A DNA stretch of 57,402 bases, counting the filler, from Sphacelaria rigidula (Eukaryota): assembly GCA_964200075.2 (NCBI GenBank). It is 4 parts of 4 records of this genome, joined end to end, with 100 filler letters (N's around TTAATTAATTAA, not from the genome) between each part and the next. Parts side by side here need not be neighbours in the genome. Positions count along the whole stretch, not along the records: positions 28,754 to 43,028 come from CAXNAA020002342.1; 3 more parts are not named here. One strand, written 5' to 3'. Every line of letters starts with the position of its first letter. Position 1 is the stretch's first letter. Below are positions 1 through 57,402 of the stretch, piece after piece. Under the pieces are notes generated by a model. It saw only the letters and a list, made by a program, of their open reading frames with translations, did not search any database and had not been told where the DNA came from. A program made the translations under genes and the position numbers.

Positions 1-722
1 CTTGCGTCACCCCCGGGAGGCCCGTACCAACCTCCCGAAGGGGAACCTTGTAGCATGTATATATATGTACCATGTGTTCTCTGTTGGCAGCTTCCTCCAT
101 GACAAGGAAATACTCTGGTACTATGCCTGAAGTAGAGTGAACACACTCCATATTTGCGGGTATGAAAACCACATGTCGTCAAGATCTTGATATGATACAC
201 AAGACATGGAAGGGCCCATCTATTTCTTGAGCACTTGAATTCTTCGTAATTAGTTTCCTACGCAGCACGCTGCACAGGTACCTCGCGTGCTCTTCTTCAA
301 CTCGCAGCGAGAACTTCGCAGCGTGTGCCACCTCCCGCTTGACGCTCAGGTTGCCCGTAAGATGTTCTTAACTTAGATGTGGAACTAGCGAGCGCAATCG
401 TAGGCACACAGCCCAAGAGTAATCCACCCAGGGTGTTCGTCAGGTGTAAGACCCACGAGTGATCCGCCCAGGGTATACAGCCGACAAGTCACCCCAGCGC
501 AGGGAGTTATGGCGTATGCAGCCCACAGGTGACCCACGGAGGGTGTTCGTAGGGTGTCGAACCCGCGGAGAATGTAATCAGCTGAACGTTCGTATTCAGG
601 CTTGTCATACGTGCTGCCTAACGCAACTGCTAGTATACCCCCGACCGTACCTACTTTGTCCCCATTATTTTCTCCTTATTCGTCCTCCTGCCTCTCTTCT
701 CACACACTGTCTTCCTGTAAAG

Positions 723-3700
723 GTCCAACAGGCGGCGAGGCGAAAGGAAGCGCTGCTTCAGAGCACTGCTGCCACGGTGGAGCTGACAGCCGCGGCCACC
801 ACATCAAACACCGCCCTTTCTCAAGGTGGCGATACACGAAAGGCTGTTGATTCGTTTGGGCTGTGCGTGGCCGGCGAATCTCACCAAGGACCCGGGAACC
901 TGCCAGCGAGCGACCGTCCAATGCAGCAGGTATCATTTCGACCGAGTAATCCCTTGTGCCACCCATCTAGCCGTCAAAACGGCGAGGTCATCCCACCGAG
1001 TGAGAATCAAGCAAACCTTGCTGAACATTCGGATGACGGCGCTCAAACTGGCAACGACACTACCAACAGCAGCAGTACGCCAGACTTACTGAACCTCCTT
1101 GTTGAGACGTGCGCCGCACCGCCGTCCTACACCCTCGGCTCAGGCCTTGCAACGCTTGGCGGAGAAGTTTGTAGCTCCGCTATGCACATGTTTGGGCTGC
1201 TTTCGGCTACCCTGTTCGAGGTGACGGGCGGTCCGCATGGGGGGGTGGAACGCGTGGCCGCCGCACGACACGACGATGGCGACGGCAGGCTACCTACTGC
1301 CGCTGTTGCTCAAGACGGTAGCACTGCCGAGCCTTTGGTGGGGGCGGCTGTAGCAGCTGCGGCGGCTCCCACCGCCGCGATGGAATGGGACGTTACCCAA
1401 CGGGAGCTCATCGGTGAAGGTACCGTGGGAATCGCAGCGCAGTCGGCGCGCCCGGTCTGCGTTGAGATGGTTACCCCGTTGGAAGCAGGCAACGGTATGT
1501 CCTCATCGGACGACCGGGCGGCATCATTGTTGGCACAGCAGGAGGGGCACGGCGTGAGGACGCGTTCCGCCGTCAGTAGGGTCGCCGGCGCTGCGATTTC
1601 GACGGTGCTGTGCGTCCCTATCATGCTTCAAACGGCACCTACTGCGTTGGGTGGCGGGGGTCAAGGGTCGAGGACAAGCACCAGTGTCGAGGTGGTCGGA
1701 GTGCTGCGAGCGGTGCGTGTCGGCTCCCGTGCCTTCGCGGGGGATGACGCCAGGGCGCTGTCCGCCTTCTGCGGCCAATTAGCCCTTGTTATGTCGGCCG
1801 AGCGGACGCTAGCGGAGGTCCGTGCCGGGGCGGCGGCAAGTGCAGCCAAGGAGGCGCGGTTGCTACGCAGACAGGCCTGCCGAAAGGTCCTGAGGCTGTT
1901 CGCGGAAGGCGCCGTCGCTGACTCGTTCCTGCGTGACAAGCATCAGGCTGCTGCGGTGGGGCATGGGCAGGAGCGAGCAAGCTCAACATGTGGTGTCGAG
2001 CGTGATGCATGCAGTGTATCGGACCTGATGCTCTGGAGAAGCGTGGCAAAAGTCGCGGCCGAAACTCTTCGGTGCGAGAGCGTCGATCTCTTGCATGTCG
2101 CCTCGCTTGTCCCGCGGGCTGTGGGTGGCAGCCCCAGCAGTGGCGGTGGGGCCGCCCGGGTAGCGGACCTGTTGGGTCGGCAGTATGCGAGCTCTCGCTC
2201 GTTCCGGCGGCGATCATCATGCAGCTCGCTCGTAGGTCCGCCAGTGTCGAGCGACGACGGCGCACCAAACTCGAAAGATAGCGGTGGTGGCAGCCAACGA
2301 ACCGGTGAAAAGGAGATGGTCACATGGTTGTGCGCGCCTGTCTTGGGCGCCCGCGCAGAGAGTGGAGGCCGCGGCGAGACTGCGGCGGCGACCGCGGTGA
2401 CGGGTGCGAAGGGAGCCGAGACAGCGCGGAGATTCAGAGGAGCGAGTTTGGTGTGCTGTGCTGTCAACAAGGATGGGGGTAGGAGCTTCGATGATGTGGA
2501 CGAGGTGCGTGGGACGAGAGCGAGGCTTCCGCCCCTGTACTATGTAAGACTGCATACAAATAACATACCACAACCAAGTGTACCCCTGACTCGTACAGTA
2601 ATGCCAGCCAACTTTTGAGGATTATTCTATCGGCTGGACAGTTTCGGCATATTAGAAAGGTGGTGGCTATCTGTGTGGCCCTGCCTCTGGCCTGTGGTGG
2701 AGAGTTTCGTGTGCAGTAGGCCTTTCACTCGAACGGGGTATTCGTACCATTATTATGACACGAACAAGTCGGTCTATCGTTTTCGGCAAGTGAGGTAGGT
2801 ATATGCATTGCGTGTGGACTGGGTCGTGTATGCTAGCAGTAGCGTATCGAATCCCAAGTCACCCTACAGTCACGTCACCCTACAGTATAGTGAACAGTCC
2901 AGGCACAGAATATTGCCAAACGGGTAGTACAGACCGTTACAGTGCAGCGCAGCAGATGGCAGCACAGAACAATACCGCACAGACAGCACGGGGCACGTGA
3001 CGGTACAATGTACCGCAATACGCCACAGTACAGCATATATAGCACGTGTTGAACAGCACGACACATCATATCAACTGTACTGAATTGAGCACCATGGTGC
3101 ACACATCTTAGTTCAACGTGTAAATCATTGCGATCCTATATCATGAACCGCACAAAATTTTATGACCAGTAGCTTGTAGTCCTCGGTCGGTCGTCACTCC
3201 TGTCGAAGGCGCAGCTATGGCCTAGCGGGTTGGGTTTGCGTCGGTGACTTAGGTATCTTCGTGTCACACATGCATGTACGTGTGGTGTTGTAGCACGCCC
3301 AAGCACCGTCACACGTGAGCGCGTTCCATTTTGTATTCTGTAGTTGGTGTCACTGACGTGCTTCTCAAGAGGTATCGTGTTCTGCGTTCCGAAACTGTGG
3401 ACGACCATTCCGCCACGAGCCCCTGTTCCTCACCCTGGTTTTCTCGCATCTCCGCAAGGGTGCTTTATCACCTCCCCCCTTTAATCCGAATGTATATTCC
3501 TGCTGCCCCCCCGAACAACCCCCGTCCTTGCAAAAAAACGTAGGTGCTGCTGGGAACTATCGCTGCGTTGTACGGTGTAGCGTTGTCGTGGATAAAAGCG
3601 CCGTCACCACATACTCATCGCGTTAACGCTGGTGCAGCCAACCGACGGTACAGCCGAGATGCGGGTGCCAGCACGGAGCCTCTCCACTCTCTGGCGAGCC

Positions 3701-5406
3701 ACGGCTGTGTGCAGGGCTTGGGCGCAGTTAATAAGAGGGCAGTATCTACGCAGACAGTAAATAGCAGCAGACGCACCGAGGAGATTCCGGGAGAAGCAAA
3801 TGGTTTCGCCGGATATCCGCCAACGGGGCATGCTAGCCAAAACAGGTCTGACCTGAGCATGCTGGGCGTGGTGGTACCGTCCCAAGCGACTTTCAGGGGA
3901 GCCTCGGTGGGTTTCGTGCCACGAAACTCCGCCGCCCCGCGTATATTGCATCAACAGAGAAATGCCGCGAATGTAGCACCAGCTGCTCCTCCTGTAACTG
4001 CTGCTGCTGCTGCGCACGAGTTCCGGGCTGATGGATGGATGGACACAACGAACGCTCTTCCGCAAAGATCAGTAGTAGCGGGGCCTCCCCGTGTCCAGCA
4101 TCGCGGCAGAGACGAGGAGAACGAACTTGAACGGCACAGGGCGGCTCTTGATGGCGCCGACAAGGTCGATGTCGCCGACGTCAAAGAAGTGGAAGGGAAT
4201 GCCAAGCTCAGAAAACGGGCGGACAGGGCAGAGCGGATGCTTGAGGCCACGCGAGAGCGTTTAAATCGTGCCCTCGAAGACGGTGTGTCGAACGCCGCTG
4301 CTGGGGCTACCGCGGCTACTGCTGCTTCCGCTTCTGTTCCCGCTGTTGCTGCTGATTCGGTTAGTGGAGGTTCGGCCGAGGGGAAAGGCGATGCTTGTGC
4401 TAACCGTCACGATGAAGAAGAAAGGTCGTCGGTATTCATTGGTCGTCGGCGACCACCGTTGTCAGGAGAATCGGAGAGCAGTAATGGCACCACGGATCGG
4501 AGTCGACAGCATTACCACAGGAGGTCGACAAGCACAAGGCGAAGAAAGAATCGCAACAAAAAAGATGAAACGATACCATTTCTTCAAACTGGCGGACGGC
4601 AGCCTTACTCAGACACTGATTCTTCTTCGCACGCTGTTTCTGCTCTATCGCTTGGGGGTTACTACTCCAGCGACGGGGTGGATCGACGGGGGCGGGATCT
4701 GCGATCAACGCGCCCTTTGGGATTGTCATCACGAGGAGAGCGTGGTGATGACTTTGATGCCCGCCAACCCCGCACAGCTTCGGCTGCCCCTGGTAATCGC
4801 AGGACCCGGTCGCAACGATACTCTGACGAGGACGATCGTGCAGGTGCCGATGAGCGGGGCGCTGGTTCAAGCGACCGACGTCGGAGGAGAGGGCGGACGG
4901 AGCTGCGCGCGAGCGATTTGGCGCGCATGCGCGAGGTCGTCGCACAGCTGCGGATTGCCACGGCCCAATTGGAAGCGGAGCGCTGTCGACGGCCTGCTAG
5001 CGCCCCCGAACAGTATAGAGTAGTGAGGGAAAGATCGGGATATAGGGAAAGAGGACACGGACAAGAGTGGGAGCGACATCTTCCGCCGCTTGCTGGCGCC
5101 AGTAAAGAACGTTGCCGTACAATATCGCCACCCCGCGGCCTACACGATGGCGGGAGGGGATCTGCCCTGCCGACAGAGTCATCAGCGGCAGGTACAGATG
5201 GAGTGTGCGGGGGACGGGCGGCAGCGGAGGCGGAGGCCGCAGCCCTCATACGAGAGAACGCCAGCCTGCGTAAAAAACTCAACGGTCTCGTTGCTTTGGA
5301 GAAGTTAGAGGGGCGAGCGGTCCGTCGGGGTTTGTTACCGTTGTCTGGCGGGGGCGGGGTAGTCCCGGAGGGCGACTTTTTTTCTTCTCACTCTCTGCTA
5401 CCTTGA
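723..5406 (+). CDS. 5'-partial gene for a tandem GAF-domain protein with a low-complexity/coiled-coil C-terminus; last two exons 723-2504 and 3544-5406
   Basis: Polypyrimidine tract and AG at 721-722, GT donor at 2505, AG at 3542-3543, all phase 0; TGA at 5404-5406. GAF 1: ISTVLCVPIM...VVGVLRAV...AFAGDDARALSAFCGQLAL. GAF 2 is completed only after splicing: WLCAPVL...CCAVNKDGGRSFDDVDE|VLLGTIAALYGVAL (NKFDE-type signature). Confidence 0.8.
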
Positions 5407-6464
5407 GCGAACTTCGAAGAGAGGGATCGAGCGCGGCGATAATGGTTGATGCCTAGTAGAAGATGGTTTGTTCTTAATTGGTGTAGATATAGCATGTATA
5501 CAGGTATGTTCCCCTTGGGCTTGCGACCGTCGTTTCGTGCGTTCGCGATGTATATTGATGTTTATGTTGTCGGTGCTTGATGGTGTAGAATTCAATGTCC
5601 CGGGTGCTACGGGTGTAATTTTGATGGTGCACGTTTTTCGATTTCCGCAATGGGGCACAAGTAATTTTAGAATCGGGTACCCTAACGCGGTGTTGATCCT
5701 GCGGGAAGTGATATCAAAAGGCGGGAGAGGGGAAAAGGTCGTACAGTACGAGTAGTTGTGTCGTGCAACTCTCAGGCAATCACAAACAAGAGGGGCATGT
5801 ACCATGGTTGGGCGGTGTCGGTGGCAAGTGAGCGGCGTTGTTGGGAAACCCTGTACATGGGGGATAATGAAAGCAGCTGCCAGTAGTTTCAACGGATGTA
5901 AAGAGGGGGGCGACGAGGTATGTACGCCTCATTTGTGTGCTGTAGATGTGAAACCAGTCAATCTATCGTGAACGTGTACGCAAACCTCTCCGCATGTCCT
6001 TCACATGCACGTGCTTTGTATAATAGTTTCTGTGTCTCGTGCTGACGTGCCGATGTAGTGACTCACTTACTTGATTCGTTCTGGCTCATTCAGGCACTCG
6101 ACACTGGCGGTAGATTGTAACAATATGAACCAGTGGTTGTCACGTATCAAGAGGTACACTTGGTGGAGCGCACGCATGATGCGTCCATGTCAAGGACCGT
6201 TCCCCAGCAACTCTCAGACACCGCCATCGATACTAGAAGCCCATCCATACAATTGAGGTAGTCAAGAGAATGGAACCCAACATCCAATGCCATATTTTTT
6301 ATGCAGTTCGAAATCTTCTTCTCCATGCAGTAGAAACTCGAGCATTACCCGGGGTCTCGATGAACATATGCTGCATCAAGTATATGAGGAAAGCAACATT
6401 GACAGCACCGACTACCAGCCTGCCGCCAAGAGGAGACAAACTCAATACGCCCGCCAATCCAAAA

Positions 6465-7155
6465 TCAACCGCTGGCTGTGCCGGCTGTTTGAGGACGGCC
6501 AAGCGCCTCCTCAATCGCGGCAGCAGTGCCAGAGGCAACCGCCATAGCCTCCGTCACACCAAATTCTCCATTCACACCGTTCATCCCCACTCCCGCTGAT
6601 TCGTTGACACCGCCAACTATACTCCCGACCGACGAAATGCACGCCGAACCGTCGCATGTTTCACCACCCGTTAAGAGGGACCGGTTTTTGGTACGGTGTA
6701 GCGGGCGCTGTGATTGCTGCTCTTGTTTGCAAAGTAGTAATGGCTTATGCGTTCCCAAACCTTCGCTGCCGGTTACCGCCGCCACTGTTTCACGATCGTT
6801 AGAGTCAGGCGGAATATCAGCAGCCCTATTGTCGCTGTTGCGGTTGCTTTGTCGTCCCTCCGATACCAGGGCGCGCTGTGTGTCCACCCCTCCTGCATTT
6901 CCCCTTATACTTGAGGGACTTCTCGTACCACTCCAGTCGCCGTCGCTTGCTGGATTTGACCCAGTCAGTTTTTCGGGCTTGAATCCGAAGCCTCGTAGGC
7001 ATTCCAATGCCTGGCCACGCATACTTCCAGCTACACGGGTCGCTACGGTTGGTCCTAGGCGATTGTCCGTGACCAAGAGCTCTCTCAAGCGACCGCAATT
7101 TCCGGCGAGGCCCGCCGCCAGGAAGACACCCCCTTCGGGTCCGAGGTTGTTTGCT
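6465..7155 (-). CDS. Terminal exon of a leucine-rich repeat protein (ribonuclease-inhibitor-like LRR) with a low-complexity tail; upstream exons not found in this contig
   Basis: Minus-strand pyrimidine tract and AG at 7157-7156. Translation ANNLGPEGGVFLAAGLAGNCGRLRELLVTDNRLGPTVATRVA fits the RI-like consensus LxxLxLxxNxLGxxGxxxLA. Frame stays open to the stop at 6465. Confidence 0.65.
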
Positions 7156-7761
7156 CTAATCCGGAAGTGTAAGGGAAAGGAGGGGAGGGGAGGGGTCAGC
7201 ACGGGTCAAGTCTTGGCGGTGAATGTTAGCACGCACCACACGCTTCTCTCAGCGGGACGAAAACAGTGAAAGCGTAGTATTTGCTGTAAGGGACTGAATT
7301 GAACGGTATATGAAGAGCAACTCTGGACGATGGTTTCTTGCGTGCGGAATTTGTTTCGAAAGGCTGGAATTTATACATAGTCGAACGCACTGCTTAAACA
7401 ACATGTCCTAGCGCATGAGTAATCATCAGTACTCAAAGCATGCTCACCTTGTTGTCCTGCTCTCTTACAAAGGACAGCTTATTGGCAAGGAACCAGATGC
7501 ACTATGCACAGGCTGATTCACGGAAGATACCATGGTTCATAAGAATCAGGGTTCATACGGGTTGATTCGCCATGAATGTTGACTGCGAATCATGTATTAG
7601 AGAATCATCCGATATGAACGAAGGATGGTCAAGTTGTACGCTCAGGGTTGTACCTCACGAATCACGAACTAGGAATGTATACACTCCAAGTAGTGTCACA
7701 CGAATCAAGAGTGCACAATACGAGTCACAATTTCTGAATGATTCAATGGATTGAAACACCT

Positions 7762-8000
7762 ACACTTGACGAATCTCGCATAAATCGCAGGTGGAGAATA
7801 TGCGCACTTGATCCATCTCGTACGAATGGAAGGTGGAGAATGTGTACGTATAATTCATGCTGCATGAATGGAAATTGGGAAGCATGTACACTTTATTCGT
7901 CTCTTATGGGTGGAAGGCGGAGAACATGTGGGTGTTACTCATGCTGCATGAATGGAAATTGGCAAACCTGCACGCTTGATTCACATCGTATGAATGGAAG
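7762..8000. repeat. Degenerate 42-bp minisatellite, left block (~6 units)
   Basis: Units resemble CACTTGATCCATCTCGTACGAATGGAAGGTGGAGAATGTGTA; visible as a 14-aa periodicity in ORF 7738-8232. Confidence 0.75.
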
Positions 8001-8049
8001 TTTTCGTACTACTGTTCTCTGTTGTCCGCTGTACAGATTGTACAGTAGT

Positions 8050-8580
8050 ATACTGTGCCGTGCTGTGCTGTGCTGCACTGTACTCTCCGCTGACCGCAGT
8101 GGGCGCTACCGGAGTGCTTCGGAAAACTCCCGCGAAAATACGCGGGCGACTTTTGCAGTACCGGCGCTGTCCGAAGCTGTCTTCGTCCTGCTTTATATTT
8201 TCAGGCCAGCTGTACCGCAGAACAAAACATGACACCGCAAAAACACCATCAATAGCTTAGCTCGGGAAAATAAATGTAAACAAGAATCACTCTAGGCACG
8301 CAGATGCCTGCTGTGCTATGCTGTGCTGTGCTGTGCTGTACCTTACTGTCTGCGAACTGTAGTGTGCACTGCTGGAGTTTCCCAAAAACTCCCGGAAACG
8401 TGCGGGGACGACTCGAGCTGGTGCTGTCGTCGCAGGTCTTTGTGGTATTCCATACTGTATGTTCAGGCCAAATGTGCCTCAGAGCAAGATATGGAGCCAC
8501 AAAGGCTGTCAATAGCATGGGTCGGGAAAACAAAGAGGTGGAAGAACCACTCTGGGCACGCAGACGCGTGTGCTGTACCA
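8050..8580. repeat. Two tandem ~260-bp units, each starting with (GCTGT)n, inserted into the minisatellite
   Basis: Both units share ordered anchors: GCTGTGCTGTGCTG, AAAACTCCCG, GCGGGxGAC, CAGGCCA, TCAATAGC, TCGGGAAAA, CACTCTxGGCACGCAGA. Confidence 0.7.
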
Positions 8581-8739
8581 TGTCTGATGTGTTGTATCAC
8601 GTGTGAGTACAATATTTGAAATTGGGTTTATCGTGGATTTAGCTCTGAAGGCGTTCGCGACCTGCACGGTCTTGTCGGCCTACCTCGCCTTCAACAAGGC
8701 CGCGCCACCCGAAGAGTCGCGCCCCGTGAAATGACAGGT

Positions 8740-9010
8740 GAGAACAGCATGTTCTCATGATTTACGTCACATGAAAAAAAGGCGGGAAACCTGTACATGT
8801 CATTCATGCCGCATGAATGAAAAGTGGGGAGCATGTACACTTGATCCATCTCGTATGAGAGGAAGGTGGGCAACATGTGCCCATGATTCGTGCTGAATAA
8901 GTGTAGATTGGGAACATGTACCTATGACTCATACCATATATGACTGGAAGGTGGGAAACACGTCTCTATGGTTCATACCATGAGAATGGGAGGTAGGAAA
9001 CGTGTACCTT
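8740..9010. repeat. Degenerate 42-bp minisatellite, right block
   Basis: Same unit as 7762-8000, e.g. CATGTACACTTGATCCATCTCGTATGAGAGGAAGGTGGGCAA at ~8832-8873. Confidence 0.7.
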
Positions 9011-12000
9011 CGACGGTGTACCTCACAAATCACGAACTACTGGGAATGTGCACACTTCAAGTAGTGTCGCACGAATCACGAGCGCAAAACATGTACCAAC
9101 CAATCAAAACCTGTGTACGAATCGTATGATTGATTGGTACAAAAGTTGAATATGAGTCGAATCACGATTTTTTGTGTCTGAACCGTGGGAAGATACGGAA
9201 AACAAGTGCTGGCCATCGTGTCCTACACGCGCACAAAATCGATCAATACAAAAGCAAGTATGTGAATACTCCTCGGTATATAGGGAACAAACTGACGTGG
9301 TCTCTTTGTCAGTGGCGGGTCGTGATAGGGCGCTCTAATAGGTGCGTGTAAAACAAATGGTCTCGCGGCGAGAGGAGGATTTCGTGTGGTTGAATCTGCG
9401 AAAACCAATTTCGTCGCTGTCCATGCCATGTCCTCGTGAATGCGCCGCATGGTTGTGTGCTTGGTGTTCACCGCTTCCAGCCGTGTGCATCCAGCACAAA
9501 GCCACGGAAGGAGCAGAACGCGGTTCGCAGCCCACACACAAAGTTAGTAAGGCGACCTGGGATGAGTTAGGTGAGTTTGGGTCATATAAAGTGCTGCATG
9601 CAGCGGAAGGGGTGCAATTTCATCGCCGAAATCTCACCGTCTGTCCTACAATCTCGGAATATTTTCCCGTTCGCTCCATTTCCTACTGTCGTTTGTAAGG
9701 TTCAGAAAACCTTCCTTTACGCAGATGTTTTCATGCGAAGGGTGAGGTTGCCGGTGTCTCGGTGCTCCTCTGTTTGCCTCGTCTCACCGGGTTTCCGGGG
9801 TCCACGACGATTGTGTGCCCCACATTCCCGAATTGATCTCGATGGGCCATTTTGTGGGGCATCTTATGAAACGCAGAAGAAAATTTCGCGTGTGAGCGTG
9901 TTCCTGCATAAGGCTCGAGGACTCAAAAGTAAAAACGTATTTTCCTGCACTCAATTTCAACGGTTTCTTGGGGTCTCGACCACCCTATTGCCCCACATTC
10001 TCGGAACATATTCACGTTTTTGCTTCATTTTCCTGGGCTTTCTGAAAATGAGAGGGAAAAGATGAAGCTCAAGGTCGCCAGTTCCTGGGTATTTCCCCCC
10101 CCCCACTCGGTTTCATCGGCTCCTTGGGGTCCTCGGTTGCCGGAAATGGTCGGGGACCCAAAGAAACGGCTGAGACCTACAGAAACGTAGAAGCGTGAGG
10201 ACGTTCCCTTCGATCAACACGGATGTGCGATCAATCCCTTTTCGCCTGCCCAATCAGTTAGGTGGTCATCTTAACCCTTGGACCGCGAGGGTAGTCCATC
10301 TGGATCATATATTCTTCTTTCATGTGAAATGGATGCCGATTCAACGGATGACCTACTCTCGCCATGTAGGGAGTGAACACGCCTGATTTTTACACGAAGA
10401 TGTAAAAATCTTGTTTTACACCAACAGCTCGCGCCCAACTTCAAAAGATGTTGAATTAGAATTGACGAAGAAAAAACCGCATTGCGAAGGTCAAATATAT
10501 TTTACCCGTTGATATTTGATTGCCTCATTTTTTTTTGCTAGCGAGGTCACGCATTCCCGATCATTCCCGACAGCAGAGTTCCCTCTTGGAACATCTGTGT
10601 GAAGTTTCGCCTCAATGATCTCGAAAACGAGGGGAGAAATGAACCAAATATTATCTATGATTTATATGGTCCTCGTGGACCAGCCTGGACCACACGCGCG
10701 GATCAGTTTCACGTTCGCTGCATTTCCCACGCCAATATGAAGAGTTTTGAAATGAGATTTATCATGTGTGTTCCTCACCTGACGCTGAAGATCGCCCGTG
10801 GTGTGTATCGTCAAACAACTATCGGATTTACTGGTTTCTTGGGGTCTCTGTTCCCTCATATCGGTGGGGGGCCCTCCGAACGCCGGGTTTGCATGTGATG
10901 AGATAGTCCATACACAAACAGAGACGGGCGCAAAGACTCTCCCAAGAGTTCGAAAATATATCGAAGAGTTCCGGAAGGGCAAAGCCATGCATAAACAGAA
11001 AGCAGCCCAAAACACCACGGCCGCGGGCAACCCATGGAGACAGGGAAAAAGTCACGACAAAAAGGGGCAGCGGTGTCTTGTTGTGAACGTTGCAGACCCA
11101 TGCAGCATTCGTTTCAGTCATCTCTTGTGCCAAGAGCACAGCACACATGTGGCGTTGCGATATTGTAGCGTGATCCCTTTCTTTCATTTCCGTCACACCT
11201 TTGAATCCCTCCCCTTCCTTGGCACGAGTCCGTGGTCTCCACAAATCAGGCTATGTCCTACATCCCACGTGCCATCAGACAGTGCCACGGCAGCAGTGCA
11301 AGCACCCAATATCATGATAATCAACCCCAAGAAGAGCAAAGTCATACTCAGGTGCAGCGCAGTCATGGTATAAGAAATATCGGGGCTGTAGTTGCGCCGA
11401 ACGGCATACAGCAAGCATCAGCGCTGATTTTTGGGGTACCCACGTCCCAAATCTGAAAAACACCGCGATGGAAGATAAATCGTGCAACTTCTCAAATGAA
11501 CAAAAATAGGAAATGTGCCGCAAGACTTGGGTAAAAATAGAAAGGGGGGGGTGCCCTGGTTTCCATCGTTAAGAACGAACCTGAGAAGTAGAACAAACAC
11601 CGTCTAGATACCGCGTGAGATCGCAGGAACATAAGAGGGGTGAATAGAGATTTGGACGGGAGACACGAGTGGGCAAGGAATAGATCCGGCGGACTGGGCC
11701 AAGAGGCTGACGCGGGTTGGGACGGCTATACCCTTCCCGTGAGACCAACGCGCAAGGCATATACCTAGGTATACCCGCAAAGGAGCAAATAGGAACAATG
11801 GAAAGCATGTTTGCTTGGAAAATTAGACGGAGGGCACGATCAGACGGATGGATAATACAAGGAGTAAAGCGTGCGGCTAAAGCTAGGTTCCGTATCGAGG
11901 AGCTCACAGTAGCAACCTACGAAAATCATCCCTTGTTTTTGACGAGACAAAACGAGGCTGGTGATGCTGAGATGATTCTTGCACAGGTTTCCAGTGATGG

Positions 12001-13806
12001 ATTGTAACGCCGTAGGGCTTCAAAAGACCCAGAGACCAGACAGGATTCAGTTTGTTGCGGCAAGATACGACGTTTTCTACTGCGGGGTGGGAGGGGGCAA
12101 AGGAACGGCTGGACAATATGGGGTTGGGTTGTCGTCAAGAAATCCTTGATCGATGTCACTTGCTTTGATTTTGGACACCGAGATTCGGATCTATGGTGGG
12201 GCCAACAGTCTCAAATCCTTCCTGGCGTACGCAGAACGCGTTTTTGTCCGAATCAGCGCCGCAAGCGTCAATTCGAGGTCTTGTTAACGCACACTGTACC
12301 TGGGGAACTCTTTACGGCAACCTTGCCCGAGGGTTTTCGATATGCCTTAGGTTGGGGTTAGGGTTAGCGTCAGCGTTATTTTTTTAATGTGCCAACCACG
12401 GAGAGAATGGTGCCAAATTGGGACAAACCCACAGGACGAGCGGTCGCTGGTACACGTTATCCGCATTTTGCAGCTTCCCGGGGTTATCGGCAGGTTATCA
12501 GCATGCGTACAGCGTGACCCGGGTTGCTAAACACATGTCCCAGGATATAGGCGGGTTTACAGTGGATGCATGACGCGACAACGCGTGCGATCACAAGCCT
12601 GTTCATACTGTACGCACGTGTTTGAACTCATCCACAATGTACGATAACGTAAACACACTCCAAAATGCGGACAACGTGTACCGGCGGCGTATACTTCCCT
12701 CTTGTGGGGAACTGACGGGGATGAATCATTTGTGGTTGACGGAAGGCCAGCGGAAGCGCCGCGCTGCTGCCAAGCATCGCTCGGGAGGGGCACCTGCATG
12801 ATTCCACTGCACTGTGGTACGCAGTGCGTCATTACGGTGTTGTGCAGGCGTGTGATAGCAAGACGTTTCACAGATCCTCAAATCTTTGTGATCTACCCGC
12901 AGCATACCCGCTCACACCCTGCACACTTTTGGGTCTGCGAAGCACAGCAGCAAAATGCAATTTCAAGATTATTTGCTCGTCGGGCTTTTCGGCCTTTTCG
13001 GGAAGGTGTAGATAGGCAAAATGGGGGTACGTTTGAGGTTGTTCGAGATGCCCTCTACTCAGCCCGCAGGAAGGTCATTGGTGAACAAAATGGGGGTTAT
13101 ATGTGAACAAAATAGGGTACCCCACGACTCTTTAGCTGAAAGGGGGTGTGCCCCCCGCGGGTTTGTCGACAAAACGGAGTTTTCCATCAAGCTCACCTTT
13201 TCCGCGCTCTAGTTATCCCTGTTCCCCTCTGTCGACAAGAACAAAACTTGGGCATGCTGCACCTTCGGCGTGGGGCCGAGGCGCTGAAACGTGTTACAGA
13301 GGTGCCCCGCCGGTGTGCAGAGATGCGCTCAGCCAAAAAAAAAGTGTGCAACCTCATGTATCCCTAAAATCACGGGGTATACCCCCACCTTGTCTACAAG
13401 CCAAAAAGTTACCCGTTCTCACGGGGCGTCTCTTTTATTTTCCCGTTACACGTCACGGGACGACCCGTCCGGGCCTCGAGGGACATGTCGTAAACGGGAC
13501 AGGATATTCCCGTCAAATCTCGGCGGGTCTTGGAGTACAGAAAGTTCGTGCAGTACACAAGTCAGTACAGCAGTACACCAATCAGTACTGTGCTGTAATA
13601 TATAAGCTGTCGAAGTACCATCAGCTACAATAATGGTATCGATGTGACAGTCATTGCTGTACTGTAGCATCAATAAGCTATCGAAGTACTGCTACCAGCT
13701 GCTGTGTCAGCCTCGATCCGTTGCCGGGGACCTTGTAAGGATGCGTTGGATAGAGGGTTGGTGTTTGCTCACCATCTCGGGGGTAAATTGACATATTCGA
13801 ACTTTC

Positions 13807-14003
13807 CAAGAGCAGGTCAGATAGGGTATACCCGATACTCGGTATTTATGAAAAGTCATACTCTGAGTACCCCCAACATTTGGGTAGAGTATTGAAATCA
13901 TACCCAAACTACCCAAAATTTGGGTCAAGTACTTCAGATCATACTCAACATACCCAATTTTTGGGCAGAGTATTGAGATCATACCCAAGTGACACTCTAT
14001 ATA
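13807..14003 (+). mobile_element. Truncated copy of the MITE at 25097-25575
   Basis: CAAGAGCAGGTCAGATAGGGTATACCCGATACTCGGTATTTATGAAAAGTCATACTC aligns by eye with the left end at 25097; internal ACCCAA...TTGGGT units are shared. Confidence 0.7.
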
Positions 14004-14277
14004 GAACCTCTCATTCAAAGTAGCTTGGGTTGTTCGGGGGGGGGGTTCGCGTACTACCCTCCGATAGAACTCGAAAGTGCTAGCGTCAGCAGATTTTGAT
14101 AAAATGAACAGGGCGTAATCAAAACACAGTGCCCGAGTTAGTATCAGTTGGTATTATCGGGCGATACGAGTAGAAACCCCGTTTTTCATGAGGGTGTTTT
14201 TGACCGTGAAACACAGGACCGACGCCCGGATGGGTAGGGTGACTCGTGTACAGAGTCGAGCTAGGGGACATTGTAGG

Positions 14278-14377
14278 NNNNNNNNNNNNNNNNNNNNNNN
14301 NNNNNNNNNNNNNNNNNNNNNTTAATTAATTAANNNNNNNNNNNNNNNNNNNNNNNNNNNNNNNNNNNNNNNNNNNN
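14278..14377. other. Artificial contig linker (N44-TTAATTAATTAA-N44)
   Basis: Directly visible; six-frame stop linker at 14322-14333. Confidence 0.98.
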
Positions 14378-14449
14378 CACGTGTCTGGGCTACGTGTACC
14401 TGGGTTGCAACGCTGAAATAAAGCCTCGGGATTGATTCGTCACGAGTCG

Positions 14450-14510
14450 ACTCACAATACTAAAACCAAGTAATTTCCAGACGAATCAACATTTGTCCGA
14501 CCCTTGGAAT
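14450..14510 (-). repeat. Terminus of a dispersed (probably TIR) element running off the contig start
   Basis: Near-identical reverse complement of 28590-28647. Confidence 0.75.
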
Positions 14511-15554
14511 CTATTGCCTGCGGAAGAGAGAAATGCGCTCAAAAAAGGATATACGGTCGTCAGTTGAAGGGCCGGGGGGAAGGCTATCTGCACTTGCGAC
14601 GAGACGACGTGACAGTTCAACACGGGCACCAAGCCATTATTAAATCACCAGTCTTGGAAACCCCCGATCGTCAGCAGTGGTGGGACCACGGGGGATACAA
14701 AATGATAATGATGAGAGTGGTGGTGACTGCTCCAAGCGCTAGTATGGTGAGGCTGATGAGCGTTCCTTTCAGTAGCCATGGAATGATGGAAACCGACAGC
14801 ATTGATCGGGAAACGCTCGACGTGATGTCTTTGTCTTCGTGACAAGGTTGCGAACCGTGCTGATCGTTTTAACCAGGGTTAACGATCTGGAGATGATTCT
14901 TCAGTGAAACATATATCTCATTTCCGGAAAGTAGTTTGGAGCTCACCCCCCCCCCCTCAAAAGAGTCAAAGGCCGACGCAGTTGCAATATATGTTGTATT
15001 GGTTTCATACCGTACCGTGGTAGCAACGGTTACTGTCTAATTTTATTGCATATTTTTGCAAAGTACGGCTTTCTCCCTCCGATTTGCAGTTGAAGTCCTT
15101 CCGAATTGTTCGTTCTTCAGGGTACAGTATTTGAACGACCAGTGAGGCGGAAAGGAGATACGTGTAGTGGACAGAGATATGGATATATCGCCGCACCTTG
15201 CAACCTAGGAATCATTGATTGCCGTACGTCAGGTTTTTATCGTATTATTCCCTTGATATGGTGGCCGTATCACACATGATCATTCATACGTAGCTGTGAT
15301 TTTGTTGAGAAAACGAAGATTCCGCCGCGTTTTCTAGCGAGGCCGTTCATATTTCGGCATGTTATCCTTTGCAGCCAGAGCACAAGTGCTAGTGCTAGTC
15401 CACCGATACTTCCGGCCCTGCCACCGACGGGTCTGTCGTGCATGTACAAGTGTTCCCCATGTTTCGCATGCTCGACGATAAAGCATTCCCACCGAGAGAC
15501 AGAGTATTTTTACTCAGCAACACGTGTAGTCTTTTTCTTCATTATTTTGAACTA

Positions 15555-16156
15555 TTCTAGCCGCCGCGCCCCAGTGGTGTAAGGCTCCGACTGTCACCAT
15601 TAGGGTGAAGACAACGAGGGTTCGATTCCCGATGCGTCGGGGTTTTTCTTCGCAATGTCTGATTTCCATCGTGGAAAGCGTGAGAACGCGAGTAAACAAA
15701 GTAGTCGAATGATTTGTTTGACGTGAGCTGACGCGGTGCGGGAGTGGTGATAGTCATGACCCAATCCGCAAGACCAAAACGCAAGGCGTGTACTGGGGGA
15801 AAGATGGGCTGATCCCTTGAGACCATGGACTTATCCCGAGGAAGGGGGGGATTCAAAGTGCGGCAAATAAGTGAAGAAAAAGATGAAAATAATTCCCATT
15901 CCTCAAAAGGAGGGACTCCGTGGTCTCAAGAGATCAATCACACCCATTTCTTTTCCGAAACTCGCCAGACACTTTGGTATCGCATACTGTACTGGATTAG
16001 CACTCCCCCGCCGTGTCGACTCTAGCTTGATTTTTGCTTGTACATGGTCGCGTTCTCACGCGTTCAACGACGGAACAAGATTCTGTCATCAAACCACGCA
16101 TCGGTCAAAATTATAACCTTCATTCTTCCGCCTTAGTTTTTGCTGTATGGCTAGAA
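15555..16156 (+). mobile_element. tRNA-headed SINE-like repeat with an inverted copy of its 5' region at the far end
   Basis: A-box-like TGGTGTAAGG (~15574) and B box GGTTCGATTCC (15619-15629). Body shared with 17960-18295. Segment 16040-16156 is a degenerate reverse complement of 15555-15695. Confidence 0.55.
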
Positions 16157-16247
16157 CGCCGGGATTGCGACGGCGTATGCAGGGCTATTACATGACACGT
16201 GCTGTTCGGACTCTGTGCCTGGCTGTTCCTGCCGTGATGAAACATAG

Positions 16248-19200
16248 TTCGGCGCGGTACCGGTGACACCCCGCAACATGTACCGCCTCTTGGAAAGAGG
16301 AGATAACGTGCTGCTCTTCCCTGGAGGAGTTAGCGAAGCCTACCACAAGAAGTGAGTGCTGCGACGACTGACAAAAACCGTGGGGGCACGTGTGCACGTT
16401 TTGAAGCAACCACGCACGGTTGGGGAGAGGGACGGGGGGCAGGTTGACCGGTTCGCTGTATATTAGGAGCGAAGGGGACGGACGCTGCCGCTGCATTGTT
16501 CATACTCTAGTACAGAGGCATGCATCGGTTACTCTGCTCACGTTTCAAGTTTTCGGAAGGTAGCCTCGTTTCTAATCTTCTGTACGACTGTCTTCCATGT
16601 GACTCTAGTAAAAATGTTTCTTTTTGTGTTTCCGGCTTTGGACAAGTTACTCTACTATTGTCATGTACTTGAACGTAATCCTAGCTCTGCGTTTGTTTTC
16701 AGGGGAGAGGAATACAAACTGTTTTGGCCTGAAAAGGGGGAGTTCGTGCGGCTGGCTGCGGCAGCTGGATCCGGTGCTGTGATCATTCCGTTTTCAGCCG
16801 TCGGCATAGCGGACAGGTAAGACCAAATGCTGCAGCTGTAGTCGCTGTGTGCGGACGTGAAAGAAGCATTTGTGGTGGTTCGTGATGTTCTAAACCATTT
16901 GCTTCTGTATTGATTGTTTATTGTTTATTGTTACCGGTTTATCATTTTGTTTCGGCGCTCGTTCGCTTTTCTGCTGAGATTCATCCGCTGTTTTATACCC
17001 TTTATCATTTACACATCCGCTCATCTGTTGTTGAACTCGTTGATTCATTTTGGTTCGCTCACGTGATTCTGGGCGATGGATTATATCCCTCCCCCCATGG
17101 AGTGGTGAAGTGGCGTGGCTTACCGATGAGATGAAGTGCAAAGGAAATGATGTCATGTCACATCACGTCCTACACCGCACGCGAGCATGGAATCAGAGAT
17201 GATCTGACCCGAGACGGGTCTAGACTATTACTCTTGTATTACAGTACTGATTAGAACATCTCGTCGAGGAGGTTCTTCATGTCTTTCCCCCCACGATGGC
17301 GCTCACACAGACTGGTGACACGAATTGCCGAACCTCAACTCTTCCAGACTGTGCTCCGGATACCGTGAAATTGACACATGATAATGGTACTTAACTACAT
17401 GTCCACCTGTTTGATCGATTGCACTGATTCTGTCCATTTGCGTTCAATTGGCGAAGCGTGTTTTGGCCTGTTGATTGATTGAGTGATTGATTGATTGTCG
17501 CACTTTAACTGACCCCCCCGGTGTCCAGCCGCGGTCTCATTGCGCCACGGTAATTTTCACCTACAATGTCTTCTTTTTTTGCCATGTACCGGTGACGTTA
17601 AGGTGTATTGTAGTGAATCGAACTAGGATCGCAGTGGTTGTGGGGGGAAAGGGGTTGTTGAAGGGGGAAAGGCATATTACAATTTGTGCGAGAAGGTCGT
17701 GTATCCTGCATACGAACGAGGTTTGCATTGGCGAGGTTATATTGTACTATTTTCGGGCACGATATTTCAAAATAGCGAGAGGCAGGCTGTCATCTTACTA
17801 CATAGAAAAATGTAAGTAGCTCCCGATCCTTTCCTCGATAAACGATGTATAAACACTGTAGTCGCAGCGTCCGACATCTTCTCTCTTGCCGGGCACACAC
17901 TCGTCAGATAATCAAGCAGTGGGCAGCTGTGCACTCGACACGAGACCGAATATCTTCGACCCGATGGTTCAATGTTACATCTTTTACCATGAGGTCGGAA
18001 AACGTGGGTTCAACTGCCAGTATTTCAGATGCGTTTAGTTTGGGTCGTCTCGTGTGCGAAATATCTATTTTCTAAGTTGTGTCGTTCAAAACGTGAGGGG
18101 GTGAGGATAAATGTTAAATCCGGTATCTCCACGAGAGTTGACGCGGTGCGGGAGTGCTGATAATACTATAGTCATGATCCAATCCGCTATACTGAAATGT
18201 ATCGTCAGGCGTGTACCGAGGGAGAGATGGGTCAATCTCCCGAGATCCGAGGTTGAGATTGTGACGGAAAAAAAACCCACATGTTTTCCCCACTGGTGAA
18301 TGTGTCAAAAAGCACTTTAGTCCGCTTGTTTTGCGCGCGGGCATTACACGTGGGCAGCGTTCGTTCCTGGTTCGAGCATGATCGGCTGCCGTCGACAACC
18401 TAGTGATCCAAGCGTATTCCTTGTTCCGTTTCTTGTTCGGCCGCTCTTGATTTTGAAAACTATGCATTGGCGTTGGCAGTCTGGAGATGGTGCTGGACGG
18501 AGATGAGGTGCTGAATATTCCGTATATAGGAAATCGCCTCAAAGAACGCAGCGCCGGTATTCCAACTGCACGAGGTGAACAACAGTGACCGATTTTTCAA
18601 TGAACGGGTAAAGGTCGTGGCGCGCTAGCATCCCGTAAAAAAGATGGGCTCTGAGTTGTTGTGCAAATGTGTCAAGTCGTGTCACGCTTGAATTTGAAAT
18701 TCGGTGTCATGACGCACAAGCCTTGTCCACCGCAGTGTCTGCTGCACCGGCTCCCACCTCTTCTCCTTGTGTGTCGTGTGTCGTGTGATGTGAACAAACT
18801 TACTTCTCGCGGGGGCAGGCGGTGCAAGGTGGCTATAGACGCTGCTTAGCCTCACGTATCAACAGTATTCAGCCAAACCAAAGTCAGAGATGAAATGGAA
18901 TGTGCAGCTGCAATTGTACCCCTTTCACCAACTAAAAATGAAGGATATATATATATTGCCGCTCAGTAGCAGGCACCCCGAACCCGCACACTCGCCCACC
19001 TGCCCATCATTGTCTCCTTTGTGCCCTCTACAGGCGGTGGATCGAAAGAGCAGTTTGTAGCCCCGGTGGTGTTGCCCAAGCTTCCGTCGCGCGTCTATGT
19101 ACGTTTCGGCCAACCGATAAGCCTCGACGGCGTTAAAAAGAGCGACAGAGACACCTGCCAGCAGATCTACGAAGATGTGAAGGTTAGATCGTAGCGGAAC

Positions 19201-20500
19201 TTCGTTCTTTGTTTGCGAAACTCCATTCTCTGCCCACCCAGACATTTCCTTCTTCTTCCTCGTTCTGAAGTATTGATGGTAGGGACGAGCACCGTAGACA
19301 ACGTTGGGCTTATGTGCAAAAAATTGAACATTTGCGCCTGTTTCTAGCATGCCCGTTTCTCACATGATTACCGTTTGTGTGGTTTTGGTTTGCTTGTCGA
19401 GGTGACGCGGCCAGTTTCTCTCCCGGGATACGCACCATTCTATGATTTGGCTACACTAAATTTTGCTCGTTCGATTCATCCTGATGTTTGCCGTTCTCAG
19501 TACGTGGCGTTTCATGATTGTTTGCTGCGTTAGGCATACATACAATGTTTTTCGGCGTGGATTCCTGAGTCTGATCATGTCTTTTGGAGCTATTATATGG
19601 TCCAACGCGATGAAAATCGGTACGCTGCTGACACGACAGAGTAGTCGATCTACTTGATGTGTTCATTCACGTTGCGTTACGAATCCCCGCACGAGATGAT
19701 CTGCTCGCTTTTGCCGAACGATATGCCCGCCCCCCTCCCCGCCTTCCGGTTCGAAATGTGATGGATTCATGAATCATGGTGAAACTTGCTCACTCGATGC
19801 AATTAGCTCAGTGAGAGCGGGTTTCCTCTTTAAGGCAAAACCTATCAAGCGCTATGACGATAGAACCCTGAGGTGTGGAGGCGATGACCACGTGAGTCAG
19901 AGGGGTAGGCCCCTGGGGAAAAGGTGCGTGTTCGTCCTTGTGTGTATGTGAAGGCGTGGAGTCGGGTAAGACGCACAAGTGACGGGAGGAGGTAGACCTG
20001 TAGGCTTGACTATCATCGGAGTATGACGACACTACAGTAGAGAAAACGGAAGATGATCCGAGGTGACGGAACATCCATTTCACGGGAACATCCCAAGAAG
20101 CCTGCGGAGAGACGATATCTCCCCGTATCCGTGAGTGTGTGTTTGGGACACGAATCTGTCTGCTATGGATTTTTGTGCCTCAATCCCCCCCTCCCCCCTC
20201 CCCTCCGCTCTTGCTTTTAATCTTACCCACCGTTTTACACAGGGCGAGGTGGAATTGGGCATAGAGTCTCTCCTCAAAGCAAGGGAGTCTGACCCATATT
20301 TGGATCCCACCAAAAGGCTGTTGTATGAGCGCCTTAGAGGGGAGCCGGCACCGACATTGGAACCGGCAGTGCTCGATGGCGCAGTTGCTAGAACGAGATT
20401 GGTCATGGATGGTAAAAAGAGACGAAAACGGTCAGCAAAAACCCAAGAAGAGGAAGAGCAGGGGGACAACGTCAGAGAAAAAGCTGGCAGTGTACAGTAG
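16248..20500 (+). CDS. 5'-partial phytyl ester synthase / esterase-lipase-thioesterase (PES/ELT)-type acyltransferase with DAGAT/LPLAT C-terminal domain; exons 16248-16351, 16703-16816, 18480-18574, 19034-19182, 20243-20500
   Basis: All introns are GT-AG with matching phases (2,2,1,0). The spliced product FGAVPVTPRNMYRLLERGDNVLLFPGGVSEAYHKKGEEYKLFWPEKGEFVRLAA...IIPFSAVGIADSLEMVLDGDEVLNIPY...PKLPSRVYVRFGQPI...IYEDVKGEVELGIESLLKARESDPY is colinear with the C-terminal region of plant PES1/PES2 proteins as I recall them. Confidence 0.9.
17960..18295 (+). mobile_element. SINE-like repeat in an acyltransferase intron (same family as 15555)
   Basis: B-box-like GGGTTCAACTGCC (~18006). Core GAGTTGACGCGGTGCGGGAGTG...ATAGTCATGATCCAATCCGC...AGGCGTGTAC is shared with 15725-15825. 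Confidence 0.6.
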
Positions 20501-21789
20501 CGCCATCAGTACATTAGTCTGTAGACCCAATTTTGAAGTGTTGTGGAGAGTCTTGTACATGCGGTGTACGCGCGTTTGGTGCATGTTTGGAAGGATGGTT
20601 GAGGCTTGGTGATGGTGATGTTGGGGCGTGTTAGAGTTTTCTGCCAAAAAAAACTACCCTTCGCTTGATTTGAAACCCGTTGTTGATATAACTCGCTATT
20701 CGAATTCGCATTTGTTTAAGCAAATCTTGAACTGCGAAAAAAAAAGGTAGCAGGATTCGCTTGGCTAGGTACAGGACGGACAACAGCTACGGAAAGTTAG
20801 AAGCAACGTGTCAACCACTTTCTCCGTGAAATTGCAAGTGGTCAGCAGCTGTGTGTATTGAATTCAGTAAAAAAAAAATCCCATGAGACATCAGCATGTC
20901 TGCCTCGCGCAATATTGCCGTCTTACAAGCTCACTTGTGAATATCATGCCGTCGGCTCGCCGGTCACATGCTTGAGATGTGTGTGGTAGTATGCTGCGTG
21001 CTCATGCCCGGGTCCTGGGTTGCACAGAGCATGCCATCGGTTCAACGAGCGATTATCGCACATTGTATCTTCATACCCGACCTTTGACGTTGCGGGCCAA
21101 TCAACGGTGTTGTGTGGGTGGGTACTGCGGTTTGGTACCGCACGCTGTAGTGACTGTGCTCCTGATGCAGCTATCTCCGGGGAGCTTCCTCAATTTACAG
21201 GTCTCAACTCTCGAGTTTGTAGCGAAAAATCAGTGGTGGCTCTCTTTGTTTTCTCTCGCTGGGACTGTTTTGTCAATCGTTGATGTCAGATCATGCAGCA
21301 ACGAGTGCAACTTGCATGATCTTCGACAAAATTTGTAACATCTACCGTGACCACGTGTTCAGACAATTTCACCATAGTCGGAATAGGTACGCCAGGCCCT
21401 CGATTCAGAAAGGGGTACGAGGACGCGAGCCGTATTTGACTACTTAAGAGCATACGACGTGCCCCGTTGATGTCATCTTCGAAGATCAGCAAAGTGCCGG
21501 GAATAACAGAAGACGTCGTGCAGTCACGCTGAGATTTGACTGGCAAGCCCCAAGCATAAAGCGATTTGCTCCTTGTACATCGATCAGACCTTGGACGTCG
21601 GGGTTCTTGTTTGGACTCCTCACGCCTTCAGCCCATGGGTGTTCATGTTTCCCTGTGTATGAGGTGTCTGATGCACACCATGCCAGTTGGCACGTTGAAA
21701 GATGAGGAATTTTCTTGCTCTTGCACTGCAAATAATTCACGCTCGACGGAGACCTCCCTCCTTCCAGTGTCCGTCGTGTCACTGGGTTG

Positions 21790-22900
21790 TTAGAATAATA
21801 GTTGCCTGTACGTGTCTGTTGTGTTCGACTCCATGTAGGCATGTACGTATGCATGCATGCATCATGCAAAACAACACATTCATGGTTTCCACCTGGGCCA
21901 GCCAGGCGTAGGAAAACTGGCTTATCATATGTACTGTGGGGAATTCAACTTGAACTTGAACGCAAATGCTCTTTTACATCGTTGCCACAAAACGGCCGTA
22001 TACGTTCTCGACGGGATAGGGGGCTTATCAGTAAACAGTTACTACACACACGTGACACTTTTGGTCATTCCAGCCCTCCCCACCGCCTTGACATCAAAAG
22101 ACCAGCGTGCACCAGTCCAGATGAGCCTAATGCCTCGCTTCTCGATTGAACTTGGTCGCCCACCATACACTGCACACAACACACACCGCACGAATCAAAA
22201 CTCTCCGTGCGGGGGCAAAACGAAATCATGGTGCACCGTGTACTCAAAGGGATCTACTTCACTCAGCTAGTCCAGGTACAGAACAACGAGCCATGCTAAA
22301 TATTTGGGTCGATCCATTCCCCTCTCCTCCCGTATGCCACATGTCGAATGAAGCCCCCAACCCGAACTCTTGCTCAAAACCAACGCCATCGTCTTCAATC
22401 CTTCGCTCAGACACCGGAAAAGACGGTATGGTACAAGTTGCATCGTCAGACCGCTCTCAACTGGTTCGAGTCGTCATGCTTACTCGAGACGTGTCGCTCA
22501 CAACAATTTCCATATCGCTTTTCCGATCAAAAGCCCTCGAACCCCATAATCTTTTCGCTCAATGCTGCAAAGCTCTTCCGTGCATATTGAAACACGTGGC
22601 ACCCGTACAACATCCGAAATCCGCGGCTCAACGCCGCAAAAAAAAGCATGGCAAAATTTCGCCTCGCCAACCTCCTCCAGTTGCACTCCGATCATTTTCA
22701 AGACATTCACTGAAGGAAGGCTTGTGCGTCGAAGTAAAGTCCCACCCGTTCGCGTCAGCGCGCAAAAGATCGGATAGAATCACCTCGCAGTCCAAGAATA
22801 AAAAATCGTGTTCCACGACGGATCCCAGCCGCGAAAGTCCCGACATGACAAATACACCTCTATACGTCAAAGACACATGGCATGCTGCAGTTCATCACTG
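21790..22900 (+). pseudogene. Possible decayed Crinkler/RHS-type P-loop NTPase remnant
   Basis: ORF 21857-22270 has GFHLGQPGVGKLAYHMY (Walker-A-like), TAVYVLDG (Walker-B-like) and MPRFSIEL, in the order expected for CRN/RHS NTPases. The region is heavily disrupted. Confidence 0.3.
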
Positions 22901-23265
22901 CCAGTGGCCTCAACAGTTGGGTTCCTGACGTGTTTCGACTTCCACTACACAAACTTATGCTAATACTATAGTAATTCTATGAAGGCAATCATCAAAAACA
23001 GGTGGAACATGTGTGCGTCTCTTTTGATCCAAGAACCACGAAATATCGCTGGAGTTCATGAATCTCGAATTCGCCTCTCAACGCCGAGGAGAAAGGACGA
23101 CAATTGAACTTTATATCGACAGCCTCTTCAGCGACTCTTTTCCAGACTTTTACTAGAGTCCCGCTGAAGTTACGCATGCTAAAAGCAAAAGAACACAAGA
23201 AAAGACCCGGGAAATCTAGATTGTGATTTTAGTTATTTGAATCCCAACCCGCGAATGCCCAAAAT

Positions 23266-26200
23266 TTAAGTCCTCTTGACACCCGAAAAAGACGGCATGG
23301 TGAAAGTTGCGCCGCCGGCCTCGTCGGCGGTTCGTTTTCTGATGTTCGCTTGAGGACCGCTCGCCGACGATGCCTCCGCGACGTGCTCGGAGCAGTACTC
23401 TAGGGTTGCCCCTCCGCTGCCCTCCACCGTGTAGGTCGGCATCCTCCGGCAGTGCCACTGCGCGCATCTGTTTGTTTATTTTTTGTAATATTCAAACGGG
23501 TTAAGAACTAGGCTTGGGGATGGGATTCCAGATCTTAAGGTGAGCTCCAACTGTGGAGTCAAACGGGTTGTCACGAAAGCGTTCTCATACGTGCAAACAA
23601 ACAAGCAGGAGTCTCATGCAGATGGAGAAGCACGGGTCAGGACACCGTCACACCGTCACCTATGCGTGGGACCGCAAGTGTGTTCTGCGGGACTGCGACA
23701 AAACTCCACCGTGACCAAATCCACACCGATGACCGAGCCAAAATCACCCCGAAAAAGATCACCAAGCGCGAAGCGCCGTGGTGTGCTTGGCGAGTCACAT
23801 GAAGGGTGAGCTGCATTCTACCAACATTGTTCGGCCCGAAGCCTACTGATCATCTCGCATTTGGATGGCAGATGAGTGGCTTCATTTTCTGGTACCTCCA
23901 CCACCTGAGACAGCCACGGCGTATACACTGCCTCATGGGTGTCTCACCATTTAGACACTAGGAAAGAGGGGGGACTCATTTGCTGCTCGCCTTAGTGGTT
24001 TCACAATTGACCACGCATCCCGTTCGAGATGGAGCGCCGTTCTCATCCCTACTACAGACCTCTCCAACATGTGGGTACTCACTACGTTTCTTCCATACAC
24101 AACACAACAACCTTTTACATATCCTATCCCCTTCCTGCTTCGCTGTCTGTGGCCACAATCTGTCTCCTGGTATAGCCATCGCTTTCTCCCTACTCTCTAA
24201 TGCATCAGACGATTTCATGCCACGTCGTTTACTTCCCGCATTTCTCCCCCCAGCACGTCCCGCTCCTCCTTGTATATCTCGAGTACATGTTTTACCACCT
24301 TATGAGTTCTACACTAATGCTTTGCCACAGGAGTAATTCTGTGAATCTTCTTCTTCCTCCTCTCGACTACTGGTGTACTACCTCTCTCTCCTTTTTGGCA
24401 GGTCCAGATCCCCCACCCGAAATCGCGGTTTCATTTTTTTGCGAGTCCATTGGGCCATGCAGATGTGTTTTCATCTCAATCCCCAACCCCTTCTCCACCC
24501 CCCGTATATCTTCAGCTGCTCTTTCTGGTTAACTTTCCGTCTTAGCGCATGTTTCCTCTAATTTCCATGATATCTCTTCTGTCGTGTGCCCTCCGCATTC
24601 ACCTATCGACATCATCCCGTCTTGGTTTCCTCTTATGTCCTTCCATTCTTTCTCGACTACGCCACCCCCCTTGTTCCAGCTTTTGCCCTTTCATCATCTC
24701 CTTCCATACGGCCCTATCGACTGAGAGAGATGATTTGATCCCTCATGACCGCAGACTCGTTCGGAGGATTGGGAGGTGGTTCGAAGTACGGCCGAGAGAA
24801 AAATGTTTGGAAATTCATGCGCACGGCATTTCCTTTGGTCATCGTAATAAGTGATAAAAACAGCATACAGCATCAAGCGACGGACATCTTCTCGACGCCA
24901 CTAGGGCCACATGTAGGTTTTTATCTCAAAGGTTAGATTGCCGTCGAAGCTACAACCATGGCGAAGGTAAGGGTTTCGGCTACGGCTGTGCCTCCATGTA
25001 TAACGTACAGTACCCAAGAAACACCTGGCCAACAAATGATTGAAAGACGTGTACATTATCGGGGTCGCACTGCCGTCTCGCGCCTACCGAAACTTCCAAG
25101 GGCATGTCGGGTAGGGTACACCCGATACCCGGGTATTTTGAAAAGTCGTACTCTTAATACCCAATCATTTGGGTAGGGTGCTAAAATCGTTCCCAAGCTA
25201 CCCAATATTTGGGTAGAGCACTGGAGATCATACCCACACTACCCAAAATTTGAGTAGAATATCGAGGTCATACCCAAGTAATACTCTACACCCGGGTATT
25301 GCTAAGAGTACTTACCCAAAATTTGGGTCGAGTATGCGAGGTTGTACCCAATCTACCCCACATGTGGGTAGTAGTATTTCTACCCAAGCCTTGGGTAGAG
25401 CATTGAGTTCGTACGCAAGTGACACTATATACCCGGGTATAGCGGAGAGTACCTACCCGATTTTTGGGTAGAATGTTTGAGATTTTACCCAATGTACTCA
25501 ATCGTTGGGTAGGGTATATACCTGGGTATTTTACCCGAGTACTCAAGAGTACATACCCTACCCGACACGCCCTCGTAAACTTCTTCATCCTCGGCTTGTA
25601 GTGTACTACTGCAATTTTCTCGATGCTCGATCGCCACACTATCCATGAAATATGGCGTCCACCTGTCATGGAAACGCTGCCGTGATTTACGAAGGTGAAT
25701 AATGAAGAACATCCAATCGCCTGACGTAAAACTAGGGACAGGGCTGGGGTTTCGTACAGTTGGGTTGGCTCACCGTCTATTTTTCACCAGCACCATGCCC
25801 TCTCGCGCGTGAGCGTCGCAGTACACCGACACCTTGCTGGAGGGCTCTCCGTGTGTGGCATGCCTGTAGCAGCCCACCTTACCGTCGGAGTTACGTTCAG
25901 GATATATATTGGGGTTCACGGTTGATCTTAGTTCGGAGGTCGGACATTCGAGCCAAGAGGAAGGAAGAAAAGGGTAAGCAGTATGTGGATCCATGGGGTA
26001 CAGCGCTAGGATTTGGGGCTAGAGCAAACACCGGTTTCAACAAACGTGGAATGTGCGTCGCCGTTAAGGGCCTGGCTTTTCTCACCTCTGCGCATGCCTT
26101 CTTCGAGAGATTAATCATGCCTGCTGCAGCGTGCGCAGAGCAAAAACGCGGCTTTTTGGTGCCCTCCACCCCGTAGCTCGGCTGCCGTGCGCAATTCTCT

Positions 26201-26844
26201 GTCTCGCAACGCCTGCGTGCGATGCAATCATAGAGAGGCGATCAGATCAGTACGGTTCAATGGAGCATCTATACCAAGTACTCGTAAAACAGACCTCGAT
26301 ACGATGGAGGTGTGCAGTACATATATGTTCATGCGTCGGCGATGTGGAGTACAAGACAATGACACGGGAAATCAAAAGTGGGCCGGGGGCGGGTCAATAA
26401 GGCACGCTCATATTATTCCCGCCAAGGTACATGTCGACTCTACGGCAAGTATAGGTTAACATCAAGGAGTAGGTTGAAGTCACAGCGAGACGCGAAAAAG
26501 TTGGCGCACACGAAGCACCCACTCCATTCATTCACTTTGTACGAGGCATTGCAAGCGTTTCCGAGGCGAGCCTTGGTTTACACTGACTTGTTCTTGACAT
26601 CTTGCATTCCATCCAAAGCATGCTGAGCGCAGTGAGAGGGACGACCCCCAGGTATTCCGTAACTTGGCCTCTTGTTGCAGCCTTCCGTGTCACACACGCG
26701 ATGTTTCACGTTCACCATGCCCTCGGTGGCGTGCTGCGAGCAGTACACCGACCCTTGGCCAGGTAATCCGAATCCAGGCCGCCTGGAGAGTCGAGCGTCG
26801 GCTTGGGTGCGTTAGTTTAATTCCTTACACACGGTGAAGACAAG

Positions 26845-26876
<32 letters not shown>

Positions 26877-27835
26877 CCGCATTGGCGCAATGACACAAAT
26901 AACAAAGAACTTCACATCTTCCGCGCTCAGCGCTGCGAGCTCACTCATCGACGTTGTTGTCATGTCCTGCCCTTCACTTTCCCTCGTGCTTATTAATAGT
27001 GGTCAAGTCGACAACATCAGCGCGTCTGAAGGATCTGCAGTCACAATTTGGAAATGATTTTAGTCCCACAGAGTGAAAACCACCGACACATCTGCACTAG
27101 ATCCCTGCTACATATGCACAACACTGCACAAAATAGTAGCTTTACACTAACACACTCCGCCGGAAGTCTCAAGGTTATGTTCTGTACCTTTTGTAGGGTG
27201 TACCCGGAAGTGTGGGATTTTTGGTTGGCATACTATCACCAAGCCATACCGCAATGTTCGGTACACTTTCTCGTATGTTCCGGCTGGGTTTCGACCCCTG
27301 TTCTGAACGCTTCGATATGATTCGGAAGGGAATTCACCGATAAAGTTCCTCCTTGTTACCTCTACCTTACCCGAATTGCAGCCGGCTCACCCTACATAAC
27401 ACAATCTCGAAAACTTCTACAGACTGACCTGAGGTGGAGGTACTTCAGCAGCGTGCCGTTTCTCGGTGCTATCAATATCAAGAAAATGCGGCATTAACAT
27501 TTCTTTCACGAGATGAATAGTTGAACAAAACGCATAACGCGAAACAAACCAACACAAGAGCACAAAAAAACAGCCCTCACCTTGCGCAGCCTTCGGTAGC
27601 GCACCGTTTCCCCCGAATGCTCACGTAGTCCCCGGGAGCGTGCTTGGCGCAAAACAGAGCAGTTTTGACCCCAACCGGCGCGTAGCTCGGCTCCGTAGAG
27701 CACCCAGTTTCAGAGCACTTCCTACTGGCCACATTCATCATGGTTTCTGGGTCCATATGCAGCGAGCAGAAAAGGGCCTTCTTGGTCCCCCTGGGACCGA
27801 AGCTCGGCTGCTTGTCGCAATCTGGATCGATACAC
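23266..27835 (-). CDS. 5'-partial EsV-1-7 cysteine-rich repeat protein (7 visible repeats); exons 27835-27581, 26782-26588, 26212-26086, 25877-25774, 23467-23266
   Basis: GT-AG introns with consistent phases (2,2,0,2). Repeats C-x4-C-x3-(P)-x-(F/Y)-G...C-x2-H...M-x-N-V, e.g. CIDPDCDKQPSFGPRGTKKALFCSLHMDPETMMNV, CDTEGCNKRPSYGIPGGRPSHCAQH, CETENCARQPSYGVEGTKKPRFCSAH. TAA at 23268-23266. Confidence 0.9.
23760..23960 (-). mobile_element. Short interspersed element family 'S', partial copy lacking its tail
   Basis: AAGCGCGAAGCGCCGTG...GGCGAGTCACATGAAGGGTGAGCTGCATTCT...GGGTGTCTCACCAT recurs at ~31360, ~37220 and (inverted) ~40260. Confidence 0.75.
23965..24720 (-). mobile_element. 5'-truncated, degenerate LINE 3' fragment (family 'L') in the last intron of the EsV-1-7 gene
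   Basis: Reverse complement matches 54130-55365; encodes the remnant ...PGDRLWPQTAKQEGDRICKR...GCVVNCETTKASSK. Confidence 0.8.
25097..25575. mobile_element. hAT-like MITE, 479 bp, with ~22-bp TIRs and an 8-bp TSD
   Basis: CAAGGGCATGTCGGGTAGGGTA ... TACCCTACCCGACACGCCCTCG. Flanks GAAACTTC (25089-25096) and TAAACTTC (25576-25583). Interior rich in ACCCAA/TTGGGT and ACCCGGGT units. Confidence 0.8.
26845..26877 (+). repeat. (AAC)11 microsatellite, intronic
   Basis: Directly visible. Confidence 0.95.
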
Positions 27836-28319
27836 CTGCACACATTGTATACCCATCATGCAATACTGTTTGTATTATGCGAATCATGCGATATTGTGAT
27901 AGTCCCAAGTTTATGCAATCCTCTTCCAAGCGCGGGTATCCCCGTCCGCGAGGTCAAGGGTCCTTCCAAATAACCCTAACCCTAACGCTAAACCTAATCG
28001 CAAGCGAGGACAGGATCACCGATACCATCTTCGGTAATGTTGCAGTCTCCGGGAGTGGTGCCAACTTTTCGACAAAGCTTCTCTCTGTGACAAAGTCATC
28101 ACACCCATCGGGTGGCCGGATTCAATTTATATATCGAAGAAGAAACTACATGGCGCAGGATACGACGCAAGCGCAGTCCACCAACACACGTTTTCCCATC
28201 CGTTAACTGATGATACGCATTCCAGCTCATGCTGATATCTTGCGCATTCCCGTGGGGACCCTTTGTACTCAATTTTTTTCCATTACAACAATTAGTGACT
28301 AGCCACAACAGAAACATTG

Positions 28320-28583
28320 ACACGTGGGACAGCTCATGATCTATTACACCTGAAATAACGAACCGAAGAGAACTCTCAGATGAATTGTACAAAAACAAAA
28401 AACACATGACACCAGTGTCCGAGAAGCCAAAACGTTACCTTCCCGCTACACGGCATGCTCGGCGTCCATTGCTGTCGGGAGGTGATACGAAAATAGTGGC
28501 CAAATGAGCTAGCTCATGATCCGGATCAGTAGTCTAATAACAAGTAATACCCAGGTAGCTAGCTCATGAGCTGTCCGACGTGT
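28320..28583. mobile_element. Small foldback/MITE-like element with 20-bp inverted repeats
   Basis: ACACGTGGGACAGCTCATGA (28320-28339) versus TCATGAGCTGTCCGACGTGT (28564-28583), 19/20 complementary; no clear TSD. Confidence 0.55.
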
Positions 28584-28589
28584 GGAAAT

Positions 28590-28653
28590 ATTTCAAGGGT
28601 CGGACAAATAATGATTCGTCTGGAAATTACTTGGTTTTAGTGTGAGTGATTCG
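28590..28653 (+). repeat. Terminus of a dispersed element running off the contig end
   Basis: CAAGGGTCGGACAAATAATGATTCGTCTGGAAATTACTTGGTTTTAGT is the reverse complement of 14450-14510. Confidence 0.75.
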
Positions 28654-28753
28654 NNNNNNNNNNNNNNNNNNNNNNNNNNNNNNNNNNNNNNNNNNNNTTA
28701 ATTAATTAANNNNNNNNNNNNNNNNNNNNNNNNNNNNNNNNNNNNNNNNNNNN
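28654..28753. other. Artificial contig linker
   Basis: N44-TTAATTAATTAA-N44. Confidence 0.98.
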
Positions 28754-29350
28754 CCTTTCCGCGCCGTTTTCTTCATGTCTGTTTTTTTCCCCCGCTGGTT
28801 TCGGGACCCGAGCCCCGTTTGCCACTCCCCCCCCCCCCCCCCCCCCCCCCCTCCCACACACACACACACACACAAAAAAACCCCGAAAAGCGCCTGGTCT
28901 GGGGAAGCAAATTATTCACGTATATCGAAACGTAGAAAGCCGAGCATAACGAGCAGCTAGGAATTCCCACGCATGGGTTCGTTTTCGCCAATGTCGCTTA
29001 TAGGAGGCGCTTCATGTAGCCTGAACCCAAACATCAGGCGCTGCATGACCATTTTTTCCGTGACACTTTTGGGCTGTTTTGTTGGGGGGTGGAGCGAGTT
29101 TTAGGGGTCCAGAACGTTTCGGCATATGTATAGGGTGGAGCGAGTAGAAAGCGGTGATTTTTTGCGACACGCGTTCGCAGACGCTGATATAACACCGAAG
29201 TCCACGCTCGTAGCCGCTATTGTGATCGATATCGCGAAAATCTTGTTCGCCCCCCTTCCCCTCAGTTTTTGTTCTTATTGCCGTGACTTCAACACCTGCC
29301 CGAACACGAAATGACTTCATCCGTTCACCATGTACATATCCGTCATCAAG

Positions 29351-32300
29351 AGTCAAGAGTCAATTCCTCGCGTATTCCCTCGTGCCCATGGATGCTTCGC
29401 CAGGCATCAGCCCTATCCTCCCCACCAACTGGTATACCACTGGCACGATCAATGCTCTGTGGCTGGAATATAACCTCGGCATGTGGAACGGTGACGACCT
29501 GCTGCGCACGTCACAAGACCACAAGGACGAGATGTTCTGGCAGTCACACACCTTCTCGCACTTGGCCAGGGACAACCTCGGGGTGAACGACTGCAGCATG
29601 GAGGACGGCGGTAAGCCTTTTAGGTTGGGCGCTTGCTCTACTCCATCCTGTTGTTTCACACCGCGTTCGATTAGAATTAATTTTAAAAAGAGCTTTCAAT
29701 AATGAGAATTCCGCCAAGAACCTAACGCCGAGGTCTGCTTTTGAGTGGCTGGTGGAGAGGGAATGCATCCATGAGAACTGTGCTGGTCTTGTGTGAAATA
29801 AAACGATCTAGTCAGTGGTTTATTCAATCCCGCACGATAGAGTCACTTTCTTCTTCTGTCGTGAGGATGTATATCGCGATCACGCACTGAACTGAAAAAC
29901 AATATATATTTTGCACCAATGTCTCTTGCTGTCACACTGACAACAAGCGTACCCATGTCGGGATTGAATACAGAACACTTCCTCGTTGAGGATTTATTTT
30001 TCTCATGTAAATTTGTTGTCCTTCTGAGCACGTAGGATCGATCGTTTCTTCTCTTCCGCAGCATTTTGATACGCACACATTTCCCGTGTCGCCTCATCAC
30101 GCTCAATGCCCCCGTTATCGTAACGTATTGGTGTGCAGCCAACTCTCAGATAGCCGACATCATCGGTCTCTTCGACGCGGACACCTATAGCTGGGCCTCT
30201 CAGACAACTCCCGGAATCACAGGACTGTTCAACAAATACTGCCTGCAGTCGGCGGCGGACAACAAAATCACCTGCGCCCCCGGAGACAACACATACGACG
30301 GCGTTCAGGTTCCCGTTAGCTTGGTGTCCGCGGTCAGTCAGTTCCACTCAACATACCAAGATGACGTAGGTGAGAAGACGCATGTACGTACTCCCACCCC
30401 GCGCGCCCCCCTCCCCGCCCCCGCCCCCGCCTCCGAGTACTGTCTAGCCGTCACATGAGAGAACACTAGAGTGCGTGCGAATGTGTTTCTACTAGCACCC
30501 TTTTTGTCGAAATCTTCAGTGCTGCAGGCGACAAAAGGTCTGTCGCTGGACAGGTGATGCGACGACCACTCTATGGATTGACGCACGTTTCACCTTCAGT
30601 TACACCGTGACCGTTGACGTCATTGTGCCTGAACAACATCGTCACCCCGGTGCGTTTCCAGAAATGGGTGAAGCCGCATTTTCTCCCGACGGGGTGAGCG
30701 TTGGCGTCCATATATATGGATCTGGATCTGGGACTGAGTCTGGAGATAAATTCGTGACCCGAGGTTTTTTTTGGTTGTAGACATTGTAGCGCGTTCTAAA
30801 CTGATAATCCACGGGGGTTTGCATGTGTTGGTTGCTATTCGCACGCGCGCGAGTCGCCAAGGGTCGGGCGTTGAGCGGAGCTACGTCATCGTCTGCGTCG
30901 TTCGATTTATATCTTGCTACCATGCTCTGCGTGTACGTTATTCGATTGACAGTTGTACACAGGCACACACAGGGCCGATAAGTTTTTGCCTCGTCCTGTT
31001 TGCTGATAACCTCTCCTCGAGATCCTTGAATGCATGTAGCCCCCGCTCTCCCTGTCCCTTTCGTCCGCGACCTGTTCTCGGTGTTGTGATGGCAAAAAAA
31101 ATCGCCTTTGGAAAGGTTTTCCCGACTTCCAGGTCGTGCCGCGATTTGCATCGTACGTCTACTTCAACTGCGTCAACACTGATGTGAGGGCTGCCCACCA
31201 TCCAAGGGATTCGTGGTGGGAAAGGGAGGGGAGGAGGGGGGGAAGAGTGTACTCATGGTATTGCATTCCGTAGTAATTAGACCATTGACCTTGCATCCTT
31301 ACAGAAGTGGGACGGAGCATGCAGGGTTTTCGCCCGACCAGGCTCACAATCAATCACCCAGCGCGAAGCGCCGTGACGTGGTCGGCGAGTCGCATGAAGG
31401 GTGAGCTGCATTCTGCTACGACTGTTGGGGCTGAGACGTACTGATTATCTTACATGTTGATGACAGACCCCAATGGGTTGCTTTATTCTCTGGTATCGCC
31501 ACTTTTAGACGCGGGTTGCACTGCCTTATGGGTGTCTCACCATGGGGGGGGAGGGGTAGAGGGAGGGGGGAGGCGGGAGCGTACTCATTTGTTGCTTGCT
31601 TTAGTCGTTTGACCATTGACCACGCGTCCCTTTCGAGATGTAGCACCCTTCCTACTAGAGGGGGGGCAAGGATAACCTACACTACAATACATAGTAAGGA
31701 CGAGTACATACATGACTCTCTTTGTGCGACTGTGTCATGCATGAGAACGCTGTTTGCTGGGGTCAATACCGTCAAAATATCTTGGAGACGAATATACCAG
31801 TTGTCGGCTAACAAAAAAACGCATGCAGTGCTGAAACATCAACCACGAAACGTCAACATCCTGACTCATGCGATAGTTAGCGCAAACTCTTGAGTATCTT
31901 CGTTTCGGCTGGTCATTCGAATATTTGAAATGACATTTTGGCGGTATCTTGCATTTTGTGCAACACTGTACGGCACTGCTACTATACTGCACACCACGTG
32001 CTAAATGCATGAACTCCATGGTGAAAGCCTACGAACATGGATTTGTAGCGGATCAGAGAATGTGCGACAATCCCACTATTAATCACTGCCGTCGCTGCTA
32101 CTTGTCCCGCACAAGGTTGCTACCTCCAAAAAACAGTCATATAGTAGGGTCAGGTATGAGGTGTGGGTAACTGGTGGCATCTATACATCAGATGCATCGA
32201 TCAGGCAGCAGTCGCATGAACGCATTTCTGGGTGGAGCAAGTGATTCTGCTTGTTCGCTCTCCGTGTGCGTTGTGCCTACTCGCTGGCCTAACCTCTTTT

Positions 32301-34619
32301 GAGGGTGAGAGTTGACGCTGGTGATTTCCTGCAGTATTGCCGTCCTGTGCTGAAGTGAAGTGATGAAACCAAAAACGCATTTGACTGGCAACCAATTTCC
32401 TCCTATTCGCGATTCCTCTCTCCACCGCGAGTGAGGTCGGGTAACGGTCGGTAGCGTCGGTTCACACGCATTCTTGACTCGTAGTACTACTATATGGCGG
32501 TTACCCATGTCATGGGTCATATCGACAAACGACCACCGTCGAACGAGCTTTTTTGGTTTTAGCGAGCCGCGGTTACCCAAAGGGTTGATGCTCTTGACGC
32601 CCGAATCAACTTTTAATATCTTGTATTGTGAGTAGATATCATCAGGCTGAGTGTTCTGTTTTTCCATCGTTTTTTTTTGTTTTTTTTGTTTCAGGTCGGC
32701 CATTTCTTTCTGTGCTTCGCCTATGTTGACCTTTTTTATTATTTTTTTGTTTCGACTTGGTCGGCTATGTCGTTCTGTTCGACTTTTTTTTCTGTTCCTT
32801 CTTCTCTTCAGCGAGTGTTTCAGTGTTGTTTTTCTTGGGTTAGTCCATCACGAGATCACGGCTGCACCCCTCAGGGGTCAGTTAAAGTACGACAATCAAA
32901 ATCATCATCATCATCATCATCATCATTGTCATTGTCATCATCATCAGCATCATTCATCATGTGTATGCGAACACATGTCAAGTATGCGTCCTGGTTATGA
33001 TGAGTACACATGCAAGACACAGGCATACGCTGGTAAAGGTTACGCTGACAAATAAAAGAACGCGTTTCAAAAACTCTCCATCACCGTACCACCCTACTTG
33101 AGTCTGCCACCATCCAAACCCTCCCGGGTCTTGCAAAAGTGCGACCCGAACAACCGCACATGTGTTAACCCTTTTGGAACTCACAACGAAAAATTCATCA
33201 TTTGCAATTGACGGTTTTTGAGCAAGATATAGTTGATGGTTCACAGCTCAGACGCAACAACATTCACCAGAAATGCGTATTTTTTTGACCCGTGCTAGTG
33301 ACAAGTGAAACGAAAGGAGGTTTCCTATTCACCGATGTGCCGTATCAGACCCTGGAACCCATTGCTGTTTTTTTAATGGAACGTTCTATAGTGTTTTTGC
33401 TGATTATTTTGGATGGATATAATTGGACACACTTCATCCGTTGCGTGGAATAATTGGACAAACCTCACCCGACCTCTCCAGAGAGGACATTTTTTCTGCA
33501 CCCGCCGCATGTGCTACTGGATTCTTCTTCGGTCTTCCATTGTCAAATGGTTGCCGTTGGCCTTTTCTGCTTCCATCTTTTCGTCTTTGTCAAGGCTTCT
33601 CATAATGAGGCGTTTGGCCCGGGGACAGGAGGGGAGGGTTCCAAAAGGGTTAAAAACCGTCTGTGACTATTTCCTTGTAACCTCGCCACCATGAAGGACT
33701 CGAACGAACGACGTGTTGAACATGCCACCTTCGTCCTACCTCGGAAACCTTAGTCCATCCTCACGCTTAGAACGCCCCTCAGGTACTGCTACCCAAATGT
33801 TCTGTCGAACAGCCATGCAGCTCAACCGTAACCTCCCAATAGGCGAATGGCTTCATTCCGATCTTGGCCCCAAATGTCGTTGACTTTATGCACGGGACGC
33901 TCAATCTAATCTCGCACTCCCTCCTCCCCCCCTCCCCTTTTCCGCTTGTTCGTTTGTCGATGACACGCTCCATCATCAGTGTCTTATCTTAGAGAATCTG
34001 TACATCCGTCGGGTGACGTGTAAGTGCGACAACCTCGATCCTGGAGATATCGACAACCTCAACACCGACACCTCGGTGAGCCTTTACCAGCACAGTAAAC
34101 GATGACGAAGGGGGGGGAAAGCTAGCCAATACTCTTAGAGCTGTCGGGTTGTGCTACAGTCAGTGAAGACCTCCGCGGTACACATACATCGCGGCAGCGG
34201 GTCCACGCGCGTTGTGTCGACTACGTAGCGGCCTCGATCGTTTGAGCTTCGAAGTGGTACGGGTGGCGAAGTTGGTGTACTTCCGGTGGCAGTCCGATCG
34301 ATGGACCAAAGCCGACGGTACCTGGTCCACGTGCCGGACGCGGTACCATACCAGCTGCAGTGATCGTCATCTATAAAGTACAGTCGACTACGACTGTGGA
34401 GTAATTCGTGCAGCAGGCACAATCCCAAAGCCAAGCATTGGTCATGCGGTATTATCCCGTTGCTACGGCGTGTGTATTTCTCCTCTACCTGCCTCTTCTC
34501 CCACAGGACTGTCGGATGGACACGGCATGCCCGCTGGGCCTACAGGCCTTGTTGACCGTGGACAGAATTTTCGAGACAGAGGCCAGCACCACGGTTCGCT
34601 GGCTCTTGACCGGTCGCAG
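29351..34619 (+). CDS. Internal exons of an Agd3-like (CAZy CE18-type) polysaccharide deacetylase; exons 29351-29610, 30139-30369, 31116-31183, 33980-34075, 34507-34619; partial at both ends
   Basis: GT-AG introns with consistent phases (1,1,0,0). Spliced product contains FWQSHTFSHLARDN, TTPGITGLFNKYCLQSAADNKITCAPGDNT, GFPDFQVVPRFASYVYFNCVNTDCLILEN and IFETEASTTVRWLLTGR. This is colinear with Agd3 motifs as I recall them (SHTFTH, PPAITGLHN...DNGI...VGDNT, PRWATRIYYNC). The first acceptor could alternatively give a start at 29358. Confidence 0.8.
31245..31545 (-). mobile_element. Family 'S' short element, near full length, intronic
   Basis: Sense strand runs ATGGTGAGACACCC ... AAGGATGCAAGGTCAATGGTCTAATTAC ... 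ATGAGTACAC into a C-rich tract. Confidence 0.75.
31575..31660 (-). mobile_element. Short 3' tail fragment of LINE family 'L'
   Basis: Reverse complement TCTCGAAAGGGACGCGTGGTCAATGGTCAAACGACTAAAGCAAGCAACAAATGAGTACGC matches 55305-55365; G tracts on both sides. Confidence 0.8.
32901..32960 (+). repeat. (ATC)n microsatellite, possibly the tail of a retroposed element spanning ~32430-32960
   Basis: The repeat is directly visible; the tail interpretation is inference. Confidence 0.85.
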
Positions 34620-35559
34620 GTGAATCAACGCTTTTAACGTTCACAAATCTCGGTATTTGCAAACAGGCAGTTCAAAGTTCGAGTGCCGGAAGATACGGAT
34701 TATTTCCGAGAGGTCGATGATTTTCGTGGTTAAAAACATAAGGGCAAAGTTATTGTTTCAATAATTATTGTAAATATATCCTTGAAAGCCGCACGGGACC
34801 TGGGGCTGCGCCCCGGTCCCGTCCGTCTTTTTCGAGGGTCTCGGTATTCTTGCCTTGCCAAGCTCTCGTGAGAATATATCCTCCTTCACAATGTTCATGC
34901 CCGCCGGGAGATTGCAGGACCACCGCGATCGCGCCTCCGTTCGAACGGTCGCGAACGTATGTGTGCCTCCGCACAAAGCAAAGCACGAATCCGCTAGCCG
35001 GGCCCTTAGCATTGGCATTGCCCCGAACAGTCATCTCCCGGGGCGGGTGCGGAGGAACTTGCATACTAAAATCAGCAATTAATCTCGTGGACGCCTTGTT
35101 ACAAAGTATGCTCCACGCTCGTGAGTTCGAAATATTCTATATATATATATACTATTTCACATTAGCCCGATCTCTCGAATCCAGTCACAAACGCAGGCTC
35201 GTCATTCCAGTACTGTTACCGTGATTCCTCACGTGAGATAACTGCTTCTTCTGACACTCTAACATAAAGCAAATTAGTATCAAATGAAACAATAAGAAAA
35301 AAGTGTCAAGAAAGCAGACGAGAAAAAACTTAACTCCCCCCGAGTTGGTCAGGGTGCGGGGAAAAACAAACTCATCAAATCCGCCAATGAAGTAAGCACA
35401 GGAGAAAAGAAAAAACAGACAAGAAGAAAGAGGACCGACAATGAGAAGCACACGAAAATCAAATAGCAGCCCCAGGTACCCTAAAAGAAAGAAAAAAAAA
35501 GTCTTGGGAAGTTCTTGGGAAGACAGCAGACGCACTCGCGAGTGTACTACGCGACGGTC

Positions 35560-37090
35560 TACTCATTACGTTTCGGTGGTCCTCGATAGGCGCAGGAGAA
35601 CTCTAGCGGTAATATATCAAACAATCTCTTACTCTACAGTATCGGCAGCATTCGGAAACATCTTGGGCAGCCTGCGTCCACGATTTCACTTTTATGCCGA
35701 AATAGGAGCAGTATCCCGTGGCACTGTGTTGTAAGCGTCTCGCTGGTCGGCCTGCCGCCGTCGCTCCTCCCGACCATTAATCCACGCGTGACGATGTTGG
35801 GGAGGCGTTCGTCGTGAATGAGCACGACTTGGTCGGCGTGTAGGAGGATTCGCCTCATCACGGTAGCCAGTTATTTCAAGGACCCCGCGGCATGGCAGCA
35901 CGTGGTAGTCGGGAGCACTGCGGCTTGCGGTATGCGTGTTGAGGCACCTCAGCAGGAACCCGCGGTGGGCTTCCCGCAACGTGTCGTCCCTGTTGGGCGC
36001 GATCATCCAGGTCTCACAGCCATATGACACGAACTCGATCACTTCTGCCTTCAGGAGACGAACCTTGGCGGCCAGGGCGATGTACGGGTTGCCGTATACC
36101 GCTCTGCTCTACTTGTAGAAGCCCCTCCAGTCCCGGCAATGCGGCCGTGGACCTCAGGAATGGCATCGCTGGTGCTGCTGATTTTACCACGTAGATAGAT
36201 GAAGAACTCAATTTGCTTGTAATTTTAGCCTGCCGCTTCCATGTCGACGCATCCGTCTGCATTCTTGGGGAGCACATGTGCACTGTTACCGTCTTCTTTT
36301 CCGCCACACGACGAGACCGAATGCCGCGCAGACTTCGACGACGGCCGTCATCGACGATGCCAGCCTTGGTTGGCATCCCGAGACGATACCAGCATGGTCG
36401 ACGTATAGCATGGCCCAAAGTACTTTGCCAAGTCTGTCCTTGGCCCTCCCGCCCCTTTCAGCGATGCGAATGAAGCCCTCTGCCACTGTCTTTTTTTGTT
36501 GTCAAGAAGTCGTCGAAAGTCACCATGAGCACCGCCGGTAAGATGCTGAACAAACCGGGGGAAAGCACACAGCCACGGCGGAGGACCTGAGGTAACGTCA
36601 AATCACTCAGGCGTCTCGCCGCTGTCAAGGCTACGCACGTCCGCATACCGTCGTGGAACTGGTGGATAATGGATATCACCTTGGTGGGGACGCCGTATCG
36701 TGCTAGCACCTTCCAGAGAAGAGCGTGGTCGACTGGGTCGCACGTAATCTGGAGGTCGATGAAGCACATGTATAGTGAAAGGTTCTTCTCGCTGGCCAGT
36801 TATCGGAGTCCGCTCACAACGTGCGTCGTATCAATTGTCGATCGACTGGGTCGGAAACCGCGTTGAGCTTCTGGGAGGATACCCTTCCACTCAAAGTAGG
36901 CGCTGAGGCGAGTCGCAACTGACTTCGGAACCATCTTACCCGCGTGGGATCCTAGCGAAAGATCACGGTAGTTGCCGCATTCTTGCGGGTCCTGTTTGTT
37001 GACAGCACCTTGATGACAGCGTCTTTCCATTTCTGCGGTGCTATTTCCTGACGCCACACTGTGAGCACGATGTGGAGGTATTCAGTGCAG
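35560..37090 (-). mobile_element. Degenerate RTE-clade non-LTR retrotransposon (reverse transcriptase region)
   Basis: Frameshifted RT motifs in order: KWKDAVIKVL, CGNYRDLSL, ILPEAQRGFRPSRSTID, MCFIDL...DPVDHALLWKVLARYGVP, LRRGCVLSPGLFSI, MLYVDH (YADD position), YGCETW. Confidence 0.88.
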
Positions 37091-37104
37091 CAGATTCCTC
37101 GGTG

Positions 37105-37410
37105 AGGGGGTATACTCATGATCTTGCATGCCGCAGTCATATGACCATTGATCTCATATCCCTACAAAACCGGAACGGAGCACGCCGGGTTCGCCGGACC
37201 AGGCTCGCACTCAAACCACCAAGCGCGAAGCGCCGTGCTCGGCGAGTCGCATGAAGTGCTAAGATTGTTCGGCCTCGAACGGTACTGATGATCTTGCATT
37301 TGGATGACAGCCTACGATGAGCTGCTCCATTTTCTGGTATCGCAACGTTCAGAGACAGCCATGGGTTTCACACTGCCTCCTGGATGTCTCACCATTTAAA
37401 CACTACGTAG
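37105..37410 (-). mobile_element. Family 'S' short element (a further fragment lies at ~37612-37660)
   Basis: Same body. 5' end GTAGTGTTTAAATGGTGAGACATCC; 3' tail GGGATATGAGATCAATGGTCATATGACT...ATGAGTATACCCCC. Confidence 0.75.
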
Positions 37411-37674
37411 TATGATCATCGCTCTTTGCGCGGAGTCGAGGCTCTCCCATCCCGCACAATATGATCTAGCTCGATCGTCATCATGGTTACCGCAAAACAA
37501 AGACGCAAGCGCGCAAAACGAAACATCGGTAACGTGGTTGCCCAGCTTACGCAGTGAGTAGAGGGGTTTCCAGCGTCATCGCCAACCGACGCCAACCCAA
37601 TAGGGGCTCCGTCCCTACAAAGCCGGGACGGAGCACGCCGGGTTTTTACCGGACGAGGCTAACCCGAAGATCTC

Positions 37675-40600
37675 TGACAAATAGTATATGGCCGTGCGTT
37701 GTCTGATTAGAGAGTGCCTAAGCACAGATGAGACTCAGGAGTGAGTTGCTGTACGCGAGTGAAAAGGTGGGCCAGCGCACAGGTGGCGAAACCGTGCAAG
37801 TCTATATTCACACACACGAAACTGTCAACATCCGCACGTCAGCCTGTTCCTCCCGCATCTACGGAGATCCCACTGACTGTAGCTGTCCATAGAACACTCC
37901 CCGCCCCCCTGATCTGGTGCATCAGTGACACTCTCCAACGATTGAGGGGGAAACTTGACCTTCCGGGTAAAATCCGCATCTCCTTAAATTCCAACGCTTG
38001 AACTCAAATGTAACCGCTGCCTTTGTAGACGTCGGTGAGGGTAGACGTACGCCATACCGAGAACGCCCTACGATGTCCCTCAAAGTAGCGTATGTGACTT
38101 AGCCCAACTTAAGAATATCATAATTTCGTGAACCAAGACTTTGAGCGCCTAGAGCCAGACACCAATAGACGCACAACCGAGAAAAAACGCATGTATCTAC
38201 TTGTCATCCTCCAAATTCACGAAGGCGGGTCGGTGTCTCTTGAACAAGAAGACCGGGAGATCTCGTCAGGATATCAGCATGCTGCCATCGTAAATCTATG
38301 TGCATGATATCGACATTTTCCACCCTCACCAAGTCTTGAAAGAAGAGCAACTTCGCGTCTGTGTTCGCCAAAGGTAGAGCTGAGGCTTTTTCAGGCAAGG
38401 CCTTGTTCCCCCGTTTGTCCTCGTGAAGATCTATGTCGTAATCCTTCGCACACCCCGACACAGCTCTTGGTCCTGTCGCAGTTTAGGAGCCCCCCTTGGT
38501 CTTATTATGCAAACCTTTCATCGAGTCGGCCTGACCACATCGTACATGGCTCTGTACTATCGGCCAGAGCGGGGTGGTCTCCCTCCTCCCGAGGGAGATT
38601 AACAAAGCTTCTCCTCCTGAGCGAGGTGATCCTGGGTCTGCCTGCATGCAAGGAAGCTACCACCCCATCGCGGGTCCTTGGCGTGGTGTTCGGTTCCGCA
38701 TGGGGGTGTCAGGTTCCAGATGGGGCTGTCCGCAGTAGCACAGGGGTGTCCCGTGCCAGAGGGGGTTATTCCCGACCCGAAAAAGTGTCCCTAAACCACG
38801 GGGGCCCCTAAACTGCGACAGGTCCTAAAAAACACTGAACCGCCTTTGCAAGCATGCCTTCGTTATATTTCACACATCAGTACCGTACGGGCGGTCTACA
38901 ACCGTCTCTTTACCCGTTACTAGCTCCAAGTCTGCAGAAGGTGAAAGTAGGGATATCCGGGAAGCCTGCCACCTCGAAGCGCTTCAACAGTGTGTCTTTG
39001 AACGTGGCAGCACCATAGAGAGTGCGCCCCTTCCCCGATCTCTGTCTATAGCACATTCCATGTACCATTTATACTCACCAAGGGTGTAGGGGAAAGTTTC
39101 AGCAAGTTTTTATTCGCCACATCTACCTTCTCCTTTTCCCCACCGATTGGGATGTAGTCTTCCTGCACGACTGGATCTACTTGCACACATCCAGCTTATT
39201 CCGTTTTGAATACGCAGGGGTCAGCTTTACTCTGCTCCATCCCAACACCCACCAACAACGTCTTACAAAAGAGGCGTGGACGTTGCCTGCCAGCCTGCTT
39301 TACGCCATGAATCAATTTGTCAAGCTTCACAGTTTTCCCATGTCGAAGTATCGCAACCCTTCGGTAGCTTCATGTACACGACAGTGTCCATGTCGGCTCG
39401 CAGGGTGGCTTGTGCCACATCGAACTGGTACAACGGCCAAACTTCTTGTACCGACATTGCCATGTACATTTTTGTCAACGCCATAGATAGTGTTACAGCA
39501 AAGGTCCCGAAGTAAACAGTCTATTGCAACACGCTGTCCGTAACCACGCGCTACGAGGTCGAGCCTTCGCCTTGGTCGCTAGATTCTGGGCGTCGGCCTG
39601 CCAGCCGGACACTCATTTCGCTATGATTACGTTTACTCCTCCCGGTATTGTACCAGTCGAGAAAGTTCCTGCTTTCTCGTGGCCATTGAAATTCGGCAGG
39701 CATAACACTGACCCACGCTTTGGTAGTCTGACTTCGCTACGTCATCAGAGGACACAAGGACACTTTGCACATCACTGACATACGTTCTAGTTGGAGAACC
39801 CATCCACCTGAACTCGAGTTGCCCGCCAGTTTTCTGTGTTGTCGTCGCTGGTAAAAGCTGGGAGACCATTTTCCGCTAGTTCTTCCTCGATCGCTATGGT
39901 GGTTTCTGGCACCGTTTGCGGGCCCGTCGCCCCTTTGGTATTCTCCGTTGCCTTGCACTTGTCTTTAGCCAGCCCCTTGAGCACAAACGTTGCATACGTG
40001 ATCATCAATTGAAGTCCAACTTCTTCATCTGTGGACATCGGCCCCATGGCGTTCCGCATTTGTGGTGATAACTCGTCTGCCCACGCGAGACAGCGCCGAG
40101 CGGTCCACGGGAGTTGAGGAGCGTCAGTGATCCCCCCCACCATTTTTCTCTGGAAGTGACGTTACCAGGAAATGAAGCAACTCATCGCAGGCCGTCATCC
40201 AAATTCAAGATCATCAGTTCGCTTCGGGCCGAACAATCGTAGCAGGATGCAGATCACCCTTCGTGCGAAATCGCCGAGGAAACACATCACGGCGCTTCGC
40301 GCTTGGTAATTGATTGCGAGCCTTGTCCGGGGGAAACCCGGCGTCCTCCCTCCCGGCTTTGTAGGGATGCGAGGTCAATGGTATAATTATGGCATTCAAG
40401 ATGAGTACACCATTTTCCTCAGAGGGGTCTGTGAACGAGGATAACTAATGGTGCTGGCGACGACAGTGCAGATGATGGCGACATCGACGTCGCGAGTGGA
40501 GGTCCGGCGACTCGGATGCAGACAAAGGGTGTGGCGGCGTAGACGACGCTGCAGCTGATGCTGATTCGCTATCTTTCCTATTGCTGATCGGGTTTTGAAA

Positions 40601-42780
40601 GGGGTTCTGTGGCGTCACTCTGCCTTCTCCGCCCCCCCAAGGGTATGGTGAAGCCGTTCTGCCAACCCCGCTACCGACGGGTTTTTGCGGTGTTGCTCCG
40701 TTCCCTCCCCTCGCCAGGGAACGGAAAGGTCGACGTCCTTTGAGAACCGCGAAGCACAGCGCCCACCGCTGGCGTCCCCTCCACCAGCTTGCTCTTGCCC
40801 GGCCCTTCATCGACCTTGGAATCGTCCGCCTTACCCGACGCCTGGATCGCTTGCTGTTTCGTGGGGGACGAGGTAGAAAAGACGTGTGCCCACGTTACAT
40901 GTCTCGTCACGATTATCTGCCCTGAGTTGGTCAGTACCCGCATAGCATCACGTGGGCACCCTGGAGTTGGGCTCATGCTGCCGGCACCTCTGCGTCTTCG
41001 GTTGTAGCTTGTTAGTCTTCCTCACCCTGCAAAATTTCAGGAACGGAATGAAGCTATGGTCCGGTAGTGACCCGTGCCATATTTCATGCGGTGACTTGTT
41101 GCCAGGATTAGCCAAAGTCGCGGTACAATTCACTGGATGGCATGCCCAGTGCACTTGTTCAGTCCCAAATTGTCACGAGCGATGATATTGCCATTTGGGT
41201 ACATTTCAGACGCCTGAATTCTGGCCGCAAGGCTCACTGTCTCGATGATGCCTACCGCCAAACCGTTGAACTGCGGAGAGTCCACGGTTGTCTTCTCCTG
41301 ATTGTTTTTCTCTGCCATACAGATCAGCAAACGCACCCTCCAAAACTTCACCCCCTCCATCACTTCGATCCCTCTCTACCTTGCGGGGAGCGGTTTCTAC
41401 GAGGTACTTCGTGTAATAGTGTTCGGCCTTACCCTGTGAGCGAAGGAAATACAGTGTAGTGTACCGAGAGCATTTCTCACGAAGTATTATCAGGTATCAC
41501 CAGAGACCCATGATAGCGGTTTTTGGTCCTGCAAGATTTACGAACACTCTGGGCGCTCGCTTAGTTTTGTGTGTAGATCTTGGAATAGGCCGTCGGGGTC
41601 CTTCCGCCTCCGCATACCCCTTGCACGGCCCCAGCTTCCCCTGCAGTTGCACTCTGAATTGCCCCGTCGTTACGCGCAGGGGGTTGCCGTGTGTGTGGGG
41701 ATGAAAACAGTTGATGTCAACGATTTGGGGGGTCAGGTAGAGCCCTCGGGGGTTATCACAGCATACACAGATGCGCACTTGTCCTTACTGGTGGGGTCAA
41801 TGCGATAGGTGTCATGTTTCGGGACTTGGTTCTAATCGGGCATAGCCAGTGTGTTGTCTGGCATTAGATCTACCTTAAACCCTCTACAAGAATCGAAACT
41901 GGTATTGCGTGCGTTTGAGATTCGCTTTGGCGACAAAAGGTGGTGATGGAAACCTACTACGTGGTCTACATCTTCACATGAACCACTCATACATTCTGCT
42001 CGTCAGGTGTTGAAGCCAGGCTCAAATCACCTCTCCCAACGACTGGGTAAAAGAACTACCGCCCGCACACCGTAGTATCCTGTCCCCGCATTCTCGATAA
42101 CCCGTCATGTTACTTGAATCAGGCGAAAAAATCTGGCTCACTCGAAATCCTGGGAGGAGCGGAGTGCCTTCCTACTTCTTCCTTCTCTGTCAGCTTCTGC
42201 ACCGGGTCATCGCGAACTCCAACTTCAACACTGTCAAACTTGTTCATCAGAGCCAGACTAGCCCCATTAGGTTTCGCACTGTATGATGCCTCCAATTCAG
42301 GCTATTCTGAACCACGAGAAGCGGCCCTGGATAGAAAATCTGTATGCTTCTTGCTGTCGAGGCTTACAAACAGCATTTCTCTTGCTCTCACGTGTGCTGC
42401 CACGTCCTTCCCATGCCCTGCCTCCAGGAGCCTCAATGACAATTCCGTACTTCCGACTTTCACGTCATACGAACTGCTTTTTGCCATTTTGAGTACCCAG
42501 CCACTGCCTCCCCCCTTGTAAAACTAATTAATTTGTGCTTCTATCAGATTCTGAGCTGTCTCCAGATTATCTTGGCACACATGGTCAGAAAACGGGCACA
42601 CCGAGAACATGATGTTCACTAAAACTGTAAAAGGCGACTAACTCGCGTTCGGCTCCCAAGCTCCTTGCTCTATTGTCTCCTGCCCTGTGGTCTCCCGCAG
42701 ATGGGGCTTCTTCTTGGCTCAGGTCTGATGTCCTTCCGTGGATCTACTTAATGTTAGGCAGTTGTATTCCTCTGAACCCC
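37675..42780 (-). mobile_element. Degenerate Ty1/Copia LTR retrotransposon; candidate 3' LTR 37896-37675; 5' LTR absent
   Basis: Minus-strand domain order: protease-region remnant (~42300), pre-integrase (HPHTHG...CKGY, RVFVNLAGPK ~41500-41700), integrase (SPQFNG, NKSPHEIWHG ~41000-41300), RT (KLDKLIHGVKQAGR ~39300), RNase H (QDLVRVENVDIMHIDLRWQHADILT ~38260-38340). Polypurine tract AGGGGGGCGGGGAG lies directly before TG at 37896. Many stops and frameshifts; LTR limits are tentative. Confidence 0.85.
40145..40402 (+). mobile_element. Family 'S' short element nested in the Copia element
   Basis: CACGGCGCTTCGCGCTTGG...TTTGTAGGGATGCGAGGTCAATGGT...GATGAGTACACC. Confidence 0.75.
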
Positions 42781-42787
42781 TCCCGCT

Positions 42788-43028
42788 AGGTCAATGGTCG
42801 TACGACTAAGGCAAGCAACAAATGAGTACGCCCCATAGAGATAAAAACATATTTGTATGGCCCAATGGACGCTGCGAAAAATATGAAACTGCGATTTCGG
42901 GTGGGGGATCTAGACCCGCCAGAGAGAAGGAAGAGATATACCAGTCGTCGAAAGGACTAGGAAGAGGATGGACAGAACCGCCTCTGTGGCAAAGCAATAG
43001 AGAGCAGAAGTCATATAGTGGCAGAATG
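42788..43028 (+). mobile_element. LINE family 'L' tail followed immediately by another 5'-truncated 'L' copy
   Basis: GGTCAATGGTCGTACGACTAAGGCAAGCAACAAATGAGTACGCCCC then ATAGAGATAAAAACATATTTG...GCGATTTCGGGTGGGGGA, homologous to 54320-54500. Confidence 0.75.
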
Positions 43029-43128
43029 NNNNNNNNNNNNNNNNNNNNNNNNNNNNNNNNNNNNNNNNNNNNTTAATTAATTAANNNNNNNNNNNNNNNN
43101 NNNNNNNNNNNNNNNNNNNNNNNNNNNN
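43029..43128. other. Artificial contig linker
   Basis: N44-TTAATTAATTAA-N44. Confidence 0.98.
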
Positions 43129-45757
43129 ATTCCCCAACCCCCCCCCCCTGAATTAGTGCAACAATGAAGTCGCAATGTTTGTCTCCTTCCCCCCCCTTTC
43201 CCCCCCCCCCCCCCCCCCTCTTCTCCAAAGCTCCCAAACCGACAAATTTCAAAAAATTCACTTTCGAGGCCACGGTGCCTTGATTCCAGATGACGGGGAC
43301 CTAGCCCTTGAGTCGCAAAGAGCCTAGGTATTTGTATTTAGTGGAGGGGTAGTCGTATTAAAACAAACATACAGTAAACGAAGTTGGTTCTTTGGCATTC
43401 GCGTACATTGACTGCAAGGGACTTTGCAACCGTAAGGTTAAATCCATCCGACCCAAGCCAAGCACACCGTACTCGAGTATGACAACAGCAACGGCTGGAG
43501 CTACAGTATATGATTTAATTTAGCCAGGAGCAGTTGGGTTTTCAGATTTATGTGTGGGTGCGTTGGGTGGACGGCACATTGTTGCATGCATGCGCCCCTG
43601 CCGTTGCTACGTTCATGTTGCCCTTCGTGCAAGCAGCTTGTTTGCGCAGCAATTAATAATGTTTTAGGACTATTCTTGGGATGTTGTATGGCCGTGACCA
43701 ATCGCGAGGGGAACGCACCCAAGCAAACCTGATTTTGAGGAGGCCGATCCTTCTGTCACGACACTTTAACATGTAATATACGGCTGGTCGAGTTTGAAGC
43801 TTCGTTTCGGGGGGCGATTTGAACTACCGAGCAGTCTCGCCTGGGCAACCACATGCGTAGAATTAGTTGGCCACATTGTGGAAATCATAAGATTTGCGCA
43901 AACACTCCTTGTAACTTTCGTCTTCGGGGATGGTATCCGTGCCACGTTGTTGCTCGTTCACCTTGCTGTTTGAGATAGAATTGCCGGATAGACCCATCGC
44001 TTAGATTGAAACCGCACAGCTGTGTTTTGATTTACTGGCTTCCGCCTTCGGATACAAGTACAATACCCAGAACATAAAAGCTAGCACAAGGACTATACTG
44101 TTTCGCACTATGCTGTCTTGTTTTGTTGCAAAGACGTCGCTTTGTGTCATACTTTCTGCACTGCCACGATAACGTTCAGTGAGGATAGTGCATGCTGTCT
44201 GTACTGTTGACAGATCTTGCCTGTTAAAATGAGAAGAGGGTGACTTAGACCACAGCAGACCACTACGAGACGGTTTTGTACTGGCTACACCACTGTAAAT
44301 TACACCGACCAACATCATGCGCGGGTAAAACTGCCCGTCTTTCGCACCTGTTGGGGTTGCTTTTCCACCGCGCCTGCACGCTCAGCAGGAGGACTCTCTT
44401 GCCACAGTCTATCCTGGTCCAGCAAGTTCAAACGAGAACCCATACCCTGGGCGCTATCCATCGCTCAAACTTTCAAGGCTCACCGATACTGCAAGCTGGA
44501 GACAGCTTCGTTCAACTTTGTGTATCCCCCACTACAGCTAGCTCTGGGTTGAAGATGACTGTCCCATTGACCGATAAACCTAGCACTTGCATGGTACTGC
44601 CTCACGGACACCTCATCCTCAGTCGAACACTGGGATTCTTACATGCCACACGCCAGCGCGATCATCAGAGGCATACTGAAACGGAACTCAAAGATGACTA
44701 GAGGGCGAGAGAAAAGGTGCCCGCCGTGTTCAAGCTTACGCGATTTTGGTGTCATGCTCCATGGCGGGGGAACACGAGACTGAATTGTCAAAGCGGGACA
44801 GGGCTCGGTACATCGCCAGCTAGCTACACCTTTGGTGCCATGATCTGCGACCAGAATTCACTGCCTGTGCCGAGAAATCGAGCAAGGGAATCAGGACGAT
44901 GCTCAACGGGATCGGATAGAACCGACAAGCGCGAAATCACGAGAAAACGCCGGTTGCGACCATCTACCAGCCCGCATTTCGAAGTCTCGCACAGCACACA
45001 GGAAGCAGGACAGACCGGCAATGCGAGCAGCCGAAGCGATTACTTCGTATCTTCCCCAGATTCGGTGGCAGGCAGTGCTGCTAGCTTTGACTGGGGGTCG
45101 GCTTTCACGCAGAGTGCAGTTGACGCATTCAGAGCTTGTCCCAACTTTGAGCGTGAGGGCGTGAGGCACTTATGTCGGCAACTCTGCTATCTTCGCGCGT
45201 ACGAGGTATTCGCGTTTCTACAGCTACGATTGTACTGCACTCCATGATACATGCACAGCTAGTACTGCGTACGTTATACAGTCATTTGGCTCCTGTACTT
45301 TAAACCACAAGACTTCTCTTGTTAGCCCAGCACAGTAGTACCGACATTCAGTATAACACCCGCGGGTGGTCACTCTTGAGGTCCGATAACTTGTCACCCC
45401 CCTGCGTGAGTTAGGGGTGGTATTCAAGGTATCATGATGCAGTTTTGTCCGGTACTGCCTGTGGGGGATGTCTGTACGTGTACAGTAAAATACGGCGCAA
45501 ATCGCCCGTGCGTATTGTACCACATAAACTCTTGGATAATACCCCCAGATGATGGCTTTTCACCTGTAGAGGCGCTCGAATCAACGCGCTTTCGTTGTCA
45601 AAAATCTGCGCCTGAAACGTGACTGATGTTATGTACACTCGACTGGAAGATTCAGATCTCGACAGGGCTTACGCGCTCGTTCTCCCCGGTGTGTGCGCAG
45701 ATGGCGTTTTTACTGAAATCAGTGTCGTGTTAGCTCTCCCTGTTCACCCCTTACCTG

Positions 45758-45820
45758 GAACACCCTGTGCAGTCCTCGAACACCCTTCTGCAGTCCTCGA
45801 ACACCCCTGTGCAATCCTCG
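45758..45820 (+). repeat. Three ~21-bp tandem units
   Basis: GAACACCC(T/C)...TGCA(G/A)TCCTC three times. Confidence 0.8.
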
Positions 45821-46016
45821 TTCCCACGAGTTCTTCAGGTCGGTCGCCTCGGGTGTGGGTTGCGCGTAATGTTCAACAAAAACAAATGTGTATCCAAGGT
45901 GGGTTTTTGCAGGCGAACCTGCAAGAACCTGCCTCAGTGTCCGGCTAATTTTGCCACCGTACCAGTACTAACATTACTAAATCGGTGTGCGTTGCTTATA
46001 GCTTCCCCCTCCCTTC

Positions 46017-46110
46017 AACAGAATGTGCGGGAAGTGCTATGTTGCTAGACGGGGAAATATCGATATATTTCGATAATTTACAAGGAGTTGCACAAGGATG
46101 TACATTGTCC
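46017..46110 (+). mobile_element. Isolated non-LTR RT fragment
   Basis: TECAGSAMLLDGEISIYFDNLQGVAQGCTLS, the GVxQGxxLSP motif of LINE reverse transcriptases. Confidence 0.7.
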
Positions 46111-49100
46111 GCGTTACGCCGGGGGGTTTTTTATATACATATAGTCTTTCAGACGCCTCCGCCGTGCCTCCGCGATAAACGGTGAAGAACGGTGGATGAT
46201 GGCAAATATCCCGATTTCGCAAGGACAGTCCGCACCTGCTGTGCATGCAGCAGTGGCCCAGACAGCGTCGCCCAGGCGGAAGGATCTCACGTTTGGACGA
46301 TCAAGGTGTGTTGATACATGGATAGGCAACTTCTCTCGCAAATTGTAACGGAAACAGTGCTGTATGCAACGAGTTAGGGCAGACTCCGTCACTCGGGGTG
46401 AATACCACCCCCCCCTCTGAAATCTGACTTACGGTGTCATGGGAGAGCACGGCGCTCGCGTAATACCGGTGGGAGAGACACAGAGGAATGTCTTACCATG
46501 TAGACGAAGCAAACTTCACATTTCAAAAGGATTCACTTAAATCCATCGGTGTCACAAAATAAACGGCTCGACCGAAATTTGAAAAGTTTAAATTTTGCTC
46601 CACACCAGAACATTTGCAGTGAAATACAATGCAGCACAGAGTGTAGTACAGTCTGTGAAGTGTAGTGCTCGGGTAAAAACAGCGCCGACTGCAAGAAGAA
46701 ACAAAATGAACAGTACTACTGTAGTGCGTATATCACGGCCATGTCCGAACCATCAACATTCACTATGCGCAACATGTGGCCGTGGGTGATGTGAAATCAT
46801 GTTGGTTAGGTAGTCCGTAAAGGTATCAATCCCACCTGGTGCCTTGTTTTTCGCAACGATTGCATGTTGAGAACCTGCATCCGGGTTCCATCTACCCCCT
46901 ACGTGGAGTGAGATCATCCGAGTGTACGTCGACATAGAGTTCGAGTTGTGAAGTTGAACGGTACGATAATCGCATGAGCGACCATGAGACACGATGGCGC
47001 GGCACACAGAACTCTGATCTCATTGGATGGTGCCGCATGATGACCGCACGATTGAAGACACTTGGGATCAAAGTAAATGACGCACGACCCTACACACGTC
47101 CACTCCCCGGTATTTCGCTAACCGCAGATGTGGAAGATCCCGAAGAGTCACAGTTGGGGCGCAACATCTGGAGTAATTCTGCGACGCCGGGACAGACCGA
47201 ATGTGAGATTCGGCACCGCAATCGATCTCGAGGTAATAGCACCACAATACTCCACACCACAACATTCCTGATACACTCATGTCGCGCGAAATAAAACTGC
47301 TGCAGATCCTACGCACCTTACTGTTTTCCCCGTGTTCCCGCTGATGATTGTAAGTTTTGAACAAAATTGCGGTTGCCTACCTGTGGGGATAACATTCATT
47401 CACACGAAACCCCCGACTCTTGCAATCGCAAAAACAAAAAGACCACACAGTTGACACGTTGTGCCCATCTATCGTTGTACCGTCTCGTCCGGACAGGTAG
47501 TGTAGTGCCTGACCCACTCCCGTCGACATCCATTCCGAGAAATGCCGCATCCGCGGTTGAAAGCAGATCTCCACTCACGCACTCTGAACGTACAGCATCG
47601 GTGAAAAATGTTAGGGACATCGCCGGGGGTTACGCCGACGAATGGGGCTCAGCGCTAAAGTGGCTGAGCCTCCTTTTTTACGGAAAAGACACGGCGACGG
47701 TACTGTTCAGTGCCTCGGAGGCGTCCATCGCGTCCGCTGATGGCGCATCTGTAGAAAATCAGGGGTCGGAGGGATGAGGGCGTGCGTTAAGGTGGGATAG
47801 AGAAGTCGAGAAAATAGACAATTTTAAATGTCGATCGGGCGGGGAAAGCGCGACTTGTGAAATCTCGATTACTTGGGCGCCGGAAAACAATACACAGGAG
47901 GTATCGCCATGGAATCCGCTGACAGTACCATTCGACGAAGTGGGTAACACCCCGCGCAAAAGCAGAAGAGTTGATGACGGTAGACTCGTGGAGGTTCAGA
48001 ATTCAACTCCGTCAACCAAGGCGAAGAAAAGACGTACCCCGCCCAACTCCGGCAGAGGCACACACCCGCATGCTCACGCACGTACACCGAGACGGAAGAG
48101 GACCGCGACGAATCATCCGGAGGTTGACAGCGTGTGGGAGCATGGCATGAACAGCAGAGGGTTGCGTTGCAGCACAGAAACGGGGTAAAGGAAGCTCAGG
48201 AGTTCGCAACACACTCTCCCGAAGAAGCACCGACATTTGCATCCCTATGCAACGCAGGGTTAAGTCCTCCTCGAGGGTCTCCGGGAGGATTTTCCACGCC
48301 GTCGGGACACCGTAACAAGCGACGAGGCTCACCATGAACCTCGCAACCAACTCCTGCAGGCGCGTCAGCGTCAAAATCGAAGCGTAAGAAGAAAAGGGCT
48401 ACATACGCTGCCACCCGTGGGATCGACCCCGACCGGGTGGGAGGTGTCGGCAGCTCATCCCTGGGGGTTCGGAACAAGAGCAGGTAGAGCCAGCGCCAAC
48501 GAACGGGGATACCAGCGAGGTGATGAGGCATCCCGACCACCAGACACCATTCCCCGGCACTGATGGTAGTGAGCATCGCGCGCGCGTTGGAAGAGGGAGG
48601 ATGTCGACGCGACGCAATAGTTCTCAAGGTCCCCCCCGGAATCGTGCAAGCTACACGAGGGAGCATGCCGCGTCGGCAGGGTCTAGTCCGGTTTGTGGTA
48701 TGAGGGAGCGTAGAGGACCTTAGCAAGTTCACAGTCGCGATATGTGTGGCATCCAGTTCCCCGTCGTTGACGACGGGTGCAACACGTGCTCATCTCGCGG
48801 TTAGATACACGACCCGAGATCACGACTGTGCTTCGCCTGCCATCGACCAGGGCCCGACGAACGCAATGCCTGGCGTCATCTTGACCCGGCACGATCACCT
48901 GAGGCTCGGCTGTTTCTGGAGTCGTGCGGATGGTGATGGTGTACGAACGGTTGCGCTTCTGCAAAACTACCAACCGACTGCAGATAGCTTATGCAGCCGG
49001 TATGATTGTTTGTTGCGCTCCCTTGACCAACACAGGGTCACGAGTGATGGGCGGAAGGCAAATTCTCCATCTCCGCTTTGCTGCACACCCGCGACCGTTG

Positions 49101-49189
49101 GTTTAACCCCCCCCCCCCCCTACCCCTTCCGAGCCGGACTGTGTTGCAGAAGTACACCATTAAGTAACTGCGCCCGTTGAAGCGGGGCG

Positions 49190-51640
49190 CGTGGTGAGGC
49201 TCGAAGATGTTCAATCCTGACTGACCTAATCCAGAACTCAGCAAACGCCCGGGTTGTTCTAGACGAGCGCACCAGACAGCAAGCGCTGGGAACTTTCAAT
49301 GCGGTGGTGGCGGCCGGTGCAGCCGAAGCCAAGCTTGAGAAGATGAGCGGATCGAGGGGACTACACGCGATGTACGGCGCGAGTTCATTTATCCCGTCCC
49401 TTGGCTGGTGGCGCCCGAGGTAGCTATGGCGGCCGACATTGAACTTCGCAACATGCGTGCCAGGATACGAGAACTGGAGCGTTCCGTCTCCCGCCTCGCC
49501 GCCCAGACCAACAGTAGTCGACCGGTTGAACCTGCACTCCAGCGGGTGACGGCTGCCGGTTCTGCGGCTGGGCAGGATGGACATTGAGAGTGCATAAGAA
49601 AACGTTTTCGGAAATAGGGACCAGAATTACGTAGCGGATATATCGAGGAATATTCGACCCATGAATCAATTCTGACGGATGATACGCCGCCGGCGTTGTT
49701 CGCGTTACTAAGTAGTCTTTGCCTTTTAAGTGTGTTGGGTGATGATCCAGACTTGCTTTTTCCGACCGTGGAGGACGCAAGGAGTGCTAGGCAAGGGGGT
49801 TCCGTCGCCAGCGCAAGAACACGTGGATCGACACCGCGGGAAAAGGCGATCTGCAAGAAGATGATGAAGAGGAAGAGGCAGGTTGGGAGGCTGTATATGC
49901 TCGCGCAAAACGTCATGAAGACTGTTTCAGGCCGGGGGGTTCAGAGCTATGCATGACTTCCATTCAGGTGTTGAAAACGCCCGGAACGCCCGTGGCTATC
50001 ATTGACTATGTCGCTCGCTACCCACGGATTCTGCGACAGAGTCGATGTGTTACAAGCGGGAGCAGTTTTACGTATAGTGGAGCTTGGACAAATATCTCAT
50101 GGCCCTTTATTGGCGGCTGCTGTGATTCCTTGGGATAACTGCAACTTTCTGCCGGCGAAGAGTGTTACGGGGATCGGCGCTCATGTGATTTCTATATCGG
50201 CCACATGCGTGGCTGTGGAAAATCTCCCTGGTCATCTGCCGCTCATGCACGCGCACCGCCGGCAAAGAGAGCTGGTGGGCGCGGATATCACGACAGGATC
50301 CCTTTGGCACAGGGACGTCGAGCAGTGGCAGCGTTACCTCTCCGTCTTCGACGATGTAGCATTTCGTTGCGCGGTGGCAAGGATCGGAGTTGAAGGTGGC
50401 CACATCGACACGTGCGTGGAAATCGAACTTAGACAGGTGAACAGAGTAGTCAATTTTTGGGTACTCTTAGTCTGAAAGTGCACGCGAATTGTTCGAACTC
50501 TCCCTCTCTCCAATTTTGATCGGGATATTAGTGTCGAAACATGACAACATGACGCGCTTCTACGTGTGGCCCGGCGGCGTGATGATATTTTGATGTTCGG
50601 GCTGAGCTCGCATGAACTTGAGGTTGTTTACATATCGGTTAGTGTTGTACAGTACTGACATATATTCGCGCGGCCGCTGCGCCGGAAGAATTCAACTGGA
50701 TTTACTCGTACGAAGTAGTTTGGAAAGCTGCGGGTTCAATATCCTTGTAGTCGTCGTTCGTATCTTGCCTATCCAGTATTTAGTCCCCATCGTGAAAAAA
50801 CACGAGTAATCGAGTAGGCGAAGAATAGTTTGTTGCAAATTTTTAGAGGATGCATGAATGCCCTTCCCACTTGAGATGCCAGATTCAAAGTCGCATACAG
50901 TGGTGGATACAGGGTGGTCCCACGACACCACGCGTCCACTTCGCAAACGGGTATGGATTGAAGGTGTGAGCGTGAACAATGCCTCAACGGATTGTATACC
51001 GCACATCATCCGCCCTTGTTTGGTTTCATGCTTAAATTCCCCCACTAGGCCATACCGATGATGCAGAGGGAACTGCAGGTGTTCGAGTACCTCTTCATGC
51101 AACTGGGCACCACGAAGGATTGGTCCGACTCGAAGGCCTCCATCAACCATCTCGCTGATATATACGCCGCGTGGATGAGAGGGACGCGGCGGCGGCACGT
51201 ATGGTTGCCGGCGATGAGGAAACATTTCGTTTCATGTGTCACCTAATCCGGAGTAACCCCGGCCACTTTCACTGGCTCGGAATACCTGTATACATGGGTG
51301 ACTGGCACATTCTGCACCATATAGCGAAGGCGATCATGAACCGGTATTGGGGGGTAGGAATAGAGCTCATCGCAGAGGCACTTGGTGTGGACGGAACAAA
51401 GGCATCAGAGGCTGGTAATTATTGGGAGGCACACCATACCATGAGCATTATCTTCGAAGCAATGTGGGAGAAAATCGTGGCCATGTACTACTCCGAGCAC
51501 GGCGCCGATGTGGAGGTCACCAACGCCGGAGCCGCGGCCAGTGACGCCGCTGAAGCACCGGACACCGCCACAGCACGAGCACTGGGCACGGCCACAACGC
51601 CACCCGTGCCACCGGACGCCCCCAGTGAAGTGTAACATAC
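49190..51640 (+). pseudogene. Decayed transposase-like gene, DUF6589/Academ-like (tentative)
   Basis: Ordered motifs VIPWDNCNF (~50122-50148), MVAGDEETF (~51201-51227), YMGDWHILHH (~51291-51320), then NYWEAHHTMSIIFEAM; frameshifts and a probable intron lie between them. Family inferred from motif pattern only. Confidence 0.45.
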
Positions 51641-53595
51641 GATGTCCGCCGCGGCATCGCCTCTGGCGAAGGACACTATGGCAGCTGTTGAGAGTAGTCG
51701 TGGCAGGGAGTCGTTCCGGCGAGACGGCAGGAGGGTGGCGGGAGGGGAATCAGATCCGGGACAAGATTTTACCAGGCGCAATTGTTTCAAGGGCACTCGA
51801 GATGGCCCCATAGAGGGCGGATCGAAGCATTCAGCCGGGGTCTGGATTGGAGATTCAGATTCCGAGTGCAGCGGCTCGGAGAGAGAGGATTCGGCATTGG
51901 AAGCGGGCGAAGACCACGGCGATGAATACGCGTTTTGATTGAACATGTAGAGAAAGTTGGGGACATAATTCCTGCAGATGATGTGCGGAGGTACATTTGT
52001 AACCCTGGCACTTATCTTCTGCAGACGGAAGTTATATCCCGTATGTTTGGTTGATGCGGAAGTTGTATCATACTTGGTGTAGTGCGCCCTTGGGTGCGGA
52101 CGTCTACGGCGGGTGGTCCGGCGACGCCCTTGGGCGAGTCGCCGGTTGTGTTAATCATTGATACTAATCGAATGACTCCAGCAACAAAAACCAGGATCAA
52201 GGCATGGTCTTGTAGTCTACCTTGTAGGATACTGTGCAACACGACCACCGCACGTGCGTCGACTCCAGTCGTAAGACGGCGTCCATAGCGCTCTGCACAG
52301 CTGGCGAACCACCAGGAATATTTGGCATGATGGATAACAAACCGATCATCAAAATTGAGAACGGGGGGTTTCGCTGAGGATGATGAGTCAGTTTATTACA
52401 ATCTTCATATATGTGGACCAGTTTTCCGAAATATGGCTACATTCCTTTACGTACTTGTAGCCATTGCCAATGCAGGTATGACGTGTGCCTACCGGGCCTC
52501 CACTTCCTGGCGGCGTGGACCCTTGTCACAAAATGAAAAGTAGGGATGAAATGGACATGATCTATCGCGGATTCTGTACTATCCCAGCACTCAGATGGAG
52601 CCTGCTTGGGCTTGAACAACGGCTAGTAGCTGGTTCTACTTGCCTGTAGAGTTTTGGCTTCGTAACATTCATCCGTTGCCAGCAATCCTCTGTCGCGTGA
52701 AGGACGGGTATGTTGGAAAATAACTTTTTTCGTTGTACGATGGTTACAACGGTTTTTAGGAGTATCCATCGCTGGTTTGTGACCTGTACTGGGTCGAATG
52801 AAGCCAGACTGCGATGAGAAGATAATTCCAGATACATACTACAGCTGTGTAGCACTTTCGTTGCGATCTAACCCTCTGTCCACTTGTTTGACTCAGCCGC
52901 GTCTTCATTTTGGGGTTGGTGGTAGGAAACCTGACACTAACCCCCGGCGTAACACTGTCATCACCCACTTCATTCAAATTATTTATCAATGACCTGATCA
53001 TAGCAACACGAGCTGGGCCAGCTGACAGTGATTTTTGAATCAAGAATGGCGATGCGATTGGTAATTCGAAGAGTTAGGCGCTGAATTTTTTACGCGACAT
53101 CTTTATCATCAACCCGCGCAACATTATTGGGGGTACATAAGGGGGGGAAAAAAAGAAAGGAAAATTAGAGCGAGTTGAAGTTTTAGCAAAAAGAGGAAAA
53201 TACTTTATTATAACTCCGTGAAAAATTGATGAATACGGCTGTACCCCGAACAATGCTGTGGGCACTTGCGTCCAGGACATCCTGGTGAAGTTTCGGCCAA
53301 GAAAGTATACATCTCGAATTGGGCGCCGCATCGCACTTTTCGTGTGACACGGCCGCACCCCTTTCATCCAAGTGATACACGAGACTCCAGTTATGGAGAT
53401 CATGAGTTCGAATCCCGACATATTCTCTTTTTTTTTCGTTCCGTCGTTAAGGTCACATGATGTAAAATATATTTCTTTATTCAACGGCGGTGCCGTGTAT
53501 TACCAGGCTGGTCTGCAGTTCACAGCGATATGCTCAATTTGTGAAACTTGGAAAGTTGTGGTGTGGAAAGCGAATGCGGAATTCACTGCCGGCCC

Positions 53596-55390
53596 AGATC
53601 TTAGAGGCAGCAAGGATACGGTATCAGGATTGGTGTTCGCGCATGAAGGGGGAAGATACGGTATCAGGGGTGACGTTTGTGCATGACTTCGTGGGGATAT
53701 CAGAAACACCAGAAGGATTGCGGAGGTAAACAGAGAAGGCGCCAGAATACACAAAGAGATGGAGAGTGAGAGCGACCGTAAACAACTGCGCGGTACTTGT
53801 ATGTAACGAAGATAAGAAAATTCCGGTAGACTTCAAATGGAAGTGGGGGAAAGAGGAACTGCTGGTCGTAGACCAGAATACATACCTTGGCGTAGATGTC
53901 TAAAAAAACTGATCTTGGGATGCACACATGAACAAAGTAATAGAAGAGGGTACGGCACAGATAGGCAGGATGGACGTGATCCTCAGAGACTCGCACCTAG
54001 ATACTAAAATTAAAATATATCATCTGATGAATGTCATTGCACCAAAGCTAGAATATGCAGAGAAAGTGTGGAAGGGGGACGCGAAGTTGGTGAAGAAGCT
54101 GGAAACAGTATAGATAGCTGGTGGAATAAGGTGGGATAGCGTAGTCGAGAAAGTATGGAAGGAGGTAGGAGGGAACAAAGACGAGTTACTGCCCATAGAT
54201 GAATGTGGCGGGTACAAGACAAAAATAAGAGATATGGTGGAAATAAGAGGAAAAGAAGCGCTGAGACGAAAAATAGACGAGGAAAAACACCTGAAGATAC
54301 ACGGGGGGTTGAGAGAGGGGATAGGCTTGAAAATATATCTGCATGGCTCACTGGGCTCCGCGAAAAAAAGGAAATTGCGATTTCAGGTGGGAGACCTGAG
54401 CCTACCAGAAAGAAGAGGTATACCAGTAGTCGAGTGGAGGAGGAAGTAAATGCACAGAACTGTCCCTGTGGCAAAGCAGTAAAGAGTAGAACTCATATGG
54501 TGGCAACATGTGAACTATATCAGGAGGAACGGGACGTGTTGGAGAGGGAGACGCGGAAAGTAAAAGTAGGTGGCAGGAAATCGTTTGATAAGCTAGACAG
54601 TAGCGAGGAAAGGATCTCTATGCTAGGAGATAGACTGTGGCCACAGGCGGCGAATCAGGGAGGAGATACGATATGTAAAAGGTGCCTGTGTCACAAATGG
54701 AAGAAACGCAGTGAGGGCTGAATGTTGAACGTGTCTCTATTAGGGGTAGGAACGGTGCACGGTTAGGACGAATCAGAGTTCATACGAGTTGACTCCTCAT
54801 GAAATGAAAGGATTCAACCTGTATATAATTTTTGGTCCCGCTGAGTCGGGGGTGGATGACACATTTGCAGCGCAGGCATCTTGCGCGCATTACAGCTGGG
54901 AGAAAAGTACGTGTGATTTAAGGCCCATGAAATGACGAAAATTTCAACCTGTATAAATTGTTGGTCCCGCATTAACCCGAAGGTGAGAAAAATATACGGA
55001 CGCTCACCTCGAACGACTCGGTCGAGCAAGTTGTACATGACACTCCCGCCTCATGGTGGTCAGAAGTGCGTGGCATGTACAATCGATTCATTCAAATTGC
55101 AGTGCAGAGGATGGATACGTGCCCATTATTTACCCCGGAATTCACGGAAGGTAGGAAACAGGCACCTTTGACATGTACTGCACGACGCACGAGCTGAAAA
55201 GCTGTATAAATTATAAATGATTCACGAATGGTATGATTTATTCGTTGGAATGATTATTTGAGTTGAATCACGATTTTAGTCGTCCTAACCGTGCAACAGT
55301 GCTCTGTCTCGAAAGGGATGCGTGGTCAATGGTCAAATGACTAAGGCAAGCAACAAATGAGTACGCCCCCCCCCCCTCCCCCCCCCCTCC
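53596..55390 (+). mobile_element. Degenerate LINE family 'L': 3' half of RT, C-terminal Cys/His motif and tail; interrupted by a MITE
   Basis: DTVSGVTFVHDFVGISETPEGL (FADD position), YLGV, WDAHMNKV, PKLEYAEKVW, CPCGKAVKSRTHMVATC, LGDRLWPQ. Ends ...CAACAAATGAGTACG followed by a C tract (55366-55390). Confidence 0.85.
54758..55293. mobile_element. MITE, 536 bp, with perfect 14-bp TIRs, inserted in the LINE tail
   Basis: CACGGTTAGGACGA (54758-54771) / TCGTCCTAACCGTG (55280-55293). Flanks GAACGGTG / CAACAGTG (decayed 8-bp TSD). The empty site is visible in the paralogous LINE at ~24020-24050. Confidence 0.85.
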
Positions 55391-55575
55391 CTTCAACACT
55401 ACCCCTACCTGATGGGTTTCTGGTGCGAAAAGCCCGTCACCCGTGGATAATGCACAAAACTCTACCATAGATATGGCGTCGACATTACAAGCTGGTTCAG
55501 GGGGAGCACCCAAAATTTATTCCCCTGCGATTTAGCACGCGGGTGTCTGAAGTTAGACCCTGGAAATTTGCACAC

Positions 55576-55940
55576 GTATGTGTATGTTGTTGTTGTCATC
55601 CCATCTATTCTGGACGCCAGTCTACACCTTTTGGTAAATGTGGGCGCATCAGCCGGGGCCACACAGAAAGAAGGTTAACAGATAAGTTTTTTCTTCTTTT
55701 TAGTCATGTACCTTCCTTCTGCGGTGCTTGCCTTATTTTTTATCGCGAGAGGGGTTCATCGATCCCTTTCCCTCGTCGACCGTAAAGTCGAATTTCGTGT
55801 ACCCACGACATCGTCGCTGTCCACTGTTGGGCATGGTGTGAAAAAAAAATCCAGATCGTGTGACTGCACCAAGATTCGAATCCACGACACAACCGTCAGA
55901 AGGTTCCGAGGTTACCAACTGAGCCGCCGGGGCGACCGGC
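55576..55940 (-). mobile_element. tRNA-derived SINE with (CAA)n/CATA tail
   Basis: Minus strand starts GCCGGTCGCCCCGGCGGCTCAGTTGG (A box) ... GGATTCGAATCTTGG (B-box-like) and ends ...GATGACAACAACAACATACACATAC; no complete cloverleaf. Confidence 0.75.
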
Positions 55941-57402
55941 TCTTGTACTATGGGATATTACAGAAATGTCCATGATTTTGTCCTTCATTTCGCCAGATTT
56001 TCGGGGTCCCGGGGGTTCTGGGGGCCAGATTTTCTTATGGGACTCTGGATATCTGGCGAAAAAACAAAAAATCGAAAAAAAAACTCATTCGTTAAAAGGT
56101 TTCCCAGTGTCCGATAGTGCACGTGTGCAAAAAATTCAGGGTCAAACTCCGAAAATCAGCGTGATAAATCGCCTTTATGTCGATTCAAGTGTAAATACTC
56201 TGCTGAACCCCGTAATTACTTGATTTTAACAACAAACCGACCATTTTCTTGGGCGATGAAGCTTAGATCGGTCGTTTGATATCATTTTTCTGTGCTTCGC
56301 AACAAAGCTGTGTACAAACGTTTGTTGGACTACCTCGGGACGAGTAAAATTTGATTTTGGGATTCTGAGGCATTCTGTATCGGCTTCTGGGGGTCTTCAC
56401 GCCGGAACCTCCGGAAGCCGGTAGAATCGGATAAACCTTGGACACACTCTTCAACGTTTTCTTTTCATGTGGGGCACCCATATTTTCAAAACCGCCAAGT
56501 TTGAGGATGATCGGAGCTTTTTTACGACGGGTATGAGAGAAAACGTCAAGAAGCTTTCTGCATCTTTGATGAATATTATCAGTGGAAATCCGACGACGTC
56601 AATACCCCACAACACCGAAATACCACGATTTGGGGTATAACTCGATCATCATACGGACTTTTTCAAGTACTTCGTCCGTTCCGTAATATAAATTGGATAA
56701 GGACTTTCCGAATATTAGCGTGGTTTGCACTACTAGGAGTATATGTAGGTCATTTAGCCACTGCGGGACGTCGGACAGAGAGGAGGTACCGAATCACCTC
56801 TTCTCTTTCCAAATCGTTGAAGTTCTTGCGCTTTTGCACCTGGGAGGCACTCGCAACAGCTGACATGCCTAACCCTACGATGGGAAGACTTTGGACCGGA
56901 GGTGCAAAGTGAGGGTGGTGATTTCGAGCTAGTTTTTCTGGGATGGGAGAACCTTTTTTGACTGACTTACGCCATATTGTTTTCTCGCCGGGGGTTCGGA
57001 AATTTTGGTTTTGGTGAATAGACGACGCCTGCATAAAAAAAATCGTTGCCACGCACATGCCGCGCATCACGGTAGTCATTCGTGCATAATAAACCGGCGC
57101 CGGTGACATTGCCGTTTCACATTTTCAAACAGTATAGAACAGTATTTGATTTTCGAGGCCCCAGAAAAATCGCAAGTGATGCCCGAAATCGAGAAGACAT
57201 GCATGCAATTTATCGAAAACGCGTTGTGCAAAGCTTGCATGATACCAGTGCGCGTCAGAAAAATCAAAGATGCAAACATACTTCCTCTGTCCCATAAGTC
57301 TGTATCGTTATGGACGTTTAATCGTGTGGGTATTTCAATGCTCACGATCATGCTACAGTTGGGCTCGTTAGAGAGATAACGTGCAGACGAAGCTGACTGA
57401 GA

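What the first reader, a model, noticed from the sequence alone, without database searches (positions are those of the whole stretch)
29351..34619. Agd3/CE18-like exopolysaccharide deacetylase in an apparent brown alga
Seen: five phase-consistent exons, two of them (68 and 96 bp) missed by the ORF track, encoding SHTFSH, PGITGLFN, GDNT and VVPRFASYVYFNC, plus a Cys-rich stretch (CKCDNLDP...DCRMDTAC). Known: Aspergillus Agd3 is the founding CE18 metal-dependent deacetylase of alpha-1,4-GalNAc in galactosaminogalactan. It uses an HxxxH metal motif and a conserved Arg, and makes the polymer cationic and adhesive. Brown algal walls are described as alginate, fucans and cellulose, and I know of no described N-acetyl-galactosamine polymer in them. 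Inference: an intron-rich, therefore long-resident, enzyme that points to an uncharacterised acetylated or amino-sugar glycan (adhesion, wall), to de-O-acetylation of wall glycans, or to action on microbial biofilm polymers; ancient horizontal acquisition is possible. The upstream DD motif and downstream MFHQ motif fall outside the visible exons, so catalytic competence is unconfirmed.
Basis: partly seen in the sequence, partly recalled or inferred. Interest (0 to 1): 0.75.

Follow-up and report, generated by a model that had tools for sequence, protein, structure and literature searches.

The report
Seaweed enzyme for an unknown aminosugar
This is the middle of a real, spliced brown-seaweed gene for a fungal-biofilm-type sugar deacetylase; its family is multi-copy in brown algae and also carried by giant viruses, which hints at a wall or glue polymer not yet described in these seaweeds.

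Summary
Confirmed, with one correction. Five exons (29404-29610, 30139-30369, 31116-31183, 33980-34075, 34507-34619; the first starts at 29404, not 29351) splice to a stop-free 237-residue frame. Spliced contigs from three runs of one study support the chain. The peptide is the core of an Agd3/CE18 deacetylase with the HxxxH and Arg motifs intact. The DD and MFHQ exons are not on this 14 kb contig, but the transcript runs on at both ends and full-length relatives keep all four motifs. The gene belongs to a multi-copy, cysteine-rich clade found in four brown-algal orders, including the early-branching Discosporangiales. Some members carry WSC or GH114-associated domains. Intron-free members sit among core genes in giant-virus contigs; the direction of transfer is unresolved. 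Published tables show brown algae have amplified GH114, the family of the fungal partner enzyme that cuts deacetylated galactosamine polymer. Best reading: a secreted metal-dependent de-N-acetylase for an algal alpha-1,4-GalNAc-type polymer (about 0.45). Substrate, polymer and synthase are untested. Databases already auto-label such proteins and one supplement lists one brown-algal CE18 fragment; I found no paper discussing the family.

The parts
29404..29610 (+). Exon A (207 bp, phase 1-1): end of the beta2 insertion and catalytic motif CM2
   Evidence: RNA contigs X1, X2, X4; Pfam Agd3_CE 119-157; profile hit E 1e-22
29547..29561 (+). HxxxH metal-binding motif (HTFSH), equivalent to Agd3 H510/H514
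   Evidence: sequence; alignment; residue roles from PMC7229062 passages
30139..30369 (+). Exon B (231 bp, phase 1-1): PGITGLFN and GDNT
   Evidence: RNA contigs; Pfam Agd3_CE 161-214, E 1.4e-5
31116..31183 (+). Exon C (68 bp, phase 1-0, weak AAG acceptor): motif CM3 VVPRFASYVYFNC
   Evidence: frame test; tblastn; RNA contig length arithmetic
31142..31144 (+). Arg codon equivalent to Agd3 R613
33980..34075 (+). Exon D (96 bp, phase 0-0): start of the cysteine-rich insertion typical of the algal/viral clade
34507..34619 (+). Exon E (113 bp, phase 0-2): end of the insertion and helix up to GRR, directly before the MFHQ motif of relatives
   Evidence: RNA contigs X1, X2
34620..43028 (+). Rest of the contig, read as an intron of more than 8.4 kb with retroelement remains; no further exon found
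   Evidence: no profile hit; RVT_1 and RVT_2 hits; RNA contigs leave the genome sequence at 34620
28654..28753 (.). Artificial spacer marking the start of the gene's contig; the 5' exons lie beyond it

Best explanation
The exons encode the catalytic core of a secreted three-domain Agd3/CE18 enzyme (CBM87-like domain, metal-dependent deacetylase barrel, beta-rich C-terminal domain). SHOWN: gene structure, splicing, family, CM2 and CM3 in this copy, all four motifs and hydrophobic N-termini in full-length relatives. INFERRED from Agd3: an Asp-His-His metal site activates water and removes N-acetyl groups from a polysaccharide. INFERRED, untested: the substrate is an alga-made alpha-1,4-N-acetylgalactosamine-containing polymer (galactosaminogalactan/Pel-like). 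Deacetylation would make it cationic, so that it binds anionic alginate, fucans or surfaces, and cleavable by the alga's amplified GH114 enzymes. Family membership about 0.95; this substrate about 0.45.
For: Motifs across the clade: DD in every row that covers it, HxxxH in 46 of 46 rows, Arg in 45 of 46, M.HQ in every row that covers it. The model of the Ectocarpus relative P0007 (pLDDT 89.7) matches Agd3 best (E 5e-41, target TM 0.77), far ahead of NDST1 (4e-14) and PelA (6e-8). Aromatic residues stand at the CBM positions W292 and W344 that matter for GAG binding (roles). Agd3 is inactive on chitin and chitosan oligomers; its fungal and bacterial genes usually lie beside GH114 genes, and Ega3 is specific for deacetylated GAG. 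Brown algae hold about 5 GH114 genes per genome, a family reported as amplified; GH135 is listed for Discosporangium (4) and Tribonema (1). 2 of 13 relatives scanned carry the GH114-associated domain. Transcribed and spliced.
Against: No galactosamine polymer appears in the brown-algal wall passages of a review, and three searches gave no paper showing one (listings only). No synthase was tested, as no genome is held. Identity to fungal and bacterial members is only about 27%; W292 is F, Y or W, Y620 is F in this copy, and a cysteine-rich insertion lies between CM3 and CM4, so specificity may have shifted. The same fold acts on GlcNAc in heparan sulfate in NDST1. The GH114-associated domain is an accessory domain, not the hydrolase. 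CM1 and CM4 of this copy were not seen. No GH114 gene lies on this contig's neighbourhood as far as examined, nor in three viral fragments (only 4-17% complete).
Confidence: 0.45

Rival explanations
1. A de-N-acetylase for another alga-made amino-sugar glycan (GlcNAc-containing or glycoprotein-linked), possibly freeing amines for N-sulfation as NDST1 does.
For: Second-best fold match is NDST1, whose deacetylase domain is Agd3-like; low identity to fungal Agd3; a sulfotransferase-family ORF lies about 9 kb from the viral copy.
Against: No sulfotransferase domain fused in 13 relatives scanned; sequence and fold much closer to Agd3; does not explain the GH114 link.
Confidence: 0.2
2. A defence or antifouling enzyme: it deacetylates fungal or bacterial GAG/Pel biofilm polymer so that algal GH114 can cut it; the alga makes no such polymer.
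For: No algal galactosamine polymer found in the papers seen; Ega3-type enzymes need deacetylated substrate; multi-copy secreted family with varied accessory domains.
Against: In microbes the enzyme makes biofilms more adhesive; retention by giant viruses fits a host-surface or virus-made polymer better (inference).
Confidence: 0.15
3. A de-O-acetylase of sulfated fucans, the known acetylated polymers of brown-algal walls.
For: Fucan backbones are commonly acetylated; the related CE4 fold includes an acetyl-xylan esterase (weak hit, E 0.36).
Against: The three closest solved structures are all de-N-acetylases; no named hit from Fucales among (weak: word-based searches).
Confidence: 0.12
4. This copy is a decaying or non-catalytic paralogue that lacks CM1 or CM4.
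For: Neither exon is on the contig; 8.4 kb after exon E holds only retroelement remains; the end branch is longer than its sisters' (0.44 against 0.14-0.26); one close relative has Arg to His in CM3 (P0008).
Against: Open frame over 5 exons, CM2, CM3 and 9 clade cysteines kept; the spliced contig in X1 runs 821 letters further 5' and 21 further 3'.
Confidence: 0.08

Closest known systems
Aspergillus fumigatus Agd3 (CE18/CBM87, PDB 6NWZ; PMC7229062)
   Same: Domain order, fold, catalytic motifs CM1-CM4 in relatives and CM2-CM3 in this copy, aromatic CBM positions.
   Different: About 22% identity over the structural alignment with P0007; algal clade has a cysteine-rich insertion between CM3 and CM4; multi-copy, with WSC, extensin-like or GH114-associated additions; no GAG gene cluster seen; substrate unknown.
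Brown-algal database proteins auto-named 'Agd3 deacetylase domain-containing' (UniRef names) and the CE18 fragment of Desmarestia herbacea (PMC11468063 supplement)
   Same: Same family; the window's peptide is 57% identical to Ectocarpus P0007 and groups with P0007, P0008, P0178 (98.9/100). The Desmarestia sequence itself was not seen.
   Different: These are automatic labels or a single table row; I found no text describing the family, its size or its function.
Human NDST1 deacetylase domain; Pseudomonas PelA
   Same: Same metal-dependent deacetylase fold.
   Different: 11-14% and 9% identity; no sulfotransferase or hydrolase catalytic domain in the algal proteins scanned.
Genes shared by brown algae and their giant viruses, e.g. 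CHASE histidine kinases (10.1101/2024.02.19.579948)
   Same: Shared between algal genomes and Nucleocytoviricota; the viral Agd3 gene lies next to a hybrid histidine kinase with a weak CHASE hit.
   Different: The algal Agd3 genes are intron-rich with shared exon boundaries and occur in Discosporangiales, where that paper found no integrated proviruses; direction of transfer unresolved.

Membership tests
CE18 / Agd3 | Agd3_CE profile match | tested here: met
   Single exons 13.8 and 24.7 bits, colinear but each under the 27.6 cut-off; 7 of 7 longer relatives 82-154 bits; the spliced peptide itself was not scanned against Pfam
CE18 / Agd3 | CM1 Asp-Asp (base and metal ligand) | tested here: inconclusive
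   Exon is off-contig; present in all relatives that cover it
CE18 / Agd3 | CM2 HxxxH | tested here: met
   29547-29561
CE18 / Agd3 | CM3 arginine | tested here: met
   31142-31144
CE18 / Agd3 | CM4 Met and catalytic His (MFHQ) | tested here: inconclusive
   Not found on the contig; transcript continues past exon E; present in relatives
CE18 / Agd3 | Three-domain architecture with CBM87 | tested here: inconclusive
   Not visible for this copy; relatives give sub-threshold CBM87 and Agd3_C hits and the P0007 model aligns over 778 columns with the 665-residue 6NWZ chain
CE18 / Agd3 | Secretion signal | tested here: inconclusive
   Off-contig; relatives begin with hydrophobic N-termini, judged by eye; no predictor available
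CE18 / Agd3 | Metal-dependent de-N-acetylation of alpha-1,4-GalNAc | not testable with these tools
   Needs an assay
GAG/Pel biosynthetic system | GT4-type synthase, epimerase and hydrolases with the deacetylase, usually clustered | not testable with these tools
   No genome held. Published tables give GH114 widely and GH135 rarely in brown algae; the GT4 family is large, but no synthase orthologue was tested
NDST (heparan N-deacetylase/N-sulfotransferase) | Fused sulfotransferase domain | tested here: not met
   0 of 13 and 0 of 7 relatives scanned
Endogenous viral element | Intron-free gene among viral genes | tested here: not met
   The window's copy has spliced GT-AG introns holding high-copy host repeats

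The most novel reading that the evidence does not exclude
Brown algae make an undescribed cationic galactosamine polymer (a wall cross-linker or spore glue) with a fungal/bacterial biofilm-type toolkit of CE18 plus GH114 that predates the split of Discosporangiales, and giant viruses carry the same deacetylase and may have delivered it to the lineage or use it to remodel the host surface.
Probability: 0.35. Interest if true: 0.8.

Novelty: new variant of a known kind. Interest (0 to 1): 0.6.

Why it matters
Brown-algal walls are described as polyanionic (alginate, sulfated fucans) plus cellulose and glucans. A conserved, expanded family of secreted Agd3-type deacetylases gives the unexplained GH114 amplification a plausible partner and makes a cheap test obvious: look for galactosamine in walls, mucilage and spore adhesive, and assay the enzyme. 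It also extends CE18, described from fungi and bacteria, to brown algae, a green alga and giant viruses.

Tried and rejected
First-exon start at 29351: rejected by RNA contigs. Third-exon acceptor at 31133: gives stops. EsV-1-7 repeat exons at 25897-27855 as neighbours: another contig. Single exon against PDB: only chance hits. Search for DD and MFHQ exons in the window: none. Contamination: introns hold very high-copy repeats and DNA run X5 covers the non-repeat parts at even depth of about 65-110 (X5 may be the source sample). No run is on record as RNA; X1-X4 are guessed RNA. GTDB scan with the algal alignment: 38 pattern matches, 0 relatives (algal patterns, so no evidence of absence in bacteria). 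Viral scans with P0161 and P0189: none. First structure prediction (13 rows) was poor, pLDDT 48, and its viral search meaningless. BFVD with the good model: 0 matches at E<=0.001. Capsid and GH114 searches in three viral fragments: 0 of 3 each; the capsid control rang nowhere. Trees with the site-mixture model did not finish. AU tests could not reject algal monophyly (p 0.32, 0.30; 5000 replicates), so no donor is claimed. Earlier scan findings: none. The rest of the viral contigs was not read.
Full report
Setting. The window is four pieces of 14277, 14276, 14275 and 14274 bases joined by identical spacers. The finding lies on the piece 28754-43028, 650 bases from its start. No whole genome is held, so partner genes could not be searched.

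Observation. Five exons on the + strand (29404-29610, 30139-30369, 31116-31183, 33980-34075, 34507-34619) have AG/GT ends and join to 237 codons without a stop. A profile of 13 relatives ranks exactly these five of 2449 six-frame pieces first, in order, with E 3e-34 to 7e-6; the sixth has E 4.7. I laid 4 of the 8 listed runs. In X1, X2 and X4 (guessed RNA, one study) single contigs hold 29403-29609 and 30138-30367 back to back with no mismatch. In X1 and X2 the same contig holds 34506-34620 after a gap of 165 letters, which equals exons C plus D once one-letter overlaps at the joints are allowed; in X4 the 70 remaining letters equal the end of B plus C. So junction A-B is seen directly, and B-C-D-E by length. 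DNA run X5 runs straight through the introns. The first exon starts at 29404, not 29351. Short gene calls from other algal assemblies share the boundaries: of 103 short proteins aligned to P0006 at 45% or more (of 106 held), 35 span exon B's limits and 18 end at exon A's end, so these introns are old.

Family. Exons A and B hit Pfam Agd3_CE in colinear order, each under the cut-off. Exon B retrieved 11 proteins, among them Scytosiphon, Ectocarpus, Pylaiella, Hapterophycus and three adjacent models coded Undpi1 (read by me as Undaria; recalled). Seven of seven scanned pass the cut-off; P0007 hits only Agd3 in the PDB, E 1.3e-25; its model (pLDDT 89.7) matches 6NWZ, then NDST1, then PelA. PMC7229062 (passages and one section read) defines CM1 D377/D378, CM2 H510/H514, CM3 R613 and CM4 M666/H668. 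The window shows CM2 and CM3. In 46 aligned rows CM2 is kept in all, the Arg in 45, and CM1 and CM4 in all that cover them.

Range. An exhaustive search gave 503 representatives at E<=0.001, with a gap between a close group (mostly 45% identity or more) and long proteins at 25-36% (best 150 seen). Of 10 close ones looked up, 7 are named brown algae and 3 unnamed; of the 10 best distant ones, 5 are zoosporic fungi, 1 the green alga Monoraphidium and 4 unnamed. A further search gave 43 proteins: 32 named brown-algal, 3 EukProt models without a taxon, 7 unnamed contig proteins, 1 fungus; fragments add Sphacelaria. Orders seen: Discosporangiales, Sphacelariales, Ectocarpales, Laminariales (order assignments recalled). 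No named hit came from Fucales, Dictyotales or other ochrophytes, which is weak evidence with word-based searches. Pylaiella, Scytosiphon and Ectocarpus each have several paralogues. Of 13 scanned, 2 carry WSC, 2 the GH114-associated domain and 1 an extensin-like stretch. Nine cysteines of the window's fragment are kept in 28-31 of 31 clade rows; seven of them occur in 0-1 of 14 outgroup rows, the other two in 9 and 3.

Giant viruses. Scans with the algal alignment found 2 IMG/VR loci (one virus, 99.98% alike) and 2 metagenome loci with single-frame genes, three whole (763-850 residues) and one cut by the contig end, 48-51% identical to the window's peptide. In L003 the neighbours include VLTF3, a D5-type helicase, an A22 resolvase, two DUFs, a SWIB protein and, adjacent, a hybrid histidine kinase with a weak CHASE hit; the helicase's nearest Atlas clusters are Nucleocytoviricota. 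L001 is syntenic; L002 is too short to class. Denoeud et al. (10.1101/2024.02.19.579948, passages) report CHASE kinases only in brown algae among stramenopiles and link them to viral insertions, so a phaeovirus-like virus is likely but not shown. Trees: in 63 rows (26 selected outgroup rows, 7 near-duplicates or fragments dropped) the algal plus viral group has SH-aLRT 100 on a long stem. In 46 rows (14 outgroup rows, 7 more dropped, 2 added) the window groups with Ectocarpus, Pylaiella and Scytosiphon proteins (98.9/100), the viral group is firm (99.8/100), and the backbone is weak; labels along the re-rooting path in that print are shifted by one node. The two trees root the clade differently, and AU tests reject neither nesting nor algal monophyly. 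Neither the donor of the clade nor the direction between alga and virus is resolved.

How it likely works. By homology, a secreted enzyme binds a polysaccharide along the CBM-barrel cleft and removes N-acetyl groups at an Asp-His-His metal site. Agd3 acts on alpha-1,4-GalNAc and not on chitin; its genes usually accompany GH114, which cuts the deacetylated product. PMC11468063 (passages and supplement searches) gives about 5 GH114 genes per brown-algal genome with no algal substrate proposed in the passages seen, 78 GH114 rows and 5 GH135 rows; Denoeud et al. list GH114 as amplified. With the shared accessory domain, this favours an algal galactosamine polymer (0.45). Against it: no such polymer in the brown-algal passages of PMC12223506, no synthase tested, low identity to Agd3, and NDST1 shows that the fold can serve another amino sugar (PMC10864358, passages). 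Rivals: another amino-sugar glycan (0.2), attack on microbial biofilm (0.15), fucan de-O-acetylation (0.12), dead copy (0.08).

Novelty. The family is known and described from fungi and bacteria ('algae' occurs 0 times in PMC7229062). Full-text searches for Agd3 with brown algae and with giant virus gave 0 papers; CE18 with brown algae gave 1 unrelated paper; some searches gave listings with nothing on the point by title and abstract start. But UniRef already names Ectocarpus proteins by this domain, and the supplement of PMC11468063 lists one CE18 fragment in Desmarestia herbacea. The library lacks most subscription journals, and the preprint supplements of Denoeud et al., which could list these genes, are closed. 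Verdict: a real, expressed member of an undiscussed, cysteine-rich brown-algal and giant-virus branch of CE18; new variant of a known kind; interest 0.6.

Noticed in passing
L003:9824-12370, L001:9959-12250, L004:6708-8297, L002:128-2680: Intron-free Agd3/CE18 genes in giant-virus contigs (L002 unclassed), beside a hybrid histidine kinase; no BFVD match and no paper found.
   Followed up: partly
L003:470-937: Sulfotransfer_2 family ORF (E 5e-7) in the same viral contig.
   Followed up: no
L003:19382-20830 (-): Viral ORF joining an MT-A70 methyltransferase-like part to a SWIB domain.
   Followed up: no
proteins P0016, P0161, P0162, P0189, P0193, P0194, P0012: Clade members called as long single frames on unnamed ENA contigs; P0161 has a 32-residue insertion that looks like a short read-through intron. 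Source unknown: other viruses or a compact-genome eukaryote.
   Followed up: partly
proteins P0042, P0071, P0136: A separate branch holding the green alga Monoraphidium, with intact DD, HxxxH and Arg in P0042; it groups with fungal rows, not with brown algae.
   Followed up: partly
window 25897-27855 (-): At least three exons with EsV-1-7 cysteine-rich repeats, on another contig than the finding.
   Followed up: partly
window 31274-31420, 37105-37660, 40147-40389, 42784-42834: Copies of a very high-copy short repeat family in the introns (summed depth over a million in run X5).
   Followed up: no
window 36461-36799 (-) and 39323-39520 (-): Decayed reverse transcriptase remains (RVT_1 and RVT_2) downstream of exon E.
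   Followed up: partly
window 3544-5403 (+) and 6468-7205 (-): A 620-codon and a 246-codon open frame without Pfam hit; the second has a leucine-rich-repeat-like start by eye.
   Followed up: partly
window 14278-14377, 28654-28753, 43029-43128: Artificial spacers: the window is four unrelated contigs, so adjacency across them means nothing.
   Followed up: yes
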